Origin: Malacoraja senta
Lineage: Eukaryota
Direction of reading: 5' to 3'
Assembly: GCA_038087875.1 (NCBI GenBank)
Contig: CM075991.1
Span: forward strand, 7,628,001-7,692,000
DNA length: 64,000 nucleotides
Below, piece by piece: positions 1 through 64,000 of this stretch (the stretch's first letter is position 1; every line of letters begins with the position of its first letter). The position numbers were made by a program, and so were the translations under genes. Under the pieces are notes generated by a model. The model was given only the letters and a program-made list of their open reading frames with translations, ran no database searches and was not told the origin of the DNA.

Positions 1-134
1 GTGTGCTGCTTAGTAATGGCCACAACATTCTAACTGGCTGATCTTATGATTTTTCATCATCTTGCTTTTTAGATGACAATGGAGGCCATATTAAGATGCA
101 AGGCCATCTTCAAGTTCGCAAGTTCACGTTATGG

Positions 135-560
135 GTGTAGAATTAGGCCATTCAGCCCATCGAGTGCACTCCGCCATTTAATCATGGCTGATCTCTGCCT
201 CCTGATCCTCCTGCCTCCAAAGTTTTCCTGCCTTCTCCCCATAACCCTTGACACCCGTTCTAATCAAGAATCTGCCTACCCCTGCCTTAAAAATATCCAT
301 TAACTTAACCTCCACTGCCCTCTGTGGCAATGAGTTCCACGGATTAACTACCGTCTGACTAAACAAGTTCCTCCTCACCTCCTTTCTAAAAGAGCGTCCT
401 TTAATTCTGAGGCTCTGACCTCTGGTCCTAGACTCTCCCACCAGTGGAAACATCCTTTCCACATCCACTCTAACTATGCCTTTCATTATTCTGTAGGTTT
501 CAATGAGGTCCCCCCTCAACCTTCTAAACTCCAGCTAGTGGAGGCCCAGTGCTGTCAAAC
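135..560 (-). mobile_element. CR1 (HER1-like) LINE 3' fragment
   Basis: ORF 178..519(-) MRGDLIETYRIMKG...SRTRGQSLRIKGRSFRKEVRRNLFSQTVVNPWNSLP...GYGEKAG is the typical CR1 ORF2 C-terminus, followed by 3'UTR. Confidence 0.9.
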
Positions 561-569
561 GTTCAAGTT

Positions 570-960
570 GAGGACTTAACTTAGCAAAGACAGATTTATG
601 CTCATGCAGTTTCGTACACCCATGCTGGGAAATTGGATGATTTTTCTGTGGCACCGTTCCACTTCTTTGAAGAGCTTGCTGCAGGTGGCCCCTGTTACTG
701 GACCATGCAATATCTGCAGCATCTTCCAAATCCATTGGCAGGATAATTGAACCAAGGTCCTCTTCCAAGCCAAACATCTCCAGCTTGAAGACTCCAATTA
801 CACTCCACCAGCTGTAACATCCAGGAGGGATGATTAACTTGGCCAACATCTGAAACAGGCACTCTGCTCCGCGGCGTCAAGAGAATGCCAGGGGGATAGA
901 GGAGTCGTTGCAAGGATGTTGTCAACGCCTCCTTGAGAAGATTTCACACCCTCATTGACT
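570..960 (+). mobile_element. Highly decayed RTE-clade LINE ORF fragment
   Basis: Frame-broken peptides IFQIHWQD (721-744) and RSRCKDVVNASLRRF (~899-946) resemble the post-RT region of RTE/BovB-type ORFs. Confidence 0.6.
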
Positions 961-1509
961 TGTGTAATTCTCTGGGCCAAGTCCAAATCAATTGGAAAGA
1001 ACATCTCGAAGGGGACAGAGAATTTCAAGTCAGAATCAGTCAGAGGCCCAGTCTCAGTGTATAATGTAGCACCCCACCCACTTGTACTGTCCCATCAACA
1101 CCTCCTAGTCTACAAAGGCACGTCCTACGCATCCCACATAAGACTTGTCAAGTCCCCAAAGGTGAAAGCAAGCCAACCAGCATCTGCAGTTCCTTCCTAC
1201 TCAACCGTGAGGCACTGCCTCAGAGGAAAAGTAATTTGACCTACAGTTGCCGTAAGAATCACCAATGCCAGGAGAGGTTGCAGATATTGTGAATGCCTCG
1301 AGCACACGTCATCAACTTGTTCATCGAAAAACAAGGAACAGCAGATTCCGATTTAACGAGGAACGATGCAAAATGCTGCAATAACTCAGCAGGTCAGGCA
1401 GCATCCCTGGAGAACATGGATAGGTGAGCCGAAACGTCACCAATCCATTTTCTCCATGGATGCTGCCTGACCCACTGAATTCCTCCTGCAGTTTGTTCCG
1501 ATCGACTTC

Positions 1510-1710
1510 AGGCTTTCTCCGGGGTCTCCGGTTTCCTCCCACACTCCAAAGACGTACAGATTTGTAGGCTGATTGGCTTGGTATAATTGTAAATTGTCCC
1601 TAGTGTGTGTAGGATCGTGTAAGTGTGTGGGGATCGCTGGTCAGCACGGATTCGGTGGGCCGAAGGGCCCGTTTCCACGCTGTATCTCTAAACTAAACCA
1701 AACTAAAACT
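1510..1710 (+). mobile_element. V-domain tRNA SINE (HE1-like), 5' truncated
   Basis: ggtttcctcccacactccaaagacgtac core and gggccgaagggcc...gctgtatctctaaactaaa tail. Confidence 0.85.
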
Positions 1711-1785
1711 CATTAATATTTAATTCATCATCCCCTAACATGTTTGCATGTTTACAGGATTCAATCAGTCAGTCCTTTGCCTGAA

Positions 1786-1874
1786 GGTACACAAAAATGC
1801 TGGAGAAACTCAGCGGGTGCAGCAGCATCTATGGAGCGAAGGAAATAGGCAACGTTTCGGGACGAAACCCTTCT
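1786..1874 (-). mobile_element. Short Penelope-derived insertion with hammerhead core
   Basis: 17-bp direct repeat tcagtcctttgcctgaa at 1769-1785 and 1875-1891; minus strand reads CTGAAGA AGGG tttcgt CCC GAAACGTT (first 4 nt overlap the TSD). Confidence 0.75.
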
Positions 1875-2855
1875 TCAGTCCTTTGCCTGAAATGTCTGCT
1901 GTTATTCTCTGGATCAAACGCAATTTTTTTTTTTTTTTTTAAGTTATATTTTCTCAATTTCAATTCCACTTCGCTTTTTTTGTGAATCTGATCTTCGTAA
2001 CACCGTTGCTATTTTTTCTTTTAAGAAACAGTCCAAGTGCAACAGATTTCAGCTGTGGGGTCATCAAACTAAAACGCTAGCTCTGTTTCACTGATCACAA
2101 CTGCTGCGTGACCATCTCCAGCATGTTCTGTTTTTGTTTTATTTTCTGTGTGGCTGGGTTGAGTGCAGCCAGCAATTTCAGGGAAAATGCTATCAGGCTT
2201 TGCAGTGTTCTGTGATATAACACTGATTAGAGAGGAGATATGGGAACCCAGCTGACAAGCTCTGAAATGAAGTCAAATCAAGATGTCAGGAGGGGGCATT
2301 TAGAAGATTCAGTTGTAGTGCCTGGGGTATTGTTGGGAAAAGATTGAGTTCAATCCATTTGTCCTGAATTTGCAAGCTTGACAATATGTACTGCCTCCAT
2401 TGTTCCATCCGCTGCATTGAACAGTGAGTCTTTGAAATGCCTTGTTTTTGAACTTCTGTGATAGCATTGTTTCTCGCTCAGTATTTATAACCAAGCCAGT
2501 CAACAGATTCAGTGAGCAACATTAATATTTCCACACAACTCTCATCTCCCTTCTGTCCATGTTTTGGAACCAAGGTTGGGTACTGTTCACAAAGCAAAGT
2601 TGTAAAACTTCCTCTAATTCCCTTTAAGAGTCCAGCTCACTGCCAAATGTGAGAAACTTGGGACGTTCTCCTGGAGAACATGGATAGACGAGGCTTTGGG
2701 TCCTCAACTGAAGTGTTACCTATCCATGTTCTGCTGAGACGCTGCCTGAACTGTTGAGTTATTCCAGCACTTTGTGTCCTTTCGCATAAACCAGCATCTG
2801 CAGTTCTTTGTTTCGACAAGTTCTGCTCAGTGTTCCATCTTGAAATTACAAATTA

Positions 2856-3087
2856 CACACACACACTCACATATACACATACCCACACACTCTATCACAC
2901 TCACACCATCACACACACTATCACACACACTATCACACACACAATCACACTAACATCATCACACTCACAATCACACTCACACTATCACATACACACTATC
3001 AGACACACACTATCAAACTCACACAACCACACTCACACTTTCACACACACACACACACAACCACACTCACACTATCTCACACACACA
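2856..3087. repeat. Imperfect (CA)n/(CACACT)n microsatellite
   Basis: Direct inspection. Confidence 0.95.
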
Positions 3088-3967
3088 GTTATCGAGAACA
3101 TTCACCAGGTGGCTGGCCAAGTCAGAGCGAAGGCATTGCAGGCATGAACGGCTCTCTGCACTGAGATGTCTGTACAGTGATTGTGGAGAGACTCAAGGGG
3201 CAGGAGGATGAGTAGAGCCAGTCTCCCTTGTTATTTTTGCTGTACACACTGCACTGGTCATTTCTGTCATTCCAACCTTATTTAATCATCATTTCACCCG
3301 AGTTGAAAGCAGCCAGGCAGAGAAGGGAGAGATTGTGTTGTGATAGATTTATAAAGCCAGGTGAATGAACCAATTTCCTTTTCCATTCACTGGCCTCAAT
3401 TTGCATAATTTATTATCAATAGGCATTAACAAGTATTGGTCGGTTTCTATCATTTGGGAAAGAATAGTAATTTGCATGAAGAACAAAATGTCTCTCTTCT
3501 AGTGAATATTTTACAATTCAAAAATAATTTATTGTTTTCATCAATGCAATTCGATGTGAAAAATGTTCCAGCTGAAAAGGTAGGTGATGCAGTGTGTGCT
3601 GAGAATATATGAGTGTAGTTAACATCGCACTGTGAAAGGGATTGTATAATGAGAGGGATGGCGGGAACTATTTTATAATCATTTTTATGAGCCTGTGTAT
3701 ACAGCAGATAACTAGAATTACAAATCGCACTGTGTTGCTCCATGCTTCCCTTAAATTTTTCGGCACCCGTCATATTCGCAGCAGGTCGTCGAAAAATTTC
3801 AACATGTTGAAAATCCAGTAAAAGGTACTTCTCTTTGGGCCACTACTCGCAACCATACAGGCGTCACCCCCCGACAGGCCCTTCACAATCACTATCACAT
3901 GGTTTGGGTTTTGTTTAGCGACACAGAATGGACAGGCCCATCGGCCCACCGGGTTTAATTTAGTTTC

Positions 3968-4271
3968 TGTGGGAAGGAACTGCCCGATGTTGGTTTAAAC
4001 CAAAGATGTTGGTTTAAAAGCTGGAGTAACTCAGCGGGACAGGCAGCATCTCTGGAGGGAAGGAATGGGTGACGTTTCAGGCCGAGACCCTTCTTCGGAA
4101 CTGCAGATGCTGGTTTAAACTGATGAAAGACACAAAAAGCTGGAGTAACTCCGTGGGACAGGCAGCATCTCTGGAGATGGAAGAAGGGTCTCGACCCGAA
4201 ACGTCACCCATTCCTTCTCTCCAGAGATGCTGCCTGTCCCACTGAGTTACTTCAGCTTTTTGTGTCTATCT
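3968..4271. repeat. Tandem plus inverted Penelope pLTR-derived repeat cluster
   Basis: Two units of gaactgcagatgctggtttaaa...ctggagtaactcagcgggacaggcagcatctctggag, then an inverted arm with aagaagggtctcgacccgaaacgtc. Confidence 0.75.
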
Positions 4272-4973
4272 TTAATTTTATTTATTGTCACATGTACCGA
4301 GACACAGTGAAAAGCTTTTGTTGCGTACTAACCAGTCAGTGGAAGGGCTATGCATGATTACATTTGAGCCACGCACAGTGCACAGATACATGATAAGGGA
4401 ATAATGCTCAGTGCAAGTTAAAGCCAGGAAAGTCCAATCAAAGATAGTGCGAAGATCTCTAATGAGGTAGATAGTATTTCAGGACTGCTCTCTAGTTGTG
4501 GTAAGGTAGTTCAGTTGCCTGATAACGGCAGGGAAGAAACTGTCCCTGAATCAGGAGGTGGATTTTCACACTTCTACACCTTTTGCCTGGTGGGAGAAGG
4601 GGGAGTGGCAAGTGTGCAATTCATCCTTGATTATGTTGCTGGCCTTGCCGAGGCAGCGTGAGGTATAAATGGAGTCAAGGTTTGTGTCATATTCTGGGCT
4701 GTGTCCATAATTCGCTGTCGCACTGCTCTTCGATGACCTGTTCGAACTAGTTCTATGTTATCCCACTTTCTCATCCACTCCCGACACAATAAGGCATTTT
4801 TTATACAGAGGTAAATTAATATGCAAACCCGTGGATCTTTGGGATGCACGAGGAAACCAAAGCACCACTGTAAATAATCCTTAGTGTGTGGGCAAGTGGT
4901 AGAGTCTGGGGCAGTCGATGGGAATGCATGGAAAATTAAATGGGATGAGTGTGGGATTAATTGAAATGGATGC

Positions 4974-5720
4974 TTAGACTTAGACTTGGACTTAGACTTA
5001 GATTCCTTTATTGTCATTCAGACCTTTCGGTCTGAACGAAATTTCGTTGCCTGCAGTCATACATATAATAAATAACAAAACACACAATAAACACAAATTA
5101 ACATCCACCACAGTGAGATCACCAGGCTTACCTCCTCACTGTGATGGAGGTAAAAGTCTTAAAGTCTCTGTCTCTTCCCTCTTTGTTCTCCCTCTGCGCT
5201 GAGGCGATCCAGGCTTCTGACGTTGTGACCCCGCCGGGTGATGGTAAGTCAGTCCCGCGGCTGAATCCGTGCTCCGTCCGCGACGGGCCGGTTCAAACTC
5301 CGCGGCCCGGGGTGGCCGAAGCTGCCGCCCTCCAGTCCAGCTGCCGCCCTCCAGAAAAACAGGTCACCCACCTGTGACCTGCGAGCTCCCGACGATGTCG
5401 TCCACTGGGCCCGCGGCCGAGCCTCCGGACTCAGGTCGCCACCAGCATCCTCGGTCACCACCGCCGGAACGCCACCGCAGCCCCGAAGCCGGCCAGCCCC
5501 GCGCTGGTAAGTCCTGGCTCTGCCTCCGGAGCCTTGATGTCGGTTGGTCGCAGTTGGTGTTGGAGGCCGGCAGCTCCGCCATTAGGCCTCGGCGCAGACG
5601 GAGGCAGAGAAGGGGGGCACGACAAGAAAAAGTCGCATTCCCCCGAAGGAAGAGACAAAAATCATGTTTCACCCCCCCACCCCACACGTACACAACCCAA
5701 TAACTAAAATTTAACTAAAA
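4974..5720 (-). mobile_element. Unclassified CpG-rich non-autonomous retroposon-like element
   Basis: (TAAGTC)n tail and AATAAA on the minus strand at the left end, GC/CpG-rich core; same layout as 9187-9880. Confidence 0.55.
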
Positions 5721-5815
5721 TTGGTGGTCAGGTCAGACTCGGTGGGCAAAGGTCTGCTCTGTATTATTCTATGGCTCAAACCTTATTTTAGTCCCATCAT
5801 GCAGTAGATGTGTTA

Positions 5816-6132
5816 AGGGCCTGTCCCACTGTACGAGGTAATTCAAGAGCTCTCCCGAGTTCTAAAAAAAAAAAAACTTGTGGTGAGCACGTAGAATGTA
5901 CATAGCGGGTACGTCGGAGCTCGGGGCGTCTCTTAGCGGCTCGTAACGCTAACGGCAGGTCCTCGGGAAACGCAGTAAGCTCGTGAAGACTCGTGAAGAT
6001 TTTTCAACATGTTGAAAACTGTCCACGAGAGCCCCGAGTACCGACGAGCGGCTATTACCGTAATTCTCTGAGTTCGAATCAGGGGAAACTCGGGAGAACT
6101 CTTGAATTAACTCGTACAGTGGGACAGGCCCT
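5816..6132. mobile_element. PIF/Harbinger-type MITE
   Basis: TIR agggcctgtcccactgtacgag / ctcgtacagtgggacaggccct, TTA TSD on both sides, internal palindrome at 6001-6018. Confidence 0.9.
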
Positions 6133-8145
6133 TTATTCGAATTAAAATAATGGTTGGGCTTACATCTACAGTCCCGTGAAAATAGATCAAATTTTACCAT
6201 GGCAGCATGGGGAATTAAATTCAATTAGTTAAAGATATCTATAATAAAAAGCTAGTGAACTACTTGATTTTATAAAAGCCCAGCTATTTCACTAATATCC
6301 TTCAGAGGAGGTGATCTATCATCCATACACTGAAACATTTCCAGCAACATATAGAGAAGATTTAGTTTTACGCTACAATTCGTAAAGTGGTACGAGCAAT
6401 ATTATATATTACCCCTCCTCTAATAATATAAAACCAAAAAATAAAAATAAATCACATTGAAAGTAGCTATTGTGACTGAGTGTTACTTCAGTATCCTCTG
6501 TATACATGGATGGATGGCTGTCCTTTAAGATGTGGCCTTAACTCTGGGAGTCTGTATGCCACATAATGCTAAATAAATCATTCTTAATTCATGAGCATTA
6601 ATAAATTGCACAGCGCTGTGTAAGATACACAAAAATGCTGGAGAAACTCCTAAGATACACTGGACTAACAAAATGGGCGTGTTAAAGATATGATCATGAT
6701 GTGGTGTGACTTGGGTGCTAATACTGAGTCACTTGTGCCTTTCATCACGCCTGAGGTGGGCTTCCTTCTCTTGGTGCCATCAGCTCTTTGTAATTGTCCT
6801 TGGTACTCTGCTTGCTCCTCTCTTCTCTTGTTTGCTTCTTGAAGGTTTTTGCATCTCTGGCCTCTTGTTCCAAAAACACTGCCTACTATATCTTCGTGTA
6901 GAGGGGAACTGCAGATGCTGATTTACACCGAAGATGGACACAAAATGTGGAGTAACTCAACGGGACAGGCAGCATCTCTGAAGAGAAGGAATGGGTGACG
7001 TTTCTGGTCAAGACCCTTCTTTAGACTGAAGAAGGCAACATCTCTAGAGCGAAGGAATGGGTCCTGCTTAGTTACTCCAGCATTTTGTGTCTATCCCACA
7101 ATTTATTTGACTGGATAACTCGCGAACAAAAGCCTTTCACTGTACCTCAGTTCACGTGCCAATAATGCACTAAACCTAACCTAAGCAAAACAAAATGATT
7201 TTAACATCTTGTCTATTGACCCCATGTTTGTGGCCTTGACTTCCACCATGGTCATTTCTCCGAGTCTAGCCATTGATTTGATCACAGCATTACTCCGAAG
7301 TAATACCCTCAACGCCATATCATTCCCAGTGAGGTGAGAAATTTCTTGCATTGAGACCATGCTCTAGGTCTCATTTATACATTTATCAATCTCATCTTCT
7401 GTGCTGTAATCCTCCTGGTTTCAGTGTGACTTCCTTCTGGTCTTCTGCAATAGATTCTTTGGGTTCACTGTCAGAGAACATCTCCCATCAGTCTTGCTGC
7501 ATAGCCTTGAGATCACGATGGAAGAACCATACACGTTAGTCCAAGGTCAACTTGAAATGTTGTCTCCTGTTTACTCTTGTAAAAACGTCTTGGCAAAAGT
7601 ACCTCAATCACTGTTCCTTCCAAAAAAGCTATCTTCTTTGACACCATGTGCGTTGTTGAGAACAAAACTGTAAATGTTGGAATTATGAAAGAAAAAGAGA
7701 AAATGCATAATTACCAGTAGTTTGACTAGCATCTGTGGTGAGGGAAACAGAGTTAACCTTTCAGGTTGTTGACCTTTCATGAGAACTGATTAGTTCCGAT
7801 GAAAGTTCCTCAACTCAAAACATTAATACTACTTCCTGACCTATGGATACTTTTCTGTTTTTGTATCAGGTAGGTTTTGTTCAACTGGTGCTCTGCATTG
7901 GTCATTGTCTATAAGCCTTCTTCATCAGCATACCTACCTGTGCCACCACCTTCAGGGATTGTTAGACTTGTACATAAAGGTCCCTTTGTCCCTGTTAGCC
8001 TTAACATTCATGGTTATATAACCAACTCGAACCCCCCAAATGCAACACCTCACACATCAGTATAAAATACCATCTGTTGTTGCTCTGCCCAATTTACCAA
8101 CTGATCACTTTCATTCTCATTGTCATATAGTCATACAGCATGGAA

Positions 8146-8490
8146 ACATAGAAACATAGAAACATAAAAAATAGGTGCAGGAGTAGGCCATTCGGCCCTT
8201 CGAGCCTGCACCGCCATTCAATATGATCATGGCTGATCATCCAACTCAGTATCCTGTACCTGCCTTCTCTCCATACCCCCTGATCCCTTTAGCCACAAGG
8301 GCCACATCTAACTCCCTCTTAAATATAGCCAATGAACTGGCCTCAACTACCTTCTGTGGCAGAGAATTCCACAGATTCACCACTCTCTGTGTGAAAAATG
8401 TTTTTCTCATCTCGGTCCTAAAAGACTTCCCCATTATCCTTAAACTGTGACCCCTTGTTCTGGACTTCCCCAACATCGGGAACAATCTTC
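8146..8490 (-). mobile_element. CR1 LINE 3' fragment
   Basis: ORF 8246..8557(-) FPMLGKSRTRGHSLRI...TQRVVNLWNSLPQ...GYGEKAGTGY; (TTTCTATG)n tail. Confidence 0.9.
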
Positions 8491-9186
8491 GGCCCAACTT
8501 GTTCATGCCGAACAAGATGCCCCATCTGCACTGGTCCCACCTGTCCACAATTGGCACATATCCTTCTCAACCTTTCTTATCCATGTACTTGTCCAGATGT
8601 CTTCTAAAAGTTGTAATATTCTGTGTCCTTAGACTACCCTCTTCACTATCAACAACTCCAACAATGTTTGTGCCATCTGCAAACTTACTGATCATATCAA
8701 GTACATTGATTATGATTTGATATCAATGTATGTAACAAAAAGCACGAGTTTCAGCATCAATCTCCATGAAACATTATTGGTCATGGGCTTCCAATTACAA
8801 TTTGGTCTGGCATTCACCACTATGTGATTCCGTCAACTGGTGGCCGAATATTTCAATTCAGCCTTGGATAGTTCCACAGCTTTGTGTATGTGTATGCATT
8901 TCTAGAGCTAACACTGTCTCAGTTTTGGTTAACATTACCTTGGGCATAACTCTTGAATTGCACAAATGATCCAATTTCTGACGAGTGATTCCTTCCAATC
9001 TGCAGAACTGCAATTATTTGCTGACATTCCTCAGTCAGTTGAGTTTATTGTCACGTGTACCGAGGCACGGTGAAAAGCTTTTATTGCACGCTATCCAGTC
9101 AGCAGAAAGATAATACATGATTACAATTGACCTAGCTATGTTAGTACATTGTCAAAGGATTCTTCTGCTTATGACCACAAGATCTA

Positions 9187-9880
9187 GTAAGATAAGATAA
9201 GATAAGATAAGACTTTATTAATCCCCTTATTCAGGGGAAATTAAGATGTCCTTGCAGCACACTAATAAAAATACAACATAGTGTTCAAAACGAAGTTCAA
9301 CACAAAAACATCCCCCCCACAATGGTTCCCACTGTGGGGGAAGGCACAAAGTCCAGTCCCCATCCTCTTGTCCACCCAGAGTCGGGCCCACTGAGGCTCC
9401 ACAGTCCCGCCACGGCGCCCAATATTCTCGCCCAGGCTCCGGGATGTACCATTCAGCGTCGCAGCTGGCCGCTCCACAGAACCGCGGCTCCACGATGTTC
9501 CCATCGGCGGTCCCAGCGCGGCGACCCAGGAAAGGCATCGCCCGCTCCACGACAGCGCTCCAGCGCTGCACCGCCGCCAAGGCCGATGTTCTGCGCCGCC
9601 GCCAAAGCCGGTGTTCTGGCCAGGTCCCCTCAGGGAAACGTCTGCGCCGCCGCCAAAGCCGGTGCTCTGGCCAGGTCCCCCAGGGAAACGCCGCTCCAGG
9701 ACCCGCTGGTAGGCCGCAAGGACAGGTCGAAGGCGCTGCTCGGAGGAAGGCAACCCCTCCGACCAGGTAGGGACTCGAAAAACAGTTTCCCCCTTCCCCC
9801 CCACCACCCGCCACACATAAAAAGATTAGGCCCCCTGACGACACACTAAACGTACTAAAAATAATAAAAAAGAAGGGAAA
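9187..9880 (-). mobile_element. Unclassified CpG-rich non-autonomous retroposon-like element with internal ~50-bp tandem duplication
   Basis: (TTATC)n tail and AATAAA on the minus strand; GC-rich core; duplicated unit at 9591-9641 and 9642-9690. Confidence 0.55.
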
Positions 9881-10115
9881 GTTGTAATATTCTGTGTCCT
9901 TAGACTACCCTCTTCACTATCAACTATTTCAACTGCATTTTCCAGGGTCTCATTTGAAGGATTTATTGTAAGTACAGTGTTTGTGCCCTATACCCTATAT
10001 TAGATACAACAATATCTATACTCATCTTATCTGGTTCTTTGCCATTGCCAATTCAGTACAAACATATCTCCTCCAGGTATGTCTACTTTGAAGAAGTTCT
10101 CCTCCTCTCTAACAG

Positions 10116-11157
10116 TAGCAATGTTACAAAACTTTGATATTTTAAAAATCAAGTCTGTAATTTATCCCATCAGATAAAGCATAAAAAGAAGTTTAATTTG
10201 ACACCTAATTCACTTTCATATCTTCAGTATTAAAAAAGTTATGGCCATTTTCATACTCGGAAATTAGCATCTTGTTCCCTATTGCTTTTCCATTGACTTA
10301 ACACAAAAGCTGTGATCGAGGACAGTTAAAAGCCCTTAACTTTCTTAAAAATTAAGAGAACTGAAAGAAATTTTCAGTTATTATAGATTGAAGCATTCTG
10401 AAACAAATATGAAACAATCTTACTTAGATGACATGAAATTAAAGCATATAATTAGTTAGTTACCTAATTGTAGCTAATTACAAAATTCAAGTACTAGATC
10501 TAAACATCTATCAATTTCTTAAGAATAGATTAACATTTTTAAATAGCCTAAGTGTCCAAATAACATTCACACAATAATTCACAATATAACATATTTTTTT
10601 TATCTCCTTGTCATGGATTTACAGGCCAAATGGAAGAAATTGAATGTTTAATACCTGTAAATTAATGGGAATTTATATCATCTTGCGAATGGGGATTTCT
10701 GGAACGCGATCATTTGGAACGTTCATTTGCGGTGAATTTAACCCTGTATTGGCATGAAAATTATTGCCGTTAGTTCGGGGGGAAAAATCACCGTGTCGCA
10801 TGTAAAAATGTGAATTAAAGGCCTCTTAAGGAGAACGTTTATACATAAAAATAAACCACTTTCGTTTACCTTTCACGTGTGAAATCCGTCCCTGTTGTTG
10901 GAGTTGACGGGTTCAGAAGATGATTTTAAAATGATTCCAACGCTGAACTTGTCGGGAGATTTTTAAAACAAAATACTCAAAACGCCCCTCGGAACGATTC
11001 TTCCGCAAAAGCTTGTACTCCAACAAAATATAATTCAGGACAAGGTAGGAGAAACCCGCGTTTTAACCCCGCCCCCCCCCTTAAAGGCGGCAAAATCGCG
11101 CACACGGCCAGTGACAGAATTACAGCGCCGCTGAAGGCAAGTATTGTAACATACCTA
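10116..11157. mobile_element. Non-autonomous DNA transposon (TAG...CTA ends, 7-bp TSD; hAT-like), copy 1
   Basis: TIR tagcaatgttacaa / ttgtaacataccta; TSD ctaacag at 10109-10115 and 11158-11164; collinear with 17155-18189. Confidence 0.85.
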
Positions 11158-11159
11158 CT

Positions 11160-11460
11160 AACAGCACCTCATATTTCACTTGGGTAGTTTACACCCCAGC
11201 AGTATGAACATTGACTTCTCTAATTTCAGGTAGTCCTTGCTTTCTCCCTCCTTCGCCTCCCCCTTCCCAGCTCTTCCACAAGCCTACTGTCTCCGCCTCT
11301 TCCTTTCTTTTTCTCCACACCCCACCCCCCTCCCCGCTATCAGTCTCGACCCGAAACGTCGCCTATTTCTTCTCTCCATAGAAGCTGCCTCACCCCCTGA
11401 GTTCCTTCAGCATTTTTGTCTACCTTTGAATTTTCCAGCATCTGCATTTCTTTCTTAAAC
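11160..11460 (+). mobile_element. Penelope-like element 3' end (GIY-YIG C-terminus plus pLTR)
   Basis: Translates QHLIFHLGSLHPSSMNIDFSNFR*, the usual end of vertebrate Penelope ORFs; followed by a pyrimidine tract and tctcgacccgaaacgtc (hammerhead 3' half). Confidence 0.8.
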
Positions 11461-11879
11461 AAATCTTTCATTGTCTCCTTTCTTTAGACAGTTTACCTAT
11501 CTGGAAATGCAATGGCTTGGGTCTCTTTATTTGTTCCATCGTGTCCGACTACAACTGAATTGCACGATCCGCTGACTCTGGCAACAACTTCATGTGCTAT
11601 CTTAACTGAGGAGGTTTATGCTGGCATTCCGTGTCGCCATTCAGGGAAGCAATTAAAATTGCGTAACATCTTCAGGCACCACCTCTGATAAGATGTCCCA
11701 GTTTCTTTCTCTCATTTCCTGACGAAAGTATCGGAGGATCGTCCATAATTTATGCCAACAAAATACTTTATTTAATCAAAGAAACTTATAGAGAGACAAG
11801 TTTTGCCATGTTTTTCAATGTTCTTCACTGAAACATCTGCAGCAATGTACAGAGATTAGTTGAACAAGTTTATGGGGGG

Positions 11880-12315
11880 ATGGCGGGACTGACATGATGA
11901 AAGAATGGATCGTCTGGGCTTATATTCACTGGAATTTAGAAGGATGAGGGGGATCTTATAGAAACATATAAAATTCTTACAGAATTGAACACGCTAGATG
12001 GAGGAAAAATACCCCCGATGTTGAGGGAGTCCAGAACCAGGGGTCACACTTTAAAAATAAGGGGTAGGTTATTTAGGATTGAGATGAGCAAAAACGTTTT
12101 CACCCAGAGAGTTGTGAATCCGTGGAATTCTCTGCCACAGAAGGCAGTGGAGGCCAACTCACTGGATGTTTGCAAGAGAGACTTAGATATAGCTCTTAGG
12201 GCTAACAGAATAAAGGGATATGGGGAGAAGGCAGGAACGGGGTACTGATTTTGGATGATCAGCCATGATCAAATTGAATGGCTCGAAGGGCCGAAGGGTT
12301 TACTCCTGCACATCC
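11880..12315 (+). mobile_element. CR1 LINE 3' fragment
   Basis: ORF 11985..12248 ESRTRGHTLKIRGRLFRIEMSKNVFTQRVVNPWNSLP. Confidence 0.9.
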
Positions 12316-13829
12316 ATGTTTAGTTTGGTTTGGTTTGGTTCAGTTTATTATTGTCACGTGTACCAAGGTGCAGTGAAAAGCTTTTTGTTGCCTGCTATCC
12401 AGTCAGGAAAAAGACCTGACAGGATTACAATTGGGCCATCCACAGAGTATGGATACAGGATAAAGGGAATAACATTTAGTGCATGATAAAGTCCAGTAAC
12501 GCCCGATTTAACACAGTCCGAGGGTCTCCAAATAGGTAGATGGGAGGTCAGGACCACTCTCTAGTTGGTGATTGTATGGTTTGGTTGCCTGATAACAGCT
12601 GGGAAAAACTGTCCCTGAATCTGGAGGTGTGCGTTCTCATACTACTGTCCTCCTTGTCTGATGGCAGAGAAGAGGGAGTGCAATATTTAAGCTGTTGCTA
12701 AACAATATCAAATATGGTCGAGAACATATTTGCATTGTTCAGGAGCTAATGCCTGGGTCAGATGTGGTACATCTCCTCACCCAGTATGTGCACTCACAAA
12801 TGAAAATGTGTACACAATTTCTACATGTGTATTGGAGTTTTAGTAAACTGAGGAACACTTTGGAAGTTGGTATTGTGTAAATTAGTTTCTGGACGAATGC
12901 CCTTGGAGAACTAGCATAAAGAGTTTAGAATCGTCAGGTTTCAAAAGGAAGTCTTTCAAAACGTACGAAAAAAACAGAATATTCAACAGAGGTAAAAGAG
13001 CGTGCGGTTTCATTGAAACCTCAGAGAGCACGAGATGCCTTTTAGCCATGCCGTATTTATCAATGTCAATTTACTGCTGCTGCTTTCAGCAATTAAAATG
13101 AACAGAAAGTGTTTCTTTCCATGTGCGTTTTCAGTGTTTTGTTTCCTATTCAATGTTCTGTGGATTGGTAATGAACCGTACTTTGCCTGGAGCATGCTAA
13201 TTGCTGACAAAAAACACCGAAGCTGCAGCCTGGATGACAGTTTGTTTCAGCGCACGACAAATAACTTTAATATGCTGAATTTTCAAAAAATAAATCCCTG
13301 GCATCAAGACATTAGTTATTCTTGTAAGACAAAATGATACAAAAAAACAAAACAGCAACAGGCTTCTAAGACTCTGTCAAAAGTCACGCAAGTTTTTAAG
13401 GGCTGCTATTTAAATAGTCATAAAGATCTGACTTGATTCCATGTTTGTTCACTTTGCTTGCTGTTATTTAGCTACTTCCTTCCAGTGCTGGTAGTTAATG
13501 AGGATGTATTTCAGTGTTAGTGTCGGTCAATAAACCAAACATTTGATGTATAATCTGCTTAATCCCCATTTACTTCATTTTGCAACACGTGCAAATTGGA
13601 ATCCATCAACAAAGCTGTGTTTAGCACTTGCTTGGATTCAATCAGGCTATGTTGCAGAGCTAATCTGGTGCTTATACTCACAGCAGCAGCAAAAACAAGG
13701 TAAGAGGCTGAAAACTCTGTCCAAGGTGCTGATCGTAATTATTCCACATTCTAACAGAACGTTTATCTGGCCCATTGAACACTTTGCTCTTTTGATGCGA
13801 GATTGAATTGAATAAAAGATTCTGCGTCC

Positions 13830-14073
13830 ATTCCACTGAGTCTACACCGATCACCCGTCCACACCAGTCCCATGTTATCCCATTTTCACATCCACGCCCA
13901 ACACACTCTGACCAATTTATAGAGGCCAATTAACCTTTCAACCCATGTGAGAGGAAACCGGAGCACCCGGAGGAAGCCCAGTCGGTCACAGAGAGGATGT
14001 GCAAACTCCACACAGACAGCACCCGAGGTCAGGATCAACCCCGGGTCTCTGGAGCTGTGAGGCAACAGCACCA
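13830..14073 (-). mobile_element. V-domain tRNA SINE
   Basis: Reverse complement of gtgtggagtttgcacatcctct V core and tRNA head. Confidence 0.8.
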
Positions 14074-14076
14074 GCA

Positions 14077-14442
14077 GGGGATCTCATTGAAACATATAAG
14101 ATTGTTAAGGGTTTGGACACGCTAGAGGCAGCAAACATGTTCCCGATGTTAGGGGAGTCCAGAACCAGGGGCCACAGTTTAAGAATAAGGGGTAAGCCAT
14201 TTAGAACGGAGACGAGGAAACACTTTTTCTCACAGAGAGTGGTGAGTCTGTGGAATTCTCTGCCTCAGAGGGCGGTGGAGGCAGGTTCTCTGGATGCTTT
14301 CAAGAGAGAGCTAGATAGGGCTCCTAATAATAGCGGAGTCAGGGGATATGGGAAGAAGGCAGGAACGGGGTACTGATTGGGGATGATCAGCCATGATCAC
14401 ATTGAATGGCGGTGCTGGCACCTATTGTCTATTGTCTATTGT
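14077..14442 (+). mobile_element. CR1 LINE 3' fragment
   Basis: GDLIETYKIVKGLD...GYGKKAGTGY; (CTATTGT)n tail. Confidence 0.9.
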
Positions 14443-14727
14443 TTGCCTTGTAATAGGCCTTCTTATGAGCAGATGAAGCAGCACATTGTTCAATTGTGAA
14501 GCTTCACGCCTCTTTGTTATTGTGCTCTGTAATGGATGGTTTGCAACTTGTGAAGAACTCTATGCTTTTTCCTCAGAAAGATAAAATGCTTTGCATCAGT
14601 TTCCAACCACTGTGTGGTCACCACACTGTATTTGAGCGCTGCAAAAGGATTTGGGTTTGTGTCTTGAGAAGCACTACTAAAGATCAGTTAAGCACAGTTG
14701 GCGAACCCGGGGAATGAGTTAAATAAT

Positions 14728-15028
14728 GTTTAGTTTAGTTCAGAGATACAGCATGGAAAAAGAGCCTTCGGCCCACCGAATTCTCGCCGACCAGCAATCC
14801 CCGCACAATATCCCACACACACGAGGGACAAAGTACAAATTTACTAAGCCAATTAACCTACAAACCTGGACGTCTTTGGAGTGTGGGAGGAAACCGGAGA
14901 TCCCTTAGAAAACCCAGCGAGAAAAGAACGTACAAACTCCGCACAGACTAGCACCCGTAGTCAGGATTAAACCTGGGTCTCTGGCGCTGTGAGGCAGCAA
15001 CTCTACCGCTGCGCCACCGTGCTGCCCC
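14728..15028 (-). mobile_element. V-domain tRNA SINE, near full length
   Basis: Minus strand starts ggggcagcacggtggcgcagcggtagag (A-box) and ends in a (AAACT)n tail. Confidence 0.9.
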
Positions 15029-16179
15029 ATAGAAGAAAGAAAGCGAGGAAACCGTATTTCACAGTTTTCCCAGAACTGCCGAAGCTCGGTACAAAGATGG
15101 AGGAAGTAATGAGGATGTGATAATCCCCATTTACTTTATGTTGCGACACGTGGAAATGAGCATCCATGAATAAAGTGGTTTAGTGGTTGCTTGGACTCGA
15201 TCAGGCTATGTTGCATAGCAAATTTGATGCTAAAACCCATGAGGTATGAGGCAATGTGTCTCAGTAGACTGGAGTACAAAGTGCAGACGTTGATTCGATG
15301 GGCTAAGTGATCACCTTCTGTGCCCTTACGATTCTATCATTCGCGATTGAGAGGCGGATGGCGTCACTTTCCACAAGTCATTCAAACTTCCTCCACTTTC
15401 GGCTTCAGCTGCTGAATGTAAAATCTGCAATAAACCTGTGCAATCAGGCAGCATTTTGAAACACAATGGCTCAGAAATTCTATCATGTACCTGATCATTC
15501 GCATCACCTCTATGCGATAGAATCTCTTCGCAGTTTGTGCATGGTGCAGATCATCGTCCACAGTTGATGCCCAACAGCATGCAACACACATTGGGACGCC
15601 ACTTTGCAAAATGCAATTGCCACAAGCCATGGTTCGCACATAACATGAGCCACTCAGATGGATCGTTACACGGGCCAGTGTGGGCAAGTTGGGCCGAAGG
15701 GCCTGTTTCCATGCTGTATGACCTTATCACTCTATGACACTTTTTCCTCTATTACAGATAATAGATAGATTTATTAAGAGATGTAGTCATATACTTAAAG
15801 GAGGAAATGGTACAGTCTGACTTACAATCGACAATAGGTGCAGGAGTAGGCCATTCGGCCTTCGAGCCAGCACTGCCATTCAATGTGATCATGGCTGATC
15901 ATCCCCAATCAGTACCCCGTTCCTGCCTTCTCCCCATATCCCCTGATTCCGCTATTTTTAAGAGCCCTATCTAGCTCTCTCTTGAAAGCATCGAGTGATT
16001 ACTATCTAAATGGTGTCAAGTCAGATTACTATCTAAATTGCGTCAAGTTGGGAAAAGGGGAAGTACAACGGGATCTGGGGGTCCTTGTACATCAGTCTAT
16101 CATATTCATACATAAATTATCATATTTAAAACAGGATTTTAAATACATCGTCTAATTCATCGATTTGCTAAAGAGTTTT

Positions 16180-16450
16180 GCGGTAGAGTTGCTGCCTTTA
16201 CAGTGCCAGAGACCCGGGTTTGATCCTGACTACAGGTGCTGTCAGTACAGAGTTTGTACCTTCTCTCTCTGACCTGCGTGGGATTACCGCACGTGCTCCG
16301 GTTTCCTCCCACAGTCCAAACCCGTAGGTTAATTGGCTTCGGTAACTACATTGTAAATTGCCCCTAGTGTGCAGGATAGTGCTAGTGTGTGCGGACTCAG
16401 CAGGTCGAATGGCCTGTTCCTGCGCTGTATCTCTCGAACTTAAATCTAAA
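16180..16450 (+). mobile_element. V-domain tRNA SINE
   Basis: gcggtagagttgctgcc...gacccgggtttgatcctgac (B-box), V core, tail. Confidence 0.85.
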
Positions 16451-16522
16451 ACACTGTCGCCACAATCGGCCAGCACACCGGCAACAAAGAAAGTCATGAA
16501 TGATCCACTGTCTCTCTTTCAG

Positions 16523-16594
16523 TTTAGGAGATGACTCGTCAGCAGAAACATCGAAGCATCAACCTGGCTCATTGGGTAGCAACCGAATAACGAG
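16523..16594 (+). other. Candidate 72-nt internal exon of an unidentified host gene
   Basis: Acceptor tgtctctctttcag, donor gag|gtaaca, length a multiple of 3, one open frame LGDDSSAETSKHQPGSLGSNRIT, in unique sequence. Confidence 0.3.
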
Positions 16595-17154
16595 GTAACA
16601 GTTCAAATCTTTAGCTGCTGTTTCACCCCTGCATGTGCTGAATTCTAACCGAGGCAGTATCCGCTTGTCAGTGTAATATAAGAAATTCGATGGCAGTCCA
16701 TTGGAAAGCAAAACAGTGAGTTCTCCAATAAGGTTAGCAACTTATTGATCTTGCTGTTTGCAAGGTGGTGGTGAGCACAAATTAATCGGTGAATTTGCCT
16801 TCAAGACAGCATTGACTGCATTTGCCTCTCCAACTCGCTCTGAGCATTTCGACCGTACATCACTGTAATTGTGTTTCATCCATGTGCTGTACAGTTTTGA
16901 CAAACAGATAGACAGAAATTGGATCCCGATGTAAACTCACACACACACGCATTTAATCCTTCACAAAAGTCAAGAGTGGTTAATTGTCATAAGTACCAAA
17001 AAACAGAACAACAACATTTCCAGAGGAACTATTTGAACAGAATTTCCCATTTATTTCCATTTTACCTTTTAAATAGTTGGAGGTCTTTTGACCACCCAGT
17101 CTGGTCTAGCTCTGAGAGCATTCCAGTTCCCCAGTTAATAAATGAGACACTATG

Positions 17155-18189
17155 TAGCAATGTTACAACATTTTGAGATTAAAAAAATAAAGTCTGTAAT
17201 TTATCCCATCAGATAAAGCACAAAAAGAAGTTTAATTTGACACCTAATTCACGTTCATATCTTCAGTATTAAAGGAGTTATGGCCATTTTCATACTCGTA
17301 AATTAGCATCTTGTTCCCTATTGCTTTTCCATTGACTTAACACAAAAGCTGTGATCGAGGACAGTCAAAAGCCCATAACTTTCTTAAAAATTAAGAGAAC
17401 TGAAAGAATTTTTCAGTTATTATAGATTGAAGCATTCTGAAACAAATATGAAACAATCTTACTTAGATGACATGAAATTAAAGCATATAATTAGTTAGTT
17501 ACCTAATTGTAGCTAATTACAAAATTCAATTACTAGATCTAAACATCTATCAATTTCTTAAGAATTGATTAACATTTTTAAATAGCCTAAGTGTCCAAAT
17601 AACATTCACACAAGAATTCACAATATAACATAATTTTTAAATCTCATTGTCATGGATTTACAGGCCAAATGGAAGAAATTTAATGTTTAATACCTGTAAA
17701 TTAATGGCCATTTAAATCATCTTGCGAGTGGGTTTTTCTGGAACGCGATCATTTGGAACGTTGATTTGCGGCGTATTGGCATGAAAAATTCTGCCGTTAG
17801 TTCGGGGAAAAGAATCACCGTTTCGAATTAAAAAATGTGAATTAAAGGCCTCTTAAGAAGCACTTTTATACATTAAAATAAACTACTTTCGTTTACCTGT
17901 CCCGTGCATGAAACCCGTCCCCGTTGTCGGCGTTGACGGCTTTAGGAGCTGCTTTTAAAATAACTCCAGCGCTGAAATTGTTGATCGAATAAAAATAAAA
18001 AATACACAAAACGCCCGTCGGAACGATTTTTCAGCAAACGCTTGCACTCCAACGAAATATAATTCAGGACAAGGTAGGAGAAACCCGCATTTTAACCCTG
18101 CCCCCCCCCCCCTCAAAGGCGCCCAAATCGCGCACACGGCCAGTGGCAGAATTGCAGCGCCACTGAAGGTAAGTATTGTAACATACCTA
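17155..18189. mobile_element. Non-autonomous DNA transposon (TAG...CTA ends, 7-bp TSD; hAT-like), copy 2
   Basis: Same TIRs as copy 1; TSD cactatg at 17148-17154 and 18190-18196. Confidence 0.85.
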
Positions 18190-18669
18190 CACTATGATGC
18201 AGGAAGTGAAGCAGGGCAGATGATCAAACTTTTGGTTAAAAGGGTCGGGTTGAAAACCATGTTGAAAGAGGACGGAGAAGCAAATAAGTTTAAGGGGTAA
18301 TTTTAAGCAGTGGTCCTGCATTTAAAATGGATTTTGCCTTATCAACTATACACAAATAAAATAGTGGGAAAACATTTCTTTTGAAGTGTGTGAATTTTAA
18401 GAATAAAATTTGGTGTGGAAGAAATTAATTATCATCAGTCGTTTGCATAATGAGACGGTGATTTGAGTACTGCTAGCTATAAGATCATCTACAAATCATT
18501 TGACTAAGTGTCACAGACAAGTGAGGCCTCAAAACCGATGGGAAGATAGAAAGCCTTGGAACTCCGCCCAAGGTACCAATCGAAAGAGTGTCAAATACCA
18601 AGATACATCTTTGTAGCCCACTGCTATTTCATGCACTCATCACTGGGTCGGCAAAGGTTTCTTGACAGT

Positions 18670-18975
18670 TTAGGCTTTAGAGATACACCGTGGAAACAGG
18701 CCCTTCGGCCCACCGAGTCCATGCTGACCAGCAATTACCCCTTACTCTAACACTATCGTACACAGTAGGGACAAATAACATTTTTTTTTTACCGACACCA
18801 ATGAACCAATGTATCTTTTGCGTGACATTGGAGTGTGGGAGGAAACCGGAGCACCCGGAGAAAACCCACGTGGTCACAGGGAGAACATACAAACTCTGTA
18901 CAGACAGCACCCGCAGTCAGGATCAAACCTGGGTCCCGAGCAGTACAAGACAACAACTCTAAGGCTGCTCCACTG
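18670..18975 (-). mobile_element. V-domain tRNA SINE
   Basis: ggagtgtgggaggaaaccggagcacccggagaaaacccacg motif (reverse complement of SINE core). Confidence 0.85.
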
Positions 18976-19271
18976 TATCAGCCTGACTTTGATCTAAATC
19001 TAAGTTTCCAAACATTTGAGAGTTCAACTTCTATTTTTCATAACATAAGTATTAGTCCTTCAGAATGTCTTTATTTAACATAGAACAAAGAACAGTTTAG
19101 CACAAGAATGCTGAATTTTCGATATGCCTCTCTTCCATGTCACTATCATATTTGCAAATCCATGTGACTATCATAGTTTGTGTCAACAGCATCCTGGGAG
19201 CACATTACTTGTGTAGGAAGGAACTACAGATGCTGGTTTACACCGAAGATAGTCACAAAATACTGAAGTAA

Positions 19272-19633
19272 AGGGCCTATCCCACTTGCGCGACTTTTAC
19301 AGGCGATTGCCGGCACACGTCATAGGTCGCCGAAATTTTCAACATGTTGAAAATTCAGCAGCGACCAGAAAGACGCTACGGCTCTTTGGAGACCTCTCAC
19401 GACCATAGGCTGTATGGTCGTGAGAGGTCTCCTTTAGTCGTGAGAGGACACCCGCAACATGTCGCCAGGGGTCTCCATTGGTCGTGAGAGGTCTCCAATG
19501 GTCGTGAGAGGTCTCCAAAGAGTCGTAGCGTTTTTTGAGGTCGCCGCTGAATTTTCAACATGTTGAACATTTTTACGACCTATGACGGGTGCCGGCAGTC
19601 ACCTGTAAAGGTCGCGTGAGTGGAACAGGCCCT
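19272..19633. mobile_element. PIF/Harbinger-type MITE inserted in a Penelope-derived repeat
   Basis: TIR agggcctatcccact / agtggaacaggccct, TAA TSD; removing it restores ctgaagtaactcag; two internal palindromes (19336, 19552). Confidence 0.9.
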
Positions 19634-20198
19634 TAACTCAGTGGGACAGACTCTGGAGGGAAGGAATGGGTGATGTTTCGGGTCATTGTTTGATGTTATA
19701 GCTACATTACAGATACATTTACCCAATGTTCAATTAAGAGCACTGAATATTCAGCGGGGATGTGCGGGGATCCCTAATGTGTGGGGATCGTTGGGTGGCG
19801 TGGACTCGCTGGGCCGAAGGGCATGTTTCCGTGCTGTATCTCTAAACTAAACTAAACTGCTGATGCTGCAAACTTGGAATAAAAACAGAAGATACTGGAA
19901 ACAATCAGGTCAGGCAACTGGAATATTATCGTTGTATCTTTTTCCATCGATGCTGCCTGACCTGCTCATTATTTCAAAATCTAATCCCTTGTCTTATTAG
20001 ACAGGTCTCTGAATCATTGGTCCAATATCTTTAGCAGTGCTGGCTCGAAGGGCCAAATGGCCTCCTCCTGCACCTATTTTCTATGTTTCTATTTCCACTG
20101 TGCTATTGATTGGACATAGAACAGTACAACACAGTCCCCTGTCAATGCTGAACATGATGCTAAACTAAACTAATCTTTTCTACCTGCATATCATCCTT

Positions 20199-20226
20199 CT
20201 GAGGAAGGGTCTCGACCCGAAACGTC
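20199..20226 (+). ncRNA. Minimal type I hammerhead ribozyme core in a Penelope-derived repeat
   Basis: CTGAGGA-A-GGGT(CTCG)ACCC-GAAAC-GTC: CUGANGA box, stem II, GAAA box, palindromic ACGT stem III, GUC triplet. Confidence 0.6.
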
Positions 20227-21240
20227 ACCTATTCCTTTTCTCCAGAGATGCTGTCTGACCTGCTGAGTTACTCCGGGTTTTTGTGTCTCTCTTCTGTTTC
20301 TGCAGTTCCTTCCCACACACTCCCTCCATTGCCTGCTAATTTTTATAATTTAAGCAGTCTTAGTCCTTAAGAATGTCTTTGTTTAACATAGAACAAAGAA
20401 CAGTACAGCTCGTACATTTGAAAACCTCTTAAACGCGGCTACCTTATCTGCCTTTACCACCACGCCAAGCAGTGTGTTCCAGGCACCCACCATTCTCTGT
20501 GTAAACAAAAATGATTTGCATGTCTCCTTTAAACCTTGCCCCTCTTACCTTAAAGCTATGCCCGCTAGTCCTTGACATTTCCATCCTAGGAAAAACATTC
20601 TGGCAGACGATCCTATCTATGCCAGAAATCTATGGTTAAAATAAACTGTAACAATGCAGAGATATCAGAGTACACATGCCTCAGTTAAAGAAATGACACA
20701 TTGATTTCTGATGATGTTTCCTCTCCTTGGAAATGCGTTGTGCTCATTAAAAAGCATTCAAGTTTGGAACAATGGTTTGAGTTATAGCTACATTACAGAT
20801 ACATTTACCCACTGTTCAATTTAGCTCACAGTGTATTCAGCACTTTGCAGTGTTATTGAGCAGTGACATAAAAACACTAAACTCAATCCCCCTTTCCCTT
20901 ACATATACACATTTGCATGCAACAGCTACTTTAAATTGAGAAGCTGTGAGGTACCTTATGGGTTGTTAGTCAAATAGCTCATGGTTTATTATGACTCAAA
21001 AACACTAGATGCTGGAATCTTAATTGAAACACAATGTGCTGGAGGAACTCAACAGGTCAGGCAGCATCTATGGGGGAAATGGACAGACGGCATTTTGGGT
21101 CAGAACCCATCTTCTGATTGGAGAAGGAGGGAGGAAGTCTAGGAAGGAACTGCAGACGCTGGTTTAAACCAAATAGAGACACAAAAAGCCGGAGTAACTC
21201 GGCGGGTCAGGCACCATCTCTGGAGAAAAGGAATAGGTGA

Positions 21241-21690
21241 TAGAAACATAGAAAATAGGTGCAGGAGTAGGCCATTCAGTCCTTTGAACCAGCATCACAA
21301 TTCAATATGATCATGGCTGATCATCCAAAATCAGTACCCCGTTCCTGCTTTCTCCCCATATCCCTTGATTCCGTTAGCCCGAAGAGCTATATTTAACTCT
21401 CTCTTGAATATATCCAATGAATTGGCCTCCACTGCCGTCTGTGGCAGAGAATTCCACAGATTCACAACTCTCTGGGTGAAACAGTTTTTCCTCATCTCAG
21501 TCCTAAAAGGCCTACCCCTTATTCTTAAACTGTGACCCCTGGTTCTGGACTCCCCCAACACCAGGAAGATATTTCCTGCATCTAGCCTGTCCAATCCCTT
21601 AAGAATTTTATATGTTTTTATAAGATCCCCTCTGATCCTTCTAAATTCCAGTGAATATAAGCCCAGTCGATCCATTCTTTCATCATCTTT
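21241..21690 (-). mobile_element. CR1 LINE 3' fragment nested in a Penelope-derived palindrome
   Basis: ORF 21331..21738(-) ERMDRLGLYSLEFRRIRGDLIKTYK...GTGY; host repeat is split at aataggtgat / cttttgggtc. Confidence 0.9.
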
Positions 21691-23048
21691 TGGGTCAAAA
21701 CTCTTCTTCTGAAGAAGGGTCTTGACCCGAAACATCACATATTCCTTTTCTCCAGAGATGCTGCCAGACCGGCTAAGTTACTCAAGCTTTTTGTGTCCAT
21801 CAAGAGGGGAGAAAGCTGGAAAGGTAGGTCGAGGCAGGACAATGGGAATGGCAAGGATGGTGGGTGTAAGGAACAAGCTGCCAGAGGAGGTAGTTGAGGC
21901 AGGGACTACCCCAACATTTAAGAAGCAGTTAGATAGGCACATGGATAGGACAGGATTGGAGGAATAAGGACCAAATGCTGGCAGGTGGGAGTAGTGTAGC
22001 TGGCACATGTTGGCCAATGTGGGCAACTTGGGCTGAGGGGCCATCTTCCATGCTGTATCACTCTATGACTCTATAACTGATAAATTGCAGGTGGATACAT
22101 GTGGGAAGGAGTTTGACTGAACGATGGGTGGACTAAAGTGACAAAGGCTAGAGGTGAAATGGAGATAAAAGGGTTTTCCTTTCCCTTCCTTCATACACTC
22201 AACGTCCATTCCCAAGTCCCCCATTTCCCTTTTACCCCCCCTCATTCCCCTCCCTCTGTTCCCTTCCACCCATATCCTCCCCTCCTGCTTTACATCTCAC
22301 TCCTTCCCATCTCTTCTTCTCTGACACCCATTTGTCTCCTTTCACCTCCAGTCTTTGACAATCTGGTCAGTGGTGCACAAGACTTCAGTCCATAACCTCC
22401 CACTTCAGAGTCATCTACTGTCCGCAGAACCGCTGATAATGAATGAATAACAAAGTCAAAGAATCCAATGGCATCTTCTCTTTGATTTAACTATGACCTT
22501 TGATAATAAATAACATTTGTATGCTTAAAACAGGCAAACCAAGTGTCTTTTTGAAGTCAAGCATTGCATTTGCAAAACAAGCTGCTCCTGCTGGCTACAT
22601 CACGTACATCTTTCACTTACATTTCAATACATTGGGTTATATTTAACATGTGATTGTTTATAACAGCACGCCAGTTCTTCTCTAAAATCCTGAAACAATA
22701 CTCTGAAGCACACCTTTCCTGAGGGATTATGAAAGTATAAAGGGGCCAGGAGCGTTATTCCAAAAGACAAATGTTTTAACTCTTAAACTCTTTGGCATTT
22801 ATACTTAAGAAATGCATATTTTACAGATTTGCCATGCAGAGTTATATATAGAATATACTGGGCAAAGATACTGGCCCAGTCTACCCAGCAAGTTAATGAT
22901 ACGTAGCGAGTTTGAAATACTTTTAATGCAAGGCATCATCTGTCGTGAGAGGAACAACGTTTCAAGCTGATGATTTTCCCTCAAGAATTGAAATATTTTA
23001 GATGTAGCAGGTTCTATGCAAGTAGGGGAGAGGGTAAATGAGAGAAAT

Positions 23049-23333
23049 AGAGTTGCTACCTTGCAGCGCCAGGGACCCGGGTTCGATCCTGACTACAGGT
23101 GCTGTCTGTACGGGGTTTGCTCCTTCTCCCTGTGACCGCGCGGGTTTTCTCTGTGTGCTCTGGTTTTTTCCCATATTCCAAAGACATGCAGGTTCGTAGG
23201 TCAATTGGCTTTTGGAAATTAGTTTCGATACTGGGATAACATAGAACTGGTGTAAGGGTGATAGTTGGTCTGCGCGGTCTCGGTGGGCCAAAGGGCCTCT
23301 TTCCACGCTGCATCTCTTAACTAAAGTAAACTA
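23049..23333 (+). mobile_element. V-domain tRNA SINE
   Basis: ggacccgggttcgatcctgac B-box, V core, tail. Confidence 0.85.
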
Positions 23334-24109
23334 AGAATGCTGGGGTGAGAGGCAGGAGAGATCAAGCTGCAACAGGATCATTGCTGTTCGACAGTGAAAA
23401 GGTCTGGTTGTGTCCCTTAAGGGCCTGTCCCACTTTCACGACCTAATTCACGACCTCTGCCGAGTTTGCCCTTGACTCATACTCACAGCATGGTCGTCAC
23501 GAGGTCATAGGAGGTCGTAGGTAGTTTGTGACTCGGTGACTTACTGTATTTCAGGCCTGGGATGGAGATGGTGATTCTGACTTACATAAAATCTGACGTG
23601 TGTTGGTTCATGGAAAGTAGCTCTTATATAAGTTGGGGAGTGCCTGTATAGTGGTACAGGTGCAGAGAAAATGCTGATGTAACAAGTGCTGGTAGTTTGG
23701 GAGATTGGGAATATATCTTTAGTTCATATGAGGTCCATTGTTGAGTCTGATAACAGCAAGGACATTGTGGGCTCCACCTGTCCTTGGTCATCGGTGCCGG
23801 CTCTGATATGTTCTGAACCTTTTCATACCTCTAGTTTCCCTCTCCCCTGACTCTCAGTCTGAAGAAGGGTTTTGACCTGAAGTGCCACCTATTCCTTTTC
23901 GCCAGAGATGCTGCCTGACCCGCTGAGTTACTGCAGCATTTTATGTCCAATAAGAGCAAGAAAGAACCAGTTCTTGGATCTGGTGGTACATGCTTTTGTG
24001 TCTTGTGACTGATTGGAGAAGGGAGGAGTGGGAATGACGTGTATGTGTGTAGTGCTTGATTATATTTATTGCTCGGCAATATTTATTGCTTTCTCAAGGC
24101 AGCATGAAT

Positions 24110-24840
24110 GGAGGGGCATGTTTGTCCGTGTGATGTGTTGCACTGTGCCCACAACTCTCTGTCATTGATTGCATTCTTGTGTAGAGCAGTTGCCAAGCAC
24201 AGTGGTGTTGCATCCAGATAGGGTGCTTTCTATGGTGCATCTGTTAAGAGTCATTGGAGACATGCCCAATATCCTTATGGGCCTGTCCCACTTGGCCGTC
24301 ATTTGCGCCTCATTTACGCGTCGTATGCAAAATAGGTCGTTACGCGCGACGTTGCGCACAAATCACACGTCATCATGCCGTCTGGTGCGCGTGACGTCAT
24401 TAGAATACCCTGCGGCGCGTGGCGACGTATGGTTATGCACGGTGACGTAACCATGCGTCACCACGCAATACACGTGAGACATTGGGACGCAAGCGTGCGA
24501 CACCAATGCAGGTGGCACACGAGGATTTAGTTATTCTACGAAATCCTGGAGCGCCGCACGATACCGCGTGCCACCGCATGCGATTCCACACCTCACCATG
24601 CGCACCCCATGCGTCACGACGCGTCGACCTATTTTACATATGACGCGTAAATGAGGCGCAAATGACGGCCAAGTGGGACAGGCCCTTTAGTCTTCTGAGG
24701 TAATAGAGGTGTTGGTGACCTTTCTTGATGGTGGCGCTGTGTTTGGACCAGGACAAATTGCTGGTGATATTTCCGCCTAGGAACTTGACGCTGAATTGGT
24801 GGAGCACTGTCATGCTGAGGCGAGGTAACAAACACCACTG
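24110..24840 (-). mobile_element. Old Rex1/Babar LINE fragment interrupted by a MITE
   Basis: KFLGGNITSNLSWSKHSATIKKGHQHLYYLRRL, then NRCTIESTLSGCNTTVLGNCS beyond the MITE. Confidence 0.75.
24278..24686. mobile_element. PIF/Harbinger-type MITE (CpG-rich)
   Basis: Long TIR gggcctgtcccacttggccgtcatttgcgcctcatttacgcgtc and its reverse complement; TTA TSD. Confidence 0.9.
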
Positions 24841-24845
24841 AGCCA

Positions 24846-25167
24846 GGCCGGCACACTGGCGCAGCGGTAGAGATGGTGTCTCACAGTGCCAGATCCCTGG
24901 GTTCGATCCTGACCTCGGGTGCTGTCTGGCAGAGTTTGTTCATTCTCCATGTGACCGCATGGGTTTTCTCTGGGTGCTCCGATTTCCTCCCACATTCTAA
25001 AGGCATGCAAGGTTGAAGGTTAATTGAATTGTGTAAATTGGCCCCCAGTGTGTAGAATGCGAGTGGGATAATATAGAACTAGGACTGCGAATGGGTGATC
25101 GATAGCCGGCATGGACTCAGTGGGCTGAAGGGCCTTTTTCCACGCTGTATCTCGAAACTAAACTAAA
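24846..25167 (+). mobile_element. V-domain tRNA SINE
   Basis: A-box tggcgcagcggtagag, B-box ggttcgatcc, (AAACT)n tail. Confidence 0.85.
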
Positions 25168-27119
25168 AGCTTTACATCAGATTCAGATTCAGACTCAAAC
25201 TTTATTGTCATTGTGCAGTGTACAAATACAGAGACAACAAAATGCGGTTAGCATCTCACCCAGAAGTGCGAACACAGAATAATGGAACAGTAAATATATA
25301 TATATATGTATATACAGTAGCAGTAGTGCAATTTTTCAGGGGGGGGGGAAGATCAGTCACTGGGGGAAGGAGTGTCCGGGGGGGGTGGGGTGACTGGCAA
25401 TCACCAAGGTGCAGAGTTAAGTAGGGTAACAGCCACAGGGAAGAAGCTGTTCCTGAACCTGCTGGTCCGGCAACAGAGAGACCTGTAGCGCCTCCCAGAT
25501 GGGAGGAGGGTAAACAGTCTGTGGTTGGGGTGAGAGCAGTCCTTGACGATGCTGCGCGCCTTCTTGATTAGTAAAGGTGTCAGAGGTTATGGGGAGAAGG
25601 CATAAGCATGGGGTTAGGTGGGAGAGATAGATCAGCCATGATTGAATGGCAGAGTAGACTTGATGGGCCGAATGGCCTAATTCTACTCCCATTCCTTATG
25701 ACTTATGACCTTCGGACATCAGGGATGCGTGACATGCACATACCAGTCCCATTCTTTTGACCCCGTGGATAAATCATCTGCTTTTATGTGTTCAAGTCAC
25801 CTTAATTTATGTTAAAGCTTTTAATTCATTTTTTGTCCTGCAAGGTGTTTTTGGTTGTTTATGGAATAATTGACCAGTTTTTAACATTTTAAAAGGATTT
25901 GTGAAACTAATACTTTAGTCTCATTTTCCTTGCAATGGTGTGAAGTGGTTAAGATCTCTGATTATTTTATTCCCCGTGACTTCTAACTGATGTAACTCTT
26001 TCCTGTAATCGGGAGAGACAGCTTAGGATGACGTATTATGTGGGTTAGAGATCATTGGGAAATTGATACACAAACCGAATCAATGAAACAGCACTGATTA
26101 CAAATAGGAAAATATTACAGGAGGTGCTGGTGAAGGTAAAGCAGATAAATTTGGAGTGTGAATTGAAATTAGATGTTCATGAGATGTCTGAAGTAACAAA
26201 GAGGTTAATGGTGGACACAATTGAGTTGCGTTTAACGGGAAGGTTTTCTATGTGCAGCAGAATGATGTGGGCGACAATTAGAATGCTGAACTGTTATGTG
26301 GGAGTGTTTGAGTTACGGTGCTTCCACTGAAGATTTTGTCGAACAGAAATAAAATGATTCCTGTCAGGTCTTCACCCGAGAAAAGAAACCGGATGCCAGC
26401 AATGTGACAGTTGTTGGAGAATCAGAAGGATAATTTGTCAACGTTGTTACTGTCTTGGAGAGTTTGAAGGTAAAAGGCCAAAGGGCATGTAAGGACAGAG
26501 CTGCTTCCTGTGCCTCAATGGAGGAGTGTGTCATTGGGAACTATGGGCAGGAAGTTCAAAACTGTGCATGTTTCCATTTAAATCCCTGCACAAATACTTC
26601 CCTGATCGGCTCGTTAAGTTTCAAATACCAGTTTTTCACATAAATATTCATCGATTATTAAACTAAACAATAGAGAATATTAGGAGACATTTAAGGCAAT
26701 ATATAAACTGGAGAGTCCAATACAAACAGTCTCCCTCAAAGCTCATAAGTGTTATTGGGATATTCTCCTTTAGTTTCAGTTTTTAGTTTTAACACCACAG
26801 TGTGGAAACAGGCCCTTTGGCCTACCAAGGCCACGCCGACCAGCGATCCCTGTACACTAATTTAGCTTCATTTAGTTTAGAGATACAGCGCGGAAATAGG
26901 CCCTTTGGCCTACCAAGGCCACGCCGACCAGCGATCCCTGTACACAACTTATCTATACTCCCAAGCCTTTCCTGATGTCCTCTGAGTGAGGGCTACATGT
27001 ATATATGTATGTAGTTGGTTTTGTTTATGCTATTCTTATAACAAATGTAAAGCACTTTGGCCAACGAGAGTTGTTTTTAAATGAGCTATATAAATAAATA
27101 TGACTTGACTTGACTTGTT

Positions 27120-27662
27120 CTATCCCATAGATTAGGGACAATTTACAGAAGCCAATTAACAACTACAAACCTGAACATCTTTGGAGTGTGGGAGGAAATC
27201 GGAGCACCCGGAGAAAACCCACATGGTCACGGGGAGAACGTGCAAACTCCATACAGGCAGCACCCGTGGTCAGGATCGAACCCAGGTATCTGGCGCTGTA
27301 AGGCAGCAACTCTACCGCTGCGCCATTGTGCCGCCCTTCTCTGACTCTCTCCTAACCTTTGACACATCTTTCCCTTTCACACACATTAAACGAGCAAGTA
27401 CAGAGCTAATTAATTCCAACCTTGGTTCAATCAAAGGTCATACTAATTCTCTGCTACACACTTGGAATAATTTACAGAAGCCAATTGACTCATACACATG
27501 CACGTATTTGGAGTGTCGAGGGAAACCGGAGCACCCGGAGGAAACCCACATGGTCACAGGTAGAAAGTACAAACTCCATACAGACAGCACCCGTGATCAG
27601 GATCTAACCCGGATCTCTGGCACTGTAAGGCAGCAACTCTACCACTGTGCCACTGTGCCGCA
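27120..27662 (-). mobile_element. Two tandem V-domain tRNA SINEs
   Basis: Two copies of the SINE head and core at ~27120-27337 and ~27455-27662. Confidence 0.85.
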
Positions 27663-27773
27663 CTTTCTCTGTCAATCCTCTCCAAAATGGTGCCAATAGC
27701 TGTAGAATTTAATGCCAGATCTTCCTAAGCAGCCAGCAAGGGAGGAAAAGCAAAAACATTTGCCTAGCCATAA

Positions 27774-28090
27774 GGGCGGCATGGTTACGCTGCGGTAGAG
27801 TTGCAGCCTTTCAACGCCAGAGACTCGGGTTCGATCCTAACTACGGGTGCTGTCCGTACGGAGTTTGAACATTCTCCCCGTGACTTGCGTGCATTTTTTC
27901 CGAGATCTTTGATTTCCTCCCACACTCCAAAGACGTACAGGTTTGCAGGTTAATTGGCTTGGGTGTAAATGTAAATCATCCCTAGTGTGTGTAGGGTAGT
28001 GATAATGTGCGGGGATCGCTGGTCGGCGCATACTCGGTGGGCTGAAGGACCCGTTTGTAAGCGTTGCATCTCTAAACTAAAACTAAAACT
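27774..28090 (+). mobile_element. V-domain tRNA SINE, full length
   Basis: gggcggcatggttacgctgcggtagag head, ggttcgatcc, tail taaactaaaactaaaact. Confidence 0.9.
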
Positions 28091-28769
28091 ACTTATAACT
28101 TTCAAAATCTTGAACGAAATATTCCAGCACTGTGAATTCACGATCTAAAACGGATCAAATTCTCACCAAACTACTAACAAATACTGCAAAGAAAAACAAT
28201 AAAAAATTTGCAGGACTTCACTTTTTTCATGAACTAGCCATCAGGTTTTGACATATTATTCATTATAGTGGAATATTTTCATTACACAGGCGTCATTAGT
28301 TCAAAACAAAAGCACACCACTATCTTCACAAAAACAACCAGAAATGAACTATAAATTCTGGGCTTGCTAGCAACGCCCACCACTAATGCATGAATCCATT
28401 AAAGATTGTTGGCATATTGATGTTGTGTGGAGAATGCTGTATTGTAAACACAATTGATTTCTTCCCTGATTTTTTATGACTTTGTCATACGATGACTCCT
28501 TCTGGCCTGAGTCCCAAAACGCATCAGATTCCTATCACTGCTACTTTCATGCATGCCTTCCAAAAAAACAAACCCTGAAGTGTGAAATGTCAACGCCAGG
28601 TTCTCACTCCTTTTCAATGAAGATTTCCTCAGAGGCTCATTCAGGGTGAAATTATTCTAAAAGTCTGTTTGCTTGTGTGCTATTCCTGTAATTTCAAGTC
28701 AACGTGGTTTTCTTTTTGCCATCTCACTCATGCAGTTTCCTCTGACTGATGTGGAAAGATTTTGACAAT

Positions 28770-29232
28770 TGGGCCTGTCCCACTTAAGGGCCTGTCCCAC
28801 TTAAGGGCCTGTCCCACTTACGCAACTTTTTTGGCAACTGCCGGCACCCGTCGTATGTCATTAGAGGTTGCCGAAAATTTTCAATATGTTGAAAATCCGA
28901 ACAAGGTACGACTCTTTGGGCGACTACTCACGACCATACAGGCTTCACCCCGCCACATGTCGCCAGGGTGTCACCTGTATGGTCATGAGAGGTCTCCTAG
29001 GCACCCAAAGAGTCGTAGCGACTTTCTGGTCGCCACTGAATTTTCAACATGTTGAGAATTTTCGGCAACCTATGACAGGTGCCGGCAGTCACCGAAAAAG
29101 TCGCGTAAGTGGGACAGGCCCTTTAGGCGATTTTTGGGGCGACTACAGGCGAGTGCTGCAAAATTTTCAACGCGTTGAAAAAATTTCAGCGACAGTGGCA
29201 ACAATTTTTGCTGTCGTAGGTTGTCGTAGGTT
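28770..29232. mobile_element. Nested PIF/Harbinger-type MITEs
   Basis: Three tandem TIR starts (28770, 28787, 28804); inner element ends at 29122 with TTA; outer element resumes ggcgattttt as in the TIR of 56560-56888. Confidence 0.85.
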
Positions 29233-29636
29233 CTAATTTCCAGGGAATACAAGCCCAGTTGATCCATTCTTTCATCATATGTCTGTCTTGCCATCCCGGG
29301 AATTAACCTGGTGAATCTATGCTGCACTCCCTCAATTGCAAAAATGTCCTTCCTCAAATTAGGAGACCAAAATTGCACACAATACTCCAGGTGCGGTCTC
29401 ACCAGGGCCCTGTATAACTGCAGTAGGACCTCCTTGCTCCTAAACTCAAATCCTCTCACAATGAAGGCCAAAATGCCATTAGCTTTCATCACTGCCTGCT
29501 GTACCTGCCTGCTTACTTTCAGTGACTGATGAACATGGACACCCAGGTCTCCTTGCACCTCCACTTTTCCTAATCTGTTACCATTCAAATAATAACCTGT
29601 ATTCCTGTTCTTGCCACCAAAGTGGCTAACCTCACA
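29233..29636 (-). mobile_element. CR1 LINE ORF2 fragment, downstream part (host of the DIRS)
   Basis: YYLNGNRLGKVEVQGDLGVHVHQSLK...LYRALVRPHLEYCVQFWSP. Confidence 0.9.
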
Positions 29637-31099
29637 TTTTACTTCGGAGTCACGTGAGTGACTACGTGAAGAAGACCCGTCGGGGCGCCTGCGCGTCATT
29701 ACGTCAGACGCATTGGCGCGAACGGACGTGAGGAGCAGCGCTCCTCTAGTGGAAATGTAGTTTTGAACTACAAGGTAAGAACATTTTTTCAGAAGTTTCC
29801 GGGTCCGTTTGCTGTGGGTCTGTGGGGATTTTTTCCACAGGCACCATGGAAAAAACGGGCAAGGGGAAGAGGCGAGCGGCAAAGCCGGTGGAAAGTCGCA
29901 AGATTGCGGTCGGCGAACAGCTGCCTCAGACCCCTGTACAGTCGCCGGCTGGGAGCGTAGCGACTGTGGACTTGGGTCTTAAAAGAATACAGTCAGGGCC
30001 AGTGGGGCGCAAGGCTAAGTTCAAGTCCGTCAGGCCCACGGAGGAGGAGTTCGATCAGGAGGATTTGACTCCAGGCTGGATACCGCTGTTGAGCGGATTT
30101 CTCAGATGGAAAGCCTGTTACACAGGTTACTCAAGCAAAGCACACTCAGGGTAGAGTGTAGCTAAAGCCAGGCTCCAGAAGCCAGGTCAGCAGCACCTAG
30201 CAAAGGGCTGTTTGAGAGCACCCTCATTGATGAGGCGCGTGCACAGGGTCAGCAGAGTTTTCTGATACAAGGAAAGACGACAGCTGCCAGATGTTCTATT
30301 TCTGGCCGTACGATTCGCTGCTCTGTGAGAGTTCTGACCCTGAGTCTGACGGTGAGGCCGATACAAGCGAAGACGGCAGCTGCCAGATGTTCTACTCCTG
30401 GCAGTACGATTCGCTGCCCCGTCAGAGTCAGGAGAGCCACTGGGAGAGGAAGTGGCCTCTACGATCAACTATTGTGTCTTCCATCAGCTCCAGTAGCTTA
30501 CGATGGATGAAAATGCCAACAAAAGCACGAGACCCCAAGGAACTGCATATTGCTGAAAGTACTAGCAGTGAACCAAGATATAAGGGGTCAGATGGGCGAG
30601 GGCATGTGAGCCTAAGAAAAGTAAACTGCAGAGAATATTGAAGCTGCTGGGTTGAGGAACAACTGCATTCTTGCAAGAACAATGGATGGAGGCCAGGGAT
30701 GGAGATGCATCAAGTGGCACTAGGGTTGCTATGTAGCACCCACTTCGAGATGAATTGTTTCAGGAAGTATGCCATTCGGCCCACCATCAACCCCAAGTTG
30801 CAGCAACTCTGTAAAGCCCAGCAATGTGTAGTCATTCAACTTACTCTTCAGAGAAAAAACCTCACGAAATGTGGGAAAGAGTTGGATGATGAGGCAAAAA
30901 CAGCAAGGTTGATCAAAACATCAATGGTCGGCAAGTCTGTGAAGAGGAGGTATCCCTTCAGACATCATACAAAATCCTGGGCCTACACCAGGAACAAGTC
31001 GACCATTGAAGCAGGGGCGCAGTTGGTGTCCTACAGCGGGAACACAAAAAAGCGTGAGTTTTTCCTGCCTGGAGTCAGGGACCACAGGTCACTCAGGTG

Positions 31100-32920
31100 A
31101 CAAAGGAGGTAGGTGGACCTGGTTCTCATGGGAACAGATTAAGGCAAAAACAGCCAAATATTGGAAGCAAATTATTTCAGATTTATTATTCTGAGTATTA
31201 TTCAAAGATTTCAAATTGATTCGATCCAAATAGTGATTTGCCATCCAGCATGTTCCTAGCAGAACACTCCAATTTCACAAAAAGAAGTGATGGAGGTTCA
31301 AGCTGAATTTGAAAACTTGTCTAAAAACAAGTAATTGAAAGGTTGGTTTATCAAAACCACCAAATTGTGTTTAAATTTTCTCGACCTAAAAAGGTGAGGA
31401 GTATTTTAGATCTGACAGGTCTTTAAAATTTTGTGAAGTATAGACACTTAAAAATGGAGACTTTGAGACTGCCAAACAACTTATTTCAAAAGATGTTATA
31501 TGGCACCTATAGATCTGAAAGATGTATATTACTTAGTGTCTGTTCATTTGTAAGATACAAATATTTGAAATTTATCTGAATGAACAATTATGGCAATTCA
31601 AAGTTCTGTCTAATGGGTTAACTTTAGTTCCTAGAATTTCACTAAATTGGTAAAACCAATTTTTGGGGCTAATTAGAATCCAAGGACAGATGTTGATGGC
31701 TTAACTGGATGATGTCCTAATTAAGACGAACAAGAGAATTAGTGAGTTATCTCTCTCAATTGTTCAATCCATTTTTGAAAGTTTGGGGTTTAATTCATCC
31801 AGCGAGAAACCAAGGTTAACGCCACTTACAACAATTGATAATTTTAATTTCACACTTGATTCAATTGACATGGTAGTAATTTTACCCAGGGTAAAGGGTA
31901 GAGCTGATTGATGGTTGCATTAAGCTGTTGAAAAAGCAACAATCTTCAATTAAGACAGGTGGCCAGTTTGCTAGGAAAATTAGTGTTATTTCCAGCAAAA
32001 CAATATGGGCCATTGTACTACCAGCAGCTACAGACGGCAAAAAGAAAGGGCACTAAAATGCATGGCGGCCATTTTTGATAGGCCATGCAGTTAAACAACA
32101 AATGCTGCTTCTGATTTGCAGTGGTGGATTTAACATTCTCCAGTAGTTCAAGCAAGATACTGATTGAACAGCTTTCCATGGTCTTACAGACTGATGTCAG
32201 TGCACTGGGATTTGTGCCACTGAGATGGTATCCATCTGTGGACAGATGGAATATGGAAGAGGCATTATTTTTGCAGACATGGAGAATCAACGTTTTACAG
32301 CTATTGGAAGGTTTATGAGCTCCAAGCTTGTTGTTAATACAACTAATCTGCATGTTCAGCTTCAAATTAACAATACTACAGCAATGGCATGTATTAATTG
32401 TATGGGTGGAATTAAGTTGGTGTCATGTGACAAATTGGCTAATCAAATCTGGACTTGGTGTGTTGACAAATATTTGGTTTCAGCTATTTATCTACCAGGT
32501 AGATTCAAGATAGTAGCAGACAAAAGGTTATGGGAATTTCCATGATAAGAAAGAATGGATGTTGAATCTTAAAATTTTAATGATATATTAGTCAGATTTG
32601 GGAAGCCAGTTACGACTTGTTTCCATCCAGACTCAATCACCAGTTACAGAGATATGTGTTATGGGAACTACATCGGGAGACAGTAGCGATTGATGTTTTC
32701 TCGCTACATTAGGGTGGTATGTTTTTATATGCATTTTCCATCATTCTGTCTCATAAACCGGTGTCTGCTTAAAATGAAGCAGGATGCTGCCTCTGGGGTA
32801 CTGGTGGCACCGGACTGGTCTACGCAGCCATGGTTCCCTTTGATATTGGAATTAATGACACAGTTTCTGATAAAGGTTCCCAAAAGAAGGGATTTACTGG
32901 TGTATCTGATAATTGGAGAG
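31100..32920 (+). pseudogene. DIRS pol remnant (RT - RNase H - methyltransferase-like domain)
   Basis: YMAPIDLKDVYYL (~31497), MA*LDDV (31697-31717), LQTDVSALG (~32184), INNTTAMACINCMGG, YLPGRFKIVADK, LVAPDWSTQPWFPLILELM; many stops and frameshifts. Confidence 0.8.
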
Positions 32921-32929
32921 TAACATCCG

Positions 32930-33941
32930 TTATATGCCTGTATGGATCTGTTAATTTGCAGGTTTTAAAAAGAGGATTGTCTGGGCATACTGTGGACATG
33001 CTTACAGCAGTCTGGCGGAAGAGCACTCAAAAGCAGTACATTTGCGAATCTGAGGTTGTGACTCTGTAAATGCTGCTTTCCCATTATGTAAAGAATGGGG
33101 AAAAATTTCTGTGTACAAAAGAAAATGGAATGTTGTACGGCACATGTTTCAAATGTCTTAGGTTTTCTCAAACACTCTATTTGAGGGGTTGAGTTATAGT
33201 GCGATTTATTCAGCCAGAAGTACATTGTCCTCGTTTTTTAATTGATGAGGTCGGAAAGACATCCTGTTGAGTCTCGTTCTTTCATTTCCAGATTAATAAA
33301 AGGAATTTTAATTCCAGACTTTCTAAACCTAGGTATGGCAATCTGGAATATAGAGTGGTTTTAAGCTACTTCATCAATGGACTCTTGGTACGATTCTGAT
33401 CTGGCCAAGTTCAGCATGAAAGTAGTCATGCTTATGGCACTTGTAACAAGCACAGAGAGTGCAGACATTACAAAAGTTACAGATACACAGGATGGAAGTA
33501 CCTCAGGATTATGTTATGTTTTACATTTTATGACCTACTCAAATGAAGTAGGGTCAGGTGTGACAGGATTCAAGAGTGTTTTATTAGCATATTCCATGGA
33601 TCCATGTCTATGTGTTAAGACATATTTGTGGCAATACATTGAGGCTACAAAGGTCTTATGAAATATGAAAACAAGATTGTTTAACATTCACGAAAAAACA
33701 TACAAGATAGTGTCAGTTCAGACTATTTCAAGATGGTTAAAACAAGTCTTGGTTGCTGCAGGTGTGAACAGTGATGTTTTTACATCCCATTCAGTTTAGC
33801 AGCAACATTGACGACCAGGGCGAAGGATGTCCCGTCGACCATATTTTCGCAGCGATCTAATAAGTTGGTGTTTCAACACTTTTACCATCGGCCTATTGCC
33901 AATATGGGGCTGTTTGCAGATACTATATTAAGTTCTGCTTA
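32930..33941 (+). pseudogene. DIRS tyrosine recombinase remnant
   Basis: GLSGHTVDMLTAVWRKSTQKQY, KVVMLMALVTS, QTISRWLKQVLVAAGVNSDVFTSHSV (HSxR box), FQHFYHRPI (catalytic Tyr region). Confidence 0.8.
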
Positions 33942-34460
33942 AATTCCCCTGGGTTAAAGGGGATATTGTTAATTCTATTATTCAAATAAATGAATTACTG
34001 CATTTGTCATGCAAATGTCATTATTAATGCATTATTGATTATTTCTCGTTCCGAGTCAATCAATGCAGTGAGAAGCCGGGATTTGTATCTGTGGCATGAA
34101 ATCACAAAGCTTTAAAATCTTCAGGTAGACACTCACGTGACTCCGAAGTAAAATAGTAAGATTAAACGAGAACTTACCAGTTTGAAGTTTGATCTTTATT
34201 TTATGAGGAGTTACGTTGGTGACTACGTGCCCACCACGCCCAACCCTCTTTCATAAAGGTCAGATGGAAGTTCTAAATTTACTCGTTTTTACTATGTTAC
34301 TATATTACTTCGTTCTTGTTGTTTGTGATTTCACACCGCTGCTTTGAAGATTGACGCGCAGGCGCCCTGACGGGTCTTCTTCACGTAATCACCAACGTAA
34401 CTCCTCATAAAATAAAGATCAAACTTCAAACTGGTATGTTCTCGTTTAATCTTACTATTT

Positions 34461-34742
34461 ATCCATATTATACTACAACTGCCATGCATCTGTCCACTCA
34501 CCCAACCTATCCAAGTCACCCTGCAGCCTCATAGCATCCTCCTCGCCGCTCACACTGCCACCCAGCTTTGGTGTCATCCGCAAACTTGGAGATGTCACAT
34601 TTAATTCCCTCGTGTAAATCGTTAATATATATTGTAAACAACTGGGGTCCCAGCACCGAGCCTTGCGGCACCCCACTAGTCACTGCCTGCCAATCTGAAC
34701 AAGACCCGTTAATTCCTACTCTTTGCTTCCTGTCCGCCGACC
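34461..34742 (-). mobile_element. CR1 LINE ORF2 fragment, upstream part (host of the DIRS)
   Basis: Minus strand encodes [21 protein letters not shown] and SKFADD RT motifs; joins 29636 after DIRS removal. Confidence 0.9.
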
Positions 34743-35204
34743 AGGGTCAGAGAGAGTAACAGAAACACGAGCTTCATTCTTCCCCTTGGTCATGGCTGGC
34801 TGAGAGAGTCAAATGAATCAATACGCCTTCAATAAACCACTTTTGCCACTTCTCTTTTTGCTTTTCGACTATTGGATTCCAGTTGAATGGAATAAACCCA
34901 GGTTATTTGATTAACCGGCGCTCTGTTCTTCAATGAACAGATATCCTGTTACTGACTACCATACCCACCCTTTACAGTTGCTGCCCAAGCATAGCACACT
35001 CACCAGAGTCCACCGTTCCCATGACAACCATCCAGCAGCTCATTCTTTTTGCCAGAGAAGGGTTCATCTCCCTGACAGGACTCGCATTTGCCTTAAGGCA
35101 CCACATTTACACATATAATTTGATTTTGAATAATAAGCGCTAAACTCTTTGTCTGCACGTCTGCTTTCGTCACGCAACAAAGCTGCAACAAATAGTGAAT
35201 TGAC

Positions 35205-35838
35205 AACACTGATGCCATTATTAAGAAAGCACATCAGCGCCTCTACTTCCTGAGAAGATTACGGAGAGTCGGTTTGTCAAAGAGGACTCTCTCTAACTTC
35301 TACAGGGGCACAGTGGAGAGCATGCTGACCGGTTGCATCGTGGCTTGGTTCGGCAACTTGAGTGCCCTGGAGAGGAAAAGACTACAAAAAGTAGTAAACA
35401 CTGCCCAGTCCATCATCGGCTCTGACCTCCCTTCCATCGAGGGGATCTATCACAGTCACTGCCTCAAAAAGGCTGGCAGTATCATCAAAGACCCACACCA
35501 TCCTGGCCACACACTCATCTCCCTACTACCTTCAGGTAGAAGGTGCAGGAGCCTGAAGACTGCAACGACCAGGTTCAGGAATAGCTACTTCCCCACAGCC
35601 ATCAGGCTATTAAACCTGGCTTGGACAAAACACTGAACTTTATTAGCCAATTAACTGTTATTTGCACTTTATCAGTATATTGATTCATGTGTGTATATAT
35701 TTATAGAATGGTATATGGACACACTGATCTGTTTTGTAGTCAATGCCTACTATGTTCTGTTGTGCTGAAGCAAAGCAAGAATTTCATTGTCCTGTCAGGG
35801 ACACATGACAATAAACTGACTGACTGACTGACTGACTG
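35205..35838 (+). mobile_element. Rex1/Babar LINE 3' fragment
   Basis: KKAHQRLYFLRRL...LLPSGRRCRSLKTATTRFRNSYFPTAIRLLN; (TGAC)n tail. Confidence 0.85.
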
Positions 35839-36827
35839 AATCAAAAAAATACTCAAATGTGTGAACTCAATACAACAAGAGTCAGTGGCCAAGAACTGCA
35901 GGTGCCGGTTAGTGCCAAAGATAGACGCAAAGTGCTGGAGTACCTCAGCGCGTCAGGCAACATCTCTGGAAAAAAAGGGTGGGTAACATTTCGGGTCGGG
36001 ACCCTTCTTCAGACTGCAGTGTCTTCGAGATGTTTTCAAGAGAGAGTTAGACATAGCTCTTAGGGCTAACGGAATCAGGGATATGGGGAGAAAACAGGAA
36101 CGGTGTACTGATTTAGGATGATCAGCCGAAGGGCCGAATGGCCTACTCCTGCACCTATTTTCTATGTTTGTACGTCTTCAGCCTGCTTCAAATGCCGTCT
36201 GAAGTAGGGTCCTGACCCGAAACGTCACCCATCCTTTTTCTCCAGAGATGTTGCCTGACCCGCTGAGTTACTCCAGCATTTTGTGTCTGACAAAATGCAG
36301 ATCCACTTCCATCTACATTGAAACTATTTTCTGTCTTCATGGTTGGTTGACTGACGTCTACCTCTTAGTTGTAAAGTGGGTGAAGAAAACGGTGGTGTAT
36401 GGAGATACTATTTCTGTTTGGAAGTTGCACTTTGCGGTTATTCTTCAGTAAAAATATAAAGTTTAAAACACAAGCTTCCTTTTGAGATTCTACAATTCAA
36501 CGTTTATTTGGAGTCCAAATCTATGATTAAAATAAAACAGATTTCCCATTTTGATGACAAAAATCTCCCTCCATTTTCAAAGGAGATTTCGTCCGTATGC
36601 CACGGAATTTCTGTTTCGAAACTATGAGACGTATTTATTTAACACCTTTGTGTGCCACGGAAATGCAAAGTGTTTCACAAAAGCAAAACCTGACTTCAGG
36701 CAATGATGGAAGCTGTGTTCAGAAGCAAACACGACTCCTTTGATAGCACTGTTGCCTTTGAATATCAGATGCACTCACACTCCCATGATTTGTAGGACAA
36801 ACCATTGGTGAATCTTGCAATAATAGA

Positions 36828-37126
36828 GCGGTACGGTGGTGCAACGGTCGAGTTCCTGCCTTACAGCTCCGCAGATCACGGTTCAATCCTGACTTTGGAT
36901 GCTGTCTTTATGGAGTTTGTACGTTCTCCCCGTGACCACGTGGGTTTTCTACGAGTGCTCTGGTTTCCTCCCACACTCCAAAGACGTACGGGTTTGTAGA
37001 TTAGTTGACTTGGTATAAATGTAAAATTGTCCCCAGTGTGTGTGTAGGATAGTTATTATCGGTGCGGACTCGGTGGGCCGAAGGAGGCCCTGTTTCTGCA
37101 CTGTATCTTTAAACTAAACTAAACTA
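36828..37126 (+). mobile_element. V-domain tRNA SINE
   Basis: tRNA head, atggagtttgtacgttctccccgtgacc core, (TAAAC)n tail. Confidence 0.85.
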
Positions 37127-37586
37127 GTCTTTAATTGGGAGAATGCATCAGAGTCCTATCTGCTCTCTCTGGACCACGTGTCTGTTTTGGCAAGAGGCAC
37201 TGAATCATTCCCAGTTTCTGCGCCAATGCATATAACTCAATTGGAAGCAGATAAAGAAACACTAGATTATCTGGTTGTCATCACATTCCTGTGTGTGGAA
37301 GCTTGCTGTGTGCTAATTGGCTGTCACAGGTCTCACATTGCTATGGTGACTACAAAAAGCATTACGTTGGTGTAAAGGGACATTCAGGGTATGAAAGGAC
37401 TTGCTGTACTGAAGGTACTTCCAGCTACACTATTCCACCACCATTACAACTCCGGCATCTATCTGGCTGTACAGAGGGTTGCTCAGGAATGTCCCACTCA
37501 TGAAAAGCAGGAGAAATCAAATCCAGTTAACCACTGCTCAATAACCCTGTTCTTAATCATTAAGTCACACGATGTTGCCAACATTT

Positions 37587-37893
37587 GGCACCGTGGTGCA
37601 GCGGTAGAGTTGCTGCCTTACAGCGAATGCAGCGCTGGAGACCCAGGTTCGATCCCGACTACCGGTGCTGTCTGTACGGAGTTTGTTCGTTCTCCCCGTT
37701 TTTTCAGAGATCTTTGGTTTCCTCCCACACTCCAAGGACATGTAGGTTGATTGGCTTGGGTTTGTATACTTGGTATAAGTGTGAATTGTCCTACTGTGTG
37801 TAGGCTTGTGTTAATGTGCGGGGATCGCTGGTAGGTGCGGACTCGGTGGACCGAAGGTCCTGTTTCCACGCTGTATCTCTAAACTAAACTAAT
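37587..37893 (+). mobile_element. V-domain tRNA SINE
   Basis: A/B boxes, V core, tail. Confidence 0.88.
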
Positions 37894-37914
37894 TCACCAA
37901 TACATACACGTGTC

Positions 37915-39590
37915 CAGACCCTACAGTATCTGCCTCCACCACCACCCCTGGCTGTTCCAAACCCCCCACTACTCACTGGGTAAAACACTTGCCTCCTCTT
38001 AGTTTATAACTATACCCTCTAATGTTGGACATCTCCACTCTTGGAAAAAGGTTCTGACTATCTACCCTATCTATGCCTCTCATCATTTTATATACTTCTG
38101 TCAAGTTATTCCTCAACTTCTGACGTTCCAGAGAAAGCAAGCCAAGTCTATCCAAACTCTCCCTGTAGCTGGAACCCTCTAATCCAGGCAGCATTCTGGT
38201 AAAGCTCCTCTGCACCATCTCCAAAGATTCTGCATCTTTTCCGTATTGGGCTGACCAGAACTGCACACAAATGCAGCCTCACCAAAGCTACATCATAACT
38301 TCCTATACTCAATGCCCCTAGCAGTGAAGGCAAGCAGGCCATACACCTTCTTTACCACCTATACACTCAATGAGGAAAGATTGAAAAGTCTAGGCTTGTA
38401 TTCACTGTAGTTCAGAAGGATGAGGGGGTATCTTATAGAAACATATAAAATTATAAAAGGACTTGACAAGCGAGATGCAGGAAAAATGTTCCCAATGTTG
38501 GGCGAGTCCAGAACCAGGGGCCACAGTCTTAGAATAAAGGGGAGGCCATTTAAGACTGAGGTGAGAAAAAACGTTTTCACCCAGAGAGTTGTGAATTTGT
38601 GGAATTTCCTGCCTCAGAGGGCAGTGGAGGACAAATCACTGGATGGATTTAAAAGAGAGTTAGATAGAGCTCTAGGGGCTAGTGGAATCAAGGGATATGG
38701 GGAGAAGGCAGGCACGGGTTATTGACAGGGGATGATCAACCATGATCACAATGAATGGCGGTGCTGGCTCGAAGAGCCGAATGGCCTCCTCCTGCACCTA
38801 TTTTCTATGTTTCTATGTTTCTATGACCTTGGACTTCAAGTTCCCTCTGCACATCAATGCTGTTAAAGGACTTGCCATGAACTGCATTGTTACATTCAAT
38901 CTCCCAAAATGCAACACCTCACAAATGCTTGCATTAAACTCCATCTGCCATTTCTCTACCCATTTCTGCAGCTGATCAATATCCCACTGTATCTTCTGAC
39001 AGCCTTCCTCACTGTCTGCAACTCCTCCAATTTTAGTGTTGTCAGCAAACTTACTCACCAACTCATCTACATTTACATCCATGTCATCATATATATACAT
39101 ACATACATATATCACAAACAGCAGAGGTCCCAGCACTGATCCCTGCAGAACTCCACTGGTCACAGGCCTCCAGCGAGAACATCTACCTTCCACTACAACC
39201 CTCTGTCTTCCATGAATAAGCCAGCTCTGAATCTATATGACCAAGTCATTGTGAATCTTGTACATCTTAATATTCTGGATCATCCTCCCATGAAGGACCT
39301 TATCAAAAGGCTTACTAAAATCCATGTATACAACATCCACTCCTCTACCTTCATCAATCTCCTTCATCACCTCCTCAAAAAGCTAAATCTTAAGTAAGAC
39401 ATCTGCTGTGTACAATGCCATGCCGCCTATCCCTAATAAGCCCATTCTCTTCCAAATGGGAGTAAGTCCTACCTCGAAGAATTTTCTCCAGTAGTTTTCC
39501 TCCCAGTGGCGTGAAGCCCACCAGTCTATAATTCCCTTGATTCTCTCTACTTCCCTTCTTAAACAAAGGAACAACGTTTGCCACTGTGCA
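37915..39590 (-). mobile_element. Older CR1 LINE fragment interrupted by a younger plus-strand CR1 (38366-38823)
   Basis: WRPVTSGVLQGSVLGPLLFVIY, KFADNTKIGG and ANVVPLFKKG on minus; RGYLIETYK...GTGY on plus. Confidence 0.88.
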
Positions 39591-40700
39591 ATTCTCTGTG
39601 ACCTTGCCTGTGGCTAGAGAAGAAACAAAGATCCTGATGAGGATCTGGACAAAGATCCTTCATCTTGACACGGCAACAGGGTAATGGGGTTGATAGATTG
39701 TTCTGAGAGCAGGATAGATTTGATGGGCCGAATGGTCCCCTAGTCTCTTGTTGAAAAAAGAATAATTGTGTCATAGGTTTCCTTGATTTGGATTTGTTAC
39801 TTTTTTTGAACTGTGATCTATTAAATACATAGAAACTATTGAGAACACTTTGCATGATGTGGCATGACGTATGATACATCTCTCTGCATCTGCGACTGCT
39901 GTAGATGTGTGTTACTTGCCATCAATAAGGGATGTTTGATTTGAAGCTCTATCCTTGTTACTTGCCTTTATCAAACAGCAATACAGTGAAGAACATTGTA
40001 GTCTCCATCCTCAATCCTGACCTTTCCTCCCTTTCCTGCTTGCAAAGTCTTCTCATGCCTTGGTTTCTGTTTGTAATGAAATGATTTCTCTCCTGCTCTG
40101 ACAACAATGACACTGTCTAAAACCTTTGGCCTTGCTCCCTCCCTCTCTCCCTGTTTTCAAAATTGTTTGTGGAACCAACCATGTTGGCAGAGCCTGTCGG
40201 CTATCTTCACTCTTTTCTTCCAACTCTAGCTTGGCCCTGACACCGGGTTCTGAATTATCGTTGGATGCTGTGCTATGTTGAAGCTACGATAGAAACAGAA
40301 GGAGGGATGAACAGTTCCATGGGGGTGATGGTGAACCGTCTCCTTATCCTTATCCAGTCTGAAGAACTGTCCCGACTTGAAATGGCACCTATTCATCTTC
40401 TCCAATGATGCTCCCTGACCTGCTAAGTTACTCCAGCATTTTGTGCCTTTTTTTGTAAACCAGCCTCTGCAGTTTCTTGTATCCATAGTCTCCTTATCTA
40501 TCCCTTACTTTTGCCAGAACCAAAGATCTGCAAATGGTGGTTTATATTCCCAAGACAGACCCAAAGTGCTGGAGTAACTCAGCGGGTCAGGTAGCATCTC
40601 CAGAGAGAAAGGATCCTTTGTGATAGTACCTGCCTCAACTACTTCCTCTGGTAGCTTGTTCTATAAATCTGCCACACTTTGTGTAAAAAAAGTTACCTAA

Positions 40701-41376
40701 AGGGCCTGTCCCACTTGGCTGTCATTTACGTGACAGGCCGGTAGTGACTGACGCGCGACGGTCGCGAGCATCATCATGCGTCCGCACAGCCGTCTGGAGC
40801 GCGTGACGTCATTTGAAGATGGACACAAAATGCAGGAGTAACTCAGCAGGACCGGCAGCATCTCTGGAGAGAAGGAATGGATGATGTTTTGGGTCGAGAC
40901 TCTTCTTCAATCTGAAGAAGGGGCTCGACCCGAAACGTCACCCATTGCTTCTCTCCAGAGATGCTGCCGGTCCCGCTGAGTTACTCCTGCATTTTGTGTC
41001 TATCTCCAATCGTCTTGGCCCCGCTCTGGGAGTAGGAGTGGGGGCGGATCCGGATTCGCAACGGCCGTGAGCCCCAGGCCGATCTCGGCGATCGTTTGCC
41101 TGCTTCTGCTGCTGTTGGAGGTGAGACGTTGCACCGCGCCAGGGTCTTGGGCCTGTCCCACTTTGGCTGTCAGTTACGTGACAGGCAGGTGGCCAGCGAA
41201 GATTTTGTGCAGGACAAAGTCCACACTCCTCCACGCCACTACATGCGCCCATCCCGCGCCACCCACGCGCCACACACGTGCTACCCACATGCTACCCACA
41301 TGCTACCCACATGCTACCCACACGCTAGCAGGTCGTGTAAATGGCGCGCGAATGACAGCCAAGTGGGACAGGCCCT
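40701..41376. mobile_element. Composite PIF/Harbinger-type MITE containing a Penelope palindrome and a third internal TIR
   Basis: TIR agggcctgtcccacttggctgtcatt / aatgacagccaagtgggacaggccct, TAA TSD; palindrome ~40816-41006; extra TIR at 41148. Confidence 0.85.
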
Positions 41377-41379
41377 TAA

Positions 41380-41672
41380 CAGTGGCGCAGCAGTAGAGCC
41401 ACTGCCTCACAGCACCAGAGACATGGGTTCATTCCTGACTATGGGTGCTGTCTATACAGGGTTTGTATGCTCTCCCTGTGACTGCGTGGGTTTTCTCCAG
41501 GTGCTCCAGTTTCACCCACACTCCAAAGACCTGCAGGTTTGCAGGTTAAATGGCTTTAGTAAAATTGTAAATTTTCCTCGTGTGTGTAGGTTAGTGCGAG
41601 TGTACAAGGATGACTGGTCAACGCGGGCTCGGTCGGCCAAAGGACCTGTTCTGCATCTCCAAAGTGTAAAAG
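41380..41672 (+). mobile_element. V-domain tRNA SINE
   Basis: cagtggcgcagcagtagag head, V core, tail. Confidence 0.8.
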
Positions 41673-41906
41673 TCCAAAGGTTCCTATTACATTCTTTTCC
41701 CCTCACCTTAAACCAAGATGTTTCAGTTTTGCAGAGAAATTACAGAAAACTGAGCAAAGAGAGATCCATTCCAGCATTCGGATGGGTGAATGACACACTA
41801 ATCTGCTTGGTTGGTTGAGGGATAAATGTTGACGGGAGTTTTGATAGCTTTTGATAACATGCGTTAGAATTAAGCCGTGAACCAAATATATTGTATTGGT
41901 AGAACT

Positions 41907-42885
41907 AGTCAAGTCAAGTGAGTTTATTGTCATGTGTCCCTGGTAGGACAATGAAATTCTTGCTTTGCTTGAGCACAACAGAACATAGTAGGCATTTACT
42001 ACAAGGTATTCTATAAATATATACACAATGGTCAATATACTGATAAAGTGCAAATAACAGTATTAGCTAGTAAAGTTCAGTGTTATGTCTGAGCCAGGTT
42101 TAATAGCCTGATGGCTGTGGGGAAGTAGCTGTTCCTGAACCTGGTCGTTGCAGTCTTCAGGCTCCTGTATCTTCTACCTGAAGGTAGTAGGGAGATGAGT
42201 GTGTGGCCAGGATGGTGTGGGTCCTTGATGATGCTGCCAGCCTTTTTGAGGCAGCGACTGTGGTAGATCCCCTCGATGGCAGGGAGGTCAGAGCCGATGA
42301 TGGACTGGGCAGTGTTTACTACTTTTTGTAGTCTTTTCCTCTCCAGGGCACTCAAGTTGCCGAACCAAGCCACGATGCAACCAGTCAGCATGCTCTCTAC
42401 TGTGCACCTGTAGAAGTTAGAGAGAGTCCTCCTTGACAAACCGACTCTCCGTAATCTTCTCAGGAAGTAGAGGCGCTGATGTGCTTTCTTAATAATGGCA
42501 TCATTGTTCTCGGACCAGGAAAGATCTTCAGAGATGTGCACGCCCAGGAATTTGGAGCTCTTGACCCTTTCAACCATCGACCCGTTGATGTAAACGGGAC
42601 TGTGTGTCCCCATCCTACTCCTTCCAAAGTCCACAATCAGTTCCTTGGTTTTGCTGGTGTTGAGGGCCAGGTTGTTGTGCTGGCACCATATGGACAGTTG
42701 CTCGATCTCTCTTCTATACTCTGACTCATCACCATCAGTGATACGTCCCACAACAGTGGTGTCATCAGCGAACTTGATGATGGAGTTCGCACTATGTCCG
42801 GCTACGCAGTCATGAGTATAGAGTGAGTACAGCAGGGGACTGAGCACGCAGCCTTGAGGTGCTCCCGTGCTAATTGTTATCGAAT
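41907..42885 (-). mobile_element. Rex1/Babar LINE 3' part with uninterrupted RT reading frame
   Basis: ORF 42083..42940(-): ISTGAPQGCVLSPLLYSLYTHDC, IIKFADDTTVVG, KKAHQRLYFLRRL; (TTGAC)n tail. Confidence 0.9.
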
Positions 42886-43070
42886 CTGAATTGTATAGAA
42901 CTGAACTGAACTGAATTGAATTGAATTGGATTGAATTCAATTCTACAAAACAGCATAAAAATGGGTTATTTGGCCCGCTGAGTCAATGCCGACCATGAAT
43001 TACCCATACATGTATTTACGATATGATACGATACGATAGAACTTTGTTTATCTCGGGAGGGAAATTGATC

Positions 43071-43464
43071 TCATCATCATCATCATTGAAAACATCAGCG
43101 ACGCAGTGGTGCTGGTTTCCAACGGAAACAGTGACGGACGCGCCACACATCTCTGTCCTCCAGTTCCTGCGGACTTCCGCCGCTGGAAGTACAGGATTTT
43201 GGTGTGTGTGTGTGTTTTATCATCATTCCTTACAATGCTGTGTACGACAGTGATCGCAACTTCTACTGAAGTGTGGATGGCCGTTGGCTCGCTAGAAGCT
43301 CATCCGCCCTTTGACAGGTCTTGTTTTTGGTCCTGCTGGGGGGTCCACAGCCCCCTCCTCACCTGGTGGGGGAGACGGTTTAGTCGCCGACTATCCCACC
43401 ATGGAGCAGGTAGCACGGGATTACATGGTACCGGTGGCGGGGGGAACTCGTGGTACTCATGGCC
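43071..43464 (-). mobile_element. Bipartite RTE-derived non-autonomous retroposon
   Basis: TSD tgatct (43065-43070, 43465-43470); (GAT)n tail; 3' part encodes ELEDRDVWR (RTE ORF end) fused to a GC-rich UTR-like 5' part. Confidence 0.65.
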
Positions 43465-43589
43465 TGATCTGCCAACAGTCATAAAGACGCAAAATACACA
43501 AAACACAAAATACATGAAATGAAATTAAAGTGACGAGTGGAAAGGCTTGGGGGATGTGAAAAGATTGGGAGGGAGGGGGGGGGAGGGGT

Positions 43590-44165
43590 GTTCTATGTTA
43601 ACCCACCTTTGCATCCACTCCCTGCTCTCTAGATGTATATACAGAGATAAATTAACCTACAAACCTGCACGTCTTTGGAGTGTGGGAGGAAACCGGAGCA
43701 CCCAGACGATACCCATGTGGTCACGGGGAGAACGTACAAGCTCCCCATAGACAGCACCCAAAGTCAGAACCAAACCCCGGTCTTTGGCACTGTGAGGCAT
43801 CAGCTCTCCAAGCTGTGCCACTGTGCCAGTCCTTACTCTCATCCACCCACTCCCCGCACCCTGAATCCCCTCACCATGCAGCCCATTAGTTTACTTTAGA
43901 GATACAGCACGGAAACAGGCCCACCGTGTCCGCACCGACCAGCGATCCCCGCGCACTAACACCAGACCAATTTACAATTATTCCAAGCAAATGAATAAAC
44001 AAACCTGTATGTCTTTAGAGTGTGGAAGGGAACCGGAGACCCCGGAGCAAACCCACGCAGGTCACGGGGAGAACGTACAAACTCCATACAGACAAGCACC
44101 CATAGTCAGGATCGAACCCGGGTCTCTGGCGCTCTAAGGCAGCAACTCTAACGCTGCACCGCGCC
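43590..44165 (-). mobile_element. Two V-domain tRNA SINEs
   Basis: SINE cores at ~43590-43828 and ~43886-44165. Confidence 0.85.
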
Positions 44166-44684
44166 TCTCTACCGTGTATTTTCAACCCGGGTTGCAAACA
44201 TGTTTCAAAAGGCCTTCAATCCCCAACCAAAGAGGAATACAATTGGGCTAAAGTGCAAAACATATTTATCAGTTCTTACCGAGAGATATGCAGGAAGGTT
44301 AGCTCTGAAATCTACAGCCTATGCTGGAAGGAAAGCAAACAACTGACAACATTAATCACATTCTCACATTTGAATCTCTGTGTTCATTTCAAAGGATTTA
44401 ATCATGATTCATTATTTTCCTCTTCAACTCACTCATACTTGCATTGCTCCCACAATGATTTTGTTAACAGCAGCTGACAGGTATTTGACAATTTCTTTCA
44501 TACGTCCAGTCATCTATCTTTAAGAAAGAATCAACTGTTTTTTTTAATTTGCAATGCTTGAGAATAAAATCTGTTTTTGTCTCTTCCCTTTCATATTTGT
44601 GGACTGGTGTGAGAATGGGAACGGTTGCACAAGAAAGCAGATGATAATGGCATTTTAGTCATGGAAACGGGCTAGTCAGCCAAC

Positions 44685-44955
44685 TTTAGGACCGAGATGA
44701 GGAAAAACTTTTTCACACAGAGAGTGGTGAATCTCTGGAACTCTCTGCCACAGAGGGTAGTTGACGCCAGTTCATTGGCTATATTTAAGAGGGAGTTAGA
44801 TGTGGCCCTTGTGGCTAAAGGGATCAGGGGGTATGGAGAGAAGGCAGGTACGGGATACTGAGTTGGATGATCAGCCATGATCATATTGAATGGCGGTGCA
44901 GGCTCGAAGGGCCGAATGGCCTACTCCTGCACCTATTTTCTATGTATCTATGTAA
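44685..44955 (+). mobile_element. CR1 LINE 3' fragment
   Basis: tttaggaccgagatgaggaaaaac...ggatgatcagccatgatcatattgaatggcggtgcaggctcgaagggccgaatggcc. Confidence 0.9.
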
Positions 44956-45139
44956 CTTGCCCATGCGGACCATGGGTCAAACGCGGGCAGGTGGGACTCG
45001 TGTAGCTGGGACATGTTGGCCAGTGTGGGCAGGTTTGGCCAAAGGCCCTGTCTCCACGCTGTATCACTCTGACTCTGGGACTCTATGACCAAGGTGCCCC
45101 GTCTACGCTGGTCAGGATCCTTCCCAGGTGATCATTGCT

Positions 45140-45270
45140 TCTTCTTCCTGCGTACGGCGTGCACAGCCTAACGTTGCAGGACAACTTGTTCTATTTGATC
45201 TCATTTGATTGTGCACGCTGGGTTGATTGCATTCGTCGAAACAGGGTGAAGGTTGCAATCTTCCACCCCA
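45140..45270 (-). mobile_element. 131-bp retroposon (Vingi/ingi-like) with a 5' HDV-like ribozyme relic
   Basis: 10-bp TSD gatcattgct (45130-45139, 45271-45280); (GAA)n tail; 5' GGGGTGG-AA-GATTGCA...CGAA-TGCAATC. Confidence 0.7.
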
Positions 45271-46292
45271 GATCATTGCTGGCAGTGCAGCACTCCCTCA
45301 CCACTACACAACAACCTTTGTGTTTCAATCTCTGGAGTGAGACAAACTTCCACCCTCAGATTGAGAGAGAGAGAGAGAGTCAGAGTCATAGAATGATACA
45401 GCGTGGAACCCTTTGGCCCAGCTTGCCCACACCGGCCAACATGTCCCAACTACTCTCGTTCCACCTGCCAGCGTTTGGCCTATATCCCTCCAAACCTGTC
45501 ATATCCATGCACCTGTCTAACTGTTTCTTAAACATTGGGATAGTCCCTGCCTCAACTACCCTATGAAATTAACTCCATGTGCCACATTTGGGGTACCCGG
45601 TTGATTTGTACAAGGTGTGGTGTCCTCTGCCACAAAGTAAGTGCGCTGAATATAACTGAAACAATCCTGCTATTTTACTGAAAATTCAGGACGGATAATG
45701 AACATTGATTTCAAGCATGATCAGTTTGACAAGGAAAATGCCTTTCACTAAACAGTAAACTCCTGACCTAATCTAATGTGGAAGCAACGAGGGTTCATTA
45801 TCTGTAAAATATCCAGCTGCAGCTGTATCTGGCTTTAATACTGTCCAGTTATCAGCTTAAGATTGGATAAATAATCATGTTCGTTAGTGATAGGAGCAGA
45901 ATTAGGCCATTCGGCCCATCAAGTCTACTCCGCCATTCAATCATGGCTGATCTATCTTTCCCTCCTAACCCCATTCTCCCTATATCCCCTGACACCTGTA
46001 CTAATCAAGAATCGATCTATCACTGCCTTAAAAATATCCATTGACTTGGCCTCCACAGCCTTCAGTAGCAGGAGAGAGAGATTGGCCTATTTTCTCACTT
46101 TGATTCTCACACTCAGCCATCTTTATATTCTGTTGCCGTGGGCCGAACTCTACACCGCATCCAATTCGCCCATCCAACCCTCTGTTACCTGACCAATACT
46201 GGCCTCCATTCTACCAGTGACTCCATTTTAATATTCTCATCCTCGCCCGTGTCCTTGGCCCTCTTCGTCCCTGGAATCTCATCAAGAACTAC

Positions 46293-46595
46293 AACAGTGG
46301 CGCAGCGGCAGAGTTTTGCCGCCTCGCAGCGCCAGAGACCCGGGTTCGGCCCTGACTACGGGTGCCCACTGTACGGAGTCTGTACATTCTCCCTGAAGTC
46401 GCCTGGGTTTTCTCCGAATGCTCCGGTTTCCTCCCACGCTCCAAGGAGCTACAGGTTTGCAGATTAATTGGCTTCGGTAAAATTTTAAGTTGTCCCTATT
46501 GTGTGGGATTGCGCTCGTGTACGGGGTGATCGATGGTCGGCGTGGACTCGGTGGGCTGAAGGGCCTGTTTCCGCGCTGTATCTCTCAAGTCCAAA
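46293..46595 (+). mobile_element. V-domain tRNA SINE
   Basis: A/B boxes, V core, 3' gggctgaagggcctgtttccgcgctgtatctct. Confidence 0.85.
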
Positions 46596-47926
46596 GTACA
46601 GTCTAACTTGTTGTGCTCTTCCAATTTGCCTGTGCTCCTCAATTTTCCTAACCATTGCTTCATTGAATTCCTCTGCTAAAACTCTCCACATCTTTATTGC
46701 TCTTTTCTCCTTCAAGAAACTGGATCAAAACGACCTCTTTGGCCAAGCTTTTGGTCATTTCTTTTATTTCCTAATGGATGTTGGATTTTTAATACCATTG
46801 TTATTTATCGTAATGACCATTTTTAATAACACTTCAATGAAACAATTTATATTTCGGAGGTTTATAGTGTTAAAAAAAAAGTGCTGAGAACTGCCTTTAC
46901 AGTAATGAATTAGTCTTGTATATTCATGACGAAATATTAAAAATATTTCACCCTTGACTCCCTTCTGAATCTAATGCACACATGTAGTGTGTGTGATATA
47001 TACAGCATGAACTGGTGATTATACAGCTCGCTCCCAAAATGTATTATTTGTTCCTGCTGGAAGCCTAATGTAATATCCATCTTCAGTTATTTCCTGTGCT
47101 AACTACCTTCTCTCTTCATTTGGAACATAATTGTAACCCAGACACTGAAAAATGAAATGCTAATTTCAAACCAATTCTGCTGTTGATGTGTAATTCAAAT
47201 TAAAGCTCGATATGTTCAAATTAAAATGTCTCATAAACCCACATAATCCCATCCTTCACAACATGTATTCTAGAACTTTTTTAAAATACAGTTATCCAAT
47301 ATTTCTGTGCTCCGATCCACAGCCGTCACAGATTCGAATTTTAATCATGGTTCATGTCTGGGTCAAAAGCCTTGGAATTCTTCATCTAAATCTCTCTGCT
47401 TCTCTATCCTCTGCTCTTCAAAGCCTGACTATTTAATCAGGCCGTTAATTATCACCTCTAAAAGCTCCAAATGTGGATTCGCATCTAAATTATTTTTTTT
47501 GAAGTGCTCTGGGACGCTTTACAATGTTAAAATTGCTGTATGTGGGTTGGTTGCAACCGGCAGAGGTGTGTACCATGCAAAACCTGCTCATCCAAAAATT
47601 AGCTGAAGCAAATTAGCAGTGTTCAAGTCAAGTCAAGTCTAGTTTTATTCGTCAATTGCACATGAAGTGCAGTGAAATGAATTTGCCAGCAGTGGTACAA
47701 AATAAAAATCACACAATACACAATAAAAATTGAACACAAACATCCACCACTGCATTCATCACTGTGGTGGAAGGCTCAACATTTGGTCAGTCCTCCTCCA
47801 GGGTCGGGACCTCAACCCTCCGCAGGCACCCAGATGTGCAGACAAGGTAAGTCCAGGTAAGTCCTGAATCGGTACCTTCCCTCCGGAGACCGCGGCTTCA
47901 AGATGGTGTTGTTCATCTCAGACTAA

Positions 47927-48092
47927 GAAAGACACAAAATGCTGGAATAACTCAGAGGATCAGATAGCAGCATCTCAGGAGAAAAGGAATAGGTGATGTT
48001 TCGGGTCTTGACCTTGTCGATTATATGAGTTGCTCCAGCATTTAGTGTCTATCTTCTGTGTAAACCAACATCTCAAGTTCCTTCCTGCACAT
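47927..48092. mobile_element. Palindromic Penelope-derived insertion
   Basis: 15-bp TSD ttcatctcagactaa at 47912-47926 and 48093-48107. Confidence 0.75.
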
Positions 48093-49884
48093 TTCATCTC
48101 AGACTAAATCAGCTAAGATTCATTAAGTCATTTGACCATGCCGACCAAGTTGACATTTTGGCCTAGTCCCATGGGCCTGAATTTGTTCCATATCCCTCGA
48201 CCTTTCCATATATCGGTCCAAATGTCTTTGAAGTTGCAATTGCATCCATTTATGTAGCTTTGGAAGCTCATTCCATATATGGACCACCCTATGAGTGAAA
48301 AAAAATAGCCCTGAGGTCCCTCTTAAAACCCTCCCCCCCTCTCACCTTGAGCCTTTGCCTAGTTTTAGAATTGTTTACCCTGGGAAAAAGACTGTGCGCC
48401 TTCACTTTATCCAGGTTCCTCACGTTCTTGTACACCTCAATAAGGTCTCCCCTCAGCCTCCTATGCTCCAAAGATAAAGGCCCAGCCCATCCGACCTCTC
48501 CCAATAACTCAAGCCCGTAACTCCAGGTAATCTAAGGACGTGGGAGAAAAGAATTGAATGTCATATTGGCGCATCTGGATAGAGCGGGAATACAGTTGTG
48601 TGGAACCAGTGTATTGAATGGACCATTTCTGTACCGTAAATTCTATATAAATTAATGTCTGAAGAATGATATTGTAGCATTGCCTCAGTGCTCAATGCAG
48701 TGTCACCCTAGATTATGTATTCAAGTCCTGGTGTAGGGCTGGAATAGATCGTGAAGATAATATTTTACAACTCGCTAGATTACCTCAAGGCATCTCATCA
48801 GATTGCATGTCACCTTGGCTCAGCTGGCAGTGTTGTTGGCTCTGGGTATTAGCTATGTGTACAAGCTCTGCTGTAGAAACAGGCAGCAGAAGTCCAGTGG
48901 AGTGTTGGATCTCTGCTGAAGGTCACTTTAGATGTGCAGCAGCCTCTGACTGGATATTAAATCACCAGTAAAAGAGTTCGCCTCTGATGTTTGAGAGATC
49001 TTGTTGCGTACAAAATGGCTGCTCTAATTCCCAACACCTCAGCAGCAGTCAATGAAGCAACAAGACGTGATCATGTGACGTACAAATGCACACCTTTCCT
49101 CTTCTCTTTTGTCTCAGCTTGATTGTATATATTAATAATTTTAACAATTAATCAGAATGGACTTTGATGTTGTAGTGGTGAGTTTATTAAAAAATACAGT
49201 TGTCCAGTAGGAGTCAAAGGATAACAGTTGCCAATGATAGTGGGGCATCAAAGGATATGGAGGGAAGGCAGGAGATTGGGGTTGAGAGGGAAAAATAGAT
49301 TAACGATAGCAGAGTAGACTCGATGGGCCGAATGGCCCAATTCTGCTCCTCTCTTATGTTCTCATGGTCTTATAACAGATCCTTCATTTTGTGCCAATAA
49401 CAAACTTTTAGCATTATATTCCGTGAGGAATGAAGTGTTTGAAGTTCTTACGATTTGGCAAATCGGGCTATATTTACCCTCACTTATTTAGGTTTTATTC
49501 TTGCAGGAAGCTGTCATTTTAAATGTCTATTTGCGAAGTTGTCTCCACGAGCTAAGCTTTGGGGAGAAAAAAAAAGAGAAATCGTTCAGTTTGCAGCAAT
49601 TTCCTGCTGCTATTTGCAATTACACCCGTTCAACAATGGAAATCCAGAGCCGTCCAAATGCAGTCAGATCAGCTCTCCCCACGCTATTCCATCAAGCCCT
49701 AATCATGCCATGACCGACAGCTGTCAACTGATCGCGATCAAAAGGTAAACACATTTTCAAGAACAGGCACAATACGAATAAAATCTAAACCGTACAGCAA
49801 TGCATTGCAATGAATGATGGTGGCATCTAGATCATCTCATTCACAGCATATGCTTTCTGTGCACGGTAGAACACGATTGACAAA

Positions 49885-50192
49885 TTTAGTTTAATATAGA
49901 CATGCAGCCCGGAAACAGGCCCTTCGGCCCACTGAGTCCGCGCTGACCAGCGATTCCCGCCCACTACTGCTATCCTACATACACTAGGGACAATTTACAA
50001 TATGACCAAGCCAATTAGCCTACCAACCTGTACATCTTTGGAGTGTGGGAGGAAACCGGAGCACCCAGAGAAAACCCACGCAGGTCACGGGGAGAAGGTA
50101 CAAACTCCGTACAGACAGCGCCCGTAATCAGGATCGAACCCGGGTCTCTTGCGCTGTAAGGCTGACACTCTACCGTTGCACCAACATGCCGC
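49885..50192 (-). mobile_element. V-domain tRNA SINE, full length
   Basis: Reverse complement of head, V core and tail. Confidence 0.88.
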
Positions 50193-50835
50193 TTACTTTT
50201 TAAAAACTTACTTTAAACTACATCCTCTTCAAGCTTCAGTTTTTCAAAATACCGTTTACACTTCCAAATGTTTCCGTGTTTCCCATGTTTACCAGCTCAT
50301 CCACGAATTATTCCATAATGATAGCGTGAACTCATCAGTCATTGGAGATGACAATAAACTCGCCCGAGGCAATCTCCATCCACTGGAATTTAGGAAGATG
50401 CACAGTGCTTTCAATTAATTCATTGTCAGGGCAAGCAATGAACAGATTAACATTTTACCAGTTTTATGAAGGTCCATGTTTCAGATTTAGAGCTCATGAA
50501 AAAGGAGCAAAGACATTCTGGTGGATTAATTGGCTACTATAAATTCCACCGAATCTTTGCGAGAGACAAAAGAATCAAAGAGGAACTGATACACGTGCGA
50601 CAGAGAATAAAGTCGAAAGATTGGTAGGAAGGAAGTGCAGATGCTGGTTTACACCAAAGATCGACGCAAAATGGCGGAGTAACCCAGTGGGTCAGGCAGC
50701 ATAATTATAAAAGGCAGACAAAATTGCTGGAGAAACTCAGCGTCTTTGGAGCTCATAGATGCTGCCGCACCCACTGAGTTTCTCCAACAATTTTGTCTAC
50801 CTTTGATTTTCCAGCATCTGCAGTTCCTTCTTGAA

Positions 50836-51228
50836 CATAATTATAAAAGGACTGGACAAGTTAGATGCAGGAAAAAATTTCACTGGTACAGTGAAAATGT
50901 TCCCAATGTTGGGCGAGTCCAGAACCAGGGGCCACAGTCTTAGAATAAAGGGGAAGCCATTTAAAACTGAGGTGAGAAAAAACATTTTCACCCAGAGAGT
51001 TGTGAATTTGTGGAATTCCCTGCCACAGAGGGCAGTGGAGGCCAAGTCACTGGATGGATTTAAGAGAGAGTTAGATAGAGCTCTAGGGGCTAGTGGAATC
51101 AAGGGATATGGGGAGAAGGCAGGCACGGGTTATTGATTGGGGACGATCAGCCATGATCACAATGAATGGCGGTGCTGGCTCGAAGGGTCGAAATGGCCTC
51201 CTCCTGCACCTAATTTCTATGTTTCTAT
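50836..51228 (+). mobile_element. CR1 LINE 3' fragment
   Basis: ORF 50831..51136 IIKGLDKLDAGK...FPMLGESRTRGHSLRIKG...GTGY. Confidence 0.9.
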
Positions 51229-52381
51229 CTCTGGAGAAAAAAAATTATGTTTCAGGTCGATGACCCTTCTTCCAGCTCAACTCAGTCTGAAGAAGTGTCT
51301 CGACCCAAAACATCACATATTCCTCTGCTCCAGAGATGTTGCTTGACCTGCGGAGTTACTCCAGCATTTTGTGTCTAACGTCGAAAGATGATGAGTAGGG
51401 AGGAAATCGTATCGACAGGGGTTGCACCAGTGAAGTCTACATAGATTCAATGGGCAAAATGGCCTCTTGTTATGTCTTAACAAGGACGTTCAGATTTAAA
51501 TGTAAGTTTATTGTTGTCCCATGTACCGAGGCACAGTGAAAAGCTTTGTTATACATTTTATGCAATTCAATCAGATAATACTATAGTTATTTACAATCAA
51601 GCCAAAGATAGACAAAGTGCTGGAGTAACTCAACGGGTCAGGCAGCATCTCTGGAGAAGCTGAGATGCCTGACCCACTGAGTTACTCCAGCACGTTGTGT
51701 CTATCTTCAGTATAGAGAGACATTGAGTCATAGAGTCGTAGAGTGATACAGTGTGAAAACGGGCCCTTCGGCCCAACTTGCCCACACCGGCCAACTGTCC
51801 CAGCTACACAAGTCCCACCTGCCTGCTCTTGATGCATATCCCTCCAAACCTGTCCTATCCATGGTACACAAAAATGCTGGAGAAACTCAGCGGGTGCAGC
51901 AGCATCTATGGAGCGAAGGAAATAGGCAACGTTTCGGGACGAAACCCTTCTTCAGACTGATAGGGGGTGAGGGGGGGAGGGGGGCGGGGGGAAGAAAGGA
52001 AAAAGGAGGAGGAGGACCCGAGGGCTGAGGGAGAGATAGGAAGGGGAGGAGACAGCAACTATCCATGTACCTGTCTAACTGTTTTTTGAACATTGGGATA
52101 TTCCCAGCCTCAACTACCTCCTCTGTTCCATACATCCAACACCCTTTGTGTGAAAAAGTCATCTCTCAGATTCCCATTCAATCTTCTCCCCTTCACCTTG
52201 AACCTATGCCCTCTGGTCCTCGATTCCCCCACTCTGGGCAAGAGACTCTGTGCATCTACCCGATCTATTCCTCTCATAAACCAGCAGCTGCAGCTCCTTC
52301 CTGCAATCAAGCCAAACTCATGTATAATAGGTAGAGCGAAGGGAAAGATACAGAGTGGAGAATATAGTTCATAGCATCAGT

Positions 52382-52895
52382 CATGGTGGCGCAGCGGTAG
52401 AGTTCCTGCCTTACAGCAAAATGTAGCGCCAGAGACCCGGGTTCGATCCCGACTACGGTGCTGTCTGTATGGAGTTTGTACGTTCTCCCTGTGATCTGCA
52501 TGGGTTTTCTCCGAGATCTTCGGTTTCCTCCCACACTCCAAAGACGTACAGGTTTCCAGAACCAGCGGCCACAGTTTAAGAATAAGGAGTAAGCCCTTTA
52601 GAACGGAGACGAGCAAACACTTTTTCTCACAGAGAGTGGTGAGTCTGTGGAATTCTCTGCCTCAGAGGGCGGTGGAGGCAGGTTCTCCGGATGCTTTCAA
52701 GAGAGAGCTAGATAGGGCTCTTAAAAATAGTGGAGTCAGGGGATACGGAGAGAAGGCAGGAACGGGGTACTGATTGGGGATGTTCAGCCATGATCACATT
52801 GAAGGGCTCGAAGGGCCGAATGGCCTACTCCTGCACTTATTGTCTATTGTCTATTGTTTGTAGGTTAATTGGCTTGATAAAAACATGTAAAATTA
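52382..52895 (+). mobile_element. V-domain SINE interrupted by a CR1 3' fragment (~52556-52855)
   Basis: SINE breaks at gacgtacaggttt and resumes gtttgtaggttaattggcttg. Confidence 0.85.
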
Positions 52896-53145
52896 TCCAA
52901 GTTGGCGATATGCAGAGTACTGCCCTGCCGACTACAAAATTCAGAAGGTTAAGAAGGTGATGCAACAGTTCCAGGAACAAAGTTCAGTACCCACACTGAG
53001 GCTGAGCAGAATTGGACTGTACCCTCTCTAATGAAAATAAAATTGTCCAAAGTAGAGCAATAGAACAGCACAATGGTCCATGATAAGAATCACTGGCATT
53101 GTCAACAGGGCATTAATTACGCTTTGAACTGTGTGAAGAGAGTTA

Positions 53146-54674
53146 TGGCCCTGTCCCATGGTACGAGTTCATTCCACGAGTTCAGCACCTAAGTTACAGA
53201 GAAAGGTTGAACAAGATAGGTCTTTATTCTTTGGAGCGCAGAAGGTTAAGGGGGGACTTGATAGAGGTCTTTAAAATTATGAGAGGGATAGACAGAGTTG
53301 ACGTGGATAAGCTTTTTCCATTGAGAGTAGGGAAGATTCAAACAAGAGGACATGATTTGAGAATTAAGGGACAAAAGTTTCGGGGTAACATGAGGGGGAA
53401 CTTCTTTACTCAGAGAGTGGTAGCTGTGTGGAATGAGCTTCCAGTGGAAGTGGTGGAGGCAGGTTTGATTTTATCATTTAAAAATAAATTGGATAGGTAT
53501 ATGGACGGGAAAGGAATGGAGGGTTATGGTCTGAGTTGCAGGTAGATGGGACTAGGTGAGAGTAAGTGTTCGGCACGGACTAGAAGGGCCGAGATGGCCT
53601 GTTTCCAATTGTTATATGGTTATATGGTTGTCCCGTCCGGGACATATTATCTGAATGGTGGCCGATTAGGAAAAGGGGAGATGCAACGAGACCTGGGTGT
53701 CATGGTATACCAGTCATTGAAAGTAGGCATGCAGGTGCAGCAGGCAGTGAAGAAAGCAAATGGTATGTTAGCATTCATAGCAAAAGGATTTGAGTATAGG
53801 AGCAGGGAGGTTCTACTGCAGTTGTACAGGGCCTTGGTGAGACCACACCTGGAGTATTGCGTACAGTTTTGGTCTCCTAATCTGAGGAAAGACATTCTTG
53901 CCATAGAGGGAGTACAGAGAAGGTTCACCAGACTGATTCCTGGGATGGCAGGACTTTCACATGAAGAAAGACTGGATAGACTCGGCTTGTACTCGCTAGA
54001 ATTTAGAAGATTGAGGGGGGATCTTATAGAAATGTACAAAATTCTTAAGGGGTTGGACAGGCTAGATGCAGGAAGATTGTTCTCGATGTTGGGGAAGTCC
54101 AGAATAAGGGGTCACAGTTTAAGGATAAGGGGGAAGTCTTTTAGGACCGAGATGAGAAAAACATTTTTCACACAGAGAGTGGTGAATCTGTGGAATTCTC
54201 TGCCACAGAAGGTAGTTGAGGCCAGTTCATTGGCTATATTTAAGAGGGAGTTAGATGTGGCCCTTGTGGCTAAAGGGATCAGGGGGTATGGAGAGAAGGC
54301 AGGTAGAGGATACTGAGTTGGATGATCAGCCATGATCATATTGAATGTCGGTGCAGGCTCGAAGGGCCGAATGGCCTACTCCTGCACCTATTTTCTATGT
54401 TTCTATGTAAGAGCTCTCCCAAGTTTTTAAAAATTCACACTCGTGGCTCGTAACGCTAACGGCAGGTACTCAGGAACGCTAACGGCAGGCACTCGGGAAG
54501 ACTCGCTAATGGCAGGTAAGCACGGGAAGACTCGTGAAGATTTTTCAACATGTTGAAAAATGTCCACGAGAGCCCCGAGTACCGACGAGCGGCCATTACC
54601 GTAAATCTCCGAGTTCGAATCAGGGCAAACTCGGGAGAACTCTTGGAATGAACTCGTACCGTGGGACAGGGCCG
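53146..54674. mobile_element. PIF/Harbinger-type MITE expanded by two nested CR1 fragments (~53183-53628, ~53645-54408)
   Basis: tta|tggccctgtcccatggtacgag ... ctcgtaccgtgggacagggccg|tta; CR1 ORFs 53207..53545 and 53546..54316 inside. Confidence 0.88.
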
Positions 54675-55219
54675 TTATCAATAGCCAATCAACATGACAT
54701 AGGTCACCTCTCCTGCCTCCTTGTCTCTCCGTCTGAACAAGGAGTTTCTCGCATAAAAATGGAAAATACTGAAAACTTTAAGTAGGTCGGGCAATTAATG
54801 TAAAGAGAGTATCGCAATTAATTTGTAGAATGATGGTCTTTCATCAGAACTGGGTTCAAATGTAATGAGTCTAGACTGTCTTATGCACCCCAGAGAAGTA
54901 GACCAAGGTAGTAACATACGAGTCAAAATTCATTTAATTTTCAATTAGAAGCTAAACTACGTTTTTTTATTAATAGCTATGAATGCATTAAATGATTATT
55001 ATGTTTAAAGACATCTTGTGAAAATCCTCCAGTCCAGTAGATGTTGAGGTGCTGTGTTTATTGGTTTACCTACTATCCAAGATGATAGTTGGGTGTAGGA
55101 TAGAACTAGTGCATGGATGATTGTTGGTCAGCACAGACTCGGTGGGCCGAAGGGCCTGTTTCTCCACTGTGTCTCTCAACTAGACAAAACACAAGGAAAA
55201 TGCCTCAAGGTCATTCTCA

Positions 55220-55500
55220 TAGTTAAGCTGAAACATAGTTACATCTTCACCAACTCATGGGATTCCCCGGCTCGTGGCTGTTTAACAAGGAGAAAGAGCA
55301 TCCAGGAAGAGGTGCTGAGGGTCTCCAATCTCAATGAACGGAGGCCAAGTGCAAAAGATGCACACAGGATCCTGAGCAGCCTCCCACCCACCCCATCGAG
55401 GACCCTCTGCCTCACCTGTGGTGGAGACTCCTTCAAGTCCCATTCAAGGCTCTTCACCCAATTCAGAACCCAGAGAACTGGCGAGGAAGCTGGGACCTCA
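55220..55500 (+). mobile_element. Decayed RTE-clade LINE C-terminus
   Basis: SWDSPARG...RRKSIQEEV...LCLTCGGDSFKSHSRLFTQFRTQR resembles the terminal zinc-finger-like end of RTE ORFs. Confidence 0.55.
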
Positions 55501-56559
55501 ACATCAAAGGACCACTGAAGAAGGTGATTGGTCATTTTGCCTTCCACCGCCCAGGGAAAATACTGAATTGGAGAGTTCCACAGAGTTCCAGCTGTTAGTT
55601 TCTCCCTTGTTTAGTTTTGAATATTGAGATTTAAATAGTGAACAGCCAGCTGGGAGGCATTACTGAGACTGACAATGTGAGACAATTGAATAAACATCAT
55701 AGTGTACCATCAACAAACCCAATGTGCTTCAGCAACCTCAGCTGTTACTTCAATTCCCACACAATGTCGGGATTAGTCAATCTACAGAGGCAACTTCAAC
55801 CAGTAGCAACCGTCATCTGCATTCAATGTGTAAACAAAACTATTCAAATTAAATCATCGGCTTGCAAACTCCCAAGAGGGATGTTAAAATTCTTATGTGT
55901 ACTGGCAAAAAGTATAAATTGTCAAGTGCCCTCCAGTTTTGATAGTAACCTTCAAGTGTTTCATTATCAGTTTGGGAATTGAGGTCGAAGGTTACAGTTT
56001 CAGATGGTTGAATAGTCACTCCATGGTTGATGTATTGTTGGGGCAAAGGGAACAATTCAGTCTCCAGTCCGTGCGTTTGGCCAGGCTTGAATAGCAAAGA
56101 TGGATAGATGTACTGCAGTATTTGTGTGATTACCTTAGGGAGCTAAGAGCGTTTTCACAGAGGCTTCCCCCAGGACATTACACGAGTGGATAGGGTCCAG
56201 GATAGGTCAGGTTGTACACAGTCTATGGAAACAACAGCTGACAGTTGAATACCTTTTACCCATCCCATGCCTTTTTATGTTCTTGACAATAATTGAACAC
56301 TCAGTCAATCAAGGGCACAAAGCAGAGTTTTTTCACAAGTCAAAGAAACGTGGGTCAAATGACATATAAAGCAGGAATGCTTTCAGTTTGGACAGTATTC
56401 TTTGTGTTGACAGCACACTCTATTGCTACTTGCACATTGTTGAATGGTTCTGCTGATGCCTTATTATTCTAGTGTTGTAAAGGAACCTCACATCCTATAG
56501 GAGTTGTCCCTCTCTCTGTTACAATAAGTTTCAAACCAGACTGCAGACATTGCTTCTTC

Positions 56560-56888
56560 TGGGCCTGTCCCACTTGCCGAATTTCTTAGGCAACTGCCAG
56601 CGACTGTCATAGTCATAGCAGGTCGCCGAAAAACCAGCGACAACCTACGTCATCCTGGCGACAACCTACGACAGCACCTACGTCAGTAGAAGTCAAGCTA
56701 CGCTCATTGGCGTCAAACCCACTGTCGCCGAAGATTTTTCAACATGTTGAAAATTTAGCGGCAGCCAGAAAGACGCCACGACTTTTTGCGCGGCTGAGGA
56801 GACTACCCCCGGCGACCACCGGTGAACATGTGGCGACAAACTAGTCGCCTGTAGTTGCCTAAAAAATCGCCTAAGTGGGACAGGCCCA
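56560..56888. mobile_element. PIF/Harbinger-type MITE
   Basis: TIR tgggcctgtcccactt / aagtgggacaggccca, right flank TTA (left TTC), palindrome at 56736. Confidence 0.88.
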
Positions 56889-57477
56889 TTAGCCTTTCCA
56901 GAACTTCCACTTGCTTTCTTTGTTCCTATCCCTGTGCACAGAAGGTCAAAAGGAAGGAATCTTGGATCTGTCAGGCTCCTAAGAGTGGAGCCATCAAGTC
57001 ATGGAGTCATACTGTGTTGAAACAGGCCCTTCGGCCCAACCTGCCCATGCCAACCAACTTGTCCCATCTACACTAGTCTCACCTGCCCGCCTTTGGCCCA
57101 TATCCCTCCAACCCTTTCCTATCCATGTACCTGTCCAAATGTTTCTTAAACATGGTGATAGTAGCTGCTTCAACTACCCCCTGGAAACATGATAGGAGCT
57201 GTGTCAGCTACCTCCTCTGGCAGCCCGTTCCACATACCTACCACCATTTCTGTAAAAAGGCTGGTTGGCAGATGGATGGAGAAAGGCTAGATATGAAAAA
57301 GAGGCAAATGAGACAAAAGGCTATCAGATAAGGAGGCAATTTAAATTGTTTAAATTTAAACTGCCTTTAAATTGTTGATAATACCACAACCTGTGCTAAA
57401 CTAAACTAGCTCATTCTCATATTCAAAATGAACATTAATTGTTCTGCCATTGCTGGTTGAATATTGAATGAGATGAG

Positions 57478-58204
57478 GGACTGCACTGTGGCGCAGCGGT
57501 AGAGTTGCAGCCTTACAGCGCCTGAGACCCGTGTTCGATCCTGACTACTGGCGCTTGTCTGTACGTAGTCTGTACGTTCTCCCCGTGACCGCAGGTTTTT
57601 TTTATCTGAGATCTTCGGTTGCCTCCCACTCTCTAAAGATGTACAGGTTTGCAGGTTAAATGGCTTGGCTAAAGTGTAAATTTGTCCCCAGTGTGTGAAG
57701 GATAGTGTAACTGGTCGGCGCGGACTCGGTGGGTTGAAGGGCCTGTTTCCACGCTGTATCTCTAGACTAAACTAAACTAAACTCGAAGGGATGCAAATCT
57801 GCAACCTGCACCTTTGGAGCATGAGCAGCCTTGGAAGGAGACAAAAAGGAGTCAAAAGGATGTCAGATGAGGAGTGAAGAGTGGGCGGCATGGTGGCACA
57901 GCAGTAGATATACTGCCTTATAGCCCTTGCAGCGCCAGAGACCCGAGTTTGGTTCTGACTATAGGTGCTGTCTGTACAGAGTTTGTACGTTCTCCCCATG
58001 ACCGCGTGGGTTTGCGACGAGATTTCCAGGTTTCCTCCCGCTCTCCAAAGACGTACAGGTTTGTAGGTCAATTGGCTTGGTTAAAGTATAACTTGTCCCT
58101 AGTGTGTGTAGGTGGTGTTAGTGTGCGGGGATTGCTGGTCGGCGCGGACTCGGTGCGTCGGAGGGCCTGTTTCCGCGGTGCATCTCTAAACTAAACTAAA
58201 CTAA
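57478..58204 (+). mobile_element. Two V-domain tRNA SINEs
   Basis: Full copies at ~57478-57783 and ~57882-58204 with (TAAAC)n tails. Confidence 0.9.
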
Positions 58205-58817
58205 AGATGAGTGAAATGTAAAACTGGGAGAGATATCGACGGAAGCGGTGCGGGGTGGGATTTTATTTTATTGAGATTTAATCCAGGTTGTTGTAAGTTA
58301 CATCATGAACAAAGGGTTTGTGTATGAAACTGAACACTGGAATAATCGCTGTGAATACTATTGACTTTCCAACATTTCAAAGCCCTTTGCTCTTCCCATT
58401 GGCATTTACAACCTCTCTGTTGGGCTGAGAGAGTCGACCAACAACAGTGTCCTAGGGCTGTGAATATTGGCTCCAGCACCACAGTTTTCGTTCCTTGCTG
58501 CCACTTAAAGCAACATCCATTGGAAACCTTTCCTTTTGAACCTGACCTTTAACGTTCAGTTTCTGTACTCCGGCAGAATCCACACGGCACTGTGCATGTT
58601 AATTCACAGGAAACACTCAGAGGATGGGAATCAGTCCAAAGATGTAGCCCATTGAAACCGAGCCTTGTTTTGGCAAAACACAGCTTACTTGTTCCAAAGG
58701 TAGATTTGAGGCCAGTTATTTATGACACTTCTGGTTGAATATTGTCAGATTTACATGTGTTTAAAAACATTTCAGTAACAGGCTGGAATTCAGTTCGACT
58801 GGGATGGGATGATTGGA

Positions 58818-59230
58818 TCTCTCTCTCTCCCTCTCCCCCTCTCTCTCGCCCTCGCTCACACCCCCTCTCTTTCACTCCCTTTCTAACTCTTCCCCTCATT
58901 TTTTCTCTGTTGCTCCCTTCCTCTCTCTCTCTCCCCCTCCTCTTCTACCCTCTCTCCCTCCCATCCCCTCCTCTGCCACTCCCTCTCTCCCCTCTCCCCC
59001 TCTCCCTCACTCTCCCTTCCTCCCTCCATCTACCCTCTCTCCCTATCCCCCTCTCCCTCCCTCTCCCTCTCCTCCCCATCTATCCTCTCTCCCTATCCCC
59101 CTCTCCCTCACCCTCTCACTCCCCCTCCCCTCTCCCTCTCACTACTTCGTCTCTCACTCCCTCTCTATCTCTCCCTTCCTCTCTATCTCTCCCTTCCTCT
59201 CTCTCTCTCCCTTCCTCTCTCTCCCTCTCC
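58818..59230. repeat. Polypyrimidine (CT/CCT)-rich low-complexity tract
   Basis: ~410 bp almost entirely C/T on the plus strand. Confidence 0.95.
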
Positions 59231-59868
59231 TATTTAAACACCCTTAACATTTTCCAAACAGCTGCTCCACACGCATACCTTATATCTGTAACCATTCCTG
59301 CAAGGTCAACGATACCTCGGAGAATGGGTTCAGAAGCAATGAGAGTTGTAATGCAGATTTTTATTCATGCATGTTATAAGAGTTTTGCATTTGCTTCTAA
59401 GCAGTATAATTATATAGTCACACAATATAGTTGAAAGACCATCAGTGATAGGACCAACTATGATCAGAGGTAACCATGTACACGCCAGGGTCCAGTTAGA
59501 GTCATTTACATTTGTTGCAGTACTTTAGGTCATGTTTATGCGTTGGAGCCTTCATACCAAGTCAGGCAATTAGGTACAGATTATACATAGAAGTTTTGCC
59601 TTCAACTGGATATGCAGGAACGGTGGGATCGGAATCATGTACAGACTGAGGAGATTAGTTTATTTTGGCATCGTGCTCAGCATGGAAACTGTGGGCCGAA
59701 TGGTCTGTTCCTGTGCTGTCTTCTTCCATGTTCGATAACTGCCACATCACAAGATGGATTCCTAAAACAATATTTTTGCAGCCTTAAATGATCTCATCTT
59801 CATTGGGTCGAAGTGTTGGAGCTCCCCGCCGATCTGACAAGTGCAGTCAACCTCACTGCAAGAACTGT

Positions 59869-60515
59869 GGGCGGCACGGTGGCGCAGCGGTAGAGCTGCT
59901 GCCTTACGGCGCTTGTTCGATCCGGGTTCGATCCTGCCTACAGGTGCTGTCTGTACGGAGTTTGTACGTTCTCCCCGTGACCGCGTGGGTTTTCTCCGGG
60001 ATCTTCGGTTTCCTCCCACACTCCAAAGACGTACAGGTTTGTTGGTTAATTGGCTTGGTGTATGTGTAAATTGTCTCTAGTGTGTGTAGGAGAGTGTTAA
60101 TGTGCGGGGATCGCTGGTCGGTATGGACTCGGTGGGCCGAAGGGCCTGTTCCCGCGCTGTATCTCTAAACTAAACTTAACTGCAGCGGTTCAAGAAGATG
60201 GTTTGAGAAGGTGATACAGGGCACCACGGTGGTGCAGCTGGAAGAATCGCTGCCTCAGTGCCAGAGACCGAGGCTCGATCCTGATCTCGGGCGCTGCTAT
60301 GTGGAGTTTGCACGTTCTCCCTGTGACTCCTTGGGTTTCCACCGGGACATTCCAGAGACGATCGGATTTGTAGGTTAATTGGCCTCCATAAATTGCCCCT
60401 AGTGTGTAGGAAGTGAATGCGAAAGTGGATAACATTGAACTAGTCTGAGCCGGTGATTGATGGTCACCATGGACTCAGTGGGCCGAAGGGCCTGTTTCCA
60501 TGCTGTATTTTTCAA
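59869..60515 (+). mobile_element. Two V-domain tRNA SINEs
   Basis: Copies at ~59869-60178 and ~60219-60515. Confidence 0.9.
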
Positions 60516-61318
60516 CCAATTGATGGATCCCATCACCCACTGAAGGGTCATTAGGAACGGGGGGAAAATGCTGGTCTTGCCAATGATATAGAGAAGTGCA
60601 AACAATTCAAAATCTTGTTTAAATCGGTTTTAAAAAATTGCATGAGATTTTAACATTCAAGTTATCAACTCAAAAATATTTTCATATTCCATTTTGTGAA
60701 AATGTGAAAAACTGCATTTATTTTTCCACTTCGGAAAGATGTTAATGTGGATTAATTATGTGGAGGTCAATTAACCTGTTGCCTGCTTATATTTCCAGGC
60801 TTGCTGATGATGCAAAGCTGGGTGGGATTGTGAATGGAAGAGAGGCATGTAAAGATGGTTTGTGACGTGAGCAAGGTTAGTGAGTGGGAGAGAACAGGGG
60901 CCCGTGGAACATAATGTGGATAAATGAGAGGTCATCCACTTCAGCACGCAACACTGTAAGGCAGAAGGACTTTTTTTTTAATGGTGATGGATTGAGAAAT
61001 GCATAGTCAACGGGACCCAGGTGATCTTCTGCACAGGTCACTGAAACTAGTGCTCAGGTATGAAAGGAAATGGGAGGGATATGGATCAGCTGTCACCAGG
61101 CGACTGAACCACCCTACCACAACTAGAGAGCAGTCCTGAACGACTATCTACTTCCTTGGAGACCCTCTGACTAGCTTTGATTGGAATTTACTGGCTCTTG
61201 TACTATTCACGTTATTCCCTTCATCATGTATCTGTACACTGAATGGCTCTTGTATTGTTCGCTGTACCTCCATACACGTGACAATAAAATAACCTAAACT
61301 AAACTAAACTAAACATGT

Positions 61319-61451
61319 AGACAAAAATGCTGGAGAAACTCAGCGGGTGAGGCAGCATCTATTTCCTTCGCTCCATAGATGCTGCCTCACCCGCTGAGTT
61401 TCTCCAGCATTTTTGCCCACCTTCAATTTTGCAGCCTCTGCAGTTCCTTCT
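61319..61451. mobile_element. Palindromic Penelope-derived insertion
   Basis: 14-bp TSD taaactaaacatgt (61305-61318, 61452-61465); arms caaaaatgctggagaaactcagcgggtgaggcagcatcta and its reverse complement. Confidence 0.78.
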
Positions 61452-61578
61452 TAAACTAAACATGTGCAGGGCAGAGGAGATTAGTTTAACTTGGCTTCAT
61501 GTTCAGCATGTTATTGAAAGGCCTGTTCCTGCGCTGTACTGTTCTAGAATTCTATATTCTAAGGCATGTAGAACCTAA

Positions 61579-61908
61579 AAGCCCTGTCCCACGGTGCGAG
61601 TTCATTCCAAGAGCTCTCCCGAGTTTAAAAAAAATAAAACTCGTGGTAAGCACGGAGAATGAACGTAGCGGGTACGTCGGAGCTCGGGGACGTCACTTAG
61701 CGGCTCGTAACGTTAACGGCAGGTACTCGGGAAGACTCGCTAACGGCAGGTAAGCACGGGAAGACTCGTGAAGATTTTTCAACATGTTGAAAAATGTCCA
61801 CGAGAGCCCCGAGTACCGACGAGTGGCCATTACCGTAAATCTCCGAATTTGAATCAGTGCAAACTCGGGAGAGCTCTTGGAATGAACTCGTACCGTGGGA
61901 CAGGGCCA
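61579..61908. mobile_element. PIF/Harbinger-type MITE
   Basis: TIR gccctgtcccacggt / accgtgggacagggc, TAA TSD, same family as 5816 and 53146. Confidence 0.9.
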
Positions 61909-62272
61909 TAAGGTATTCTATATTCTAAGCAAAGATATGTTGCTTTGGGAGATTCGAGTTAATGAGTAAAAATGTGTTATTGCACCATGCGGCACTGTTA
62001 ATAGAACAGTGCAGCACAGGAACAGGCCCTTCGGCCCACAATGTCTGTGCCGAGTATACTGCTAAGACCAAATCTTATCTGTCTACACGTAATTCATATC
62101 CTTCGCATATCCTGCAGATCAATGTGCCTACCCAAAAGTCTCTTAAATGCCACCATCATATCTGCCCCCACCACCACCTGCGATAGTGTGTTCCAGGCAC
62201 CCACTATCCTCTGTGTTTAAAAACTTGCCCCACACATTTCCTTTAAACTTTGTCCTTCACCTTACAGCTTCA

Positions 62273-62608
62273 GGGCCGTCATGGTGGCGCTGCGGTAGAG
62301 TTGCTGCCTTACAGCGAATGCAGCGCTGGAGACCCGGGTTTGATCCCGACTACGGGCACTGTCTGTATGGAGTTTGTACGTTCTCCCCGTGACCGGGCGT
62401 GCGTTTTCACTGAGATCTTCGGTTTCCTCCCACATTCCAAAGACGTAGAGGTTTGTAGGTTAATTGGCTTGGTAAATATAAAAATTGTCCCTAGTGGGTG
62501 CAGGATAGTGTGCGGGGATCGCTGGTCGGCGTTAATGTCGTTAATGTGCGGGGATCGCTGGTTAGCGCGGACCTGGTGGGCCGAAGGGCCTGTTTCCGCG
62601 CTGTATCG
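62273..62608 (+). mobile_element. V-domain tRNA SINE
   Basis: A/B boxes, V core, short internal duplication, (TAAAC)n tail. Confidence 0.88.
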
Positions 62609-63236
62609 TTAAACTAAACTAAACTAAAATCTCAGGCCAGGGGTCACAGTCTCTGAATGAAGATCAAGTTATTAAGAACAGAGATGAAGAGAAATGTCTT
62701 CACTGACAAAGGATGAATATTTGGGATTGGCTACCCTGGAGGGCTGAGGTGTCTCAGATCAATTAACCTCTGGATATTAAGTGACATGGGAATATCGGCT
62801 GAATAGGAAATTGATGAATGGTGGAGCAGGCTTGAAAGACTGGACGGCTCCTATTTTTTAATATTCTTATACTTCACAAAGAGGACATGCAACAGATGAA
62901 ATCAACACAGGCCACCTAGTGAAGGCAAACATGATTTTACCAAAAAGAGAACCCTGTTCAAGCAATTAATATTCCATAAAATGTGTGCAGAGAGTGAGAT
63001 ATGCATTCATGAGCCAAAGACAATTCAGCTTCAAAAGAAGACTGTAATTACTGCACCTTTACTTGCAAGAAAGAAGTTCCTTTCTGTACAGGTCACTGTC
63101 CCTTTGTTCCATTAGCCCTGCTATTTCGAGAGATAAAGAGACTGGAACAAATAAGAATGAATTGAAGCATTTAACCGTAAAGATGCTGAACACTAAAACA
63201 TTTGTTTCTGTGGTAAAAGCACGGTCAGAAATTTAA

Positions 63237-63766
63237 AGGGCCTGTCCCACTTGGGCGACCTAATCCGCGAGTTCTGGCGAGTTTGCCCTCGACTCATGCT
63301 CGCATCATGGTCGGCACGAGGTCGTAGGAGGTCTTCGTAACTCTCCTTCATGCTCGAGAGTGGTCTCCGCGTACTCGAGGCCTCAGCTAGGTCGCGGCGT
63401 TTTTTTCCAATATGTTAAAAAATGCCCGCGAGTACAAAAAGGTCGCCATGGAAAAAAATCGATACTTTTTTTATTCGTAGGTTTAGTCGTAGTAGGTCGG
63501 CATGTTAGTCGTAGGTAATCGAGGGTAGTCTAAGGTAGTCGTAGATAGTCTTCATCATAGTCGAAGGGAGGTCAAAGGGAGGTCAAAGGAGATCGAAGGA
63601 GGTCGTCTTCACTCTCCACTATTCGATGTCCAATTTTCCTGAAATTAGTCATAGCTAGTCGTAGCTGGTCTTCAACATAGTCGAAGGAGGTCGAAGGAGG
63701 TCTTCAACATATCATTTTTTCAAACTCTAAACTCGCCAATTAGGTCGCCCAAGTGGGACAGCCCCT
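63237..63766. mobile_element. PIF/Harbinger-type MITE
   Basis: TIR agggcctgtcccacttgggcgacctaat / attaggtcgcccaagtgggacagcccct; left TAA; internal (GTCGTAG)-like repeats. Confidence 0.88.
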
Positions 63767-64000
63767 GAAGGATATCAGATGTGTTCTCAGTGTAGAAACA
63801 TTTGAAGCAATATAGGTTTCTCATTCAAACAATGCTCATGGTAAATAATTAGATTAAGTTACCGGTTTCAGTTGCCGGTTATAAAAAATAAAGCTTTATT
63901 TATGAGCAATTATTGCCATCAATATACCTACATTGTCTGTTTTGATCTTGTTGCCAAACAACTAATTTAATAAACTACCAACTAAAAAAGTATAAAATCA

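Follow-up and report, generated by a model that had tools for sequence, protein, structure and literature searches.

Minimal type I hammerhead ribozymes, the class found in Penelope elements, are known to cleave as dimers. Such hammerheads were described in the pseudo-LTRs of metazoan Penelope elements by Cervera and de la Pena (2014; PMC4209133), and thousands of single or opposite-strand copies per genome have been reported (PMC4209133, PMC6765202, PMC7229834). According to the first of these papers, stem I usually has three to five pairs, with two-pair stems in three Drosophila species, Culex and Oikopleura; the five two-pair stems I of its Fig. S3 consist of C-G and G-C pairs only, and cartilaginous fish are absent from that figure and from its Table S1. 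In the D. virilis Penelope an intron runs up to 491, and C3 follows five bases later, at 496 (PMC2377424; PMC4209133, Table S1). Insertions of the Neptune clade are described as having an adjacent inverted, truncated copy and a tail of 30 to 40 bases, often at one end only (PMC8557442). The Anolis Poseidon element PAc cuts and extends both target strands, and its tail is defined by two internal positions from which reverse transcription begins (Frangieh et al. 2024; PMC11167929); the same report gives its hammerhead as dispensable for insertion, with RNA cleavage only in the presence of protein and no RNA-seq ends at the cut site. For the related retrozymes, a preprint (10.64898/2026.07.22.740005) describes them together with Penelope elements across vertebrates, one chondrichthyan included, and reports cleavage by one of nine Xenopus dimers tested.

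The repeat family described here resembles the published minimal hammerheads (PMC4209133) in its position after a GIY-YIG frame, its mostly single or opposite-strand copies and its truncated elements, and differs from them in a stem I of two pairs, the first being U-A or U-G, and in a short stem II of four pairs. With Neptune elements (PMC8557442) it shares a C-terminal GIY-YIG end, 5' truncation, an inverted partner arm and a one-end tail, whereas its stubs are unusually short and unusually often start at the hammerhead edge. As in PAc (PMC11167929), there are two 3' end classes about 35 bases apart, and two-strand cutting would give head-to-head pairs; unlike PAc, which belongs to another clade and host, the present family is known from sequence alone. 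Like non-LTR retrozymes (PMC7229834; 10.64898/2026.07.22.740005), it is hammerhead-bearing, non-coding and related to Penelope pseudo-LTRs, but the retrozymes so described are arranged in tandem, head to tail, every unit having a complete hammerhead, whereas the copies seen here are dispersed, head-to-head and mostly broken. The kind of element is already published, and as a ribozyme discovery the family is ordinary; literature searches gave no description of this stub family, and the alignments of Lunse et al. may include it.

The hammerhead core and its repeat family

The core at 20199-20226 (+) of the 64-kb window (the whole stretch of DNA analysed) belongs to subfamily A of the repeat and shows C3 to A9 with a bulged A, a four-pair stem II, the GAAA word, a loopless ACGT stem III and a GUC site; it is intact, with only one stem I pair. 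A short fold-back remnant lies at its 5' edge, and the whole repeat copy (20193-20318, +), delimited by profile search, reads as a pseudo-LTR stub with an internally deleted tail. The exact core pattern (CTGANGA, 10 to 30 bases, GAAAC) occurs five times in the window, at 1854-1878 (−), 20199 (+), 21709 (+), 40912 (+) and 51931-51955 (−); the mean in 100 shuffles was 1.07, and five were reached in one of them. All 12 places at which the sequence-only reading had put a hammerhead core are copies of one repeat, and the positions it named hold real motif copies, three of them after small shifts (51286 to 51287, ~4181 to 4178 and ~35986 to 35985); absent from its list were copies at 40910 (−), 40359 (+), 21116 (−) and 51279 (−) and about 15 partial arms.

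The core begins a repeat of 100 to 135 bases, which amounts to about 3.7 kb, or about 5.7% of the window. Positions are counted from C3 as +1, the predicted cut falling after +28. Profiles made from the window copies give 42 (A) and 38 (B) matches at E ≤ 0.5, some of which are weak or belong to the same arm, and the same profiles give no matches on the reversed window. From these matches 34 arms were resolved by eye, and 20 loci were tested for flanking duplications. Subfamily A has GUC with A after the cut and subfamily B has GUU with G after the cut, and a third, older variant is present at 21116 (−). Pairing survives the differences between subfamilies (stems I and II change from U-A to U-G, and C17 changes to U17).

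The family is plainly abundant and common to several species: one B copy matches, at 85% likeness, 40,765 contigs of run X19 and, under three other organism codes, 18,860 in X21, 5,319 in X1 and 5,111 in X2, contig counts being distinct from copy numbers. X1 and X2 are possibly RNA runs. Judging by its repeat content, the host of the window would be a cartilaginous fish, probably a skate. B-family depth extends about 35 bases upstream of the core in X19 and drops upstream of the core in the other three runs, a drop that may reflect sequence divergence.

With respect to the fold, the features of minimal hammerheads are present, namely CUGANGA, the extra base after A9, G10.1-C11.1, GAAA, U16.1, H17 and the palindromic loopless stem III, the last of which, as the sequence-only reading held, is true of undecayed copies. 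The only core positions varying at 8% or more in the aligned runs are the CpG G12 (7.5-12%) and the C/U at 17. At the fourth position of stem II, U-A or U-G accounts for about 99% of aligned depth in all four runs, so that the U-U of two window B copies is a rare variant, and 83% of stem II cells are paired across 18 window copies. Stem I had been called weak, and it indeed has at most two pairs in 15 of 15 copies, with no variant at 8% or more in the aligned contigs that lengthens them; among the listed comparison motifs 66 of 88 have a stem I of three to seven pairs (under 5% when shuffled). The predicted probability of stem II is close to zero with flanks of 20 to 25 bases, since the core pairs with the pyrimidine tract that follows the cut site, compared with a median of 0.96 in the listed comparison motifs (11 of 88 below 0.05), and the minimum-energy folds of the copies are not hammerheads.

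An evolved "anti-ribozyme" pairing between core and 3' tract was rejected as a specific design, this pairing being no stronger in any of eight copies than when the same pyrimidine-rich bases are shuffled (p 0.05-0.53), although stem II still loses out to it. The predicted folds show no bulged stem I of greater length, and lengthening by splicing brings no gain, the candidate donor at 11230 leaving the same last bases. Rfam covariance models gave no hammerhead among 16 matches at E ≤ 10, the core pattern was found in no viral contig, and a family-specific 34-base pattern had no match in metagenomes. Self-cutting by the hammerhead of these stubs is doubtful.

The link to a Penelope-like element

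The longest copy (11159-11463, +), which is B-like, contains in order an ORF end, a pyrimidine-rich 3' UTR, the hammerhead, the 3' part and the tail. Its first part is the end of a Penelope-like GIY-YIG endonuclease frame, 23 codons and the stop (11162-11233, +), and the earlier statement that the 3' half of the motif at 11344 follows a Penelope GIY-YIG C-terminus was borne out, a GIY-YIG-like stop lying 111 bases before it. The hammerhead of this copy carries a deletion of 12 bases of the core 5' half, between two GTCT repeats (11345-11352, +). At least 121 metagenome loci, fetched by the RNA core alone, served for comparison, and among those listed the DNA flanks are unrelated to the window repeat, with only the core in common. 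The window peptide of 23 codons matches 39 places in the 121 listed loci, and 36 of the 39 matches listed lie on the same strand, 83 to 176 bases upstream of the core. As these loci were selected on the core, its conservation there is circular, whereas the position of the peptide is not.

The 23-residue window peptide alone matched no Pfam family. Among five longer frames from the listed loci, four match Pfam GIY-YIG (E 6e-5 to 5e-3; three at E ≤ 0.002 and the fourth at 0.005, one being above the curated cut-off), and the fifth, 330 residues of locus L012, finds 67 longer proteins, most with RVT_1. A CX2-5CxxC motif, given as a linker for Neptune and Nematis (PMC8557442), is present within the last 220 residues of 61 of the 68 proteins reached through L012. 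In a search with a profile of 40 of these 68 proteins, the window peptide comes out on top of 2795 six-frame segments, its alignment covering positions 790-809 of 811, with an E value of 0.089 that is weak alone (next best, 5.4). These similarities indicate that the repeat is the pseudo-LTR, at the 3' end, of a Penelope-like element, probably one of the Neptune clade; a protein-profile search found no Penelope reverse transcriptase or full ORF in the window, and, with no linker or full element there either, we infer the clade from the 23 residues.

Three of the comparison loci, L012:54-1043 (+), L075:646-993 (+) and L040:1-306 (+), have Neptune-like endonuclease ends followed by well-formed minimal hammerheads with a stem I of three to seven pairs; they are probably animal host DNA, the nearest named protein being from Acropora cervicornis. 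Another comparison family (L024:1-60 and L042) has a two-pair stem I and a head-to-head junction at the core 5' edge. In the window itself, the GIY-YIG frame ends in a weak splice-donor-like word, which is followed by a pyrimidine tract ending in CAG directly ahead of the hammerhead (11225-11345), where, by analogy with Drosophila Penelope, a 5' UTR intron is possible. Within the repeat, a second pyrimidine tract with YAG comes before an ATG at +50. The idea that an ORF begins inside the repeat was considered and rejected, as the ATG frame of several copies is broken in most and, by eye, unlike nine relative N-termini.

Other elements are interspersed with the family. A LINE reverse-transcriptase C-terminal frame lies at 42083-42982 (−), with Pfam RVT_1 and ALKBH8_N matches, and a close relative of it by eye at 35199-35636 (+). 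CR1/L2-like LINE 3' pieces are many (53117-54404, 29070-29978, 8158-8566, 11894-12311, 13951-14419 and others), with further ones at 21242-21687, 38370-38814 and 50840-51226. A repeated AT-rich non-coding element with similar ends (~10110-11160, ~5650-5710 and ~17990-18250), one copy of which abuts the GIY-YIG fragment, is possibly a non-autonomous DNA transposon, and another repeat with inverted-looking ends occurs at 19272-19633, 28750-29236, 54427-54785 and 56693-56998, one copy splitting a hammerhead-repeat copy. Several broken frames at 30166-33661 (e.g., 32195-32545 and 33365-33661) have a reverse-transcriptase/RNase H or recombinase-like look, and we take them to be possibly a decayed DIRS-type retroelement.

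Insertion anatomy and copy ends

Eleven loci are head-to-head pairs, three of them split or spaced by LINE 3' pieces, which, lying inside or between hammerhead-repeat arms, are younger than those insertions. The arms 40910 (−) and 40912 (+) are joined at the core 5' edge and have no tail (40813-41008). At 21135-21802 the right arm (21709, +) is paired with a left arm made of 21723-21688 and, with the tail, 21241-21135, split by the LINE 3' piece at 21242-21687. At 50625-51383, within a 10-base target-site duplication, the right arm (51287, +) is paired with a left arm made of 51279-51227 and, with the tail, 50702-50625, and here the split is due to a LINE piece plus a nested B pair (50709-50839) with a 15-base duplication. 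A probable pair at 35887-36292, 36012 (−, with tail) and 36199 (+), has a LINE piece as spacer and no duplication that we could find. Further pairs are formed by 7024 (−, with tail) and 7061 (+) at 6891-7095, with a complex junction, and by 1427 (−, with tail) and 1426 (+) at 1326-1496; one at 47923-48090 has a 15-base target-site duplication, a B pair without core at 61317-61460 has a 14-base duplication inside a short microsatellite, and one at 51598-51714 lacks both core and tail. Three arms are found at 3968-4279, namely 4178 (+), the inverted 4177 (−) with tail, and 4099 (−), which stands head-to-tail to 4177 at the sole tandem junction seen; neither unit of this junction has an intact core, and the profile matches in the window include no tandem arrays. 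Three of the pairs (61324-61413, 4147-4248 and 51623-51687) match microRNA precursors and a plastid hairpin in Rfam below threshold; head-to-head pairs are a likely source of false hairpin-RNA annotations and, if transcribed, of double-stranded RNA.

The remaining copies are mostly single. The subfamily B copy at 51860-52063 (−) has about 100 bases of native upstream sequence, an intact core with C3 at 51955, a two-pair stem I, a 9-base target-site duplication and no tail, and contigs skipping 51861-52060 confirm its empty site. A second B copy starts from the core (1782-1880, −) and has a 17-base duplication. The two lie 50 kb apart and are identical over 93 bases (1786-1878 and 51863-51955, both −), and have in common a stem II variant seen in about 1% of aligned depth; they differ in their flanks and are bounded by separate duplications, which suggests a recent sub-lineage. 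A subfamily A copy with a decayed core (23780-23950, +) has about 80 upstream bases that are probably native, a single decayed copy with tail (40352-40482, +) begins four bases before the core and has an 11-base target-site duplication, and the older third variant (21001-21123, −), also decayed, hosts the inserted 21135-21802 pair in its upstream part. We also observe a decayed, tailed copy accompanied by a short inverted arm (2670-2813, +), a partial copy with tail (19209-19685, −) split by an unrelated insertion (19272-19633), and a partial copy with tail and without core (40519-40614, −).

Shared flanking words of 9 to 17 bases are found at 7 of 20 loci, compared with 12 of 1990 random flank pairs, while 13 of the 20 show no clear target-site duplication. 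Four of the duplications enclose whole pairs (one lies in a microsatellite), indicating that each pair is one insertion. The 3' ends of arms fall into two classes, at about +86 to +102 or about +121 to +135, and the resulting tail of about 35 bases is present on exactly one arm in nine of 11 pairs, on neither in two and on both in none (P = 0.025).

As for the 5' ends, arm starts read by eye fall at −6 to +5 in 14 of 34 cases (P = 4e-5 against a uniform distribution over −10 to +70), a cluster that could be inflated because native upstream sequence of subfamily A comes from one copy only. Only three of 34 start near the cut site, at +25 to +32 (P = 0.59), which argues that cut RNA is not the main template. 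Another 16 begin inside the repeat (+8 to +66), and four copies extend 70 to 186 bases further upstream, one of them into the ORF. Among arms that contain C3, 14 of 18 start at the core edge, compared with 7 of 82 comparison motifs starting within 10 bases (family size was three or more for 82 of the 105 listed motifs); 13 of the 105 have an inverted arm no more than 100 bases upstream. This clustering at the hammerhead edge is the family's one unusual trait. The palindrome TCAG-T-CTGA spans −4 to +4 in both subfamilies and overlaps the core 5' edge, other head-to-head junctions lie at or near palindromes at +41 and +46, and palindrome annealing plausibly explains the clustering.

Decay of the copies and a proposed route of insertion

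The window copies read as mostly neutral fossils whose core decays like the rest of the repeat, with no sign of selection. Four of 15 copies have an intact core, and one of 15 has an intact core together with a two-pair stem I. Non-CpG divergence in 13 A-type copies is 12/143 in the core and 67/624 downstream (Fisher, P = 0.45), while changes in the loop and stem III are mainly CpG transitions, stem III CpG decay affecting 7 of 26 cells. The sequence-only reading had described GGG/CCC pairing in stem II as mostly kept while the loop varies; the pairing is retained no more than under neutral change, and CpG decay accounts for most loop variants (CTCG to CTTG, CCCG to CCTG). Covariation in the stems of 18 decayed window copies, a set of little power, was 0.132 compared with 0.140 when shuffled, and 309 of 500 shuffles reached as high. 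The very high-copy ribozyme-bearing family of that reading stands insofar as the family is high-copy, Penelope-derived and equipped with a minimal type I motif whose stem I is weak. That loop variation around a kept stem marks a maintained ribozyme in these copies is not supported, given neutral core decay, no covariation above shuffles, 11 of 15 cores broken and the single stem I pair of the copy at 20199. The subfamily differences preserve pairing but are one-sided and few, and only hint at selection in the master elements.

We consider it by a good margin the most probable reading that the repeats are 5'-truncated pseudo-LTR stubs of a Penelope-like family, that the pairs were made by insertion and that the copies are neutral fossils. 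The GIY-YIG nuclease would cut both target strands, and the reverse transcriptase would prime one short cDNA on each cut strand, with uncut RNA as the presumed template and a start at one of two internal sites about 35 bases apart, which would account for the one-sided tail. The two short cDNAs would then join head-to-head, often by annealing at short palindromes such as TCAG-T-CTGA. In the master element the hammerhead might be functional only in dimers formed through the ACGU palindrome and with protein help, because stem I has two pairs and the core is contested by the 3' pyrimidine tract.

The edge clustering could also arise if the family were a non-autonomous mini-element, whose RNA begins at the hammerhead 5' edge and serves the Penelope enzyme as template over its full length, the edge being a fixed end (a transcription start or a splice acceptor CAG/T) and not a truncation hot spot. 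The 14 of 34 arms (14 of 18 with C3) that start at −6 to +5 fit this, as do two copies that begin at the core edge with the target-site duplication as boundary, the pyrimidine tract and CAG before the core, and the D. virilis intron, which reaches as far as the start of helix I (PMC4209133, PMC2377424). We nevertheless judge it unlikely, as four copies reach 70 to 186 bases further upstream, one into the ORF, 16 arms begin inside the repeat at +8 to +66, B-family depth in X19 goes about 35 bases upstream of the core, and the starts themselves were read by eye, with subfamily A upstream sequence from one copy only.

A working retrozyme-like unit, in which dimers self-cleave at GUC/GUU and cut or circular RNA is reinserted, would fit the presence of the core, bulged A9, G10.1-C11.1 and palindromic stem III, and could draw on the pair-preserving subfamily differences, the head-to-tail junction at 4177 (−)/4099 (−) and the two B copies identical over 93 bases. 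It is very improbable given that only 3 of 34 arms start near the cut site, that the profile matches show no tandem arrays, that most partners lie on opposite strands and so form no cis dimer, and that the core decays neutrally, leaving 1 of 15 copies with an intact core and a two-pair stem I. That the hammerhead look is an accident, a purine-rich word and a short hairpin in an unrelated repeat, we find scarcely credible: the lack of an Rfam match, of covariation and of hammerhead-like minimum-energy folds would agree with it, yet it is largely refuted by the position of the peptide, the Pfam matches of the longer frames and the protein-profile search. Loci with otherwise unrelated flanks have this core at a like distance from a common endonuclease end, and every core feature fits the consensus published in the text and Fig. 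S3 of PMC4209133.

The family bears on the role of the Penelope hammerhead, which cleaves poorly, is dispensable for insertion in vitro and is absent from some successful clades. To the known cases it adds one from a vertebrate, in which stem I is about as weak as any described and short insertions flanked by duplications are numerous. Whether 5' ends follow the cut site, which here they do not, or a palindrome could be tested cheaply on it, as could the fit of its tails and inverted arms to the two-start model. A more speculative view, to which we give a low but not negligible probability, is that the hammerhead of this lineage is vestigial or switch-locked, with two pairs in stem I and a core sequestered by the pyrimidine tract downstream, and that its letters are kept since the palindrome at the 5' edge, together with an RNA end at that point, defines a palindromic, pseudo-LTR-only mini-element that has out-multiplied its parent. 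If that were true, the family would be a very high-copy natural record of two-primer Penelope integration and a test of a non-catalytic job for the hammerhead core in transposition.
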